A stretch of DNA of 63,959 nucleotides, filler included, from Craspedostauros australis (Eukaryota): NCBI GenBank assembly GCA_030167865.1. It is 6 parts of 6 records of this genome, joined end to end, with 100 filler letters (N's around TTAATTAATTAA, not from the genome) between each part and the next. Parts side by side here need not be neighbours in the genome. Positions count along the whole stretch, not along the records: positions 24,014 to 43,680 come from JALAGF010006304.1; 5 more parts are not named here. The stretch is one strand, 5' to 3'. The notes under the pieces were generated by a model, which was not told the DNA's origin, ran no database searches, and worked only from the letters and a program-made list of their open reading frames with translations. The position numbers were made by a program, and so were the translations under genes. Shown piece by piece: positions 1 to 63,959 of this stretch. The first letter of the stretch is position 1; each line of letters begins with the position of its first letter.

Positions 1-199
1 CTGCACAAGTAACCACTGAAGACATATTGGCCCATTGGTGCATGCCCTGGTCGGAGCTTTTGTGTTTAATTGTGAGTCGTCCGAAGACGATCTCCAACCA
101 GTATTTTGGATTTGTACGATTAGCAAAAAGGTAAGAAGTACAGTGAAAGCTGTCATCAATGAACCTGCACGTACTCGAATCACAACACGAGAAACAACA

Positions 200-485
200 A
201 GGTAAACAACACCGCCGCCATCAGTCTCTTTCCGCACCATGCCAACAGCTCAGCAGATGACCTCGGCATCCCATGTCCAAGCGGAGCAAAGCAGGTTACG
301 CAGGACTTTGTACTAACAAACTAAGCTTGGTGTAAAATAATATTATACTATATGTTGCATCCCATATGATAAGTCACTGTGCTCCATTACATGGTGTTAT
401 GTTGTGTAGCATTCGCAAGTGTCACTGTTGCAGCCGACGCGCAGGGATGCCACCACCAACGCTGTGCTGCTTGACACAACACGCA
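200..485. repeat. Dispersed non-coding repeat (copy 1 of 3 in window)
   Basis: ctttccgcaccatgccaacagctcagcagatgacctcggcatccc recurs almost exactly at 42945. The downstream blocks caggactttgt..aaactaagctt..ccattacat..attcgcaagtgt..ccaccaacgctgtgctg recur at 48860-49050. Boundaries approximate. Confidence 0.7.
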
Positions 486-2314
486 CAAGGGAGGAAACGT
501 CCAACCGAGCCAAATCACCAACAACGTGAGGAATCAACATGACACCAAACCTGCCACAGCTTCACCATCAACACAGTTGGATACCATCGCAGTCTGACAT
601 CGACCGTCAATAACGTCATCATTCTCGTCTACGGTGAAGACAAGCCAGCCATGTTTTTGTGTCGTAGAAGCTAGCTAGATTTATCTAACCCTAATGAACA
701 ACACGAAAAATCATGTTCTAAAAATATCACGTTTCAGTATCTCAAATCCGCAGGATACTACACGACTTCGCTGAATGGGGTCTTATGTCCGACCTTCGAG
801 TGTCAGGACGACAAGTCACTGGATGGATCAGGAAGAGGTTCACCGGTTACCCAAGGACACGACTGACAGCATCAATCCAGCCCGTGGGCGCCACTGTATC
901 GCCTCAGCCATGTGGCTGCCTGCTCTGGGCAATGGAGCATTTATTGCCGACGCCGTGGCGCAGGACCATGTGCAATCCGTCCCCAAATGTACTTTCATTT
1001 CCCTTTCGGCGTCTATCGCAAAGAACCCTCTCTCCTTGGAGGCCTGACTGGTCATCACGAGTGGGACCGCCAAACTCCGCGATCTGGATCAAGATTCGAC
1101 TCGGCACCTACAAAACTCAACATATCGAGCAATTCAATGGCTTGTTGAATACTCGTCGTGGAACGATCGCCGTTGGACGAAAGCCAGCCAATTCCATCAG
1201 TCTCCCCCATCGTACATTCGCACCATACGAATGACCTGCGTGCTCGTTACGAGATCCATCCGTTGGGATTCAGCACATCGATACGGTCTCAAAATCCACA
1301 ATTTCGTGTCGTCACGGAGTAACCACGCTCATCAATTGATCTGGCCTCGTCGCTGCAACTCCCAACAACACGGATAGCCGTCATCGGAGGACGCTCACGG
1401 CCATAGCTGCGCCCGTTGACGTCGATCGCATCTGCCCGTGACCTCACCTCTTTCTCCGGAGCCGATCTTTCCTAACCGAACGTCTTCATTCGGATCGGAT
1501 GCTATAGCCGATTCATGGGGGGGGGGTTCGCCAATATCTGTGATAATAGATGCCTTCCCCTTCGCAATGACCGTTTTCGCACTTCACTGTTTCTCCATCT
1601 GTTCGCGATGCATGTTGCGTCCTTTGAAGACAACGACGTCTACCTTGTCCATTTGCATCCAGACAGGAAGCATCGCCTCTCTCTCTCTCTCTCTTTGTGG
1701 ATGTGCTTGTCACGCTCCTCTACCCCGTATCCTCCTGGCAGAGTCCGTTTGGACGATAGACTTGAGATGGTGGCAGAGCAAAAGCAACCGAAGTGGCTCG
1801 TGGCTCCGATTGGAGCGTCAAACAACGAAAGCAGGGTCCGATGGCGAAGCAACCCCATGATAAGTGCGGCCAGTGTCAAAACTATCAAAAGGTGCACAGT
1901 TCGTGACCTCCTATGCGCTTTCATCATTCACGAGTTGAGTCATGGGTATATGTATTACGAAAACGGTCACAACTTGACGTTCCATTTGGGCCTCTCAAGT
2001 CGAACAAAAGACCACCACTGATGACCTGAACGTCATGTTCCCAACGCTTCAGTTGTTCCACTCTCCATCCACATAGCCGGAATCACCGACACACGTGACT
2101 CTGACGATCTCATGTTTGTGGGTTGCACGAGCATGACCATCACTTCCGATGTCATCGCTGCCTTGGTGTTCCACCGATGTACAACCGACACATGCACACA
2201 TGCGGACCAGGCAGAAGCCACACAAGCAGCAGCAACAACAAAGAGACACTCTCCACCATACCACCTCCTCGTGCTTCCAATCCGCTGAACGTCTTGCACA
2301 ATTGAAAGACGACG

Positions 2315-3715
2315 ATGAAGTTCGGAAAGAAATCAAAAGCGACGGAATGCAGACCGTCCTGCAACACCAGATCGACGCTCAAGATCGCCGTGGTCGCATT
2401 CTGCTTCCTGGCGGCGGCGAGTTGGATGCTGTCCAGCGATCGCACCCTGCTGGGTGTCTTCTCCGATGGAGCCGAGCACAAGATCACACGCCAAAGCACT
2501 CTCCTCGTCGACGAGAAGGCGCTGCACTGCGAGTGGAAGCAGGAGGAACCGCTGGATGGATGCTACCAGATCATCTCGCATCACCTGCAGCTGCGCAACA
2601 TCGCGATGGGCCGCCCGTGGGTGTTCCTGGGCGACGAAACGATGAGCGACATGTACGCGGCGATGATCAAGATGTTGAAGACGAAGCAGAACGGACACAA
2701 GATGCCGCATCATGACAGCCTCAGCGACAGAATCAGCGCTTTGACGTCGTGGGATGGCGTGAAGGTCACGGCGCAGCGGTTGAAGTCCAGCAAGGATCGC
2801 TGCGGTATGATGGAGTTTCTGGCATTGGCAACAGAAAAGGATGCATCGCAGTGGGTGGCACCGGACTTCTCCTTGGGACAGGGACCCGTGCATTATGGTG
2901 CCCAGAATCCGTACTGCAGCGAGTGCGAGGAATGCAGGAGCCACTTGCATCACATCGAATTCAATGAGATGGCCGGGCAGCAGCCCCAAAAGAGCCGCCT
3001 GTCGTCGCCCAAGAAGAAGAAGAAGAAGAAGAAGAAGAAGAAGAAGGACGACGAATCCGCCAAAAAGTCCAACCTCGTATTCGTGACCAACATGAGGTAC
3101 ATGGTGGTCGAGTTTGCGCACGACGTCAGCCAGCAGTCTCTCGCAATCAAAACAACGCAAGAGACGGTCGCCAACTACCTGGCCAACCAGAGGAAGCAGT
3201 TGTGGCAGAGAGAGCAGCAGGCTCTGCCGCTTCAATCGGGCATGAAGACCGACACTGGCTCGATCTGCGTCATCGGCGCTGGTCTTCAGGATCTCGGAAT
3301 TCCAGATATGACGCATCACATGTACGCAAACAACGTGGAACAGTACTGGAAGCTGTTGCTGACCCCGCTGGAATCGAAGGCTGATGATGGCAGCGTCGAG
3401 ATGAAGGATCCTGTTTGTGCCCACATCATTTGGATCTCCATCCCCGCAGCCACGTCCGAAGCAACATCCAATGCGAAAGCGAAGGAATGGAACGACGCAG
3501 TCTTCGGTCTGCTGCCCAAACCGTATGGAAGCAATGCGGTGGATTCCTCCAGGCCTGCGACGCGGGCGTTGTTCAGTGATCGCGTGACGTACGTCGATGT
3601 GTGGGACCGTTCATTGCAACTCGAAAATGGCAAGCTGAGTTCCGCCGAGTATCACGAACCGATGGCGGAGCTGTTTGCCGATCTGTTCGCCACGAAACTG
3701 CATCCACCACAATAG
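2315..3715 (+). CDS. Type II membrane protein, SGNH hydrolase / PC-esterase-like (466 aa)
   Basis: Long intact ORF with an N-terminal hydrophobic anchor (IAVVAFCFLAAASWML). Motifs VFLGDETM (GDS-like), GAGLQDL, IIWIS and YVDVWD resemble SGNH/PC-esterase blocks. Cys cluster YCSECEEC. Confidence 0.6.
   Translation: MKFGKKSKATECRPSCNTRSTLKIAVVAFCFLAAASWMLSSDRTLLGVFSDGAEHKITRQSTLLVDEKALHCEWKQEEPLDGCYQIISHHLQLRNIAMGRPWVFLGDETMSDMYAAMIKMLKTKQNGHKMPHHDSLSDRISALTSWDGVKVTAQRLKSSKDRCGMMEFLALATEKDASQWVAPDFSLGQGPVHYGAQNPYCSECEECRSHLHHIEFNEMAGQQPQKSRLSSPKKKKKKKKKKKKDDESAKKSNLVFVTNMRYMVVEFAHDVSQQSLAIKTTQETVANYLANQRKQLWQREQQALPLQSGMKTDTGSICVIGAGLQDLGIPDMTHHMYANNVEQYWKLLLTPLESKADDGSVEMKDPVCAHIIWISIPAATSEATSNAKAKEWNDAVFGLLPKPYGSNAVDSSRPATRALFSDRVTYVDVWDRSLQLENGKLSSAEYHEPMAELFADLFATKLHPPQ
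3011..3046 (+). repeat. (AAG)12 coding microsatellite encoding poly-Lys
   Basis: 12 perfect AAG units in frame within ORF 2315-3715. Confidence 0.95.
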
Positions 3716-4176
3716 CCTGCGCAATAGAGAAGTGCGGTTATAGAGCATTCGAAATAGCAACAATACTTGCCGATCATGTATACGAGTGTTCGAAGAATGG
3801 TGTCGGTTGGGCTCTCTCATCTGCAAACCAAGGAATGGAGAACACGACGATCCGCGCAATTGCACATCCCAGTTCGCGTCGGTGACTGTCCGCTCGGAAG
3901 ATGGCTCTTGGACGTCGCGATCATGGCTTCCGTTGTTGCACTTTCTCTCGCAATCTCCCATGTTCCAATGACGCCGCCATCTATTGCAGCACGATTGGAG
4001 TTGAACAGAACCAAACGGAACTTATGTAATCTGTCACAACGCCTACACTCCTCCGAGTTCTCGCGCCTCTACGAAAGTTGTAATCTTGTGTAATAAGAGA
4101 TTATGTATGTCTATGTAATGCACTGTCCGTGCTAGCTGATGTATGTATGCAAGCGCATGCGTATGCGCGTGGTCGT

Positions 4177-5760
4177 TTACTCGAAGGTCTTGGCCCATCC
4201 TTCGGGTGCATACCATTCCTGCACGGTGAGGAAGGGACGCACCTCGATCTCCGCGTTAAAATGGACCAATCGACGATGTGCGGTGTCATCTGCAGCTTGT
4301 TGACAATGTTGCTGCAAGGCTTGATTCGTGTAACGTCCGCGGCGCAAGCAGGAGCGCAGCTGGACGCTGGGTCGGGCCAAGTGGGTATCGGACTGACGTC
4401 GCAAGCCGTGGTTGGCCTGTGGCATGGCAGAGCAGATGCCGTCTTCGGCTTGATGCATGTTGTGGTGAGATCTGGTATGCACGAGCCCACCGCAAGTGCC
4501 ACCCCGCAGCGGCGATCGATACGTTGGCAAGGATGGATCGGACACCGTCTTCCACCAGTCGGAGGAAAGGGAGGTGGATGGGCGCAAGGCGAATTGGGAA
4601 TCGGTTTGCTGATTGTAGTCCGCCCAATACTTGTTCCACCAAGTGGGTCGTCGTTGTGTGTTGGATTGAGTTGGAGTGTTCAACGGCGCATCGCAGATGG
4701 CTGCCTTTGGTTTGGAAGCAAAAGGATTCCAAATGCATGGTGAACGCGTTGGGCTCGCATCCGCCTTGTTGCCGTCGTCGTATGGATCTTGCGGAGCCGC
4801 TTCGGATGGTCCGATAGAAGCTGGACCTTCGCCATCATCATCGATGGCACGTTGGTGGTCACCCTCCTCAGACTTGATGACTTTTTCATTCTCATTGGTA
4901 TCGGATTGGCGTTGCATTGGTTGCGACAGGCGTTCTCCAGTTGCCACGTCCATGTTTGTGAGTGACGATGAGATCTCATGGATCGGCCGTGCCACTGATC
5001 GCGGCGACAAAGTCGAAGTTGTAGCATGCTTGAGTTGATCTTGACGGCACGTCGATGATGAAGATTCTGTGGATGCTGAATGTGCGGTTTGCACTTGCTC
5101 CTTCGTGCGCTCTGCGCTCGTCTCATCTGCCGGGTGCGTCCAGTACGTTCCGAAGATCGATCGTGGTTTGGATGTGCAAGAACTTTGCCCGGATGATGCC
5201 TGGGTGACGTCCTTTGTCACGCGGTGCGCATCGTTGGCGAGCGAAGAATCACGCAACGCGCAGAAGGAAAGATGCGCCTCCGCTTCTGGACCAAACGGGT
5301 CATACGCAAGCTCCCGAGGATTGGTGAGGGAGGAGACCTCCGAAGCATGATCCGCCGCATTGTCATCAACGCCACATTCATGATGCACAACGTGATTCTC
5401 TCCTTCCAGTTCTGGTTGAAGGAGAGAGTCAGCTGTGCTCGTGAATTCGATTGTGCACCCAATCAACGAGGAGTCTTCCATCGTCTGCTTCTGCTGAGAG
5501 TCTTTCGCAACTGGTGGTAGATCAGCACCAAAGTTGCTGTGTGTCGCGACGGCTTTGCTCGAAGTCATGGGCGATGCTATGTTGTAGATGCCACAGAGAA
5601 GGTCCTGTGCGTGACCGTAATCATGGCCGTGATGGGAACCGCGATGGGTTGTGTTGTTGCGTTCGTAGTGGGACGACCTGAAGCCGTTGAAGAATGGCGA
5701 TTCGCCAAAGTCGCGGAATGGGGCGGCAGTTGCCATGAGGAATGCATCGTCCATCTCCAT
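4177..5760 (-). CDS. Hypothetical, largely low-complexity protein (527 aa)
   Basis: Long ORF, Ser/Thr/Asp-rich, with short motif-like segments (RSIFGTYW, LRSCLRRGRY, RRLVHFNAEIEV, WYAPEGWAKTFE). Confidence 0.7.
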   Translation of the reverse strand: MEMDDAFLMATAAPFRDFGESPFFNGFRSSHYERNNTTHRGSHHGHDYGHAQDLLCGIYNIASPMTSSKAVATHSNFGADLPPVAKDSQQKQTMEDSSLIGCTIEFTSTADSLLQPELEGENHVVHHECGVDDNAADHASEVSSLTNPRELAYDPFGPEAEAHLSFCALRDSSLANDAHRVTKDVTQASSGQSSCTSKPRSIFGTYWTHPADETSAERTKEQVQTAHSASTESSSSTCRQDQLKHATTSTLSPRSVARPIHEISSSLTNMDVATGERLSQPMQRQSDTNENEKVIKSEEGDHQRAIDDDGEGPASIGPSEAAPQDPYDDGNKADASPTRSPCIWNPFASKPKAAICDAPLNTPTQSNTQRRPTWWNKYWADYNQQTDSQFALRPSTSLSSDWWKTVSDPSLPTYRSPLRGGTCGGLVHTRSHHNMHQAEDGICSAMPQANHGLRRQSDTHLARPSVQLRSCLRRGRYTNQALQQHCQQAADDTAHRRLVHFNAEIEVRPFLTVQEWYAPEGWAKTFE

Positions 5761-7903
5761 GGTTGAATGTTGAATGTGAAGTGATTAGATGGTGTATGGT
5801 GTAGCAGATGTAGTGTCGTTGTGCTTGTGGTTTGCTTTCTCCAAGAGGACTTGCTCTTTTTGTGTGAATGAAACTGGGTCCGAAGTTCCGCAAGCGTGCA
5901 ATGACACTCTCTGCGAATGAAGTACAAGTGCAGGCCTCTGAATGAAAGACCTCTCTGGAGCGAAAGTATGGTGTGAATGCTTCTGCGTCTGCCCAACTTG
6001 TGTTGTTGTCTTGTTCGCGACTACGACTATTGCATTCGAATGTTTGTCACGAAACCGTCGACGTCGTTTGCGTTCTGAGTATCAATGCTGTTTCCAATGC
6101 ACTGTTGCTAATACTGTTGCTAATACTGTTGCTGATGTCGTCACTGAATCGCGAAAGCAATCTTTCGATGGATGCGGAACCCACGAATCTGACAGCTGGG
6201 TTCGACTTGTCCAAGTTGGTGCTTCTGGTTGCTGTGTGTGTGGGTGATTCGAGAAGTGTGTGTTTGGTTGTTGTTTCGGTTGGTGATGCACAAGGAGGCG
6301 TGACAAAACGAACTCCTCTCTGGTGAGGCTTTCTCCAATCAAAGACACAAGCAGCTGTCGGGTTCGTGTTGGCTTGTGTGATGGCGGACCGGAATTGCAA
6401 TCAAATGCGAAAGAGAGGCCAGGTTGTTGATTGTGTGATTGTGTGAATGGATGAATGAAGATGGTGATGAGGCTGATGCTCTCGCAGAGTGCAACAACTT
6501 CGATGTTGGAGGCGACTCGTCAAGATGGTGTGTGCTGTTGTGTGCTGCTGATCAATGTGGACAGTATGGTACGGGAAGAAGCGAGCTGACAGATGGATGT
6601 CGTCCCACTTCGTTTGAATTGCTCGTTGATGCTTCCTCGTTGATCCTTGCCTCTTGTGTTCAGAACACGGTATAGAGGAGAGGTGCTCTTGGAAGACGGC
6701 TTCGTTTCGTGACACCTGAAGGCATCAACCAAGCGGGATGGTTCGATCGATGGCAGCCTGAGCCGGGAAGACTCTCTCTCGTTCTGCAGACAGCACGACA
6801 CAAGCTAGTTTCGTTCGGCACGTCCGTTTCTCAGGAGCATTGCGCGACGCCGACTCCCCTTGTTGCTCTTGATGTTGGACTCGGACTTGTTAGCTTCGTC
6901 AGTGCAGTGAGGAGTGATCCCGTTGTCGCAGCCGCGATGCCTCTCTTTCAGTTGTTATTGATTGATGCTGCAACTGCTGATGCCTCTCTCCTCTTCCTTT
7001 TCCACGATGGATGCCAATGACTTGCTAACCTCCCAAGGAGAAGATCGGAAGGGAACGAACAAACGAACGAACGAACGGGATCAGCCGATCAACACACAAA
7101 AGAGAGGCACAAACAACGAGAAAAGAATCGCCGTGATGCCAGTCCTCCTTCGACACCCTCAATCCGTTCGTTTTCGTACAGTCGGAGACTACCCATTTGT
7201 AGTAGTACGAACAGCGATGGAGCATCTCAAGATGCCGTCGGCTTCGCAACGTTGATGCCTCCCCTTCTTGTTTCCCTCTTCAGGGCCAACGAATCAATCT
7301 GTTTCTGAAGCACCGATGCGTCCACGTACTTGATGTTTTCACTGTTGATGCGGTGAAGTTGACAACAGCGCGGACAACTTCCGCCTTCTTGTGTGGCTGG
7401 CAGCTGCGGCGATAACATCTTGTTGATGTCAACATTCAACGCTGGGGATGCTCATCAATATTATTGCTGCTATCCCCATCGTTCATGACAATTTCTGGAT
7501 CTAGTCGTGACACGTATTCTGTGTCTCATTCATGTCGCTGCATGTGATTCATGTCGCCGCATGTGATTCATGTCACAATGGTCGAATGAATCGAGATTCA
7601 ACGTTCTTCCTCTTCGCGATTGAGAGGTCGTAGTCTATCCAATCTATCCATACAAGTCTAGAGGTAGAGAGGTGTAGCAACATGGTGGTTTGATCTGGGA
7701 ACAATCGATGAGGCGAAGTCCGTCTGACTGTGATGCAGCACCGGCGGCAGCTTCTATCGATTCCTTTGTATTGCAGCATTAAGAGCTATATTATGAAGAT
7801 TATGACACTGGAGAGTAGTACGCTGGTGGTTGTGATTGAGGCCGTTGCATTGTATTCCATTGTATGGCAATGCAATGGTCGGAGCACCCGTGAGACCCGA
7901 ACT

Positions 7904-10714
7904 CTAATCAACATGAACCCCATGCTTGGCTGCCACTCGTTTGTTGCTGTACGTGATACGCTGCTTGGCCGTGGAGCCGTCGCTGCGCTTGATCCTTTGG
8001 GTGACGACAACTGAACCATCCGGTTGCACTGCCACCTCTCTATCGCTCGGCTTGGGCGTGGATGATACACTCTTTTGCTTCTTCCTCTGGCTGTGCGTAC
8101 TGGACGACCCGAGGCTGCTCTTTTGTTTCTTCCTCTGGCTGTGCGTACTGGACGATCCGAGGCTGCTCCTTTGCTTCTTCCTCTGGCTGTGCGTACTGGA
8201 CGACCCGAGGCTGCTCTTTTGTTTCTTCCTCTGGCTGTGCGTACTGGACGATCCGAGGCTGCTCCTTTGCTTCTTCCTCTGGCTGTGCGTACTGGACGAC
8301 CCGAGGCTGCTCTTTTGTTTCTTCTTCTTGCTGTGCGTGCTGCTGCTGGCCAAGCTGTGATTGGATCCCTTCGACAGCGACTTGTTGCGCGGACGCTGCC
8401 GATCGTTGGACGATGATTTGGACCGCGTCGACGTCGTGCGCGGACGTTGCTGATACTTGCGGTACGGCAGATCGTAGTTGGGCGACAGCGACCGCGTCCT
8501 GTCCTTCTGTCGATCGCGCCGCCCATCGTGCAATGCACGCGCCGTCGTCGATACCGACTTGGCCTTCTTGCCATTCGCATCCTTGTTGGGTTGCGGGCGT
8601 CGACGTTGCTGTCCTTCCTTCTTGACCTTGCGGACGGGCGACAGCGAGCGCGATGTTCTCGATTGCGGGCTTCTGTCGAATGCCTGTCGGAAGGCGGGTG
8701 GGATGTTGGAGATATCGTCGTCGACGCTCTTGGAGTCTGGTGACTCGGGCAAGGGCGAGACGAGCATGCGCGGCAGGCGGTTCCTGCTGACGCTGCGAGG
8801 ACGGCGTTTGACGGGTGTTTCCGGCGACGGCGAGCGCGGAGATGGGGATTTGACGGGCGATCTGGACCGTCCACTTGCAGATGGCGACAGTTCGGTGCTT
8901 CGGGCCGTGCCACTGTGCTTCGATGTGGAACGTGGCGACGTGGCAACGCTGCCGGATGTGGATCCGTTCTTCTTCGCCTTGTCATCTTTGTCCAACGTGC
9001 TGAAATCATCGGCGTCGAAACTGTTGAGCATTCCGTCGAGATGATCGACCATATCGCGGATACCGGATGGAATCGCATCATCTTCCCCATCGTCGTCATC
9101 GCTGCTGACCTGGATGATATGCTTCTTTGGCGGTGGTCCCACGGGCCGTTTGGGAATGACGCCTCGCAATGCCGGCGGATCCATCGACATGCGTCGTGGC
9201 AGCCTCATCTTGTGGGTGTCGATGAAGGCCGGTTTGGGTGACGGCGGCCGCACAGGAGCTGTCGCACCGCTGTTGCGCGAACGCAGCTTGGAACGTTGAT
9301 CCTGAATCTTTTGCGACAGCGTGCGTTGCATGTCGGGTTTGTTGGAAGTCGGTTTGTTGGCGGCATAGCTGGTTGGCGACAACGTCATCGTGGTTGCGGT
9401 TGCGGCGGAGTGCTGTTCCTTGAGCGGACTCGTGTTGCTGAAATTGCTTCCGATCGATGAGTTGTCATCGGGCAAGTTGTTCTGGCTGGCCGTCCGACTA
9501 TCGGACGTGGCCGTGTCGTCTCCCCCCGTATCGCCCGCAGTTGGCTTGCGTTGTTTGACTTGGATGCCGTTGTCGCTATCGGTGCTGTCGCTATCGGCAT
9601 CGTCGCTGACGACATTCGGTCCCTCATCTGGAAGCTGCTTCTTGAAGTCCTGCTGCTGTCTCCATGATTCGGGTGGCGCGGCTGGTTGCTCGTCATCAAA
9701 GTCGTTATCGTTATCGTCATCACGTCCATCAGAGTACTTTCCTTGCGGCGGATACGTGCTGTTGCCGCCCTTGGCAAAGCTGGGCATGGTCATGTTGCTG
9801 GGAAGGAAGGAAGCGCGTTTGCCTTCGCGCTTCTTGTGTTTCCAATAGTAGTAGATCGCACCTCCAATGATGGCGAGCAGCAGTGCCACGATGGCAAAGA
9901 CAGCGCCGCCCGACATGCCTCCACCACCACCCCCGCCGCCTCCATCATCGGATACTGGAATAGGAACGGGCGGATCCGTGGGAACGCCTTGCCCAACGAC
10001 CGCATCGTTGCAACGAATGTTGATTGTCGAGCTCTTGAAGCCGTCCGTGTCGCTGCCTGTCCTATCGAAGCAGGAGATGGTGGGAAAGAACTTGTAGGGC
10101 TGACCATCGGCGGCGAAGTCGACGCGATGGATGTTGCTGAACTCGCGACGGCACGTGGTCTTGTCGGATTCCGTGTGGAAGCTCTCTATCCTCCATCGCA
10201 CGAGACCGCGGTACTGCACGAGGCTCCAATTGTCGGGATACTTGTCGAGCGGGTACATGTAGAGGAAGCCCGCCTTCGATTTGTAGATGGGAAATCCGGA
10301 CAGGAAGTCTCCGTTGCAACTGCCCGTGAAGGGAGCGAAGCGGCGGTTGTACCGATTGCCGACACCCGTCGAACGGCAGGCATCGATCACCTGCAGATCC
10401 TGGCAGACCTGACCATCCAGCACGTCGGGTGCCAATCCGCGATCGTCGTCGCCTTGCAGGGCTCGATTGGATCCACGCAATGCTCGTCCCAGGATGGGGA
10501 CATCGCCGTCGTCCGGAGTCGTCGCATGCGATGCGATCAGCTCTTTCATGTGCAGAAAGAACTCGGCGTCGTCCATCGCGTCGTCGCTGTGGCCATCGCT
10601 GTGGCCGTCGCTGTGGCTGTTGGTATTGGCAAAGTCGGAAGCGAACGATGGTGCATCATCTCTATGATGGTCATGATCGACAAACATCATATTATACAAT
10701 GCAATGCAATGCAA
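7904..10714 (-). CDS. Single-pass membrane protein with RXL motifs, Cys-containing ectodomain and long Ser/Arg/Lys-rich tail; 5' end uncertain
   Basis: 936-aa ORF. GRALRGSNRALQGDDDRGL precedes a Cys-containing domain, a Gly run and TM segment AVFAIVALLLAIIGGAIYYYW followed by KHKKR. The ORF start lies in an (AATGC)n microsatellite, so an upstream exon with a signal peptide is likely. Confidence 0.75.
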   Translation of the reverse strand: MHCIALYNMMFVDHDHHRDDAPSFASDFANTNSHSDGHSDGHSDDAMDDAEFFLHMKELIASHATTPDDGDVPILGRALRGSNRALQGDDDRGLAPDVLDGQVCQDLQVIDACRSTGVGNRYNRRFAPFTGSCNGDFLSGFPIYKSKAGFLYMYPLDKYPDNWSLVQYRGLVRWRIESFHTESDKTTCRREFSNIHRVDFAADGQPYKFFPTISCFDRTGSDTDGFKSSTINIRCNDAVVGQGVPTDPPVPIPVSDDGGGGGGGGGMSGGAVFAIVALLLAIIGGAIYYYWKHKKREGKRASFLPSNMTMPSFAKGGNSTYPPQGKYSDGRDDDNDNDFDDEQPAAPPESWRQQQDFKKQLPDEGPNVVSDDADSDSTDSDNGIQVKQRKPTAGDTGGDDTATSDSRTASQNNLPDDNSSIGSNFSNTSPLKEQHSAATATTMTLSPTSYAANKPTSNKPDMQRTLSQKIQDQRSKLRSRNSGATAPVRPPSPKPAFIDTHKMRLPRRMSMDPPALRGVIPKRPVGPPPKKHIIQVSSDDDDGEDDAIPSGIRDMVDHLDGMLNSFDADDFSTLDKDDKAKKNGSTSGSVATSPRSTSKHSGTARSTELSPSASGRSRSPVKSPSPRSPSPETPVKRRPRSVSRNRLPRMLVSPLPESPDSKSVDDDISNIPPAFRQAFDRSPQSRTSRSLSPVRKVKKEGQQRRRPQPNKDANGKKAKSVSTTARALHDGRRDRQKDRTRSLSPNYDLPYRKYQQRPRTTSTRSKSSSNDRQRPRNKSLSKGSNHSLASSSTHSKKKKQKSSLGSSSTHSQRKKQRSSLGSSSTHSQRKKQKSSLGSSSTHSQRKKQRSSLGSSSTHSQRKKQKSSLGSSSTHSQRKKQKSVSSTPKPSDREVAVQPDGSVVVTQRIKRSDGSTAKQRITYSNKRVAAKHGVHVD
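8071..8345 (-). repeat. 48-bp coding tandem repeat, ~5.5 copies (SSLGSSSTHSQRKKQ[K/R])
   Basis: Alternating variants A (ttgctt..gacccgagg..ctctt) and B (ttgttt..gatccgagg..ctcct) in ABABA order. Confidence 0.95.
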
Positions 10715-12164
10715 TGCAATGCAATAGATCCAGAACTGATTTGTCTTGGATCAATGATTGATGGGTTAGATTGCGAGTTGCGATTATGTGATTGTTGAGT
10801 GGGAGTTCGGCCTATTATGTCGTCTACTGTATCAACTGTCTCCGTTCGCGCACCTCTGCTTGACTTGTCTTGCTGTATCACTGCTGTTGAAGGTGGACAA
10901 TCGGGTTGCAATTGAAGGTGTGTGCGATGGATGCAACTTCCTTCCTGTGATCTGCTTCTCTCTCACTCTCTGTACCTACTATCCACTGGGTCAAAAGCGC
11001 GCGCAGAGATACAACACATCCAAGAGTTACCACGATAACAACAACAGCAACAACGACAGTGGAGGTCTCTTCTTGGGCGTAAATGGAGGACTGTTCACAC
11101 TCCACTCACTACCTGTTCGTCGTATTTGCGTGGGCGATTTTACCCACGCCATGTCTGTTGAGGATGTGAGTGTCACACTCATGCCTAATTTGTGCAAAAT
11201 GCAACAGCGAGATAATCACTTGCGGCCAAATTTTGGTTGAGCCCGATAAGTGCGTGACTGACTATGACTAGTAATGACCAATGCAAACAACTGCCCAAAT
11301 TCATGTCGTTAAGTGCGTGTATCGAAAGGGTCCATTTGAGCGTGTAGCTGTGACCCATCGGAAACTGGATGAAGGCGACTACGATCAACCAAACTACGCT
11401 GCTAACCTAGCCGAATGAGATTGATTGGACCGTGCAGGTTGATGAGGCGAAGGCCAAATGATCTCACAAACGAAGAGGCGATGCTCTCCTGGACATACAT
11501 TCCAGCCGATGGTCTTTTCCGGCTCTCCCTCCCTCCCTCCCGCTCTCTCTCTCTCTCTCTCTCTCTCTGGAAGAGCGCAACAACGTGAGCCTGACCGCTC
11601 TACCACAAACTTGATCCCATTCATTTCCTTCGTACGAGTCAACAGGTCTCAATCGGCATGGTGCAGGCGCTGGTAACTCCTTCACTTTGTGTCGCGTAAT
11701 CGTGATCGTCGCAACCGCAGATTTGGACTCTTCTTCGCCGTCCCCATCCCTGCTCTTGCTGGATCATGACGGAAACCCGGCCACTTTCTCGACAGCGGAG
11801 CGATGAAGGCACGAAGGGTCCTCCCACTGTCTGACCATCTCAGCATCAGACACCACGGTACCACCTTGAGGCAGAGCAATGATCGCGTTTGTGGAGATGT
11901 TGCAGCAGGCTGAATAGTATCCACATGACGTTGAATCGGTTTGGTCACATTTTGGCGCCAACAAAAGTACTTCCAAAGCCTCCTTTGCTCAACACGGAGG
12001 TTCAATCACGCACGACTAGCCCACGACAATGATGTCTTCGTGGGAACCAAACGGAAACTCTGAGATGGCTGCCACCACCACCACCAACAACGACAACAAC
12101 GACAACAGGACAACCCATGACGAGCCCACTCAGAGGATGATTGCCCTGCACATAGGTCGTCCAT

Positions 12165-13421
12165 ATGATAGCAGCAAGAGAAATGATGAGCATACCCGTG
12201 ACGACAACAGCAACAAGAACGATGATGACGATGAGCAATTCGAGAAGTGGTTCTGCGAAGACAGAGAAGAGAGGAGGAAGAATACTACGAGCAAGCAGGA
12301 GCATCCTGCCGATCTTTCTCGTCTATCTCCTCCAATGTGCAGCAGTTCCATGCTTGGCTTCAACGGCCCCGCATGTTGCTGCGGCCACGCCAACGCTTCA
12401 ACAACAGCACCTTCGACGACAACAACAGCGACAACAGAAATACCCACACGAAAAGGCAGAAGCACGAAGCAGACGGAACGTGGCGTCGCATGATTCCTTC
12501 CACAGAGTCATGGCAGAAACAAAAGCAGCATCTGACTCATCGTCCAGCGTGACATGCAAACCAGCCGACGTTTGTGTCATGTGCACAGGTTCCGACAAGG
12601 AGAAATGGTCGGCATGTGCCCGAACTGGGCGCATGCAACGCTTCGAGTGTTTCTCGAATGCCAACGATGATGGTGGGTCATGACTATGTTCATCACGATG
12701 ATGGCGATGGTGATCATCACGTGTGGTTGTTGGAATGTCACAAGAGTATGATCGGCTCGTGCAAATGAATGAAGATTGGATTGCGATGGATTCGACTCTA
12801 TGTTATCTTCCACGTGCATTCACTCATTCATGTCAACAATGCCATTGTATTGCAATTTCATTATTCATCGTCTCCCATTCTGTGATTTCATCTTTTACTT
12901 TAACTTTGCTCTGTACTTACTTGTGCTTGTGCCCTCACAGCTGACAATGAGAAAAGTCACGAAAGAGCAGAAATCAGAAGCTGCGAACGAACGCAAGCTG
13001 ATGAACATTTCCTCATGGTAAGCGATGCATTTCTTGCAATACTTCCATACGAATACAACGATGCCTATGTGTTGGCAAAACAACTGTTTCCAAATACCAC
13101 CACGCCTCTCACACACACACGTTATCACAATTTGATCAGATGCAATTCATGATATCCTGCCTCGTCATTGGTGGAGTCGCGGTGCTGTCGGTGCGCAAGC
13201 AAAAGCGGGTCAGCGCAAGTCTCTTCGATCAACGCAAGTTTGGCGCGCAGCAGAAGCCGAAGCGCAACACCATGGTGACAGCGGTCAGCTCAGTTGCCGA
13301 CGAAGGGGAAATCGAATTCTCGACCATGTCATCGACGAACAGCACGATGGAAGAGATCGCTCCTCTCGTCACAAGCTCGAGCGGGGGCAGCAACGGCAGT
13401 CAACAGCTAACGGTGGTATAG
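12165..13421 (+). CDS. JTB (jumping translocation breakpoint)-like membrane protein, 3 exons (~12165-12672, 12941-13017, 13140-13421)
   Basis: GT-AG introns 12673-12940 and 13018-13139 preserve the frame. Spliced product has a signal-like segment, then CKPADVCVMC..SACARTGRMQRFEC..EIRSCERTQADEHFLM, TM FMISCLVIGGVAVLSV and basic RKQKR. This matches the JTB Cys/TG/SC spacing as I recall it. Start codon uncertain. Confidence 0.65.
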
Positions 13422-13571
13422 AATACATGTAGGAACTGCGGGTGTACTTGTAAGTGTATTAGTAAATTGGTAATGCTCGTAGTATGCACTAATGTGATGC
13501 CTGTAAAGATGGCCGCTGCTCTGCTCTATTTCTTACTGTGCGCCATGGCCATCTGCTTTCCTATTCGTGTA

Positions 13572-15518
13572 CTAAACGTAGAACGGATCATTCAAGACTG
13601 TTTGGATCCATGGCTCGATCAGGACCCTCGTCAACAGATAGAACGTGACTCCCAAGAAGATGGAGATGGGCAGCGCTGGTAGTGCCTTGCCGAACACTGC
13701 CAACAGAATCAACGTTCCGCCCAGACCAGTCAAAATGACCAGCATGCAGGCAACGAATGAAGTGAAGCTGTGCAATGCGGCCTTCGAGACCAAGATGGAG
13801 TAGAAAATGAAATCTCCCAAGCCCAGCTTGATGGAATTCGCAGCTTTTGGTTTGCGTCGACTGCTGCGATCCCCATCACCGTCATCATCGTTATTGGCAT
13901 TTTGACTACGGCGAATGCTGAACACCTTGCCGTCCTTGTTCACCAGGAACCGTCGCGCGATCTGACCATTTGCGAAGTAAGCGACGTATTGCTTGCCGTT
14001 CTCGTCGATCGATCGTTTCTGAGCACCTGTGGCACGTTCGATCCAGCCGCCGTCCATGGGAAAGTCAACCTGAATCTCGGTCTTGAGCTGCTTCGCGGTC
14101 CATTCCATAGTGCGCACCTCATGGACAGTGTACACTCTGGGGTTGGAGGCCTGCGACCTGCCAGTGTTGAAGAGTGTTTGAGATCGTGGGTTGAGCCGGC
14201 CATCTGTGTCCACCACTTTCAGCTTGTACATCTTGGCAACTGCCAACGCTATTCTGGTCACACGTCGTTCTTCCGTCTCTGCCGTCGCGGTTGTTGGTGG
14301 TGGCGCTGTCGCATGTCTTCCTGCTTGTTGATCTCGTCTGGAGTCAACTTCGTTCCGTCGTTGTTTCACCGATGCGTTGCTCCGTTTCGTATCGGTATTT
14401 TCAGCCGTTTCTATCACAGCTCTCGTCCTGTCGGATGTATTGTTGCTGGTGCGAGCAGCAGGCCGAGAGGTCAGCACCATTTCGACACCTTCTCTTTCGG
14501 CACTTTGCTCATCACTCGATTGAGTGACGGTAATCCTCCCTCTTCCTGACTGCATTGCTGTAGATCGCGCGTCATCATGACTGGTGGTACTTGCGGGACG
14601 ATTGTCTTGCGCAGCTTGCGTTAATTCCCGTTCGTCTGTTGGTCTTTCAGATGATGAAACTGCGTTGCTTCTGCTGTTGCCGTCTCCAGTCGCACCATCA
14701 CCACCGCCCGCTGGTGATGCAGGATTGCGATTCGGCCGCCGAATGTCGCGAGGCAACGGCGCCTCATACAGCAGGCTGGGCAGCGCGGGTGCATCGGGCT
14801 TGGACATTTGATGCACCAACGCCTTCAATGGTCCGCACGGTGTCAGCACCGCGAAGAGATCGTACAATGCCAGCATGACCAACAAGGTCCATGCCGTCCA
14901 ATCCCCAAAGAAGGAGAGCTGCCACGCCAGGATCACGCTCGATGCCATGAGGTAGCCTTGCGTGACCCACAGCGGAATGCCCTTGCCGTAGAAGATGGCC
15001 AGCGTGCCCACGGCCGCGAAGTTGTAAATGAAGAGACCGAACGTGATCGTATCCACCGACCAGTTGTAGATCTCCATGGACAGCAGCCCGATGACTGTCG
15101 TGTAGTATCCCAGCAGCATGGTCGTGACGAGGATCATGTATCCCAGGAGGACCTTGAGACAGCGGTACTTGTACAGCAGCACGACGACGAACGTCATGAT
15201 GCCAATGACGCACACGATGATGAGCGTGTTGATGACGCTGGCGAAGAGGTTCTGTCCCGAGTTGCCTTCCTCCAGGTCCACGACCTCGTACGTCGTCGCG
15301 TAAGCGTCGGCACCATCGGATCTGGTCTGGTCCGTGTTGACGAAGACGACGACCAATGCGGACAGGATCATCGTCAGGGAGACGGGCGGGAAGACGGCCG
15401 AAAACGACGAGATGCAGTACGCCAATTCGTTCACTTTCGAGATGGCGGCATCATGATCGTCGCTGCGCTGCATCCTTCGCTCTTCATCATTGTCATTGTC
15501 ATTGTCATTGTTGGCCAT
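13572..15518 (-). CDS. PSEN: Presenilin (peptidase A22A, gamma-secretase catalytic subunit), paralog A, intronless
   Basis: Multi-TM protein with catalytic YD (LALYDLFAVLTPCGPL), GxGD (KLGLGDFIFYS) and PALP motifs. Confidence 0.95.
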   Translation of the reverse strand: MANNDNDNDNDEERRMQRSDDHDAAISKVNELAYCISSFSAVFPPVSLTMILSALVVVFVNTDQTRSDGADAYATTYEVVDLEEGNSGQNLFASVINTLIIVCVIGIMTFVVVLLYKYRCLKVLLGYMILVTTMLLGYYTTVIGLLSMEIYNWSVDTITFGLFIYNFAAVGTLAIFYGKGIPLWVTQGYLMASSVILAWQLSFFGDWTAWTLLVMLALYDLFAVLTPCGPLKALVHQMSKPDAPALPSLLYEAPLPRDIRRPNRNPASPAGGGDGATGDGNSRSNAVSSSERPTDERELTQAAQDNRPASTTSHDDARSTAMQSGRGRITVTQSSDEQSAEREGVEMVLTSRPAARTSNNTSDRTRAVIETAENTDTKRSNASVKQRRNEVDSRRDQQAGRHATAPPPTTATAETEERRVTRIALAVAKMYKLKVVDTDGRLNPRSQTLFNTGRSQASNPRVYTVHEVRTMEWTAKQLKTEIQVDFPMDGGWIERATGAQKRSIDENGKQYVAYFANGQIARRFLVNKDGKVFSIRRSQNANNDDDGDGDRSSRRKPKAANSIKLGLGDFIFYSILVSKAALHSFTSFVACMLVILTGLGGTLILLAVFGKALPALPISIFLGVTFYLLTRVLIEPWIQTVLNDPFYV

Positions 15519-15721
15519 CGTGTGATAGTTGCGCTAAGTTGGATGCAATGAAATGACATGATTTTGTGTCCACAATGGCAAACTTTGCTCCATCATTGGT
15601 TTGTGCCCATTTGAATTTGGCACGACTCAAACGCATGAAATGCATTCCACGCCCTACAAGTCTAGATAGACCACTCGTAATTTTACATGCATACAATTGC
15701 GCTACTATACTCCAGCTGCCT

Positions 15722-17772
15722 TTACACGTAGTAAGGATGGACGAGGACGGCTTGGATCCATGGTTCGACGACGAGTCTGGTGCACAGATAGAAGAAGACA
15801 CCGAGGAAGATGCTGATGGGAAGAGCCGGCAGAGCGTGGTGGTAGACCGCAAGGAGGACCAAGGTTCCGCCAAGTCCGGTCAAAATGACGAGGAAGCAAG
15901 CTGCGAATGTGGTGAAGCTGTACTGCGCCGCCTTTCCGACCATGACGCTGTAGAAGATGAAATCTCCCAACCCAAGCTTGATGGTGTTGCTGCTGTCGGA
16001 GCCGCCGTTCTCGGAATCGGCAAAAACGCGTCCCTGATTGTCAACCCAGAGAATGCGCTTGGCGTTGCCGTGTCTGTCACGCTCGAGGTAGGCGGCCCTT
16101 CCGTTCTTCCTGACCTTCTCGATGCGACCTCCGCGCGAGGGCAACTTGACCGTGACCTCGGCTTGCAGGAGGGCGGGGATTGGATTCTCCGGAATGCGTG
16201 GAACCTCGGCACCGTCCTGCAGCAGCGGCGTTCTGTTGGGTCTGCCAGTGGTGGAGCTGCCCTGCGTGCTGTCATCCTCGAGGAGGATGCGTGCCTCACG
16301 CGACACGCCGATGACAGGGAGGTTGTAGACACGGGCGATGGCAAGCGGGATCTCAGCGAGCGGACCGGATTGATCGGAACGGTCATCCCAGACGCCGGAT
16401 CCTTCCTCATTTTGGTCGGCGCCGTCCTGGCTGCTGTCCCAGGCCTGCTGGTCAGGGGCTCCGCGTGCGCCCTTGCCTCTGTGATCGCCGGTAGCGTTGT
16501 TGCCAGCACTTCTGCTGGCGTTGGCTCCGCCTGCCGTGCCTGGTCGTCTGGCCTCCGGTGGAAGATCGGCTTCGTAGAGAAGACCGGGCATCTCCGGTGC
16601 GCCATCTTGCGACATGAGGTTGACGAGCGCCTTCAATGGGCCGCATGGTGTGAGGACGGCGCACAGATCGTACAGTGCCAGCATGACCAGCAACGTCCAC
16701 GTGGTGATCTCATCGAAGAAGTCCACATGCCACGCCATGATGACGGAGGTAGCCACGAGGTAGCCCTTGGTGATGTACTTCGGAATGCCCTTGCCATAGA
16801 AGATGGAGACGACTCCGACGATCGCGAAGTTCCAAAGCGTCAGAACGTACGTGAGCTTGTCGACGGGGAGGTTGTAGATCTCGATGGCCATGTACCACAT
16901 GTTACCTCCGAGAAGTCCCAGCAACGAGGTGGAGCAGAACATCATGTAACCGATGAGGCACTTCATGCATTCGAAGCGGTACAGCAGCACGATGACGAAT
17001 GTCATGATGCAAATGACGGTGACCATGACGAGTCCATTCGCCAGGCTCACTCCCACCTGCTCGATGGTGGAGTAACCCTTGGAGTCATCGTTGGTCTTCC
17101 ACACCTGGTATGCGCCTGCCATGGCATCGGCTCCCGCCTCGACTGTCTCCTCAGTGTTGACAACGACAACGGCCAGTGCCGCAAGGATCATCGTGATAAC
17201 AACTGAAGTATGGAGGAGAATGGTGGGTTATATTGAATGGCATGGCGAGAGAATAGTTTGGCAATGCAACAGAAGGAACGAACAAATCAATTGATGAATG
17301 AATGCGTACATGAGGTGAGCACAGTTGCATGAAATGAGGAGTATGATGGCAAAGAGATCCTGCGATCCATCGTAAAGCAACCTCAATCGCATTCAACGAC
17401 TGCTTCTCTCCATTCTTGAATCACAAGCATCCCCGGACGCACACAGCCATCTCATTGCTCTTCATCTGCTTATCACCTACCGGGCACAATGATGGCATGG
17501 AAAGATGCCGTGCTGTACAGCAACTCGTTGAGACTCATGGAGTACTCATCATCGCCAGGTTCGTCATCTTCCGTGCTGTCCGTGCTGGCGCCACGCACGT
17601 CACCGTAGACGTCGCGTTGATCATCCGGCTGCAGCCTGTAGGCGCTCTCGACGTTGGCTCTGTCCATGCGACTCTCATCGGCTCCCTCATACCTCTCGAG
17701 CGAGGGATCGTTCGATGCGCGCGTCGCGGTTTCGTAGTTGTTCATGGTCCCGTACTTGGAGGGGCTGCCCAT
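15722..17772 (-). CDS. PSEN: Presenilin, paralog B, 2 exons (17772-17481, 17202-15722)
   Basis: LALYDLCAVLTPCGPL, KLGLGDFIFYS and PALP motifs. GT-AG intron 17480-17203 joins ..FHAIIVP-V-VITMILAAL.., matching paralog A FSAVFPPVSLTMILSAL. Confidence 0.93.
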
Positions 17773-18361
17773 GCGTCGTGTTTCTTCTTTTTTGGACGAC
17801 GCTGGTGTGGTGGAATGCTTTTCAAGTTGGATCGATGGATGCTTTGGTTGGTTCAGTTGTTGTTCCTTCTGTTGCCACAGTTGCAGTTGATGAAGGATGA
17901 TGAGATGAAGATGGTTCAATGGTTCAATGGTTCAATGGTCCGATGCACTGATGATCGCCGCATGAACGGCCATCTCGCTTCAACTTCAAACACACACGAT
18001 AAAGCGCGAGAAACAAGCACCTGCCAAACCAGAGAAGAAAAAGCAGCAAACTTCCAAAAACTTGTGTTTTGAGATTTAACGGTTATTGGCCGATACGCGC
18101 ACACGGAGCATATATTTTATTCATGCATGAAGGTGTGTGTATCCAACGATCACCTCGACGTGAGGTCGATCGAGTCAACAAATAAGTCTACACTGCACTA
18201 TCTAGAGAGGAAGAGTGAAAAAAGATTCAGCCACCACGTCCAAGTGTCATCCAAGAAAGACCAACTACTTACACACATGGAAGGTATGCCTTCCTACTCT
18301 CATCTATAATATAATGCCATTTTCCAGACCAATTGCATCTGTTCTGTGCGGATCATGTTCT

Positions 18362-20370
18362 TCAGATTACTTGCGCGTCTGTCGCAAACTCCTCTGATTG
18401 CTCAGCTACTGGAGGTGTTTCTGGACCGTGGGGAGTATCACCATCCTGCTTGAGAGCATGAGCTGCTTCAGCCCTTTCTTTTTCTTCCTCCTCCTCCTGC
18501 TTCGCGACCGCCGCATCTTTCTCCGCCTGCGCCTTGGCTTCCGCTGCGGCGCGCGCATCGGCATGCATCTTCATGCCGTTGTAAATGTCCCAACCCTGCG
18601 TATGATTCCCAAGCGCAAACTCCAGCGCACATCGCACGTATGGCTCCAGGACGTCATGAAAGATCGTTCTCATCTCGTCATCGACCTTGCGCAGCTGCTT
18701 GACGTCGTCGCTGAGACCGAGATTGAGCAACGTGCGTTCGTTGCTCTTGAGGATGGCCGCCGATTTCTTCAGCGCCGTCGTCATGGAATCGCGCAGCATC
18801 TTGAAGACGCCGGGCAGGAGGCAACGTCGCAGTTCGTTCATGCCCGTGAGGAAGGCGTTGAGCAAGCGGGCCATGGGAGGGTACGCCATGAGCTGACGCG
18901 GTGGAGGGGGTGGTCCATCCGTCGAAGACATCGTGCTGCTGTTGAGCGTCCCCGTTGCCGCAGTGCCGTCGTTGATGTCATCGATGTGGCTAGAGGAGAT
19001 GAGGGGCGAGGCGACCTTGGCCTCACGACACACTCTCAAGGTCTCGGCCATCTGCATGACTCCGTCCTTCCAGATCTGCTTGATGATGCCGTGCATCTTG
19101 CGCTCGAAGAGAGATGGCAGCTGCGCCGTGAAGTCGGCTCCCAACCGTCCCATCGAGGCCGCGAAGAAGACGCAAGCATCCAAGGCATCCCGGAGCTGCG
19201 CCGAATCCTTCATCTTCTCCAGCTCCACCGCGAGCATCGACAGGAAAGCTTCCACCTTGCGAGATGTCCACATGCTGAGCAAGGAGATGGAATTGGTCTT
19301 CTGCTGGCGCATCTGGGCACGGAAGATTGCATTGAACTGCGTGGCGATCTCGAAGACTCTGCTCGTGTGGTTGCACAAATGTACGAGTATGGATGTGGGA
19401 GGAGTGTGAGATCAAGTTGAGTGCATCAATCACGGTGCAGGAGAAGTGCGTGAGTGTGTCTTTGGCTTGACTGAACCAGACTACCAACACACAACAACGA
19501 GAACAACGAACAACAAGAGCAAGGACAACAACATGAAAACGAACCAGAAGATGGGAACACTCACCGAGTACGATAACGCTCAATGGTATCCAACAGTTGC
19601 TCCGACGACTTCATGGCGAGATCGCTGGTGCGATGCGACGTGGTGGGACTGGCGAAGGCGTTGATGCTGGTGCTGGCATTGCCAGGCTTCTCCAACCAGC
19701 AATCTCTGGCCTCGAGGAAGTCCACCTGCAAGCTGAGCTCCATGGCCTCATACGTGCGCTCCATGTTGCACTCCGTCTCACGCTCCAAGTCTATGGAGTT
19801 GAGCCGACGCAGCGACGTGACGATCTCCAGGCACTGCGGCATCGTGACGTATCCCTTGAGGGAGTGCAGCAGATGGCGACGCAGATCCTGCTGCCTTGAG
19901 CGTATCTGCTCGATGACCTGCAGCACCACCGTGTTCTTCTCCATGTGCCGGCGCTCCAGCGTGTTGGAGAACGCCGCGATGCTGAGCGCGTCGTCGTAGA
20001 GGTTGGAGCGCACGCAGGCATCCATGAGCGACGGCAACTCCAGCAGCTCCAGCAGATGCGAGTGCTGCAGCAACGTGCGGCGGCGCACGCGGTGTTTCTC
20101 GGACAACGCCGCCAACGTGCCTTCGCCCTGCTCGTCCTCCTGCTCCAGGGCCTCCTTGGCCCGCGAGATCTGATGCTCCGACGCCTCGATGTTGTGCAGC
20201 AGCTGCTTCAGCGACGTCTGCACGGCCTGGCCTCTGCGCTCCACGGCCACGAACGTGCTGGCATGCGCCGCGCACAGCGATCGCAGCTGTTCCTCGGCAG
20301 CATCCAGCGCTGCTTTGGCGACGGCGCGCTCGTTCACGTCGGATCCGGCCAACGACAGCAGCTCCGTCAT
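18362..20370 (-). CDS. COG8: Conserved oligomeric Golgi complex subunit 8 (Dor1 family), 2 exons (20370-19565, 19358-18362)
   Basis: Dor1-type LLELLELPSLMDACVRSNLYDDAL, FLEARDCWL and FAASMGRLGADF. Intron GTGAGT(19564)..CAG(19359) gives RYRT-R-VFEIATQFNAIF. Confidence 0.88.
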
Positions 20371-20668
20371 GCTTGCTTCAATCTCTATCTCTATCAATGG
20401 TGCGCGCACTCTTGTATGACTAAAGGAGACCACTGCTTGATTGTGTCTGACTGTTGGGAATGTGGAGGCTGCCAACAGCCGATCGCAGGTGGTGGTCTGC
20501 GCCCAGAGATCCCTACGGTTGGGTTGTTTTGCGTTGGGAAAAGCATGTCTGTGTGTGTTTCTTGGTACCATTTCGACTTGCACCCAACACAACGGTCTTG
20601 AGTCCCGACATGATTAGTACGACTACAATATAACCGTTTGCAACGTTCGAGCTTCCAACCAACAAAAA

Positions 20669-22090
20669 ATGAGAAAAGAAGAAAGCGCGAAGCAACATGA
20701 GACCAACACCATCCACCACAACGCCAACGACCATACTACCACAGTTGACCACACCACACATCAAGGCATACCACCGGACCGCATACCATCGCATCGAACC
20801 GCACAACCGATGAATCCGCAACCGACGTTGCCAGGATACGAGGTGCAACCCGACGAGGATGGCGTGGCGCATTCCAAATCCAAGTTGGACGGCGCCTACG
20901 ACGATCTGCGCGCGCTGACCACCGTGCGCTTGTATCCCTGCCTCACCAATGCCGAATCCTTGGCCTATCGATGTCGATGTTCGTTTCAGATCGTGGATCC
21001 ATTCGCCTACGCCATGCGCCACAATCGTGAACCGGTCAAGCTCAACAGCGATGTCTTTCCGATTGGGACGCGCCGCATTCAACGCGCGATGCGGGGCTTC
21101 CTGCAGCACGTGGCATCGTACGATGCTATGAAGCAGCATCTGCGCGGTGTCAAATTCTCGTCGTCGTGGTACGACGGTGACGACGCCGACTGCATTATGA
21201 CGTTGATCTACGACAATCGCGTCGACGCGGCGCGATGGATCGAGGAGGCGTGCCAAGCTCGACAAATGTTGGGATTGCGACAGATCAACGGAAGATCGAA
21301 GGGTGTGCTGCTGACGACTGCGGCAGAAAACGAAGGTTCGGAAGCCATCATTCGAGATCGTGTGCGTATCGTTCGTGCAAACGATGATGTTGGTGGCTGG
21401 GAGGCGACTGTCGAATCACCATTCGTCACAACGCCAGCGCAATCGCCGCAGGACATTTGGTACGAAAAGCCAGAGACTGCATTCTACCATCCCAACGGCA
21501 ATGCGATGAAGAAGGCTTTGGGATGGATGTTGAATCGGTTGGAACACATAGCATCCATACCAACTGCATCCGACAACAATGCCGCACCGACGGAACGACC
21601 CAGAATACGACTCCTGGAGATGTACTGCGGATGCGGTGCACACACGATGGCGTTGGCCAAGAGCGATCTGCTTTCCGAGATCGTGGCCATCGAGATGGAT
21701 CAGCGATTGGTCCAAGCATGCGAGCGCAACATCGTTCTGAACGATCTGTCCGACGTCGTGCACGTCCGCAAGGAAGATGCCGGGAAGTGGGCGCGGCGAT
21801 TCATTTCCAAGATGCAGAAGTACGGCGCCGCCGATGAGCAAGGGTTCGATGTGTTGCTGGTGGACCCACCCAGGATGGGGTTGGATGCGTTGGTGTGCAA
21901 GATGGCCAAACAAGGAGGGTTTCAGCATTTCCTGTACATATCCTGTGGGCGCAAGGCCCTGCTGCGAGATCTGGAGCTCCTGTCGGATACATTCGAAGTT
22001 GCGGATTGCGTCGTCATGGACTTGTTCCCGAGGTTGGATGCGGTGGAGACGTTGGTGCATTTGAAACGCAAAGCAGGAGCGGCAACGTAG
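20669..22090 (+). CDS. tRNA/rRNA (uracil-5-)-methyltransferase, TrmA/RumA family
   Basis: YRCRCSF, SAM-binding LLEMYCGCG, DVLLVDPPRMGLD, catalytic YISC and DLFP..VE. The true start may be a downstream Met (e.g. 20811). Head-to-head with COG8. Confidence 0.88.
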   Translation: MRKEESAKQHETNTIHHNANDHTTTVDHTTHQGIPPDRIPSHRTAQPMNPQPTLPGYEVQPDEDGVAHSKSKLDGAYDDLRALTTVRLYPCLTNAESLAYRCRCSFQIVDPFAYAMRHNREPVKLNSDVFPIGTRRIQRAMRGFLQHVASYDAMKQHLRGVKFSSSWYDGDDADCIMTLIYDNRVDAARWIEEACQARQMLGLRQINGRSKGVLLTTAAENEGSEAIIRDRVRIVRANDDVGGWEATVESPFVTTPAQSPQDIWYEKPETAFYHPNGNAMKKALGWMLNRLEHIASIPTASDNNAAPTERPRIRLLEMYCGCGAHTMALAKSDLLSEIVAIEMDQRLVQACERNIVLNDLSDVVHVRKEDAGKWARRFISKMQKYGAADEQGFDVLLVDPPRMGLDALVCKMAKQGGFQHFLYISCGRKALLRDLELLSDTFEVADCVVMDLFPRLDAVETLVHLKRKAGAAT

Positions 22091-23913
22091 CGTGTAGAAT
22101 AGTTACGAAGTATACGTCTCCCTTTGTAGTCGTACGTGTTCTCGCCATGCGTTGCAACATGATGTGTGTTGTTCGATGACGCTGGAGGATCGTAGATGAC
22201 GTGCCACGATGACCATTCTCTCAGACACTTCGAATGTTCTGCGCTCCTTCCACCAAAAGCACAAAGGTTTCCCAGGCATGGAGAACATCTGATCCGTAGT
22301 GTCACTTGGGAGCCGCATTGTCGTTCGTGATGTTCTTTGCGTTGTTTGGCCCGTCTCTCTGCGAAACATCATCCCATCTTCGTCTTTCTCATGCCGTCTC
22401 CAAGACTCAGGGAAGAACAAGGGAAATGCGATCGAGACTCCAAAACGAGGTTGCATTGAAATGAGCCAAACAAAACGATTCCATCGTCTTGTGAAAACGT
22501 GGTGATGATTTCGGTTGGAATGGTCAACAGCTGTTGTCACCAAAAGGGCGTTGCCCTCGGCGCTGTCCATGACCAAAAACGGCGGCTGTCTTTTTGAAAA
22601 AGTCGTTGGCATCGAAAGCGCTGCGTTATGAGCCCGATCAGTGAGTCGACCAATCGTTTGAAATGAAGAGTGGAGTCGAATTTCTGGGATTTTCAAACTA
22701 AGCACATATTCGCAATCTTCATAGATCTAAAACATATACCAATCCATTCCAGTTCCGAGGTTGGCCGAATTTTAAGTTTTATGGACCGATGGATTTGCAC
22801 ATTCGTCCATCTCCTTCGGGTTTCAGCCTTTCGCCTACGACTACATCGATCCAATTTAACCCTTTGCTGTTCTTCGTTTCAGCGACGTTGTTCCCATTTT
22901 GAATTGTTTAGTCTCTTTTTGAGGTGTTCCGATGAGACCATCCCACACCTCCTCCACGATAGCGCTAGTTGTAGAGTTTGGGGAGAAGCGGTGAGTGCGC
23001 GTTTNNNNNNNNTCTATCCAGTGTTTGCATGATCCGTGATCTACGTCACCAAACTGGCTGCTGCGTCATGAACCACCAATCACAGCACGATGTGAATCAT
23101 CATCAACTGCGTTTCGTCGTGACGGAATGGTCAAGTTGCGTTGGTACTCCCGAAGTGTTTTGTGTCATGCTGCCTTCGTTCATTTTGGTACAATAGTTGA
23201 TAATTGCCTCAGACCCCAAGATGNNNNNNNNNNNNNNNNNNNNNNNNNNNNNNNNNNNNNNNNNNNNNNNNNNTCCAATTTAACCCTTTGCTGTTCTTCG
23301 TTTCAGCGACGTTGTTCCCATTTTGAATTGTTTAGTCTCTTTTTGAGGTGTTCCGATGAGACCATCCCACACCTCCTCCACGATAGCGCTAGTTGTAGAG
23401 TTTGGGGAGAAGCGGTGAGTGCGCGTTTACATCCATTCTATCCAGTGTTTGCATGATCCGTGATCTACGTCACCAAACTGGCTGCTGCGTCATGAACCAC
23501 CAATCACAGCACGATGTGAATCATCATCAACTGCGTTTCGTCGTGACGGAATGGTCAAGTTGCGTTGGTACTCCCGAAGTGTTTTGTGTCATGCTGCCTT
23601 CGTTCATTTTGGTACAATAGTTGATAATTGCCTCAGACCCCAAGATGTGCGACTGGTTGAGAGCGCCAAACTCGAAACAACAACATGACAATGGCGGATC
23701 ACAAACAAAAATTCTACAATGGCCACCCAACGGCATCGTCAGCGCCGCACCAACCAGCGGCCCAATGAAAAATCCGAGCACATCGCCGTCACCGCAATAC
23801 AACGTTTGGTGTGTGGGCGAGAGGGGGCTGCGATAGCGGTTCATTTGGGGCCGCGGCAGGCCCCCGCGCAAACGTCGCAAATTTGCGGCAGATTGGCTCG
23901 TTGGATGTGGCCT

Positions 23914-24013
23914 NNNNNNNNNNNNNNNNNNNNNNNNNNNNNNNNNNNNNNNNNNNNTTAATTAATTAANNNNNNNNNNNNNNNNNNNNNNNNNNNNNNN
24001 NNNNNNNNNNNNN
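23914..24013. other. Artificial 100-bp sequence linker (N44-TTAATTAATTAA-N44)
   Basis: Six-frame stop cassette centred in exactly 44+44 Ns; identical structure occurs five times. Confidence 0.95.
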
Positions 24014-24749
24014 GTTCACCCGTTATTCTCTCATACGCACTTGGACGGTATAACTACATTCGTGTCGGTAGTATGCTGTGATTCGTCAGAATTACAGTGG
24101 AAATGGAACACACGAAAAGGGGCAAGATTTCTGGAGGAAATTTGCAATCGACGATTTCTGAGAGAATTAGAACATCGTCCGTCCATCCATCAATGGTACC
24201 AAGGGAATCTCAAGGTACTTCCCAACTAAACCTCAGATGACGATATCATCTGACAGACCACTGCATCACCAATGGAACGTGACATCTGGAGAGCAGAAGG
24301 ACGCCTACTGATGTCGACAGGATGTCATGGTGTCACCACGTCGACATCTGTCTCCAAGTCAGAGCAGGAGGCGAAGATCCTATGACCCATGGATACTGAA
24401 GGTGAACTTCAAATGGTAAGTACTCATGGAGTAGGAACCAGTACTGAATGAACGGAGTGTCGAATGCGGAGTACGCATCGAACACGGAGTATCATGTAGC
24501 GCAAGTACATGATGTTGAGAGAGAGAGAGTAAAGAGAGAGAGAGAGAAGAGCGAGAGAGCATCGCGCGTACCGACTCATAGTCGGAGACCGAATCTATGA
24601 AACAGATTGAAGCACCGAGAGCATCAGGCAAGAGAACGGGCGTACACCGAGAGGATCGGAGTAGCCAACTAATGAAATAGCAAACGAACGACTATCAACC
24701 AACACCACCTTCCACAATCGTAGGTTACCGTGAGCGGAACTTGCCAACA
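24014..24749 (+). mobile_element. LTR of the copia family at 50251-52223; 5' end cut by linker
   Basis: Near-identical to 50303-51048 and ends in gtgagcggaacttgccaaCA. Confidence 0.85.
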
Positions 24750-25110
24750 TCCTGTCAACATCAGTAGGCGTCCTTCTGCTCTCCAGATGTCACGTTCCAT
24801 TGGTGATGCATGAGTCTGTCAGATGATATCGTCATCTGAGGTTTAGTTGGGAAGTACCTCGAGATTCTCTTGGTACCATTGATGGATGGACGGACGATGT
24901 TCTAATTCTCTCAGAAATCGTCATTTGCAAATTTCCTCCAGAAATCTTGCTCATTTTCGTGTGTTCCATTTCCACTGTAATTCTGACGAATCACAGCATA
25001 CTATCGAAACGAATGTAGTTATACCGTCCAAGTGCGTATGAGAGAATAACAGTTGAACGATGCACATATACTTGTACACCTCGACATATACTCACATGTA
25101 CATCTCGACA
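24748..25110 (-). mobile_element. Inverted 5' half of the same LTR
   Basis: Reverse complement begins TGTCGAGATGTACA at 25110, matching 50251, and aligns with 50251-50613. Confidence 0.85.
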
Positions 25111-27112
25111 TGCACTGTTGTTGCCACATGGGATGTCTCTTTTTGTGATCCTTGCTCCGTTCACAATTTGTTTGCTTGTTGGTGCTTCTGCCTTTTCTGG
25201 TTCTGCCACAAATAGTACAGTAGCTGTCACTCTGCATGTAGCTGCCCTTGTGGCAGTCAAACCGTTCCAGCGTTCCAAGGCTGGGTAGCATTCACAAGTG
25301 TGCCTCAGTCCCGATGGCCAATGGCAGCTCCTGTCGTGACTGTTGCATTGTCGCCATGTCTGATTCCTGTGTGTGTCGTTCCTAGGTTGATGAGTACAAC
25401 ACGGGATCCACGTCTGGGTTTTAGGGAAACGAGCTACATTACGTCGCAGTTGTCCACTCGGTCGGACAAGTCAAAAGACAAGATACGACATGACGTACAG
25501 ACAAACAGACGGATAGACAGGATACGACACAACCACGCAAAAATTGATGGCGAAAGATACTTGTTGTTTCTGTTTTGTTTGTGCGTGTGTGGATGGTTGC
25601 GCCCCATCAACAACAACGAAGAGAGCAGCGCAGGCAACCACAACGACATCAACAACCATACCCACACCCACAACACAAAGACGTGCCCAACCCACACAAA
25701 TCCAACAAACGGAGCGACACACGACAATGACTTGAACATGGCGCCACCGCAACGCACCAACGAGATCCACCCACCATGACTGAGTAACAATGGACCATTC
25801 AAGTACGTCCAGCTTCTGTGCAATAGCTCCGACAAGCTTGAGCAGATATTTGTGGCTGCATACCATGCGAGTGCACCACTGCTTGCTCTCACCGTCGTCA
25901 GTATCACACAGTGCTGCCTCCGCCACCTGTCGCCATCGCCATCATTGCACAGCGAAATGATTACCCATCTTGGATGGATGCCGCCCCAGGCTGATTTTAA
26001 AGTGAAAGAGAAACATTCAAGTAAATTATTCAACCTGATCGCTTTAATTTGCAATGATGGACAGCGCGGCAAGGGAATGGGAAAGCCAACAAGAGAAAAA
26101 GATGAAAATCAACCAGGCCTGTTCGATCTCCAGCTCACCCAACAGCATCGCCCTTTGCTATGATTGATTGTCTGTTGTTTGTTCACCTCCGCTACTCCAC
26201 GCTCCGCCATTCCCACATGCAGTTGTCAGAATGGTGGCGTTGTGAAACACCAACGCCTAAACTTGTGCCAAGAGAGGATTGCCACCACATCCCAAAGGTA
26301 AGCAGACGATGGCGACGCCACATGGAAGCCGCGAGCAGTCCAGACAGCGGCCTTCCTGCTGACTCCGTCTTCAATGCCATCCCCAAAAATGATGATAAAC
26401 TACCCAGCTCACTACGAGCGGCAAAAGGCCCCGATGTAGACAACATACTGTTTCCCATATACACACTATCTGATTTGAGACACCAGCGGCGACGGCTTTG
26501 GTCAGGAAGCGAATCCAACCTCCACAAACTGACAACTCATCCTCTCTTGTTTCGGTCCCTTCTCTGCCAGACACTTGCATCCCCAGCGTCATGCCACCAT
26601 GGCGACGGCAAGGCCTTGTCGATGTTCTCACGCACCATCTCCACATCCCCAAAAAATTCAAGCACAAACATACCAGATGTGGCTCGTTGGAATCAAATCG
26701 CCTGGCAACGTTCCCTGAGTAGTTCATGGATAGAGCTCATCTGTGGCGTGGACCTCGATGCCCCATCCTGGCGAACAACAACACGACTTCGAATATCACG
26801 TTGGACAATGACAAGGGTGTGAGCGAGCATCTTGGACTTTACTGCTATATATCATGTAATAATGTGCACTCCACATACTCGTAGAACATTGCAGCATGGG
26901 AACTGTGACAATGATCAGATGCGAGGACAGCAACACACTACCATGTGTATGAAAAAGTCAACTAGAATGAAGCCCTCTAAATCTCTTAATCTCAGTAGCC
27001 ATTGCCGACGGTGAAGAATGCTCGAATCGCCAACAGCACTCGCGGTCCTTCCCGCAAGTCGATTGCAAGTTGCATTGCGATTGGCATAACTGCAGAGATC
27101 TCTGTTTGTATT

Positions 27113-30100
27113 TTAGTATGAGCTATCCCGAGTTTGGCGAACCTCGGTGTAGATCCTGGTGGTGATGGACATGGACATCATCTCCTGCAGCAGCAGTTTG
27201 CACGCGTACGGAATCTCAATTTGGCAGATCTTCGTGGGACGGCCGACGCACATCGGCGTGCGGCATTCGTACGTCATCTTCTTGAGGTTAGCCTGTGCCG
27301 TCAGACCACAACGTTCGCAGATGTGGATACGGTACTGATCGGAGTTGCAGAAGAAGCGATCGCGGATGAAGTTAGCGCAACCGTGAGTGATCAAGCAATC
27401 GCGTTCCATCTCTCCCATGCGCAATCCGCCATCTCGGGAACGACCCTCCAGCGGCTGTCTGGTGAGCATCGCGACTGGTCCACGGGCACGAGAGTGAACC
27501 TTGTCGTCGACAAGATGCTTCAAGCGCTGGTAGAAGGTCGGGCCGATGAAGACGCGAGCGCACATGGGACGGCCGGTGTGTCCTTGGAACAGATGCTCGT
27601 TGCCGTGCTTCTGGTACCCCATGGCATGGAGTCGCGTGCTGATGTCCTCGACAGTCACGTCGGTGAACGGCGTGGCATCACCCTCGCATCCCTGGAAGAC
27701 GACGACCTTCCCAAGAAGGCACTCGATGAGCTGGGCGATGGTCATACGCGATGGAATAGCGTGCGGATTCACGATAATATCAGGCACAAGCCCCTCGATG
27801 GTGAATGGCATGTCTTCCTGACGGTAAGTCATACCGATCGTTCCCTTCTGCCCGTGGCGCGAGGCGAACTTGTCTCCGACCTGCGGGATGCGGACGTTGC
27901 GGATGCGGACCTTTGTGAACCGGTATCCCTCCTTTGTGGTACTGATGAGCACGTTGTCGACGATGCCGTTCTCGTTTGCCTTCATGGATGTGCTGCAATC
28001 GCGCTTGGTGTACCGAGAGGGCATGTTGGCGGTGGAGTCGATCGGGGCGGTCTTTCCAATCAGCACATCGTCACCAGACACTCGTGTTCCTGGCGCCACG
28101 AGGCCGTCTTCGTCCATCTTGCTGTAATCTCCGTGCTTCATTCCACGCGTGCTATCCTGAGACGGTTTCTCAAACAGTTCCGAGGTCATGGAATTTATCG
28201 TGCCGATGGTGCTGGACTTCTCCTGGTCGATGTAACAACGGTAGTAAGAGCTGCGGAAGAGACCACGGTCGATGGCGGACTGATTCATGATCAGGGAATC
28301 TTCTTGGTTGTATCCGGTGTAGACCATGATGCCTACGACGACGTTCACACCGCTTGGAAGCTCGCGGAAATGCAGGAACTCCATGGCACGGGTTGTGCAC
28401 AGGGGCTTTTGTGGGTAATGAAGCACGTGTGCCATCGTGTCCATGCGGACCTGGTAATTCGATGCGTAGATTCCCATCGCTTGCTTGCCCATGGCACTGC
28501 GCAATTGTGTGAAGGCATGTTGTTGGTGTTTGGCGAGAATCGAAACACGGACATGTTGTCATGCAAAGTGATATCGGGTGCGTCGACAGAATGAATGAGC
28601 ACGTGATTGAGGAAGTGATGAGTGAGTCAATGCAATGATCAGTTAATCAATCGATCAATGGATCAGTCAGCCAGTCAATCGGTCAGTCAAAGAGGCCACC
28701 CATCACCGGATGGTGTGCAGAGAGCAAACGGAAGCCCGAGCGTATGCAAATTGATTCGCACACTCGCACACTTGCACACCGACCCAAAGCCCAGCGGCAG
28801 ATACCACTTCCTGAACGCGACTCACCTTTGGTATGTGTTACGTGGGGACTGGTTGTGATCGGGGAATGGGATGATGGAGGCGCAGACTCCCAAGATCATG
28901 GAAGGGTGAATCTCGCAGTGCGTGTAAGTGGAGGAATATGAATCCTCAGAGTCAAGATCTTTCGGTTCCATGGCTACCATGGTCGTTTCCTCTTCCTCCG
29001 TGTCGATGTATTCCACGATACCTTCCATCAACAGATCGGTCCACGACAGACGCTTTTGGTCCGGGTTGATGCCCTGCAACTGCATGATGTGCTCCTTCTT
29101 GATCACCAGCTGCTGATCTTGGACGACGAACAGCGGTCGGCAGATACGCCCAGCATCCGTGTAGATGCGAACCTCCTTCTCCGCGATGTCTCGGACGATG
29201 GACACTTCCGCATCGATGTCCACCATTCTTCGCAGAGATCGGAATGTGTCGACGAGTGCCTTGGGATCACGATGGATTCCCACCCAGTTTCCGTTCACGA
29301 AGATCTTGCACGTGTTGGGCTCGGCGATGACGGATGGCAAGATGTCGGTGAGGTTTTCCGTGCTGAATTCCTCCAAAAACTCCATCACTGGCACCTGCGC
29401 GGTTCCCGTTGTGATGTACGCCATGAGGGCAAGGTTCTTCACGAGACCGACGGCCTGTCCTTCTGGCGTTTCGGCAGGGCAGTTGTGGGTGACGAATCCA
29501 TTGGAGACGAACGTGTGAATGTCGCTGACGGTGGTCAGGTCCATCACGATGGGGCACTCATCGTGCCGCACCTCCTCGATGGATTCGATGGTGGCGTACA
29601 TCGTGCCTGTTGCCAGGTCTGCCTTCGACGCCTCGAGGAATGCTCCCCACGTCATATCTTCGTGATCTACAGCATCTTCACAAGCAGCAGCAGCAGCATG
29701 CAAGCAGGAGCGGCTGTATTCTCCGCAGATTCGTGCCTGGTTGGTCTTGCTTTTGTTGAACGCAAAGCCGACATGGTTCAAAAACCTGATCATGTTCTCG
29801 TGGGTGCTGTCGAGACTAACGGGAGCATTTGCCGTCTGTCTTTCGATTGTCGCGATACCCAAGGATCCAAGCATCTGTTCAAGGTCGCGACCAAAGTGCA
29901 GCGCACGATGTGTGGTCAGTGACAGAGTAGGTGGATCGAGACGACTTTGGACGGACCCTTCGATTGCTGTGAAAGTTGGTGCGGAAGCAACAGCGCCAAA
30001 GACGCCCGACAGGTACGCGGCCTGAACGTTCGATGATCCTTGAAGGATAAACGAAGGCACCTGCGGGGTTTGATCAGCACTGTCGCCCGAGAGGGACTGA

Positions 30101-32758
30101 AGTGCCAGCAAGAGACGAGCGACAGGACCGTCCATATTGAGTTTCCAACAAGACGACGCGCCTGCTGGAGCGTTGAAGCGTTCGCGAGAGATGGACTGTT
30201 CCAACAGCGACGAATCACCGTCGTATCCGATCGTTTGCAATGCAGCCTCGATCTCATCGCAATCGGCTTGAGATGCAACGTGCATTGCGACGGATGCCGA
30301 GCCTCTGTCCATGATATTGCCCATGGTAAAGTACCCAATCATCTTTGCAAACATGCCGAGGTGCTTGCTATTGGAAGTGAGCGGAAGCAGTCCCGATCTC
30401 TCCAGGCGTTGCAGATCGGAGATAGCGGTTTTATCATCCTGGCCGATGTCACGAAGGAAGTGCACGAATGCTGTGCCATCCAAGATGGTCGTCGCAGATA
30501 TATCCGAATGGACGTTGCTGTTGTAGCTGCTATCGTCCCCAGTGGCACATGCACCGGCGATGATCGGTGTCGGATGCAGAAGCACCGATCTGCCGACCGA
30601 CAAATCGCCAGCAAGGTCGAACTTGCCCCCAAATGCATTGCCGGACTCGACGGCGAAGGCGTGATCCTCCGTCGCCACGATGGCACGTCCTGTGGTCGTT
30701 TTGATTTTCAGAATTCGTTTGCCGAAGTTCTTCGCCTCGAACTGCTGATACGCCACGACGCCGGACAGCACCTTGGATCGATTCTGCGGATTGACGACGG
30801 CGACATGGGCTGATGATGGCGCATTCGCCTTGACGAGGTCGCCGATCTGCGCGAGGGTGTTGTCAGCGAGAAGGACCGTGGTGTCCGGCGCCACACAAAC
30901 CATCCCCCAATGAGTGTTGTGCAACTGACGCGGCTTTGCCTGCTTTCCGGTTCTGGCCAGCGGAGTGTTGCACCGACGTAAATGTGACAGCGACGATGCG
31001 TACGTCAATCGATTCAGCACCTGCGACACACCTGCCTTTCCTGCATTTCCCTTATCTCCCCCTATCATTTGCAATGGCATGCGCGGAAGCATGGTGCGGA
31101 TTGTATTGGAGCGGACCAGAGAAGCAGCCTGTGTGAGAAATTACGTGACAATTTTTTTCGACACTTCGGCACGACAAGGCGATTTCGCGTGCAACAATCC
31201 CGACACGAGCAACCTCCAGCAATGGAAAGCAAGGCAGCGGACACAGAATCAACTTACAATTTCCTGTCGCCAGACTGTACTTGAGACCATCCGTGATGTG
31301 GTTGCTCTTGATGGCCGCGCCGATATTGAAGACCTTGCCTTCGTCAAGGCATCGCTGCAAGTGCTTGCGCACATCCAGCGTGAGCTTGCGGAAGAGGAGA
31401 CGGAAAAGACCACCGAGAAGGGGACCCGCGAGATCGAGTCGCTTCTTGCCGAAATGATCACGATCATCCTCGTTGGCGCGTCCCAGTTTGCACATGAGGA
31501 GCTTGTGCACGGCGTATCCAAAGAAGAATCCCTTCTTCGTCTCGCAGTGCTCTTCGATGCCGACGTGCGGCAGCACCTCCTTCTGCAGGATGGCGGATGC
31601 GTAGCGGATACGATCGTCCTTGGTGACATCGCGGGCGCTGCCACGACGTCCGATGAAATCGAGCGCCACATCCTGCCGCTGGATGACGAAGGCCTCCTCG
31701 AGGGATGGACGGAACAGATCCATCATCTCGCCGTCCGTGAGGTCGTACACGACGTGCTCGATGATGTCGCGATCGGCGACGTAGCCAAGGGCGCGGAAGA
31801 TGACGACGACGGGCACGTCGGTGCGGATGTACGGCAGCGTGGAGCGAATCTGATTGCCCTCGATCGCGCCGCGACCCCCCTTTTGGTACATCTGCAGGTA
31901 GAGCGTGGAGACGGGGCGCGTGGAGTTCTCCACCTGCGAGCGGGTCTCGATGACCCAGGAGAACTTGGACGGCTGCTTCTTGCGGAAGGCGTAGACGTGG
32001 TTGTTGCTGAGGCGCTCCTGCGCGATGATGACCTTCTCGGAGCCGTTGATGACGAAGTAGCCGCCCTGGTCGTAGATGCACTCGCCCAAGTCGCTGAGGT
32101 CTCTGTCGTCCTTGTCGCTGAGCACGCAGAACAAGCTCCGGAGCATGATCGGCACGTACCCCAGGAACTCCTTCTTGGCGTGCTCCGTGGAGGTGGCCTC
32201 GCCCATGTCCTCGTTGGGGTCCGTGATGTTGACGTCCTTGAGCACGTGGTACATGTTCATGGATATGTCGACGTAGAGCGGCGCGCTGTAGGTGAGGTTT
32301 CGCAGGCGCGCCTCGTGGGGGAACATGTTGGTGACCGTTCCGTCCTTCTCCACCGTCGTCGGCTTGCTGAGGTAGACCTGGCCGAAGTGGATCTCGAACA
32401 CGGGCTTGGTCTCCGACGCCTGCTGGTTGTCGAAGGCCTCCTCGTCGAAGCCCACGGTGTGCTGCAGCTCCGGCGAGACGCGGATGTCGCCGCTGTCGTC
32501 GATGAGCTCCTGCATGGTGTTCTGGATGAACTCGTCGAAGCTGTCCAGCTGCTGCCGCACGAGACCCTTCTCCTCGAAGTAGGCGGAGATCACCGCCCAC
32601 GAGTCCTCCTGCGTCACCGGCATGTCCTCCTCGTCGATCTCCATCATGCCTTCCTCGCCCTCTCCTCCTCCTTGGCCCTCCGCCATCATCATGCCCTCGC
32701 CGTTGCCCTCCATCTCACCACCGGCCGCCGGGTCCTCCTCTGTGTAGTAATCCGCCAT
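27113..32758 (-). CDS. RPB2: DNA-directed RNA polymerase II second-largest subunit, 3 exons (32758-31258, 31061-28826, 28496-27113), containing an intein
   Basis: [72 protein letters not shown] and a C-terminal Zn site. GT-AG introns 31257-31062 and 28825-28497 restore LATGN-W-GDK and NTYQ-S-AMGKQ. Confidence 0.98.
29482..30897 (-). mobile_element. Intein (472 aa) with degenerate LAGLIDADG homing endonuclease domain
   Basis: 1416-nt in-frame insert in [16 protein letters not shown]. Block [13 protein letters not shown], block [13 protein letters not shown] (TxxH), blocks [24 protein letters not shown], +1 Cys. Central [18 protein letters not shown] and [10 protein letters not shown] resemble endonuclease blocks C, E and H. 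Confidence 0.96.
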
Positions 32759-33457
32759 GGTCGAATGGTCGAATGCTCGAATGATCCAATGATTGTCTTG
32801 CGATCCTGGAGTGTGGCGATCTTTTGCTTCCTGCGATCTATGATATATTATATTATATTATATTATGTTGTGGAAGAGGGTAGTGCGCTGTGCTGTACTG
32901 TTGCTCCACTTGGTCTGGACTGCCAACGTCCTGGATGTAGTGACTTGCTTGTGGTGGAAGATGTGTAATACTATGCTGCATACACGTGATGAATCGTGCG
33001 GTGCCCCCTTGTGGCTCCGATCAACAATCTGGTCTGCCCAACCCCAATCCTCTTTTGGATGATGATCGTGCGTGTCGCTCTGGTTGCCACTGCGATCCGA
33101 ACGGCGCGCGAAGAATCAACACGACAATGAACGGAAACGGCAACAACACCACAAACCCAAACACCAACCACAACGATGATGGGCAGCGACATCGTGTTGG
33201 TGTTGGGATGTGTGCTCGGTCTGTCCGCCGCCAGTGTAGTAAATAGAAAGCGGACGATTTCGGTGGTGGTGCAACGGACACTCTTGACATTGTGACAGGC
33301 TGTCCGTCAGAGATGTCTAAACGGGTATTGTCCGACGTAGTTCATAGTCTAGCAACTCTTCACAAGCAGAGACAGAGATCCACACGCTTCTCTGACGCGA
33401 AATGGCGACAAGGAAGCAACATCTTCAACGTCTGCATCCCATTTGTATCTTCAGCTC

Positions 33458-34831
33458 TTAATCCTTCATCTCATCACCATCACCATCGCCAGCCTTTCTT
33501 TCTTCGCTCCCTTCCGCTGCCTTCTCCTCCTGCACTGAAGCCAAGACCGCCGCAAGGAACGCTTCGATGGGATTGTTGCTCTCCACAAGCACGCGCTGGC
33601 CAGCCGATGCGTCGAGTTGGAAGTTGGCGAGGACCGAATGGTATCCATCCAGACTGCCGTTGTCATCGGGCATGAGCGCCGCCGTCAATGAACGCAGAGT
33701 CGATTGCATTTGGGGACTTCGCAGGTTCTCCTCCAAATGTGTCGCCGAGCGTTGGCCTTCTGGAAGCTGTTCCATCAAGCGATTTCGCACACTGTCCTGC
33801 GCCAGCAGGTCAGTGATGGCCTGCGGTGTCACAACTTCCTGCAGCCCGACTGGTCTTCGTTGCTGCTGGTGCTGTGCGGCTTGTTGTTGCAGACCGGCCA
33901 TGGCTCCCTGGAGATCGGCGAGGGTCAGCACGCCAGCACCGCTTGGAGCTGATGCTGGCACAGCCACGGCTGTTGCGGTTGTTGTCGTCGTTGTTGTTGC
34001 TGCTGCTGTTGCAGTACCCGCTGCTGAACCCTCAGTCTCTCCTCCCTGAGGCATTCCCAGGTTCTCAAGGATGCTGGAAAGTGCATCCACCTGCTGCGTG
34101 GTCGCAGTTGCCGATGCCGACGCCGCTGATGGTGCTGGACTCGCACTGGTAGCGGAAGGATCATTGCCTGTTGTGGCGGTGTCTGCATCAGCACCTGCAC
34201 TTGTACTTGCATTCGCAGTGGCAGTCGCACCTGCGTTACTGCTACTGCTGCGAGTTGCAACTTCCTGCTCAGCCGATTCCGACTCGGCAGGCTTCGTTGG
34301 GTGCTTGAGGATGTCGTTGATCTTCCCCACAAGCCCCTCTTCGATCTCCTGGTCTTGCAGCCACAACATCTTCCATTCGTTGTCCAATTTCCAGTAGTAC
34401 ACCTCGCGGCATGGGTTGTCGTCATCTTCAATGGTGCGGGTGTTGGTCCTATCATTCGCCATTGGGACTGCATCTGTGTCTACATCTACGTCTGCAGCAT
34501 CCATCGGGTCCGCCTCTGGTTCCTGCAGCGATGCAACGTTGGTCACCTTCTTGAGGGCGACAGGCGACGTGATGCGGATGGTGTCGGACACAGCCTTCTC
34601 GCGTCGATCGTACCACTCCCACAGCAGCGCATCCTCGCTGTTGTACCGCAGCTGCACCTTGGCACGGCGCGTATCCGGAACGCACCAGTATTTTCCGTTC
34701 TCCTGCTGCGTCATCTCCATCTTGCCTGCCTTGAAAGAGATCAGAGGCTGGGGCTCCTGTCTGGCTCCTCTTGGGCCTCCCATGGCAGCGGCCCCTCCAC
34801 CGCCCAACGCGTCAAACAGTTCCGAGTACAT
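33458..34831 (-). CDS. RPN13: Proteasomal ubiquitin receptor Rpn13/ADRM1
   Basis: N-terminal Pru-like LISFKAGKM..CVPDTRRAKVQL..WEWYDRR..MLWLQD, Ala/Thr/Ser linker and C-terminal UCH37-binding-like LMEQLPEG..ENLRSPQMQSTLRSLTAAL. Confidence 0.88.
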   Translation of the reverse strand: MYSELFDALGGGGAAAMGGPRGARQEPQPLISFKAGKMEMTQQENGKYWCVPDTRRAKVQLRYNSEDALLWEWYDRREKAVSDTIRITSPVALKKVTNVASLQEPEADPMDAADVDVDTDAVPMANDRTNTRTIEDDDNPCREVYYWKLDNEWKMLWLQDQEIEEGLVGKINDILKHPTKPAESESAEQEVATRSSSSNAGATATANASTSAGADADTATTGNDPSATSASPAPSAASASATATTQQVDALSSILENLGMPQGGETEGSAAGTATAAATTTTTTTATAVAVPASAPSGAGVLTLADLQGAMAGLQQQAAQHQQQRRPVGLQEVVTPQAITDLLAQDSVRNRLMEQLPEGQRSATHLEENLRSPQMQSTLRSLTAALMPDDNGSLDGYHSVLANFQLDASAGQRVLVESNNPIEAFLAAVLASVQEEKAAEGSEERKAGDGDGDEMKD

Positions 34832-35327
34832 CCTTGCGTGTATGGTTTGTTTGTATTTGTGTTTTGCGTGTGTTGATACACTCTCTTGTATTGGAGTTGT
34901 GCGTGAGACAGAGATGGCACTCCTTCAGGTGAGATTTGTGTTCATGAGGTCTCCATCCAGGTTGCGTGTGGCGAATGTTGTGCCAGAGAGGCCTTCAACT
35001 CCTCTCGTTGTTGCGAACTTTGAAGCGAAGGATTTGACGGGAAAGGATCTCTGTGAGTCATGAATCTTCCGAAGACATCAATGATGTTCGTGAGCGGAAT
35101 GAAACGCAACTTGCACATGTTCGCGCCACGTTTCGTCACTCCCACAAGAAAGCGGGAAGAGAAGATGGAGGGACATCACCATAAATCTCATGCATCCGAG
35201 GTGACCACGATGGGGAAGAGCAAATCGCACATGTGCTGCGCTGCGCTGCAGACACAACATTGAGGCAGCAGCACAAAATGACAAGCGCAGTCATCAGCAT
35301 TGCCATCTCATTGAAGGCGACACAGAG

Positions 35328-35957
35328 ATGAAGATCCTTCACGGCTTGGCGATCAACGTCGCGTTGGTGATGCTGCTCGCAACACTGGTTTCCGTCTCCG
35401 CTGACATCAACGCGCAAGTTACAGGCGCAAACGAGGGAGATGCTGATATCGACGCAGACGAAGGTAGCCAGGGCGGTCTGCGAGCGAGGCTTCTCAGAGC
35501 GATTGCATCCAAACTATCCTTTGGCTTGAGTACCTTGATTGCGGCCGCAGCTGTTGGCTTCGCCTCCAAGGTCGTCTTCGACAAGACCGTCAAGAAGACT
35601 GTTGATACGACCTTGGATCGGACGGGGGAAATCGCCAAAGCCACCATCCTGCATAAGGAAGGTGCAAAGGAAGTCATTGGGGAGACTGTGCTGCAGAAGG
35701 ATAATGCCAAGGAAGTCATCAAGGACACCATCTTTCACAAGGATAACGCGAATGCCTTGGTAGAAAAGGTGGAGGGCGTGACCAAAGGCACTATCAAGAA
35801 GACGAAGGAAACAGTTGAGGTGCTTGAACACAAAACGGCAAAGATCAAAGACACACTGTACGACAAGCCCAAAGCCAAGGGCAAGAAGCTGTTGAAGAAA
35901 GGAGTCAAGGTTATTGGACCTTTGAAGGCGGGTCTCAAGAAAAAGAAGCGCCGTTGA
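35328..35957 (+). CDS. Hypothetical protein with signal peptide, second hydrophobic segment and Lys-rich tail (209 aa)
   Basis: MKILHGLAINVALVMLLATLVSVSA signal, FGLSTLIAAAAVGFA segment and three 14-aa repeats. Confidence 0.7.
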   Translation: MKILHGLAINVALVMLLATLVSVSADINAQVTGANEGDADIDADEGSQGGLRARLLRAIASKLSFGLSTLIAAAAVGFASKVVFDKTVKKTVDTTLDRTGEIAKATILHKEGAKEVIGETVLQKDNAKEVIKDTIFHKDNANALVEKVEGVTKGTIKKTKETVEVLEHKTAKIKDTLYDKPKAKGKKLLKKGVKVIGPLKAGLKKKKRR

Positions 35958-36236
35958 TAGATGAAGACGTGGCCACACACATGTTGACGTTATCGCTTGC
36001 GGCAGATCTTCTCTCTCTCTCTCTGGAGACAAAGTATTCTGGAGTATTGAAACAACCATTGACGCCAACATCACACGCAATGTGAATGTCTGTAGAGTAT
36101 GAGTACTGTAAGCGGCATGCTCGGACACGATGACACTCTCAAGATAGCCATATAATCCTCTAGCAATTTGTAAACTGATTCACAACAACGACACGACAAA
36201 CGAGCTCAGCGCTTTCGCTTCGCATGATCTCGGTAT

Positions 36237-39200
36237 TCAATATCCTGTCGTCCCAGTGTCGCCATCAGCGTGGATGGAGGAGACTGCTGTGATGCCGTCC
36301 TCGAGCTCATGCTGCCACTGCTGCAATTGCCGTTCCAGCGCGTCGCACTGCAGCATGCGCTTCTCCAACTTCTTCTTCTCCATTTCGAAGCTCGCATCCT
36401 TCTGCTGCAATCGCTGGGCCATTTCCTGGACTCGGGACTGCGCTTCCTGACATCTCTGCAGCTCTTCTTCGAGACGCTGCTCGTTCTGCCGCGCCTTCGT
36501 CTCCTTCTCTCGAAGCTGCTGCGCCAGCTTGCGGATTCTACTTTGCGCGTGCTTGATTTGCTTCGTCTCCGACGACATCCTCTGCTCCCTCCCGCGGACA
36601 TCATCCTCGATTCGTCGCAGGCTCACCTCCTTTTGCGTCAGCTCCGCCTCGCGTTCGTACACAGCCGCAGCGCTTTCCTCCATCAGTTTCCTCTCGTTTT
36701 GCAGCGTTTGATCCAGCACGTGCGACATGGTGTGATCCCTGCCACCGTTGTATCCCCGGAAGCTGGATCTTTCCTTCGACGCGCTCTCCAATTGCTTCTC
36801 TTTGGCGTCCAGCGCGTCGTTGCGAAGGTCCAAGTTCTTCTGCTTGTCGGACAGATTGCGTTCAAGTTCCTTCAGGCTGCCTCTGGCTTGATCAAACAGG
36901 GTGCGTTCGTTTTCCAACCGCTTCCGTTCGTCGTCCAATTCCTTCGCCCGAGCGTTCAGCTCCGTCTGCGCCTTCATCTGATTCTCGCTGGCCTCCGCTC
37001 GCTTGGCAAGCATCTTCTGCTCCTCCGCCTTCAATGCCGCGGCCTTCTCCTTCAGCATCTCCTCGCGCTTCTCGACGCTCGCTCTGCGATCCTTCAATGC
37101 AACTACGTGATCTTCGGACGCCTTCTCGAAGTCCATCTTCTTCTCCTCGAACGACAGCATCAGCTCCTCCAGCTTCTGCTTCGACACCATCTTGTCCTCG
37201 TCCAGTCGATTCGAACGCTTCTCAAGTTCGTCTTCCGTTCGCTTCAAGAATGATTCATGATCACTCCGCATCTTTTCCAAGGCCTGGTGCTGACTTTCGA
37301 CTGATGCCTTGTCTTGCTCCACCTTGACCTTCAGCTTGTTGCACTCATCTTCGCGAAGTTCCAACACCTGCGATCGTTCATCCAGCTGCTTTCGAATGTT
37401 GATGACTTCGTCACGCTGCACCTGCAGCTCGATCATCGAATCGCTGAGTTGACGGCGCTGCACTTGCATATTCTCTTCCTCTTCCGCGGCATTTTGAAAC
37501 ATGGTGGCACGGATCCATTTCGAAAAGGCCGCACTGACGGCTTCTCGATCCTGCCGCCATGGACGGCTCAAGGATCTGGCCAACGCCGCCTGACGGAGGC
37601 GCAATGTGAATGCTTCCGAATCCTTGGCCAACGCCTCGCGCTCTTCGTGCAGTGCCTCTTGTTCCGCAGTCACGAACCCATCGTGCTCCTCGCGATCTGT
37701 CTCCAATTGGGTCTGAAGAGCTCGGCTTTTGGCTTCCAATTCCTCTTGGCACACACGCCGTTGCTCCGCAACATCTGACTCACAGTGTTGTCTCATTTCT
37801 GCCATTTCCAATTCGCACGCGCGCTTCTGCTCGGCAATCTCCGATTCGCAACGGCGCTGCTGGTCGTCAATTTCCCGCTCGCATGCTTCCTTGAGATCCT
37901 GCAGCTCCTTTTCCAGCTTCGCCTTCGCTAATTCCAGCTGCTGTTTCTGTTCGTTGGTCTCTGTTTCGAGCTGCTGCTTCTGTTCCTTCACCCCACGTTC
38001 CATGAATTGCCGCTGGTCTCCCAAACGCCGTTCCTGCTCTTCCCGTTGCCGTTGCATCTCCCCTCTTGCAGCCACGCGTTCAGCCTCCAGCGTTTCCTCC
38101 ATGTCCGCACGCCTGCGGGTCAGCTCTTCTTGCAGCCCCTTGCGTTTGTCTGCCACCAGCTTGTCGACTGCGCCACGTTTTTCGCGTATCTCTGTATCCA
38201 ACTCTTGTCGTTTCTTTTGGCATTCTGTGTCGACGGTGAGCTGCTGGCGTTGCAAGTACTGCTCTACCTCTTCCTTGACACGCTGGCGTTGCTCGGAGAC
38301 TTCCGCTGCAAGTTCCTGTTTGCGTTGCGCGACTTCCTTCTGCAGCGCCAGCCTTCTGGACGATAGCTCTTGCTCCGCAGCATCCTGTCGTTGCGACAAC
38401 TGCGTCGTGGTCTCCTGCGTGCGGCGCATAATGTCCGCCTCCGTCGTTTCCTGCAACGTTCGAAGCTTGGCATCCAGTGCCCGTTTGCGTTCTTCGGCGC
38501 GTGATTCTGCTTCCTTTCGCATCTGAACAAGCTGCGTTTCCAATTCTGTCCTGCGGGCCGTTGCGGTCGTTTCCCATTCCTCTTTCATCGCTGAGAATTC
38601 GTGTTCCTATCAATATCGCGAGAGAGCATATGCGGACAGGAGTGTGGCGTAGCACATGAGTGTGTGAGTACGGCAGTGCATAGCAGCATACCATGAGGTT
38701 CTGATTCCAACTTGCAGACCATCCATGGATCCATTTCTGCATCCATACACCCATGCACGAAGCACCAAATAGCGCAAAGACACAAACAAACGACTCACCG
38801 CCGCAATCAAGTCGCTCAATCTGCGTTCCAAATCCTCGCTCGATTCCCGGATACGTTGCTCTCTCTGTTCCAGCCGTTTGCGCTTGTCTTGCAAGTCCGT
38901 GTTTGTGAGTCGCAACGAGTGAATCTGCTGTTGCAGGTGGTGGTTCTCCTTGTTGAGATCGGCGTTGGTGGATTCGATGGTTTGTTTTTCCTTGCGAAGT
39001 TGCAGCAGCTTGGCGCTGAGGGATTCAATTTCTTGCTCCAAATGAGATCGCTCCATCTCGATCGTTGCCATGCGCGATGACACATCCTGAATCTCATCCT
39101 TGTGCTGGGATTGCAACCGCTGTATCGATTCTTGATGCTTGTTGGAAAGGAGCTGGATTTCATTCTTGTGGAACGCCCGTTCATTCGCAATCTGCTGCCC

Positions 39201-41690
39201 AAGCTGGTCCGTCTCGGTTTCCAAATCTCTCACGCGGTTCTTGTACTGCGCCTCGGAGCTATCCAACCGCCCGATGATCTGATCCATCTGCTTGCGCTTC
39301 TGCGCGTAATCCAAAATATCCTTTTCGAGCTGCGCCTTGTCCTTGCTGTACTTGTCCGTCGCCGATTTCAACTTGGTGCGCATCTGATCGAGCTGCTCCA
39401 GGCGTTTGTCGTACTCATTGGCCACTCCTTCGTTCTGTTTGTTCATGAACTGCGCGATGGACAGCAATTCGCGTTTGGCACGTTTGATCTCATCATCGAC
39501 CTTGGCTTTGGATTCATGCCGCATCTTCTCCATCTCCTTCTGCTCCTGCGCCATGCGCTCCTGCTTGGATCGTTCCCATTGGACTTCGTCATCCTTCATG
39601 GACACGAGCAGCGCGTTGCGTTCCTTGCGTTGCTCCACGATGATTTCTTCGTCGATCAACATGTCATTGCGGATCGATTCCATCTTCTTGGACAGTTCCT
39701 CCAATTTTGCGACATCCTCCTTGGCACGTTCTTCCGAAGCCTGCCGTGTCTCTTGTTCTTCCTTCGTCAGCGCCGCAACTCGTGCTTGCACGTTCTTCAG
39801 CTCCTCCTTCTGCTTGACAGTCTCCGCCTTCACTTTGGCAAATTCTGCCTGGCTGGTGGATAGGTTGGACTTGAGAGCTTGCTTGACCGTCTTGGTATCG
39901 GCGCGCGTGCGTTGGGCCTGCGCCTCGATTTCTTGCAGATTCTTCTGCGCGACTTCCAACCGCTCCTCTTCGGCCGTGCGCCTTTCCGTGATTTCTTCGA
40001 GCGCCTGTTCCATGAGGACCTGCTGCGCCTGCAACGACTGCTTCTGATGTTCCAGTTCGCGCGCCTGATCCTGGATGGTGGCATCCATGGTTTGCAACTG
40101 CCGCATCTGCTTTTGCTGCGCCACGTGATTCTCGGCGAACTCCGCGCTGCGCTCGTCCAACGAGGATTGCTGCTGCTGCAAGCGTTCTTGCCATTCCGCC
40201 AGCTGACGTTGCTTCGACGTCGACTGTTCATGTTCCGACTGCAACGAGCGTTGCAATTCGGTCAGCTCGGTTTGTTTGCGTTCCACTTGCTGCTGCGCAT
40301 CCTCCAACGACAGCCTCTGCTGGTCCAGCTCGTCTCGTTCCTGCTGCTGTTTCTGTTCCCACTCCTGCACCTGAGTTTGCTGGACCTGCCACCATTGCTG
40401 CTGCAGCTCCTGCAACCGCGTGCGTTCCGATGCCACGTTGTGCGCGGCCTTCGTTGTCTGCTGAAAGTTGATCTCCTGATCTTTGAGCTGCTGTTCGAGC
40501 TGTTGGTTGCGTTCCTCCAACGCTGCCGAGGTGGCTTCCTGCGACGTGGCCTTTTGCTGCAGAGTGTGTTTCTCCCGCTGTATCTTGGTGAGCTCACTTT
40601 GGCAGGATTGATGCTGTTGCTGCAACGCATTATGCTCGGTCTCGACCTCATCCAATCGTTGCTGTGTGGATTGTAGTGTGGTTTGCAGAGACTGCACGAG
40701 TTGCGATAATTGCTGCTGATATGCCGAGGAATGCGAGACTGCTTGTTGCTGGTGACTTGTGTTGAGGCTTCCATTCCCATTGCCATTTGTGTTGCCATGA
40801 GCGTTGCTGCTGTTGATGTGATCGTTTTGGCTGTGCCCGTTGCTTTGTCGAAAGACATGCGACTGCTGCTGCGTTTGACGTCGCAGTTGCTGATAGCTGC
40901 CAGAGCGACCGTTCATGTTGTGAGTTCCGGGATTGCTGGATGTGTTGGACACGCGCCGCGATGCTTCATTGAGATGAGGTGGCCGATCCATCGTCATTGA
41001 CGACGATGGTGGCATGCGTATCGGTGCACCACCACCGCCGCCATTCTTGGGTGGCCTCGATCGCTTCTGCTGCATTGGTGCGTGCTGCGAATTGTTGATT
41101 GTGGAATGCGATATTGTGGCGTTCCGTCGATTGCCGCCGTTGTCCATGGTGTCAGTGTTGCTGTGGCCATGTCCATGACCTCGATTATGGCCGTGGCTGT
41201 GATTGTGGATGCCATTGGGATGTGCAGATGAAGATGCTCGTTTCGACATGGCAATGCGAGACGGTGAATCTTCTTCTGGATCTTCCGGCGGCGTGAGCTG
41301 TGACATGGTATCCTGCGGCGAAATGTGCGACAAGTTCAGTGGTTGCATCGGTGGACTTGGCGGAGTGTGGCGCGTGGGATAGTCGTACTCATACGACGGC
41401 TGCTGCTGATGCTGCTGCCGCCGCGACGCTGAGTTCGATCTTGGCGTTGTGCGCACAGATGAGACTCCATGGCGTTGCTGGTTGGATCCTGGCTTGCTCG
41501 ACCGTGCATTCCACCCGCCGTCTTGCGCCTGCTGGCTTCGTCGCAGCGAGTTGGAGACGTCGTACGGCTGTTGGTTGGCATCATCGGCGTCGTCGTTGCC
41601 TCGTGCACCTGATGCGTCACGTCGGAAACCGAATGGATCATTGGTCGATCGTCGGCTGCGATACGAGCCATCCATGCCAGACGGCTGCAT
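36237..41690 (-). CDS. Very large coiled-coil protein (~1750 aa), 2 exons (41690-38799, 38606-36237)
   Basis: Two long E/Q/K/R heptad-rich ORFs joined in phase 0 by intron GTGAGT(38798)..TAG(38607). Disordered N-terminal ~320 aa. Confidence 0.85.
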
Positions 41691-42944
41691 CTTTGGTGAG
41701 ATGAACCGCAGTGCTGCGCCGCTATCACTGTCACTACTTCCCGTGTTGTCGAATGCAGTTCCCCGTTCCCCAACTTCTTCCTGCTGCGACGTGAATGCGT
41801 GGGCGGTGGATCCCCAGGTGCACTCAACGTAGAATTGACCAGACCACCAGCAGGTACTTGTACTATTAGTATTCTATTATAATACATCACAGAACGACGA
41901 CCATCACCAGAGACACGCGAACAGTTGCGACAGCGGTTGCCGATGGGTTTTCGCCATGGTGACTTCATTTTTCTGGGCGTTTTGAATTTCACTCAACGGA
42001 AGTTCAAATTATTCTGATCCCGCGAGTCGGCTGTGACAAACTTGGTCAATCGAGTCAACCGTTTCTATCGTTCGTCGTTAGACTGTCCACTCAACCTAGC
42101 TACTAACTTTTGTGTTTTGTTGATGTAGGACCCCATTCAGGATACAAAGGTATTATCGTGCCGATTTTTAATTTGAGGACCTCGTTCATCCTATAATTAT
42201 GTAAAGAGTATATGCGTGAAGTAACACGCTCCTGATCCTTGTATTTAAAAAGTTTATATTGTTCGCATTAGTCTATTTCTACACACGTTGGGCATGCGGA
42301 CGTCAACGTGCAATTGGGGTTGGAAACTCCAGTCGTGCTTCGATTTTGTTATCCAGTCGTGCCTATCATCGACACAATCACATTTCGCGTTGGTGAGGTG
42401 GTTGGTTTCGAAGAAATGTTGAGGATTGCGTGGCAGCGGTAGGCATGCCAAGGATGCTGATTCATCTGGGCCATGGATCAGTTGTCAAAATTCAGAGTTG
42501 TGGGTTAGTGGGTAATCCAGATCTTGACCCCCAGCTTGACTTTCACACTGTCTTGTTCTCGGTTCTAGCGTCGTTCGTGGTCCGTGACGCTGAGCTTTGT
42601 CCATGTCCCAATCAGCACACACTGCCTTCCCTCCATATGCCTACTCTTTATTGCGGCCTTGTCCTCATTTCAGATCTATTCTCTGTTTGTTCCTTTGGCC
42701 CTCCTCTCTGCTCGTCGTTGCCAACAGCCATCTCTGGCTGCTGGCTGTTGTTCATCTGCTCTCCTCTCGGCTTGTTATTTTGGTGTCAATGAATCTGGAA
42801 GCANNNNNNNNNNNNNNNNNNNNNNNNNNNNNNNNNNNNNNNNNNNNNNNNNNNNNNNNNNNNNNNNNNNNNNNNNNNNNNNNNNNNNNNNNNNNNNNNN
42901 NNNNNNNNNNNNNNNNNNNNNNNNNNNNNNNNNNNNNNNNNNNN

Positions 42945-43075
42945 CTTTCCGCACCATGCCAACAGCTCAGCAGATGACCTCGGCATCCCCTGTCCAATGG
43001 GAGCAAAGCAGGTTGCGCAAGGCTTTGTATTAACACACTAAGCTTAGTGTGAAATAATGCTATATTTTGCCTACT
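42945..43075. repeat. Dispersed repeat (copy 2)
   Basis: Aligns with ~228-350. Confidence 0.75.
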
Positions 43076-43680
43076 AAAGAATGTCCCATGGCTCTTCCAC
43101 AGTTGATGACGTATGTAGGACCAGCACAAAAATTCTCACGTAGAACCTGTAGAATCAGTACTAGAACAAAATCTTTGACAATGGTGCGCACAGGCGCATA
43201 AAACGGCTCTGGCAAAGTCAACCAGAGTGCTCGATGGATGCTGACCATGGCACAAGGATGTCCAGGACAAGGAGGCCGAGGTGGCAAGCGACTCTCCAGG
43301 CAACAAGACGCCAAAAAAGCAACCCACTGAAAACAAGAACCATTGGACTTGGAGTCATCAGCACAAGAGAAGTTGGGGTGACATCCTCCGCAAGAGGAAT
43401 CTGATGACATGGGGCTTGGAACCTTTCCAAGCTGCATCTGGGAAGGAGGGCGCACTTGATGAGCCCATTGCTTTCATGAAGGAGATGAGGGACGATCTGG
43501 CAGACAGGGCATCCTTCGAACAGTGGAAGCAGCTGTTCAGCGACGCGTACGACAACAAACTAACTGCAGAATCCAACCTGCTGATGGTGCAAATCATGGT
43601 GCGACTGTTGGCAACGTCCAACATCTTCTCCTCTTCAATGTGGAAAGTGGACAGATCCTATCCACACATGTGACAGCTGC

Positions 43681-43780
43681 NNNNNNNNNNNNNNNNNNNN
43701 NNNNNNNNNNNNNNNNNNNNNNNNTTAATTAATTAANNNNNNNNNNNNNNNNNNNNNNNNNNNNNNNNNNNNNNNNNNNN
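43681..43780. other. Artificial 100-bp linker
   Basis: N44-TTAATTAATTAA-N44. Confidence 0.95.
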
Positions 43781-46700
43781 ATTTCTGATCATGTGTCGGC
43801 GAGAGGTGTTCTCCACGATAGTGTTTGAATTTTCAGTGACCAATCATTTCTTCTCGATGTCGTACATTATCTTCACGAAAGAGGGACAGACCTTGTATTT
43901 GGCAGTGAATACCAGCAGCGGTTGGGATCTTGGTGGGAGAGAGTCCAACTCGTGATCCTGTTGTGTTGGGTGCAATCTCTCCAAGTTCGCCAACCTCTAT
44001 CGCACCCACACACCACAAGCTACGATTCCAACAACAACAACAACAACAACAATCTAACCACAAAAGCAGCTCCTGAAGAATCTGTGTTGTGACCGCCAGT
44101 TGTCATGATCGGAGATCGTTCCATGAAAGCAATTGAAAGCACAACCGGCATCCATTACTGAATTCATCGTTGGGGGCAACACGCATCTTGCACACTCAAA
44201 ATTTGTCACTCTGCCTGGGAAACCTTTGACCGCGCGAGATATTTGTGCTCCGCGCGCACAACACTTGTGATGTTGACATCTGTTGAAGGACCACTTTCGA
44301 TTCGCATTGTCCACATTGCGTGCAATGATTGGTGCAAAAAAGGAGTCCATCCGGTCAAGGGTCGTGACATGTTGGTGATTCCTTCAGTCTCTCTTGGGTC
44401 ATTCATCCAAGGACTGTCGGATGAAGGATCAGGCGCGTGCTGCCAGGATCGAGCAGTGTTTGCAGATCGAGATGGTGGCGCTCAAGTATCAGATTGGTGT
44501 TGCCCCTGGCATCTGGCCTAGCACGAGTATCCATTTGGTTTTCATTCTTTCCATGCTTTGTGACCGACGGCGAAGGTATGAGCTTGACACTCGACTTGAT
44601 TGCAGCGGACAATGATGATGGCAATAGTAGTATTAATGACATGAAAGTTGCTGGATGGTCCAAGTGTTGAGGGTTCACACACAGCAGTATAGCATGATGC
44701 ATGCCATGCAACAGAGATGAAGAACAACTCCAACGCAATACGCACCATGTGATGTCAGAGTCTGAGCCACAAATGCAATGTTCCCATACACGCACAATGC
44801 CATCACTGATGCACTTACCTGGTGCAGGGCACCCCATCTTCTGCATGCTTTTTGCAATCCTCCCCTCGACCCTCTGCCAGTGTCGCCTTGCGCATGGCCA
44901 GAGTAGGAAGGCATAATATGGCCAAGGCCCAAGCTCCAACTACGTGGCAACCCTTTTGTGTACGTCGCTGCTGCATATTCTGGTGTATGCAGAGCCTGAC
45001 ATGACTGTTTCCACGACTGTACTGAATGCTGATCGCTGGATGCACTAAAACACTGCCATTGGCACGTGTGTAGAGGCAGAATCTTTGCCCAGTCGCCAAC
45101 AGCCAAGCTCTCGCAACCTGGGCACATTCCATGCAGACATATAGATGCGGCGCATCGCTAGTCCCATGCATTGTTGCCTCCTCCTCATGCTCGTAGCCTG
45201 CGTCGCAACACATCTCACCTATTCTAGTCATTCAACGCTGCCAACACGGATACCCTGGGCGGTCAAAGCGCTCTCGTGGTATGATTGTTGCTCGTTGCAT
45301 GTGACCGTTGCCAAGTTTCTGCCAAGTATTTGAACGGATTGACTGATGACAATTGTGAGCCAAAAGAATCGATTCTGATGGTGCAGAGGCCGTCAGCAAT
45401 GAACCGCGACCGTGCTCATGACATAACATTTCACTGTTGCCATTGCCCTCGTCATGGCGCATTCGACGTGTTCCATTCTCCAATGATGCAGGTTGGGCAC
45501 GAAGCCCGACGCGCAGATTCGCATCAGCAATCTGGCCACCACACATGTGCGAATGAGCCTGGCTGTGATGTGTTTTCCTCAACTCTCGTGTTGGTTGTAC
45601 TGCATCTTCTTTCAGCTGTCTATCACCGTGGCAAACTCCTCACACAATGGACACCACAGCTGGTGCTTGAGCTTTGTTCTCCTGATGAGGTGGGGTCAGA
45701 GTTTAATAGAGATGGAGGGATTCACAATGACTGATGCGAGGATAGACTCGAACAGCAGTTGCAAATCTCGCCGTATTCGCTTGTAGGATGGCCAGTCAAT
45801 CATGAGAGCCTTCATTTCCGTTCGGTGCGCTTACACCAACTACCTTGGCCCCATGTGTTCATCCGCATCCTTGGGGGCATTGCCTGTGCTTTCTTTGTGG
45901 GCTACTGCCTGTACTTTTCTTGTCCCCACTTCCTCTTCCACGTTCTTCATGATCTTTGCTTTCAGCTTATTAGCACACCGCTTTATTCACCTGATACATT
46001 TTCTGATTAGTCCGTCCTGGTATATGCTGAAACGTCTTTTCCTCCAGACACATGTTTATTGGCATAAGGGACACACTAGAGAACATCAGAGATTCGGTCT
46101 GGCCACCACCTGGCAATCATGTGACACCAAGTTTAACTTGATCTACTTCCCAACTAAACCTGAAGTGACACCACCTTCAACAACCTCAAGATTCATCATG
46201 GAATGTGGAATCGACAGAGCCATGGAATGGTGATTAGTGACGTCGATACAGGAGACGTCATTGCCACATCATGGGTCATCTCCACATCAGAACAAGATGG
46301 CAAAGATGCATGACCAAGAGCTGTCCTTAAACACAGCAACATGAGATACAACTCAATGAAGATAACATAGATTCAGAAGTCACTCTACCCAATCAGTGCC
46401 TTTGTTACACCAGCTCATCACCACCTTCCTGAAAGACTTGATCTCTCTTGACGGATTTGTGTGATTTCGCTGTGTACAATAACAGGATAACACAGCTCCT
46501 TCACAGGCTGTTCTGACTCTTGAAGGTGGACAGAGGTGTTCGGATGCTCTCGCACATGTGTGTGGATGGTCTTGCTGGACTTGTGAACACAACCACAGAT
46601 GACCCGTCCGGATCCTTCAAGATGGTATGTAACATTTTTGGAATTCACTCTGTGTTGATTGTTGTTGCTGAGCCGAGGCTGCTTCATCTGGAAGGAGAAA

Positions 46701-48784
46701 AAGTTCAAAGAGGATAGGCTTGTTAGGCTTGGTGCATTGAAGATGGTGCTGGACAAGGGGCAAAGGAGGGAGGATTCGAATTCATCTTCCATGCTGCAAC
46801 CATTGAGGTTGGGATCAGCAGGGAAGATGTGAGCTGATGCATCCTGGCAGTTCACATGGAAGATGGCATGACCAGGGGTCTGTGTGGAATGGAATAACAC
46901 TGTCCCTGATAGTTTATCATTGTGCACCTGGGACGGAAAGTCGTTGCACAAGTCGCTGTTCAAGGAAATCGCCTCCTTGGCAATGATAGGCGTCTGCATT
47001 CGTTCCCTGCCACAACCTTGTGGAAAATTCTACTGACATATGCCAATGAGCATCGCGGACAGTGCCAACGTTCTGATTGCCCATGGACCAATTTCAAAGG
47101 TTGTACATGGGGGGGGGGNNNNNNNNNNNNNNNNNNNNNNNNNNNNNNNNNNNNNNNNNNNNNNNNNNNNNNATGTTGGCTGTGGAGGCTGGGACCCAGT
47201 TCGCTCAAATCCAGCCAACTTGGTGTTGCAAGCCAGTTCAAAGCCGTTTCGATTGGAACTCCTTCCTTGTGGTTGTTGGAATCATGATGATATCACCAGT
47301 TGCAGGAGTATTAAACCTTGTTTTGACATCTGGTGTCCTGAGTGTATATTGTGCATGGCCACTGGCCGCTGCTGTAATAATGGTGGCAGGATGAGGAGGT
47401 GTGGCTGCAAGGAACCTTGCAGAATGCCTCCTGCCTCCTCTTCTTGTTCCCGTTCTGCTGCTGCTGGAGTTGGCACGCCCTCTGTTGCGGATCGAATTGG
47501 TACTGCTGATCCTGATGCAATTAAGGATCCTGGTGCAGCCAAAGATATCAGGATTTGTACCAACAATGGCACACAGTTCTTGCCGGAACCTGTCTTCTGT
47601 TGACACCAATGGCACAATAGCCAGCAACTCTCTCCAATTTTGTACAGACTGCACAAAAGGGCGCATGGTTGATGTCTTGGCATGCTCTTCACAACAGGAG
47701 TAGATGAGATGATGCTGCTACTGCTGCTACTCAATCCTATTGGTTCTTCTCCAGCAACCTCCACTGTTCTGATGTTTGTGCATGTTCCAAGGATGTTGGT
47801 GGCTGGAAGCTTTGGATTCAGTCGTCATGATGGCCATGTTGTCTCTTGTGGCCACCTGCTTGCCTGCTGATGGTTGGATGGTTGGATGGATGGAGGGATA
47901 GACAACGCCATATATTCGTGTATCGTGCAAGCCCACATGGGATGCTGTGAAAAGCATGGACCCGGCCTGGTAGAAGTATGACGGGTCTGTACATGTATGG
48001 GAGAGCAGAATTAATGTGAGGTGCGTCTGTGGATGGATCTTTTCCTAGAGTATACCATGCTCAGCACCAACATTGCAATACGTTGGCAGCGTATGCCAAG
48101 TTGAATACTTCCACGGGTGCATGGAAAAGTTGGTGGATGGATGGGCCAGCCCATGTGATAATGCTGGAATAGACTGTATTCCATGTCGAAGGCAAGGATG
48201 GCAACAGTCGAGAAAAACTGTCACACTCAACGCACCCTCCCACAGATCACCAGATGCAAAACGTTGAACGGATCATCCGATGTGACCACAGCAGCCAAAA
48301 AAGCTGTCGCGGCTAGTAGCAGTCCGCCCTTGACTTGGCTTCCCCTGCAAAACCAGGTACGAAACACTCTTTGGCTGATCTGCACCAACACTGGTTGTCC
48401 GATTCTCAGCAGAATGGTTTGACAGTAGAGCACATTTTCGTGTTGTTTGTGTCTGCTCGATCCCTCAAAATGACTAATTCAACGTCTGTCCCACCACCAG
48501 GATCAGAAGCACCAAAACGTGNNNNNNNNNNNNNNNNNNNNNNNNNNNNNNNNNNNNNNNNNNNNNNNNNNTGTGTCTGCTCGATCCCTCAAAATGACTA
48601 ATTCAACGTCTGTCCCACCACCAGGATCAGAAGCACCAAAACGTGCTCTGACGCCGGATCACCATGGAATTGGAAAAAATGTGGTCATTTGGTACCTTCT
48701 TTCAGCCCAAATCGTGTTGCGATTTGCACAATGATGGCTGCCACAACAGGAAAGGTCAAAATCAACCAACAAGCACTGAAACAC

Positions 48785-49073
48785 AACAAAGGAAACAACA
48801 CTGCCGCCACCAGTNTCTTTCCGCGTCGTGCCATCAGNTCAGCAAGGGGAGAGATGCAGGTTGCGCAGGACTTTGTATGTACAAACTAAGCTTAACATTA
48901 AATAGTATAATATCATACAATATTTTGCATACCACAGGATAAGCCACTGTGATCCATTACATTATAGAATACTGTGTTGTGTGGTATTCGCAAGTGTTGC
49001 TGTTGCTGTGAACATGGACGTGCAGGAACGCTGCCACCAACGCTGTGCTGTTTGACACAACACACACACAAAC
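48785..49073. repeat. Dispersed repeat (copy 3, diverged)
   Basis: Aligns with ~200-485 with internal deletions. Confidence 0.65.
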
Positions 49074-49173
49074 NNNNNNNNNNNNNNNNNNNNNNNNNNN
49101 NNNNNNNNNNNNNNNNNTTAATTAATTAANNNNNNNNNNNNNNNNNNNNNNNNNNNNNNNNNNNNNNNNNNNN
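49074..49173. other. Artificial 100-bp linker
   Basis: N44-TTAATTAATTAA-N44. Confidence 0.95.
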
Positions 49174-50250
49174 TGAGCTCCCAACCAAGGTGCTCCTGTG
49201 ACGAGTGGGAAATCGTGATCTGATCGAATGAACCGATCTGTATGATGCCTACGACTCAGCGATGTCTACGCTAATGAAACTATTGGTAGAGGGCAGGAGA
49301 TGGGATATCTGAGATGCATGATGAGATGCATGATGAGATGAACCAATACTGCAAGATGAGATGTACATGGAGTACATGCTGCATGACATGATNNNNNNNN
49401 NNNNNNNNNNNNNNNNNNNNNNNNNNNNNNNNNNNNNNNNNNNNNNNNNNNNNNNNNNNNNNNNNNNNNNNNNNNNNNNNNNNNNNNNTTGTACTCACAG
49501 TTCCAACAATGCAATAACATGAATAGGTAACCAGAGACTACTACTAGAGACTGGGGTACCCCGGATTTCCAACATAGAGTATCATTGTTGCATTCAGTAC
49601 GCCGTTGTATGAATGGTGGACATGAGATCCGGCACATCGCCGCAACCAATGTGGTGTTGTGGATGGATCCAGCGTCGTGAACAAAATTGATAGAACACAG
49701 ATGAAAGTGGGTGCTTACCTCAAAATTGGGAGTGATCAAGTCCGTCAGTGAAGTAGAGTGAAACTGTGTGGTAGTGTTATTGTGCTCTGAGTGGTTAGTT
49801 GATGTTAGATGGTATGTAAGCTGGCCCAATTCAGAACTGTTGGAGTCTGAATTGTGAGCAGATGGAGATGAAATGATGAAAATGATGCTGAGGCAACATG
49901 TGTTGCAACACACAGCAGAGCATGAAGTGCAGTGCATAAATTGCAGTGCATGAAGTGCAGTGCATGAAGGTGTTGTCGAGTTTGCAAGACTGAGGAGGTT
50001 CATGGCGCCTTCAATACTGATCTTGCTTCTTGGAACAACAATGATGCATGCAGCAAATCTGATCATTGCAGAAATGCGATCTTGCCAAATTTGATGGGAT
50101 TGATGAGCTTGTATCTGAGCCAAGATGCTCAGGTACATTCACTCACCAAGACAGTAGACATGTATGTTCATGTGCACATAAGGAGGATGACAGGCAGGGC
50201 CTGATATCCATCCTTCAACTCATTTCCATCTTCAGATACCAAGACAGGTA

Positions 50251-51048
50251 TGTCGAGATGTACACGTGATTATATGTTGAGATGTACGAGTATATGTGCA
50301 TCGTTCACCCGTTTTTCTCTCATACGCACTTGGACGGTATAACTACAATCGTGTAGATAGTATACTATGATTCGTCAGAATTCCAGCGGAAATGGAACAC
50401 ACAAAAATGAGCAAGATTTCTGGAGGAAATTTGCAATCGACGATTTCTGAGAGAATTAGAAACATCGTCCGTCCATCCATCAATGGTACCAAGAGAATCT
50501 CAAGGTACTTCCCAACTAAACCTCAGATGACAATATCATCTGACAGACTGCTGCATCACCAATGAAACGTGACATCTGGAGAGCAGAAGGATGCCTACTG
50601 ACGTTGACAGGATGTCATCGTGTCACCACGTCGACATCTGTCTCCAAGTCAGAGCAGGAGGCAAAGATCTGATGACCAAAGGGCATCAAGATCATGGATA
50701 TGAGAGGTGAAGTTCAAATGGTAAGTACTCATGGAGTAGGAGCCAGTACTGAATGAATGGAGTGTCGAATGCGGAGTATGCATTGAACACGGAGTATCGT
50801 GTAGCACGAGCACACGATGTTGAGAGAGAGAGAGAGAATACAGAGAGGAGCAAGAGAGCATCTTGCGTACCGACTCATAGTCGGAGACCGAATTTACGAA
50901 ACAGATTGAAGCACCGAGAGCATCGGGCAAGAGAATTGGTATACACCAAGAGGATCGGAGTAGCCAACTAATGAAATAGCAAACGAACGACTATCAACCA
51001 ACACCATCTTCCACGATCGTAGGTTACTGTGAGCGGAACTTGCCAACA
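50251..51048 (+). mobile_element. Complete ~798-bp LTR
   Basis: Termini TGTCG...CAACA (TG..CA, imperfect inverted ends). Both ends are defined by the independent copies at 24014-25110. Confidence 0.85.
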
Positions 51049-51567
51049 CTTCCCAACTAAACCTCAGATGACGATATCATCTGACAGACTGCTGCATCAC
51101 CAATGGAACGTGACATCTGGAGAGCAGAAGGACGCCTACTGACATCGACAGGGTGTCATCATGTCACCACGTCAACATCTGTCTCCAAGTCAGAGCAGGA
51201 GGCGAAGATCTAATGACCGATGAGGATCAGCATCATGGATACTGAAGGTGAAGTTCAAATGGTAAGTACTCATGGAGTAGGAGCCAGTAAGGAACAAACG
51301 GAGTGTCGAATGCGGAGTACGCATCGAACACGGAGTATCGCGTAGCACGAAGCACACGATGTTGAGAGAGAGAGAGAATACAGAGAGGAGCGAGAGAGCA
51401 TCTCGCGTACCAACTCATAGTCGGAGACTGAATCTACGAAACAGATTGAAGCGCCAAGAGCATCGGGCAAGAGAACTGGTGTACACCGAGAGGATCGAAG
51501 TAACCAAGTAATGAAATAGCAAACGAACAACTATCAACCAACACCATCTTCCACGATTGTAGGTTAC

Positions 51568-52197
51568 TGTTAGAACGTAATCGTAGATGGGTTTGAAGAT
51601 ACCGCACCGAGAACGTAGAGTGATCAAGTCGTTGTTGTTGGTGAGGAGAGTGTTNNNNNNNNNNNNNNNNNNNNNNNNNNNNGGAATGCTGTCGAGCTCA
51701 CAAGATTGTCTTCTTGGAACTGTGAGCATGAGAGAGGCATGACATGATCTCATGCAATTGCAAGTAGAATTAACACGGAGGCAACACGACAAATGTGCGT
51801 GTTACTGCGTGAAGAAGAGTTGCAAAAGTCAATGAACAAAACACCGCAATAGTCCGTGTTGTGAATTACGTCTTCTCACGATGTTGCTAGTAGCACGATC
51901 ACACGATTGATCGTATTCACTTGAGAAAGTCATGGCAAGATTCGCACGTGTCACACCCAAGATCCAAGTCTGTCCTGATTGGGCAGATTGGCTCATCTTG
52001 GCAAGAAATCAATTTCCNNNNNNNNNNNNNNNNNNNNNNNNNNNNNNNNNNNNNNNNNNNNNNNNNNNNNNNNNNNNNNNNNNNNNNNNNNNNNNNNNNN
52101 NNNNNNNNNNNNTTCGGAACGGAAAAGGTAAGAAAAGTGGAGATTTCTGATTGGTCGACGGGTGTCGCTATTGTTAGAGATTTAGCGTGCGCTAATA
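51568..52197. mobile_element. Putative solo LTR of a second family nested in the copia 5' LTR
   Basis: Termini TGTTAG...CTAATA (one mismatch from CTAACA), flanked by 5-bp direct repeat GTTAC (51563-51567 and 52198-52202). The uninterrupted host site taggttaccgtgagc is seen at 24721. Confidence 0.8.
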
Positions 52198-52369
52198 GTT
52201 ACCGTGAGCGGAACTTGCCAACACGTTTATAAACGATAGATCAGGGCGAGCCCGCGAATCGTATCGTGCGAGGAAGACGANNNNNNNNNNNNNNNNNNNN
52301 NNNNNNNNNNNNNNNNNNNNNNNNNNNNNNTGCGAGGAAGACGAACATCATTCAAGAGCAGCAGGCTGA

Positions 52370-54166
52370 ATGAGCGAGGAAGAGGAATTGAGAGACATCC
52401 CTCTGTCCAATCCGACTATCAAGAGAGAAGAAGGTGCGAGTGAGACTCCACCACGACAAGAGAAGGAAGCAGCCGTGGCTACTGTCCTATCAGGCGCAGA
52501 CGCAAGCGCCATCGACGAGACCGAAGAGGAACGGTCTGCAAGACTACACCGCGAGAAGGAGAGGATCCTCAAGGCGATCAAGCAAGAGGAGACTGGTGTG
52601 ACGAAGAGCATTCGCACAGCCAAACAGAGTGGGAAAAGTGAGACACCACCAGGAGGAGAATTTGTGAGCAAAGCAATCCTCGCGAAACAACGAGCAAAAA
52701 TCGAAGAATCGACAACACAGAAACAAACGGAAATCAAGGGCGCGAGCGCACCAACAACAAAACAACGAACCAACATGGCGACATCAGCCAACATGAACAA
52801 GCAACGCATCAAGGCGCCAATGTTCAGTGGTGAACAGGAAGACTACAGCGCATGGGAGTCCCAAGCGAAGGCATACACTTGTGCACAGAAGACAAGAGAC
52901 GTGATGTTGGGTAAGACGAAGATTCCAACAGTGAGTGAGATCGCGGCAGCCACCGACGATGCCAAGGAAGCAATGGAGGAAACCTACGAACTGGGATGCA
53001 ACTGCTTCAGCGATCTGATCCTCATGATGGATGCAGAGAAAGGAAAGGGCAAGCAGGCCATCCAGTACATCAACTAATGCGTCTCCGACGATTATCCCGA
53101 AGGAGATCCACACGCAGCGTGGAACGTTCTTGCGGAGAAGTTCCGTCCATCCGATGCAGCAACGAAGATCAAACTCAAACGTCAATTCAACAACGAAAAG
53201 ATGAAGAGAGACTCGGATCCCGACATCTACATCACGCAACTCGAGAGCCTACGATCGCGTCTCCACGATGTCAAGTACGAGATCACAGACGAGGAGATGA
53301 TCATGCAAATCCTCAGCACGGTGAGCAGCAAATACAAAACTCACATCGTGAACTTCCATCATCAACTCACGTTTAATCCGGAAGTGGTTACCATAAATGC
53401 AATCAGAGGAGTACTCCGCACAGCACACGCCACTCGTCAAGGAGGCAAGGCGTACATCGACGATTTCCAAGACAGCAACACGAAGAGCAACGACACCGGC
53501 TTCACAAGCACCGGTAACTTCAAGGGGACCTGCCACAACTGTGGTGTGTATGGTCACAGATCCGCCGATTGCCCAGAACGCAAGAAATCGAACAACAATA
53601 ACAACAACAATAACAACAAAATGAACGGAAAGCGCAACAAAGGAAGCGGCTTCAAGGGCAAGTGCAACTACTGTGGTATCTTTGGACATCGCGAGGCAGA
53701 GTGCCGAAAGAAGAAGTTCAACAACAAGAAGAAGGCCGACGAACAGGCCAACACAGCAACGGAAGGACACGACAAGAGCGGGCACGAGATGGTACTCTCG
53801 GCAAAGAACATACCGCTCTACATGTTGGTGTCCGACGACTACATCGAAGACTCCTTCTTTGATAACTTCGAGTGCGTTGGGAATGACGACGAAGTGCAAG
53901 ACGATGAGATCGTCCCGGAGTGGCTCAGCAAAGAGCCAATCATCCACAAGGTGGATCCAAGACGCGAAGTGAGCTATGAATGCTGCTTCAACGCGCACGA
54001 CCTGATCGGTCCATACGGCGACGGAGCCGAGATGGGCAAGGAGGCCATCGATAGCGACATCGAAGAGGCCATGAACGAAGAGGCCGACGATGAGACCAAC
54101 AAGAATGATAGAGGCCAATACGAAACGAACGGCGGCGCGGAACAACAGATCGGGCATCTTCGATGA
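52370..54166 (+). pseudogene. gag: Copia gag with internal stop (TAA 53075-53077) and two CCHC zinc knuckles
   Basis: PMFSGEQEDYSAW, DPDIYITQLESLRSRL, CHNCGVYGHRSADC and CNYCGIFGHREAEC; the frame continues past the stop. Confidence 0.85.
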
Positions 54167-54832
54167 AGATGACAGCGACGAAATCGAAGACCATCCAGAC
54201 GACAGCTTCAACCCAAATGAGCGTGTCGTTTACCCAGGGAATATCGAATTCCCACCGATTGAGAGTCCCAACAACTCAAACTACCTGCATCGTCATGATA
54301 CCATCCCATACGGAACGGCAACAGCATTGAGAATCCAGAAGCAACTCATCTTCGATGCCGTAATGGAATCAGGAGTGAAACTGTTCCCAGGAATCGCACA
54401 AGGAGTGCTCAGACCAATATGGGTGAACATGATGGGATCCATCTATCCAAGAACTTCAGATCGATCGAAGAGATTCTTGCCAACCCGGTCATCATCAACC
54501 GACTGTTGGAAGCGGATGAGACAGAGACAATCCCAGAGACGGATCTGCATTACATCCTTGGAGGATGCATGCGCGTGCTCTTACGCGAACGACCACGCGT
54601 CAACCCTTATGATCCAGCCACAGGATCACATCGGAACAGTACGATTCCATCGGACTACGCGCAGCTATCCGATGAGACCGACGACGAACATCACGAGAAT
54701 CCATGGAACGAATATGGAGTTCACGTCGACGAAGAGGACGAAGACAACATCATGACCGATACAGCTGCAGCAGCTGTGGAGCAGCTCCATGAGCTGAGCA
54801 CTCGATACAAAGACAAGGTCAACAAGGACACC

Positions 54833-57800
54833 TGGCTCGCCGACAGTGGAGCTTCGTGTCACATCGTCAATTCAGACGCCGCTCTCTNNNNNNNNNNNNN
54901 NNNNNNNNNNNNNNNNNNNNNNNNNNNNNNNNNNNNNCAATTCAGACGCCGCTCTCTTCAACGTGCGGCACATCAAGTCATTCGTCCAAGTGGGAGACAG
55001 TACGAAACTGGACTCTCCCAAAATGGGATCCATTTGCTTGAAGGTCAAGCAACGAGACAACACTGGCCACATCATCCGGCTCGATGACGTGAAGTACACA
55101 CCNAAAATGGNGGTGAACCTTTTCTCCACGAACAAGGCTCTGTACAACGGNTACCAGCTTGGTANCAACGGCATTCTNATGGACATCATCAACGGATCCG
55201 GAACGAAGATCGTGTTCGATCGAGTCTTCCCTACATCCAACGGATTCATCACGGGAGTGCAGATGCATCCCATCATGCCGACAGACGACGACAAGGCTTG
55301 CACAGCCATCATCAAAGGCCCATCGAAAGAGATCAACGCGGTGAACTTGCATCGAATGCTCGGCCACGCGCCACTCGAGACCATGAAGCGGACAGCCGCC
55401 CAATATGGATGGAAGATCATTGGCGAGATGCCAGTATGTCGCGACTGCGCGGTCGCGAACGCAAGAGTGAAGAACATTCCGAAGGCAACGATTCCAAGAG
55501 CAACTCGCCGCGGCGAACGGCTCTTCATTGACATTAGTTACACTAAACACATAAGCTATGGAGATAAACGCTACTGGATCCTGATCGTGGACGACTGCAC
55601 GGATTACTGCTGGAGTTTCTTTCTCAAGAACAAAAGTGATCAACCAGGGTACATCAAACGATTCATCCAAACAATCAAGTCACAGACTGGTGATCAACAG
55701 ATCATCTTCCGTGGAGACAACAGCGGAGAGAACAAATCCACGCAGGATACTCTCATCGATGCAGGACTCAACGTGAAATTCGAATTCACGGCATCGAACA
55801 CGCCGCAACAGAACGGCAGAGTGGAACGCAAGTTCGCGTACCTCTATACCAAGATCCGCTCCATGCTCAACGGAGCACAACTCGACGAAGAGTATAGGCA
55901 TGGCCTATGGGCAGCAGCTGCGAGCACTGCCATCGCCATCGCCAACATCACTGTAGTGAAGAATCAGAAGGAGTCACCACATCGCCAATTCTTTGGCAGC
56001 GATCCACCATACGCGGATGCACTCCGCACTTTCGGAGAGGTGGGTGTTGTGAAGACTACCTACAGCGGGATCACCACCAAACTCAAGAATAGAGGAGAAG
56101 AGATGGTGTTCATTGGATATGCACACCAACACGCATCAGGGGTCTACAACATGTACAGACCATCGACCAAGTCACTGGTCTGCTCTCGCGACATCAAGTG
56201 GCTCAACCAATCATACGGACAATTCCGTGGCTGGGCACCAGCACCGAACATGTCCAGCGAAACAGGAACAACAGATGCAGACGGCTTCACAACCATCGGA
56301 CGGAAGGGAGAAACGCCGAAGACGGCAACGCATCGAACATCAGAAGCAAAGAGAGTATCTTTTGCTGACACTAACAAGTATCATATCCTATCGGACAGCG
56401 ATGATGAGGATGATGAGGAGGATGGAGCAGTGACTCAACCAATCCATAACGACGACGAAGATGGAAGTGAATCTAATTATGAGGATGACGAGATCACACC
56501 ATCTGGCAACGAAGCCGACGATGATACAGGTGTTACCCCTCCGAACACACCAGCGAGGTCTACACATGACACACCATCCAGACCTCCACCGAGCAAACCA
56601 AGCAAGCGTGACATGGCTAGAAAGGAGAGAATCCGACGTCACGAATCACGAGGCAGGAAGGGAGAAACTAATCCTAAACCAACTACAGGGAAGAGTATTC
56701 CAAGAGCTCTGCGTGAGCTTGCAGACTTCAACGAACGAGGTCGAAAGGAAGAAGGCTATGAGAGCGATCCATCATCCGATGAGTCGAGTGACGAACTCAG
56801 CGATGAGATAACTGACGAGTCCAACAACGAAACTACAGATGACGAAGAAATCACAGACGAAGATGAAGAGATTGAGATCACTCATCATAGCACAACTGGA
56901 TTATACGGGATGAATGCAATCATTACCGAATCACCAGCGATCGACATCGGACTGTCGATGCAGGACAAGAAGAAAGAACCAGAGAAGTACATCGAACCAA
57001 CGACATTCGATGGAGCCTTCAATCACCCAGATCCCATCCATCGAAAGGGATATCAAGCAGCCATCAAAAAGGAGTTCAACTCCATGGATACACAAAAGGT
57101 GTACAGCAAGATCAAACGAGACGCCATCCCACGCGACCGCAGATGCTGCAAGTGTAGATGGGTCTTCAAGCTGAAACGCAACGGCACACATCGAGCGCGG
57201 CTCGTTGCATGTGGCTATTCACAAATCGCAGGAGTAGACTTCCAAGAGCATTACTCACCCGTCATCCANNNNNNNNNNNNNNNNNNNNNNNNNNNNNNNN
57301 NNNTGATCAAGAAGATGGACTGCGCACTCGTCGATGTCGTAACGGCATTCCTACACGGAGACCTCGACAAGGAGATCTACATGAACTGTCCCAACGGGAT
57401 GGATCATCAACCAGACGAAGCCCTGACCCTACACAAGCCAATCTATGGACTTGTGCAGAGCACCAGGCAATGGTTCAAGATGTTGGTGTCGACCCTCAAG
57501 AACATCAACTTCGAACAGAGCGCAGCAGACCCGTGCCTGTTCTACAGGAAGACGAATGAAGGAAGCATGATCGTGGCCATCTATGTGGACGATTGCTTCT
57601 GCTGTGGAGACTCCAAGGCACTGGAGACATTCCTGAAGGACATCCAAGGCAGCAAATTCAAGGTAACAATCGAGCACGGACTCGGAGACTACCTCAGCTG
57701 CAACATCGAACTGAATCACAACAAGATCAGAGCGACATTGCGTCAACCACATCTCATCCGACATCTCATCGAAGAGTTTGGAACCAAGGTTGAGAAGATG

Positions 57801-58457
57801 CAACGCTACGCGACACCGGGAACCCCGGGTCAAATCATTGTACGACCATCTGAAGATAACGGACTGCAGAAGGTCGGACCAGAAGAACATGCCGAATACC
57901 GCCGAGGCGTCGGTATGCTACTCTTCCTCATCAAGCACTCGCGACCAGATATCGCGAACCCTGTGAGGGAACTCTCCAAGGTATTGATCGGACCCACCAA
58001 GGCCGCAATGAAGGAGATGTATTGGATCATCAAGTATGTGATCGATACAAAGGAATATGGATTGAAGATCCATCCAGCACGTCCAGACAACGACGGCTGG
58101 GACATGGAGCTCTTCTGCGACAGCGAATATGCAGGAGACAAGAACACGAGAATCAGCGTAGGAGGGTTCATCCTATACCTGTGCAAGGTACCAATCCTTT
58201 GGCNNNNNNNNNNNNNNNNNNNNNNNNNNNNNNNNNNNNNNNNNNNNNNNNNNNNNNNNNNNNNNNNNNNNGCAAAGGAAATCTTCTTCGTCGTGCAGCT
58301 ACTCGAAAGTGTGGGCGTCCCAGTGAAGACACCGATCAAGGTCCGCGTGGACAACATCGGGGCGATCTTCATAGCCAAGAACCCATCAACATCCCAACGA
58401 TCGCGGCACATCGACGTGCGCCATCACTATGTGAGGAACATGGTAATCAACAAAACC
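54833..58457 (+). CDS. pol: Copia pol: protease, GAG-pre-integrase, integrase, RT, RNase H (with N gaps)
   Basis: WLADSGASCH; HRMLGH..CRDC; LFIDI, IVDDCT, RGDNSGE, QQNGRVERK; RARLVACG, DVVTAFLHG, IYVDDC; FCDSEYAGD, VDNIGAI, RHIDVRHHYVR. Confidence 0.93.
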
Positions 58458-58557
58458 NNNNNNNNNNNNNNNNNNNNNNNNNNNNNNNNNNNNNNNNNNN
58501 NTTAATTAATTAANNNNNNNNNNNNNNNNNNNNNNNNNNNNNNNNNNNNNNNNNNNN
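58458..58557. other. Artificial 100-bp linker
   Basis: N44-TTAATTAATTAA-N44. Confidence 0.95.
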
Positions 58558-58961
58558 CTGTCGTTCGTCATTGACAGGGGGTCGTACTGGTCATGTGCAC
58601 TTGGAGTCGTGTTTCAACGTTTTTCCCGTGCCTTGCTGTGGTTGTGGTCATCATTGTCGCCACCACATGCACATGTGTGCAGATTTAGTGCCAATTCCCG
58701 AATCTGGCCGAATCCGAACAATGAGTGTCGATGGACAGACGATACCGCACAAACCACGCGTAGGATCCANGTTGAGCAAATGACCGCTCCGCACAGTCAT
58801 AATTTTCAGAACAGACAGGTTTCACCCCCCCAACACCTCCGGTCACGTGAAAAACCTGCACACGCTTCCTCTGCGCAACGTGAAACACGCGCTCTGATCG
58901 TTTCATTTTGGTCGCACGCACCAAAACCACCAACAACAACAACGAAACTCGAAGAGCGACC

Positions 58962-61900
58962 ATGGCGGATCAAGGCAACCAACCCAACGACGCCACAGCC
59001 GCAACTGCACCTGCAGGACAAGCAGCTGCACAACCACAGGCAGCACAGCAACCACCACAAGCAGGAGGACAGCCCATCGCTCTGAACATGGCACAGCTCG
59101 TCCAAATCATCCAGCAACAAGTGGCAGCACAAGTCCAAGCAGCAGCAGCAGCACAGCCAGTCGTCCAAGCCAATCCGAATCCGCCAGCCAATCAGCAACC
59201 AGCACAGTTCGCTGTAACACCATATGGATCTCTCATCGATCCAACGACCAAGACAGGCGCTGCTCTCATCAAGACAGCACAAGAGAAGCTCAGCGATGAC
59301 AAGTTCGAAGGCGCTCCAGAGAACATCAACGTCTTCCTTGCCAACATTCGCACTCGCGCGATGATGATGCAATGCATCGACATCTTCCAAGTCGCCACAA
59401 CAACAGGCATGTACAACATCCTTGACAACTACCCACTCACCACCATCGACCATGTGCGCACCAGTGCCACATTGCGTCACATCAATGACAGCGTCGAGAA
59501 GCAAGCTGCGCACCTCATAGGTGTCGCCATCCTCAACTCGCTGAGCCCCAACCTCGTCAATCGCATCCTGCCACAGCGCAGCACATACGAAATCAACGGA
59601 CTCATGGATGGACCAACGCTCCTACGCGTCGTCCTCTCTCATGTCAGCATCGACACGGATGATCTCAGCACGAGCATCCGCATGAACCTACATCGGTTGA
59701 AGCTCAAAGACTTCGACAACGACATCAAGAAGCTGAACGACCACGTTCGCAATCAAGTCTTCACTCTACAGNNNNNNNNNNNNNNNNNNNNNNNNNNNNN
59801 NNNNNNNNNNNNNNNNNNNNNTACAACACAGCAGACAATGAGGAGTTCGTCAACCGCATCCAGCGCTGCAGCGACTCCGGCACTCCAGACTACGTCAGTC
59901 TCATGAACACCGCCGAAACCAAGTACCAGAGCTTGGTCAACGCCGGCACATGGAACCGCCTTTCCCGCGACAAGCAGCTCCTCGCCCTCCGAGCCGAGAC
60001 GAAGCAGCTCAAAGCCTCGCTCACCAAAGCAACCGGCAAGCGAGCAAACAACAAGAAAGACAACAAAGGGACAGCTCGCCACAAGCGCGGCAACCACCCT
60101 CTCGCCAATCGCGATCCGCCAAAGGGCAACGATCCCAAGCACTTCGTCCACCAAGGAACAACCTTCCACTGGTGTGACAACCACAAGGCATGGGGCAAGC
60201 ACAAGACATCCGACTGTCGCGCCCGATCCGGCAAGAACGCTGACTCCTCTGGGAAGAAGCGCCCGCACGACAAGAAATCGTCCTCATCCAAATCCGTCAA
60301 GGTCCATGCCAAGTCAGCTCCTCACGTCCACTTCGACGACAGTGATGGCCACTATGACAGTAGCCAGCATTCCACTCCCAGCGATGGAAACGTCAGTGAG
60401 AACTGACATGAAGGCACGCCCATCCAATCAATGTTATCAGCCACAGCACTGCAAGGCATCTCCGCGATGCAGACGACATTGCACCAGATGGGTGATGTGC
60501 CAATCGGAATTGACACCTGCACGTCGGCCACAGTCTCCGGACAACGTGGTGACTTCAGCAACGATCTTCAGCCAGTCCACGGCATGGCCATACAAGGAGT
60601 TGGAGGGTCCATCCCCATTCAATCCAAGGGCACATTATCCTGGACAATACTCGATGATGACGGCCAGCCACTGCGGATAAAGATAGCCAACGCTTACTAC
60701 GCGCCACGGCTTCGTATTCGACTGTTCTGTCCACAGCAATGGTCTGATCAAGGTCCCCGCAATCATCATGGAAGGCACCTGCGTACCTGCACGACTTACG
60801 GCAACCACACAGTCCTGCGCTCTTCGCGTCACAAGGTCACTGTCTACCATCATCCTGGCACCAACCTGCCTCTGATGTCCGTCATCCACGCCAAGCGACA
60901 TGCGCCAGCATTCCTCGCTACCTCCAGTCCTTCAAGCGATCCTGAACTTCTTAACATCACCGACGTCCCCGACGACATGATGGAGGTTCAAGAAGACCCC
61001 AAGCTCGCCGAATTGAGGCCCGACCCTCTCCAAGACAACGACACACTGGTCCGCGATCAGTCGGCAACACATCCTGTTGGTGCATCCGATGCACAGGGAC
61101 AGCTACTCNNNNNNNNNNNNNNNNNNNNNNNNNNNNNNNNNNNNNNNNNNNNNNNNNNNNNNNNNNNNNNNNNNNNNNNNNNNNNNNNNNNNNNNNNNNN
61201 NNNNNNNNNNNNNNNNNNNNNNNNNNNNNNNNNNNNNNNNNNNNNNNNNNNNNNNNNNNNNNNNNNNNNNNNNNNNNNNNNNNNNNNNNNNNNNNNNNNN
61301 NNNNNNNNNNNNNNNNNNNNNNNNNNNNNNNNNNNNNNNNNNNNNNNNNNNNNNNNNNNNNNNNNNNNNNNNNNNNNNNNNNNNNNNNNNNNNNNNNNNN
61401 NNNNNNNNNNNNNNNNNNNNNNNNNNNNNNNNNNNNNNNNNNNNNNNNNNNNNNNNNNNNNNNNNNNNNNNNNNNNNNNNNNNNNNNNNNNNNNNNNNNN
61501 NNNNNNNNNNNNNNNNNNNNNNNNNNNNNNNNNNNNNNNNNNNNNNNNNNNNNNNNNNNNNNNNNNNNNNNNNNNNNNNNNNNNNNNNNNNNNNNNNNNN
61601 NNNNNNNNNNNNNNNNNNNNNNNNNNNNNNNNNNNNNNNNNNNNNNNNNNNNNNNNNNNNNNNNNNNNNNNNNNNNNNNNNNNNNNNNNNNNNNNNNNNN
61701 NNNNNNNNNNNNNNNNNNNNNNNNNNNNNNNNNNNNNNNNNNNNNNNNNNNNNNNNNNNNNNNNNNNNNNNNNNNNNNNNNNNNNNNNNNNNNNNNNNNN
61801 NNNNNNNNNNNNNNNNNNNNNNNNNNNNNNNNNNNNCAACATGGCATCACACGGAATCATACCACGGCACTTGGCCAAGGCCGAGTTCCCTCTCTGCTCT

Positions 61901-62740
61901 GGGTGCATCTATGGCAAAGCCGTCCGCCGGCGCAAGCCAAATCGCATCACACGCGTCGTCAAGCGAGCGCGATTCCCAGGGCACATCGTGTCAGTCGATC
62001 AGATCGTCTCTCGCCANCCTGGGGTGCTTCCGCAGCANAAGGGCACGCACACCTGGTCGCGATACACATGCGCGACAGTGTTNGTTGATCAATACTCCGG
62101 TNTTGACTACGTTCACTTGCAGCTCACCCAGTCTGGTGCCGACACACTGCAAGCCAAGCAGGCTTTTGAGCGCTATGCTCACTCCTTCGGTATCCGCATA
62201 CACCACTACCACGCCGACAACGGCAGATTCGCTGAGCAGCTGTTCCGCACAGCTGTCGCATCAGCCAACCAAACCATCACATTCTGTGGAGTCAATGCTC
62301 ATCATCAGAATGGCGTCGCCGAGCGACGCATCCGCGACCTCCAAGAGTCCGCTCGCTCGATGCTCCTGCATGCACAGCACCATTGGCATGATGCCATTCA
62401 TCCGTCTCTGTGGCCGTATGCTCTGCGCTACGCCTCCGAGATCCGAAGGAACGCTGCTCGAGAGGGAGGTATATCGCCACTCCAGCAATTCGCGCAGATC
62501 GAGGTCCGACCCTCAATGCAACACTTTCACACATTTGGATGCCCTGTATACATCCTCATGGCCGCACTCCAACAGGGATCTCAGGTTCCCAAGTGGAGCA
62601 GCCGCGCCAACATTGCCATCTTCCTTGGCATGTCAGCTGAACATGCGAGCAGCGTGCCTATCGTTCTCAAGATCGACACAGGGTACATATCGCCACAGTT
62701 CCATCTGAACTTCGACGACAGGTTCCAAACAGTCAAGACC
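58962..62740 (+). mobile_element. Second Ty1/copia-type retrotransposon resembling diatom CoDi elements: gag 58962-60406, protease-integrase 60407-62740; truncated
   Basis: Gag with DGPTLLRVVL and knuckle WCDNHKAWGKHKTSDC; protease IGIDTCTSATVS and RLFCPQQW; integrase VSVDQI, HYHADNGRF, HHQNGVAERRIR, HTFGCPVYIL and ISPQFHLNFDDRF. Confidence 0.88.
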
Positions 62741-62840
62741 NNNNNNNNNNNNNNNNNNNNNNNNNNNNNNNNNNNNNNNNNNNNTTAATTAATTAANNNN
62801 NNNNNNNNNNNNNNNNNNNNNNNNNNNNNNNNNNNNNNNN
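62741..62840. other. Artificial 100-bp linker
   Basis: N44-TTAATTAATTAA-N44. Confidence 0.95.
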
Positions 62841-63881
62841 GGTTGATTTCCCATCCCTCCCACTCCACACATGGGACAAGTACGTCATCTGTGACACCAG
62901 ATGCCGCCACCAAATTGGCCTCATTGTCTCCGAACTTGACCTCGTGCGTTTGGCGTACCTTTTGCTCTTTCGCGCAGAAACGCTTCTTTGGCATGCCGGG
63001 GAAACTCAGGACACGCCCCTCAAGGCATTCTGCATCCACCAAAACTGTGGTTGTTCCTGCAATGTTGCCAGCTTCCAATGCATCGAAAAATTGGTGTTCC
63101 GTCTTGATGTCATTGTCCTCCAGCACGTAGGCTCGCAACACAACAGTGATGTACGCAAAGTGCGTGTCGAGGCGGCCTTTTCCGGTTTGGGCTTCGGTGT
63201 AGATCCAGGCCGCAATCTTGGGGACATTTCGCGTTCCAAGGTTCTTGTTCAGCACTGATGTGATCAGTGGGATGTGCTCGTGGCTCGCGAAACAAGACGC
63301 GTTATTAGATTGGATGACAATTTCGGTGACCAATGGAAGAATTTTTCTCACCTGTTGTTGCACAATTTCGAGAAGCCCGCCAACTTGGAGGGNNNNNNNN
63401 NNNNNNNNNNNNNNNNNNNNNNNNNNNNNNNNNNNNNNNNNNCCTGTTGTTGCACAATTTCGAGAAGCCCGCCAACTTGGAGGGTGTCTTGAGTTGGCCT
63501 CCCCTTCACAATGATATCAATGAAGCGATAAGTGAGTGTGCCATTGTGACATGTGATCACCATCGCACCCAGCAGAGACATGCCCTTCTTGCCCCAGTAT
63601 TCTTGTTGAGCTTCGCCTTGGCCAGTCGGAAGAATTTTCTGTTTATGGTCCAGCACCACATGTGCGCGATCCTCTCGGTTGTTGATACTTTGGAGGTACT
63701 GCTCAATTTGTCCGAATTGAACCTTGCTGCGCACTTTGTGTGCCATGTACCACAGTATTTCGTTGTTGAACCCTGGTGCGGCATTGAGCATCGACTCCAA
63801 TTCTGTCGCATGTTCCGCAAGGTGATCTTCCATAAGCGATGTCACGAAAGGGACATATTGGTCGTCCACAAAACACATCAC
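62841..63881 (-). mobile_element. DDD/E transposase fragment, Sola-like (possibly Sola3)
   Basis: VLDHKQKILP..EAQQEYWGKKGMSLLG, IQSNNASCF and YTEAQTGKGRLDTHF resemble the D..K.LP..E.Q..FGK.G / SDNA..Y / E.Q.GK...D pattern I associate with Sola transposases. Superfamily assignment is from memory. Confidence 0.55.
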
Positions 63882-63959
63882 CCCTGCACAACGGTTACAT
63901 ACTCCAGTGTGTTGTTTGTCTGTGGTGGCGCAAGGCTGTTCATTATTGTCAGTGGTGGT

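What the first reader, a model, noticed from the sequence alone, without database searches (positions are those of the whole stretch)
29482..30897. Intein in the nuclear RNA polymerase II RPB2 gene of a probable diatom
Seen: a 472-codon in-frame insertion splits the conserved [25 protein letters not shown] motif. It starts with Cys, carries TEDH (block B), ends in His-Asn and is followed by Cys+1, so precise removal restores canonical RPB2. The host gene has two spliceosomal introns, so it is a eukaryotic nuclear gene. Established: these are the class 1 protein-splicing residues. The site is just before the beta-D loop II region (about yeast Rpb2 C523-E529), near the active centre. Nuclear inteins are rare and mostly fungal; RNA polymerase second-subunit inteins are reported sporadically (Chlamydomonas, chytrid and zygomycete fungi, Dictyostelium, large DNA viruses). 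Inference: Pol II function here depends on protein splicing. I do not know of a described diatom RPB2 intein; horizontal acquisition, possibly through a giant virus, is plausible but untested.
Basis: partly seen in the sequence, partly recalled or inferred. Interest (0 to 1): 0.92.

Follow-up and report, generated by a model that had tools for sequence, protein, structure and literature searches.

The report
Self-splicing intein in diatom RPB2
The RNA polymerase II second-subunit gene of a pennate diatom carries a protein-level self-splicing insert (an intein) at a site already known from a chytrid fungus and giant viruses, so it is a new host group for a known element, not a new kind of element.

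Summary
On the minus strand, window 30897..29482 is an open 472-codon insert between HWGMV and CPAETPEG of a three-exon nuclear RPB2 gene. It starts with Cys1, has TEDH at residues 76-79 and ends in His-Asn before Cys+1. Two NCBIfam intein models pass their cut-offs. An AlphaFold model (pLDDT 83) matches solved endonuclease-bearing inteins. The extein is 83-92% identical to diatom RPB2 and nests among pennate diatoms. The neighbouring genes are ordinary nuclear genes.

The site is almost certainly the published RPB2-c allele of Batrachochytrium, equal to yeast Rpb2 Cys523. Of 118 intein segments parsed from the retrieved proteins, 29 sit at this site, and two giant-virus MAG contigs carry mini-inteins there.

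The LAGLIDADG endonuclease has lost both catalytic acids, so the element is probably immobile.

The nearest relative is an allelic intein in a second diatom-like RPB2 from metagenomes. Its exteins are about 91-93% identical to the window's, but its intein only 40%.

Named pennate diatoms such as Phaeodactylum, Pseudo-nitzschia and Cylindrotheca have the empty site.

I found no report of a diatom nuclear intein. No RNA or protein data were available, so splicing is inferred. Verdict: new member of a known kind, moderate interest.

The parts
27113..32758 (-). Nuclear RPB2 gene. Exon 1 is 32758..31258, intron 1 is 31257..31062, exon 2 is 31061..28826, intron 2 is 28825..28497, and exon 3 is 28496..27113 including the stop.
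   Evidence: Pfam Rpb2 domains 1-7 are spread over the three ORFs. The spliced CDS is 5121 nt with a single terminal stop. The extein is 83-92% identical to diatom RPB2.
31062..31257 (-). Spliceosomal intron 1, 196 nt, GTAAGT..TGATAG. It splits the Trp codon of LATGNW|G.
   Evidence: The splice restores [21 protein letters not shown].
28497..28825 (-). Spliceosomal intron 2, 329 nt, GTGAGT..GCGCAG. It splits the Ser codon of NTYQ|SAMGKQ.
29482..30897 (-). Intein of 472 aa, precursor residues 556-1027, in frame within exon 2.
30562..30897 (-). N-terminal splicing region, intein residues 1-112. It holds Cys1 (30895-30897) and block B TEDH (residues 76-79, 30661-30672).
   Evidence: TIGR01445 scores 38.9 bits against a cut-off of 24.5 over residues 1-82. 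C1, D78 and H79 are invariant in 17 aligned sequences. This region is 55% identical to P0005.
29608..30561 (-). Degenerate LAGLIDADG endonuclease-like domain, intein residues 113-430. The motif 1 remnant is [13 protein letters not shown] (30313-30351) and the motif 2 remnant is [13 protein letters not shown] (29983-30021).
   Evidence: The model matches solved LAGLIDADG enzymes and endonuclease-bearing inteins. The catalytic Asp columns of relatives hold Gly193 and Val303 here. There is no Pfam LAGLIDADG hit at E<=0.1. This region is 30% identical to P0005 with many gaps.
29482..29607 (-). C-terminal splicing region, intein residues 431-472. Block F is [13 protein letters not shown] and block G is NGFVTHN with His471-Asn472.
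   Evidence: TIGR01443 scores 16.3 bits against a cut-off of 15.6. D453, H461, F463 and N472 are invariant. This region is 79% identical to P0005.
29479..29481 (-). The Cys+1 codon (TGC), first residue of the C-extein CPAETPEG. It equals yeast Rpb2 residue 523.

Best explanation
The 1416-nt insert encodes a class 1 intein at the fork-domain RPB2-c site of the nuclear Pol II second-largest subunit gene of a pennate diatom. After the two introns are removed, the mRNA is translated into a 1706-aa precursor. The intein then excises itself by the standard four steps. Cys1 makes an N-S acyl shift. The N-extein is transferred to Cys+1. Asn472 cyclises with help from His471. An S-N shift then leaves a normal peptide bond, giving a 1234-aa RPB2 that reads ..[13 protein letters not shown]... 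The site lies inside the enzyme's cleft, so Pol II from this gene should depend on that splicing. The central LAGLIDADG endonuclease domain keeps its fold but has lost both catalytic acidic residues. It has also lost a helix-turn-helix-like segment that relatives keep. The element is therefore most likely an immobile resident, not an active homing element. What is shown: the open frame, the motifs, the profile matches, the predicted fold, the host identity, the allelic relatives and the endonuclease decay. What is inferred: retention in mRNA, actual splicing and loss of mobility.
For: The insert is an open 472-codon frame with Cys1, TEDH, His-Asn and Cys+1. TIGR01445 and TIGR01443 both pass their curated cut-offs, and an RtcB intein model matches residues 1-396. 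The AF2 model has pLDDT 83.2 and pTM 0.85. Its best Foldseek matches are the TliVMA intein 7qss (E 2.8e-14), PI-PkoII, PI-PfuI, PI-SceI, I-DmoI-type enzymes and mini-inteins. The insert borders TGT.. and ..AAC offer no GT..AG pair that would restore the frame. Codon use resembles the host's: RSCU r is 0.78 between intein and extein, against 0.85 between the two extein halves. Relatives sit at the same site in 29 of 118 parsed intein segments. Two of these are in giant-virus MAG contigs, and one is in a second diatom-like RPB2, found on two contigs. All residues that are invariant in the 17-sequence alignment are kept here. The extein is a true diatom RPB2, and its neighbours are presenilin, COG8, a tRNA methyltransferase and Rpn13. 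RPB2 inteins of Anaeramoeba were shown to splice by mass spectrometry (PMC10710043, passages).
Against: No transcript or protein evidence exists for this gene. Pfam Intein_splicing scores 30.3 bits, below its gathering score of 35.8. A sequence search of PDB chains found nothing. GC3 of the intein (0.638) is lower than that of the extein (0.780). I could not check whether the genome holds a second, intein-free RPB2, because no genome is held. The loss of endonuclease activity is read from two alignment columns and a model, not from an assay.
Confidence: 0.88

Rival explanations
1. The insert is removed at the RNA level as an unusual intron, and its open frame is incidental.
For: No RNA data cover it. 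The annotated Fistulifera solaris RPB2 models skip this very spot as if it were an intron.
Against: The insert is 472 sense codons with every intein block. No GT..AG pair at or near the borders would restore the frame. The two real introns are 196 and 329 nt and about 50% GC, against 55.7% for the insert. The predicted fold is confident.
Confidence: 0.03
2. This copy is a dead or redundant RPB2, either a viral relic or a pseudogene as in Phytophthora ramorum. The intein need not splice, because another intein-free RPB2 does the work.
For: The rest of the genome could not be searched. Goodwin 2006 describes such a relic (PMC1635734, passages).
Against: The 1706-codon frame is intact across three exons with canonical splice sites. 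The extein is 92% identical to the nearest diatom RPB2 and has a short terminal branch within pennate diatoms. GC3 of 0.78 is typical of a well-expressed gene. The splicing residues are intact.
Confidence: 0.05
3. The intein is a recent arrival from a giant virus and still homes, so it is a polymorphic, active element and not an old resident.
For: Allelic mini-inteins in two GVMAG contigs are 41-47% identical in their best segments. The intein is patchily present among pennate diatoms. GC3 of the intein is lower than that of the extein.
Against: Both LAGLIDADG catalytic acids are replaced, by Gly193 and Val303. No retrieved relative exceeds about 40% identity over the whole intein. Codon use is close to the host's. 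The nearest intein by tree path is the other diatom-like one, not a viral one, although support is only 73/86.
Confidence: 0.07
4. The insert is an assembly chimera or contaminant joined into the diatom gene.
For: Only one public run held any part of the 6-kb stretch, and it did not cover the intein.
Against: Both junctions are in frame to the codon at a known intein site. An allelic intein sits in a similar diatom-like RPB2 on two other contigs. Composition is continuous across the junctions.
Confidence: 0.02

Closest known systems
Bde RPB2-c intein of Batrachochytrium dendrobatidis (Goodwin, Butler and Poulter 2006, PMC1635734)
   Same: The host protein is the same (RPB2, fork domain) and, by indirect evidence, so is the insertion point. 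The size is similar (488 vs 472 aa). Both start with Cys and carry an endonuclease-type middle part. By eye, both share the general pattern C(L/V)xxDT.V.L near the start.
   Different: The host is a chytrid fungus, not a diatom. I compared the sequences by eye only, from the supplement text. That supplement gives no exteins for Bde, so site identity rests on alignment positions 843 and 853 in the Fig. 3 legend. The state of the Bde endonuclease was not examined.
Dictyostelium RPC2-a inteins (Goodwin 2006; Green, Novikova and Belfort 2018, PMC5784728, supplement 1 part 18)
   Same: They belong to the same sequence family by eye. D. lacteum-2 ends ..ECPEICDFTTESDYHSMISNGMVTHN, against ..[26 protein letters not shown] here. 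Retrieved relatives of the window's intein also occupy this neighbouring site (20 of 118 segments).
   Different: They sit 10 residues downstream (ETPEGxx|CGLVKN) in the Pol III paralogue of Amoebozoa.
Site-c mini-inteins of giant-virus MAG RPB2 (L002, L003, P0011, P0012)
   Same: The site is identical (..HSTQWGLV|C...[15 protein letters not shown]). Best-segment identity is 41-47%, and the block F/G sequence is the same.
   Different: They are 215-219 aa long with no endonuclease domain. Their hosts are AT-rich viral RPB2 proteins about 45% identical to the diatom extein. The direction of any transfer is unresolved.
Allelic intein of the metagenomic diatom-like RPB2 P0005/P0333
   Same: It is the nearest relative found. 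It is sister in the best tree, with support 94 (quick) and 73/86 (careful). It sits at the same site, has also lost the first LAGLIDADG Asp and has the same deletion before the C-terminal splicing region. Its extein flanks are 93% and 91% identical.
   Different: The intein is only 40% identical overall and 30% in the endonuclease part. It keeps the second motif's Asp. Its host groups with Thalassionema, not with the window's raphid-type relatives. Its intron positions differ.
Anaeramoeba RPB2 inteins (Gallot-Lavallee et al. 2023, PMC10710043)
   Same: They are nuclear RPB2 inteins of a protist, two of which were shown by mass spectrometry to be spliced out (passages).
   Different: The lineage is different, and its genomes carry dozens of inteins. 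I did not determine their insertion sites. The supplements I could search (2 of 5 files) mention no diatom.

Membership tests
Class 1 intein (Hint splicing domain) | A nucleophile (Cys, Ser or Thr) as the first residue | tested here: met
   Cys1. It is invariant in the 17-sequence alignment.
Class 1 intein (Hint splicing domain) | Block B TxxH | tested here: met
   TEDH at residues 76-79. D78 and H79 are invariant.
Class 1 intein (Hint splicing domain) | C-terminal His-Asn followed by a +1 Cys, Ser or Thr | tested here: met
   His471-Asn472, then Cys+1.
Class 1 intein (Hint splicing domain) | A match to curated intein profiles above threshold | tested here: met
   TIGR01445 scores 38.9 against 24.5, and TIGR01443 scores 16.3 against 15.6. 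Pfam PF14890 scores only 30.3 against a gathering score of 35.8.
Class 1 intein (Hint splicing domain) | Hint fold | tested here: met
   The predicted model (pLDDT 83) aligns to the Mtu RecA, Npu and Ssp DnaB mini-inteins and to endonuclease-bearing inteins. This rests on a prediction, not a solved structure.
Class 1 intein (Hint splicing domain) | An in-frame insert in a conserved host motif, whose removal restores the host sequence | tested here: met
   70 of 88 diatom-like RPB2 entries show the uninterrupted motif.
Class 1 intein (Hint splicing domain) | Protein splicing demonstrated | not testable with these tools
   No RNA or protein data were available. No RNA holder was listed.
RPB2-c intein allele (Goodwin 2006) | The host is the Pol II second-largest subunit | tested here: met
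   Pfam Rpb2 domains 1-7 are present. The extein nests inside eukaryotic and diatom RPB2. The best PDB matches are RPB2 chains.
RPB2-c intein allele (Goodwin 2006) | The same insertion point as Bde RPB2-c | tested here: met
   The evidence is indirect. The Fig. 3 legend puts BdeRPB2-c at alignment position 843 and Ddi RPC2 at 853, both in the fork domain. Dictyostelium RPC2 C-exteins begin CGLVKN, which is exactly 10 residues after the window's Cys+1. The Bde exteins themselves were not available.
RPB2-c intein allele (Goodwin 2006) | Sequence homology to the Bde intein | not tested
   I compared only by eye with the text of the supplements. I did not feed a sequence taken from a paper into any tool.
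Active LAGLIDADG homing endonuclease | A two-motif LAGLIDADG fold | tested here: met
   Model helices 180-191 and 289-303 carry the motif remnants. Foldseek matches I-DmoI, I-Tsp061I, E-DreI, PI-SceI and PI-PfuI.
Active LAGLIDADG homing endonuclease | A catalytic Asp or Glu at the end of each motif | tested here: not met
   Relatives read ..TDGH and ..GGDGS. The window reads ..TMGNI (Gly193) and ..GAVAS (Val303).
Active LAGLIDADG homing endonuclease | A profile match to LAGLIDADG families | tested here: not met
   No Pfam LAGLIDADG family matches at E<=0.1, whereas relatives P0003, P0004, P0006 and P0009 carry PF14528.

The most novel reading that the evidence does not exclude
The endonuclease-dead intein is an old resident of pennate diatoms that has been kept because splicing has become useful. 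One possibility is a conditional switch (redox, metal or temperature sensitive, through Cys1 and Cys+1) on the supply of mature RPB2 and so on Pol II assembly. Its true spread in algae would then be hidden because gene annotation cuts it out as an intron, as the Fistulifera solaris RPB2 models suggest.
Probability: 0.07. Interest if true: 0.8.

Novelty: new member of a known kind. Interest (0 to 1): 0.42.

Why it matters
The 2018 survey of eukaryotic inteins lists nuclear RNA-polymerase inteins only in fungi and Amoebozoa, and lists no nuclear intein in photosynthetic stramenopiles (PMC5784728, passages and supplement). A diatom case extends the host range of the RPB2-c allele to a major group of marine primary producers. 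The pair of a diatom intein and giant-virus mini-inteins at the same site could be used to test virus-mediated intein transfer in the sea. The case also shows that an intein can persist in an essential gene after its endonuclease has decayed. On the practical side, it warns that homology-guided gene models may delete such inserts together with essential exon sequence. The intein may also be a compact eukaryotic splicing element worth testing as a tool in diatoms. None of this changes what is known about how inteins work.

Tried and rejected
- **RNA evidence.** No RNA holder was listed. The one run laid (X1, contigs) covers only 27045-27389 and 32940-33000 and nothing of the intein, so it says nothing on expression.
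- **Own genome.** None is held, so a second RPB2 or further intein copies could not be sought.
- **Earlier notes.** Look-ups by place and by sequence were empty.
- **PDB sequence search with the intein.** No hit at E<=1.
- **Protein search at similar lengths (259-826 aa).** No hit. The tool warns that this is weak evidence.
- **First viral scan with the single protein.** It gave only one weak locus, L001. The scan with alignment A1 worked.
- **Metagenome scan with the two diatom inteins.** It returned 16 loci. I examined only L079, which is an AT-rich non-diatom RPB2 with four inteins. The other 15 have 23-38% best-segment identity and were not examined. No further diatom-like host was found.
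- **Are the two intein-bearing diatom hosts sisters?** With all columns, including P0005's intron read-through, the constrained tree was better by 12 lnL and p-AU was 0.70. With the 283 clean columns the constraint cost 29.4 lnL and p-AU was 0.024. I trust the second result, but the group was named after seeing a tree.
- **Giant-virus donor.** Not resolved. The careful intein tree leaves the backbone open.


Full report
**1. Observation.**
The feature lies on the minus strand. Window 30897..29482 translates to 472 residues without a stop, from [10 protein letters not shown] to NGFVTHN. The plus-strand frame of the same stretch has 5 stops. The other minus-strand frames carry only short ORFs there. 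With its flanks the reading is ..[13 protein letters not shown] | intein | [17 protein letters not shown]... TEDH is at intein residues 76-79, and His471-Asn472 precedes Cys+1.

**2. The host gene.**
- Three minus-strand ORFs carry Pfam Rpb2 domains 1-7 in order.
- Reading the junctions and joining them in a script gives exon 1 at 32758..31258 and intron 1 at 31257..31062 (GTAAGT..AG, 196 nt).
- Exon 2 is 31061..28826, intron 2 is 28825..28497 (GTGAGT..AG, 329 nt), and exon 3 is 28496..27113.
- The CDS is 5121 nt with one terminal stop. The precursor is 1706 aa, made of a 1234-aa extein and the intein at precursor residues 556-1027.
- Cys+1 aligns with residue 523 of yeast Rpb2 (1i3q_B) and residue 510 of human RPB2.
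- Large neighbouring ORFs match presenilin, COG8/Dor1, a tRNA U5-methyltransferase, Rpn13 and copia-type retrotransposon proteins. This is ordinary nuclear DNA, not a viral island.

**3. The organism.**
- A search with exon 3 listed the best 120 of 7955 proteins with E<=1e-100. Apart from one odd 2287-aa arthropod entry, the top rows are 85-92% identical and include Fistulifera, Thalassionema, Skeletonema, Discostella, Thalassiosira, Rhizosolenia and Ditylum.
- The bolidophyte Triparma follows at 76%, and other ochrophytes at about 70% or less.
- Over the whole extein the figures are 83-92% for diatoms, 74% for Triparma and 62-69% for other eukaryotes.
- Trees place the window inside the pennate diatoms. 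Eight near-identical rows were left out, and 26 rows were left out for speed.
- The 90% clusters of its nearest neighbours hold Nitzschia inconspicua, Pseudo-nitzschia multistriata, Phaeodactylum tricornutum, Cylindrotheca closterium and Bacillariaceae MAGs.
- The host is a diatom, most likely a raphid pennate.

**4. It is an intein.**
- NCBIfam intein_Nterm (38.9 bits, cut-off 24.5) and intein_Cterm (16.3 bits, cut-off 15.6) both pass. An intein-bearing RtcB model matches residues 1-396.
- Pfam Intein_splicing matches end to end but at 30.3 bits, below its gathering score of 35.8.
- An AlphaFold2 model built on a 17-sequence alignment has mean pLDDT 83.2 and pTM 0.85.
- Its best Foldseek matches in the PDB are the TliVMA intein (7qss, E 2.8e-14), PI-PkoII (2cw7), PI-PfuI and PI-SceI. 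LAGLIDADG enzymes (I-Tsp061I, I-DmoI, E-DreI) follow, and then the mini-inteins of Mtu RecA and Npu/Ssp DnaB.
- The residues invariant across the alignment (C1, D78, H79, F81, D453, H461, F463, N472) are all present.
- The DNA borders..ATG GTT|TGT GTG.. and ..CAC AAC|TGC CCT.., offer no GT..AG pair that could remove the insert and restore the frame.
- Intein GC is 0.557 and GC3 is 0.638, against 0.580 and 0.780 for the extein and about 0.505 for the introns. RSCU correlates at r = 0.78 with the extein, against 0.85 between the two extein halves. The insert therefore uses the host's codon dialect, with a weaker GC3 bias.

**5. The endonuclease is decayed.**
- In the alignment, relatives end their two LAGLIDADG helices with ..TDGH and ..GGDGS. 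The window has ..TMGNI (Gly193 in the Asp column) and ..GAVAS (Val303 in the Asp column).
- A segment of about 40 residues between the endonuclease and the C-terminal splicing region is present in P0003, P0006, P0007, P0010, P0015, P0016, P0018 and P0021. It is absent here, in P0005 and in P0008.
- No Pfam LAGLIDADG family matches the window's intein at E<=0.1, whereas four relatives carry PF14528.
- The fold is kept, but the enzyme is most likely inactive. This is an inference, not an assay.

**6. The site and the family are known.**
- Goodwin et al. 2006 (PMC1635734; abstract, passages, section 30 and one supplement read) named three RPB2 sites. Bde RPB2-c (488 aa) and Ddi RPC2-a are both in the fork domain, at alignment positions 843 and 853.
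- The supplement of Green et al. 2018 shows that Dictyostelium RPC2 C-exteins start CGLVKN. That is exactly 10 residues after the window's Cys+1.
- The window's site is therefore very probably RPB2-c. The inference is indirect, because the Bde exteins are not given.
- The intein searches returned 12 proteins and 188 proteins at E<=1e-3, of which the best 150 are listed.
- Of the 161 proteins retrieved, 93 have RPB2-like exteins.
- Of the 118 intein segments I could delimit, 29 sit at site c and 20 at the +10 site. A further 16 sit at NxYQ|SAMGKQ, 8 at DHNQ|SPRN and 3 at CIPSRM, and 42 are in other hosts or sites.
- Apart from P0005, all these hosts are far from diatoms, at 29-56% extein identity.
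- P0008 falls among cellular eukaryotic RPB2 on a long branch. Most of the rest fall outside the sampled eukaryotes, together with giant-virus-like sequences.

**7. Giant viruses.**
- A scan of IMG/VR with the alignment found 137 relatives, of which 77 loci were kept.
- I examined two, L002 (a 271-kb GVMAG contig) and L003. Both carry a 215-219-aa mini-intein at exactly ..HSTQWGLV|C...[15 protein letters not shown], with best-segment identity of 41% and 47%.
- So allelic viral inteins exist. In the careful intein tree, however, the backbone is unresolved, and the window's intein is not nested in the viral group. The direction and route of any transfer remain open.

**8. A second diatom-like host.**
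- P0005 and its cluster mate P0333 (ENA, two contigs) are partial RPB2 proteins with an allelic 491-aa intein.
- Against the window, the N-extein flank is 40/43 identical and the C-extein 218/240. The intein is only 182/452 identical overall. It is 60/110 in the N-terminal splicing part, 33/42 in the C-terminal part, and 89/300 with 57 gap columns in the endonuclease part.
- The two inteins are each other's nearest relatives, with SH-aLRT 94 in the quick tree and 73/86 in the careful tree. That is suggestive, not firm.
- On 283 clean extein columns, P0005 groups with Thalassionema and P0190 (100/94). Forcing it to be sister to the window costs 29.4 lnL, with p-AU 0.024. With all columns, including P0005's intron read-through, the test went the other way (p-AU 0.70).
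- Thalassionema, Phaeodactylum, Pseudo-nitzschia, Cylindrotheca, Skeletonema, Thalassiosira, Discostella and Rhizosolenia all show the empty site.
- Of 88 diatom-like entries, 70 match the uninterrupted motif. One more does so with HFG (P0172). One skips the site (P0170). The other 16 do not cover it, among them P0171.
- The simplest reading is one old gain in pennate diatoms with several precise losses, or a few transfers among diatoms. The data do not decide between these.

**9. Mechanism and dependence.**
The site lies on the cleft side of the fork domain, which Goodwin et al. argue must be freed before the enzyme can fold (passage). If this is the only RPB2 gene, Pol II depends on splicing. 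That, and splicing itself, are inferred from conserved residues and from the experimentally shown splicing of other RPB2 inteins (PMC10710043, passage).

**10. Novelty.**
- Seven full-text searches found no report of a nuclear intein in a diatom: RPB2+intein; intein+diatom; intein landscape; intein+RNA polymerase+Nucleocytoviricota; inteins+Phaeodactylum/Thalassiosira; intein+Bacillariophyceae; and RPB2+diatoms+protein splicing.
- Green 2018 lists nuclear RNA-polymerase inteins only in fungi and Amoebozoa. Its three readable supplements have no Bacillariophyta or Thalassiosira entry.
- The Anaeramoeba paper's text and the two supplements I could read name no diatom. Its PDF appendix and two other data files could not be read and might bear on this.
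- The element, its site, its family and its mechanism are all known. What is new is the host group and the decayed state in an essential nuclear gene. Verdict: new member of a known kind, of moderate interest.

Noticed in passing
P0170 and P0171 (NCBI Fistulifera solaris RPB2, 1112 and 1096 aa), compared with window precursor residues 536-1130: Both annotated homeologues jump to ..[10 protein letters not shown], one from ..HNTHWGM and the other from ..NTPLA 19 residues earlier. They leave out the intein site plus about 100 essential C-extein residues, including CPAETPEG. The models look as if an insert at this very site was cut out as an intron, so F. solaris may hide the same intein.
   Followed up: partly
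P0003 (559-1045 and 1056-1576) and P0004 (524-703 and 714-1232): Two homologous inteins sit only 10 residues apart in one RPB2-type protein, at site c and at the +10 Cys (ETPEGxx|C). P0009 carries a relative at the +10 site alone. The same intein family seems to move between the two neighbouring sites.
   Followed up: partly
L079:1-5349 and 5662-6435 (metagenome contig): An AT-rich RPB2 carries four inteins in one gene. They are a mini-intein at site c, one at DHNQ|SPRN, one at NIYQ|SAMGKQ, and one at GDKF| that ends in WTGN like the published RPB2-b inteins.
   Followed up: partly
P0013 (668-905) and P0017 (676-1066): Close relatives of this intein (about 42% identity in the splicing parts, with the same ..NGFVTHN|CP.. 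end in P0013) sit in a large AT-rich protein that is not an RNA polymerase. This suggests non-allelic spread. The host protein was not identified.
   Followed up: no
P0005/P0333 compared with window 28497-28825 and exon 3: The second diatom-like RPB2 has no intron at the window's intron-2 position (NTYQ|SAMGKQ is continuous). It does have one after ..NYQIRMDTM, where the window has none. Intron positions therefore differ between the two intein-bearing hosts.
   Followed up: partly
window 53078-58505 and 60407-62788 (+): There are copia-type LTR retrotransposon ORFs (gag, zinc knuckle, RVT_2, retroviral SH3-like domain), apparently in two copies or fragments.
   Followed up: no
window 33458-34924 (-): An Rpn13/ADRM1 homologue lies next to RPB2. 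It has a long Ala/Thr/Ser-rich low-complexity stretch between its Pru and UCH-binding domains.
   Followed up: no
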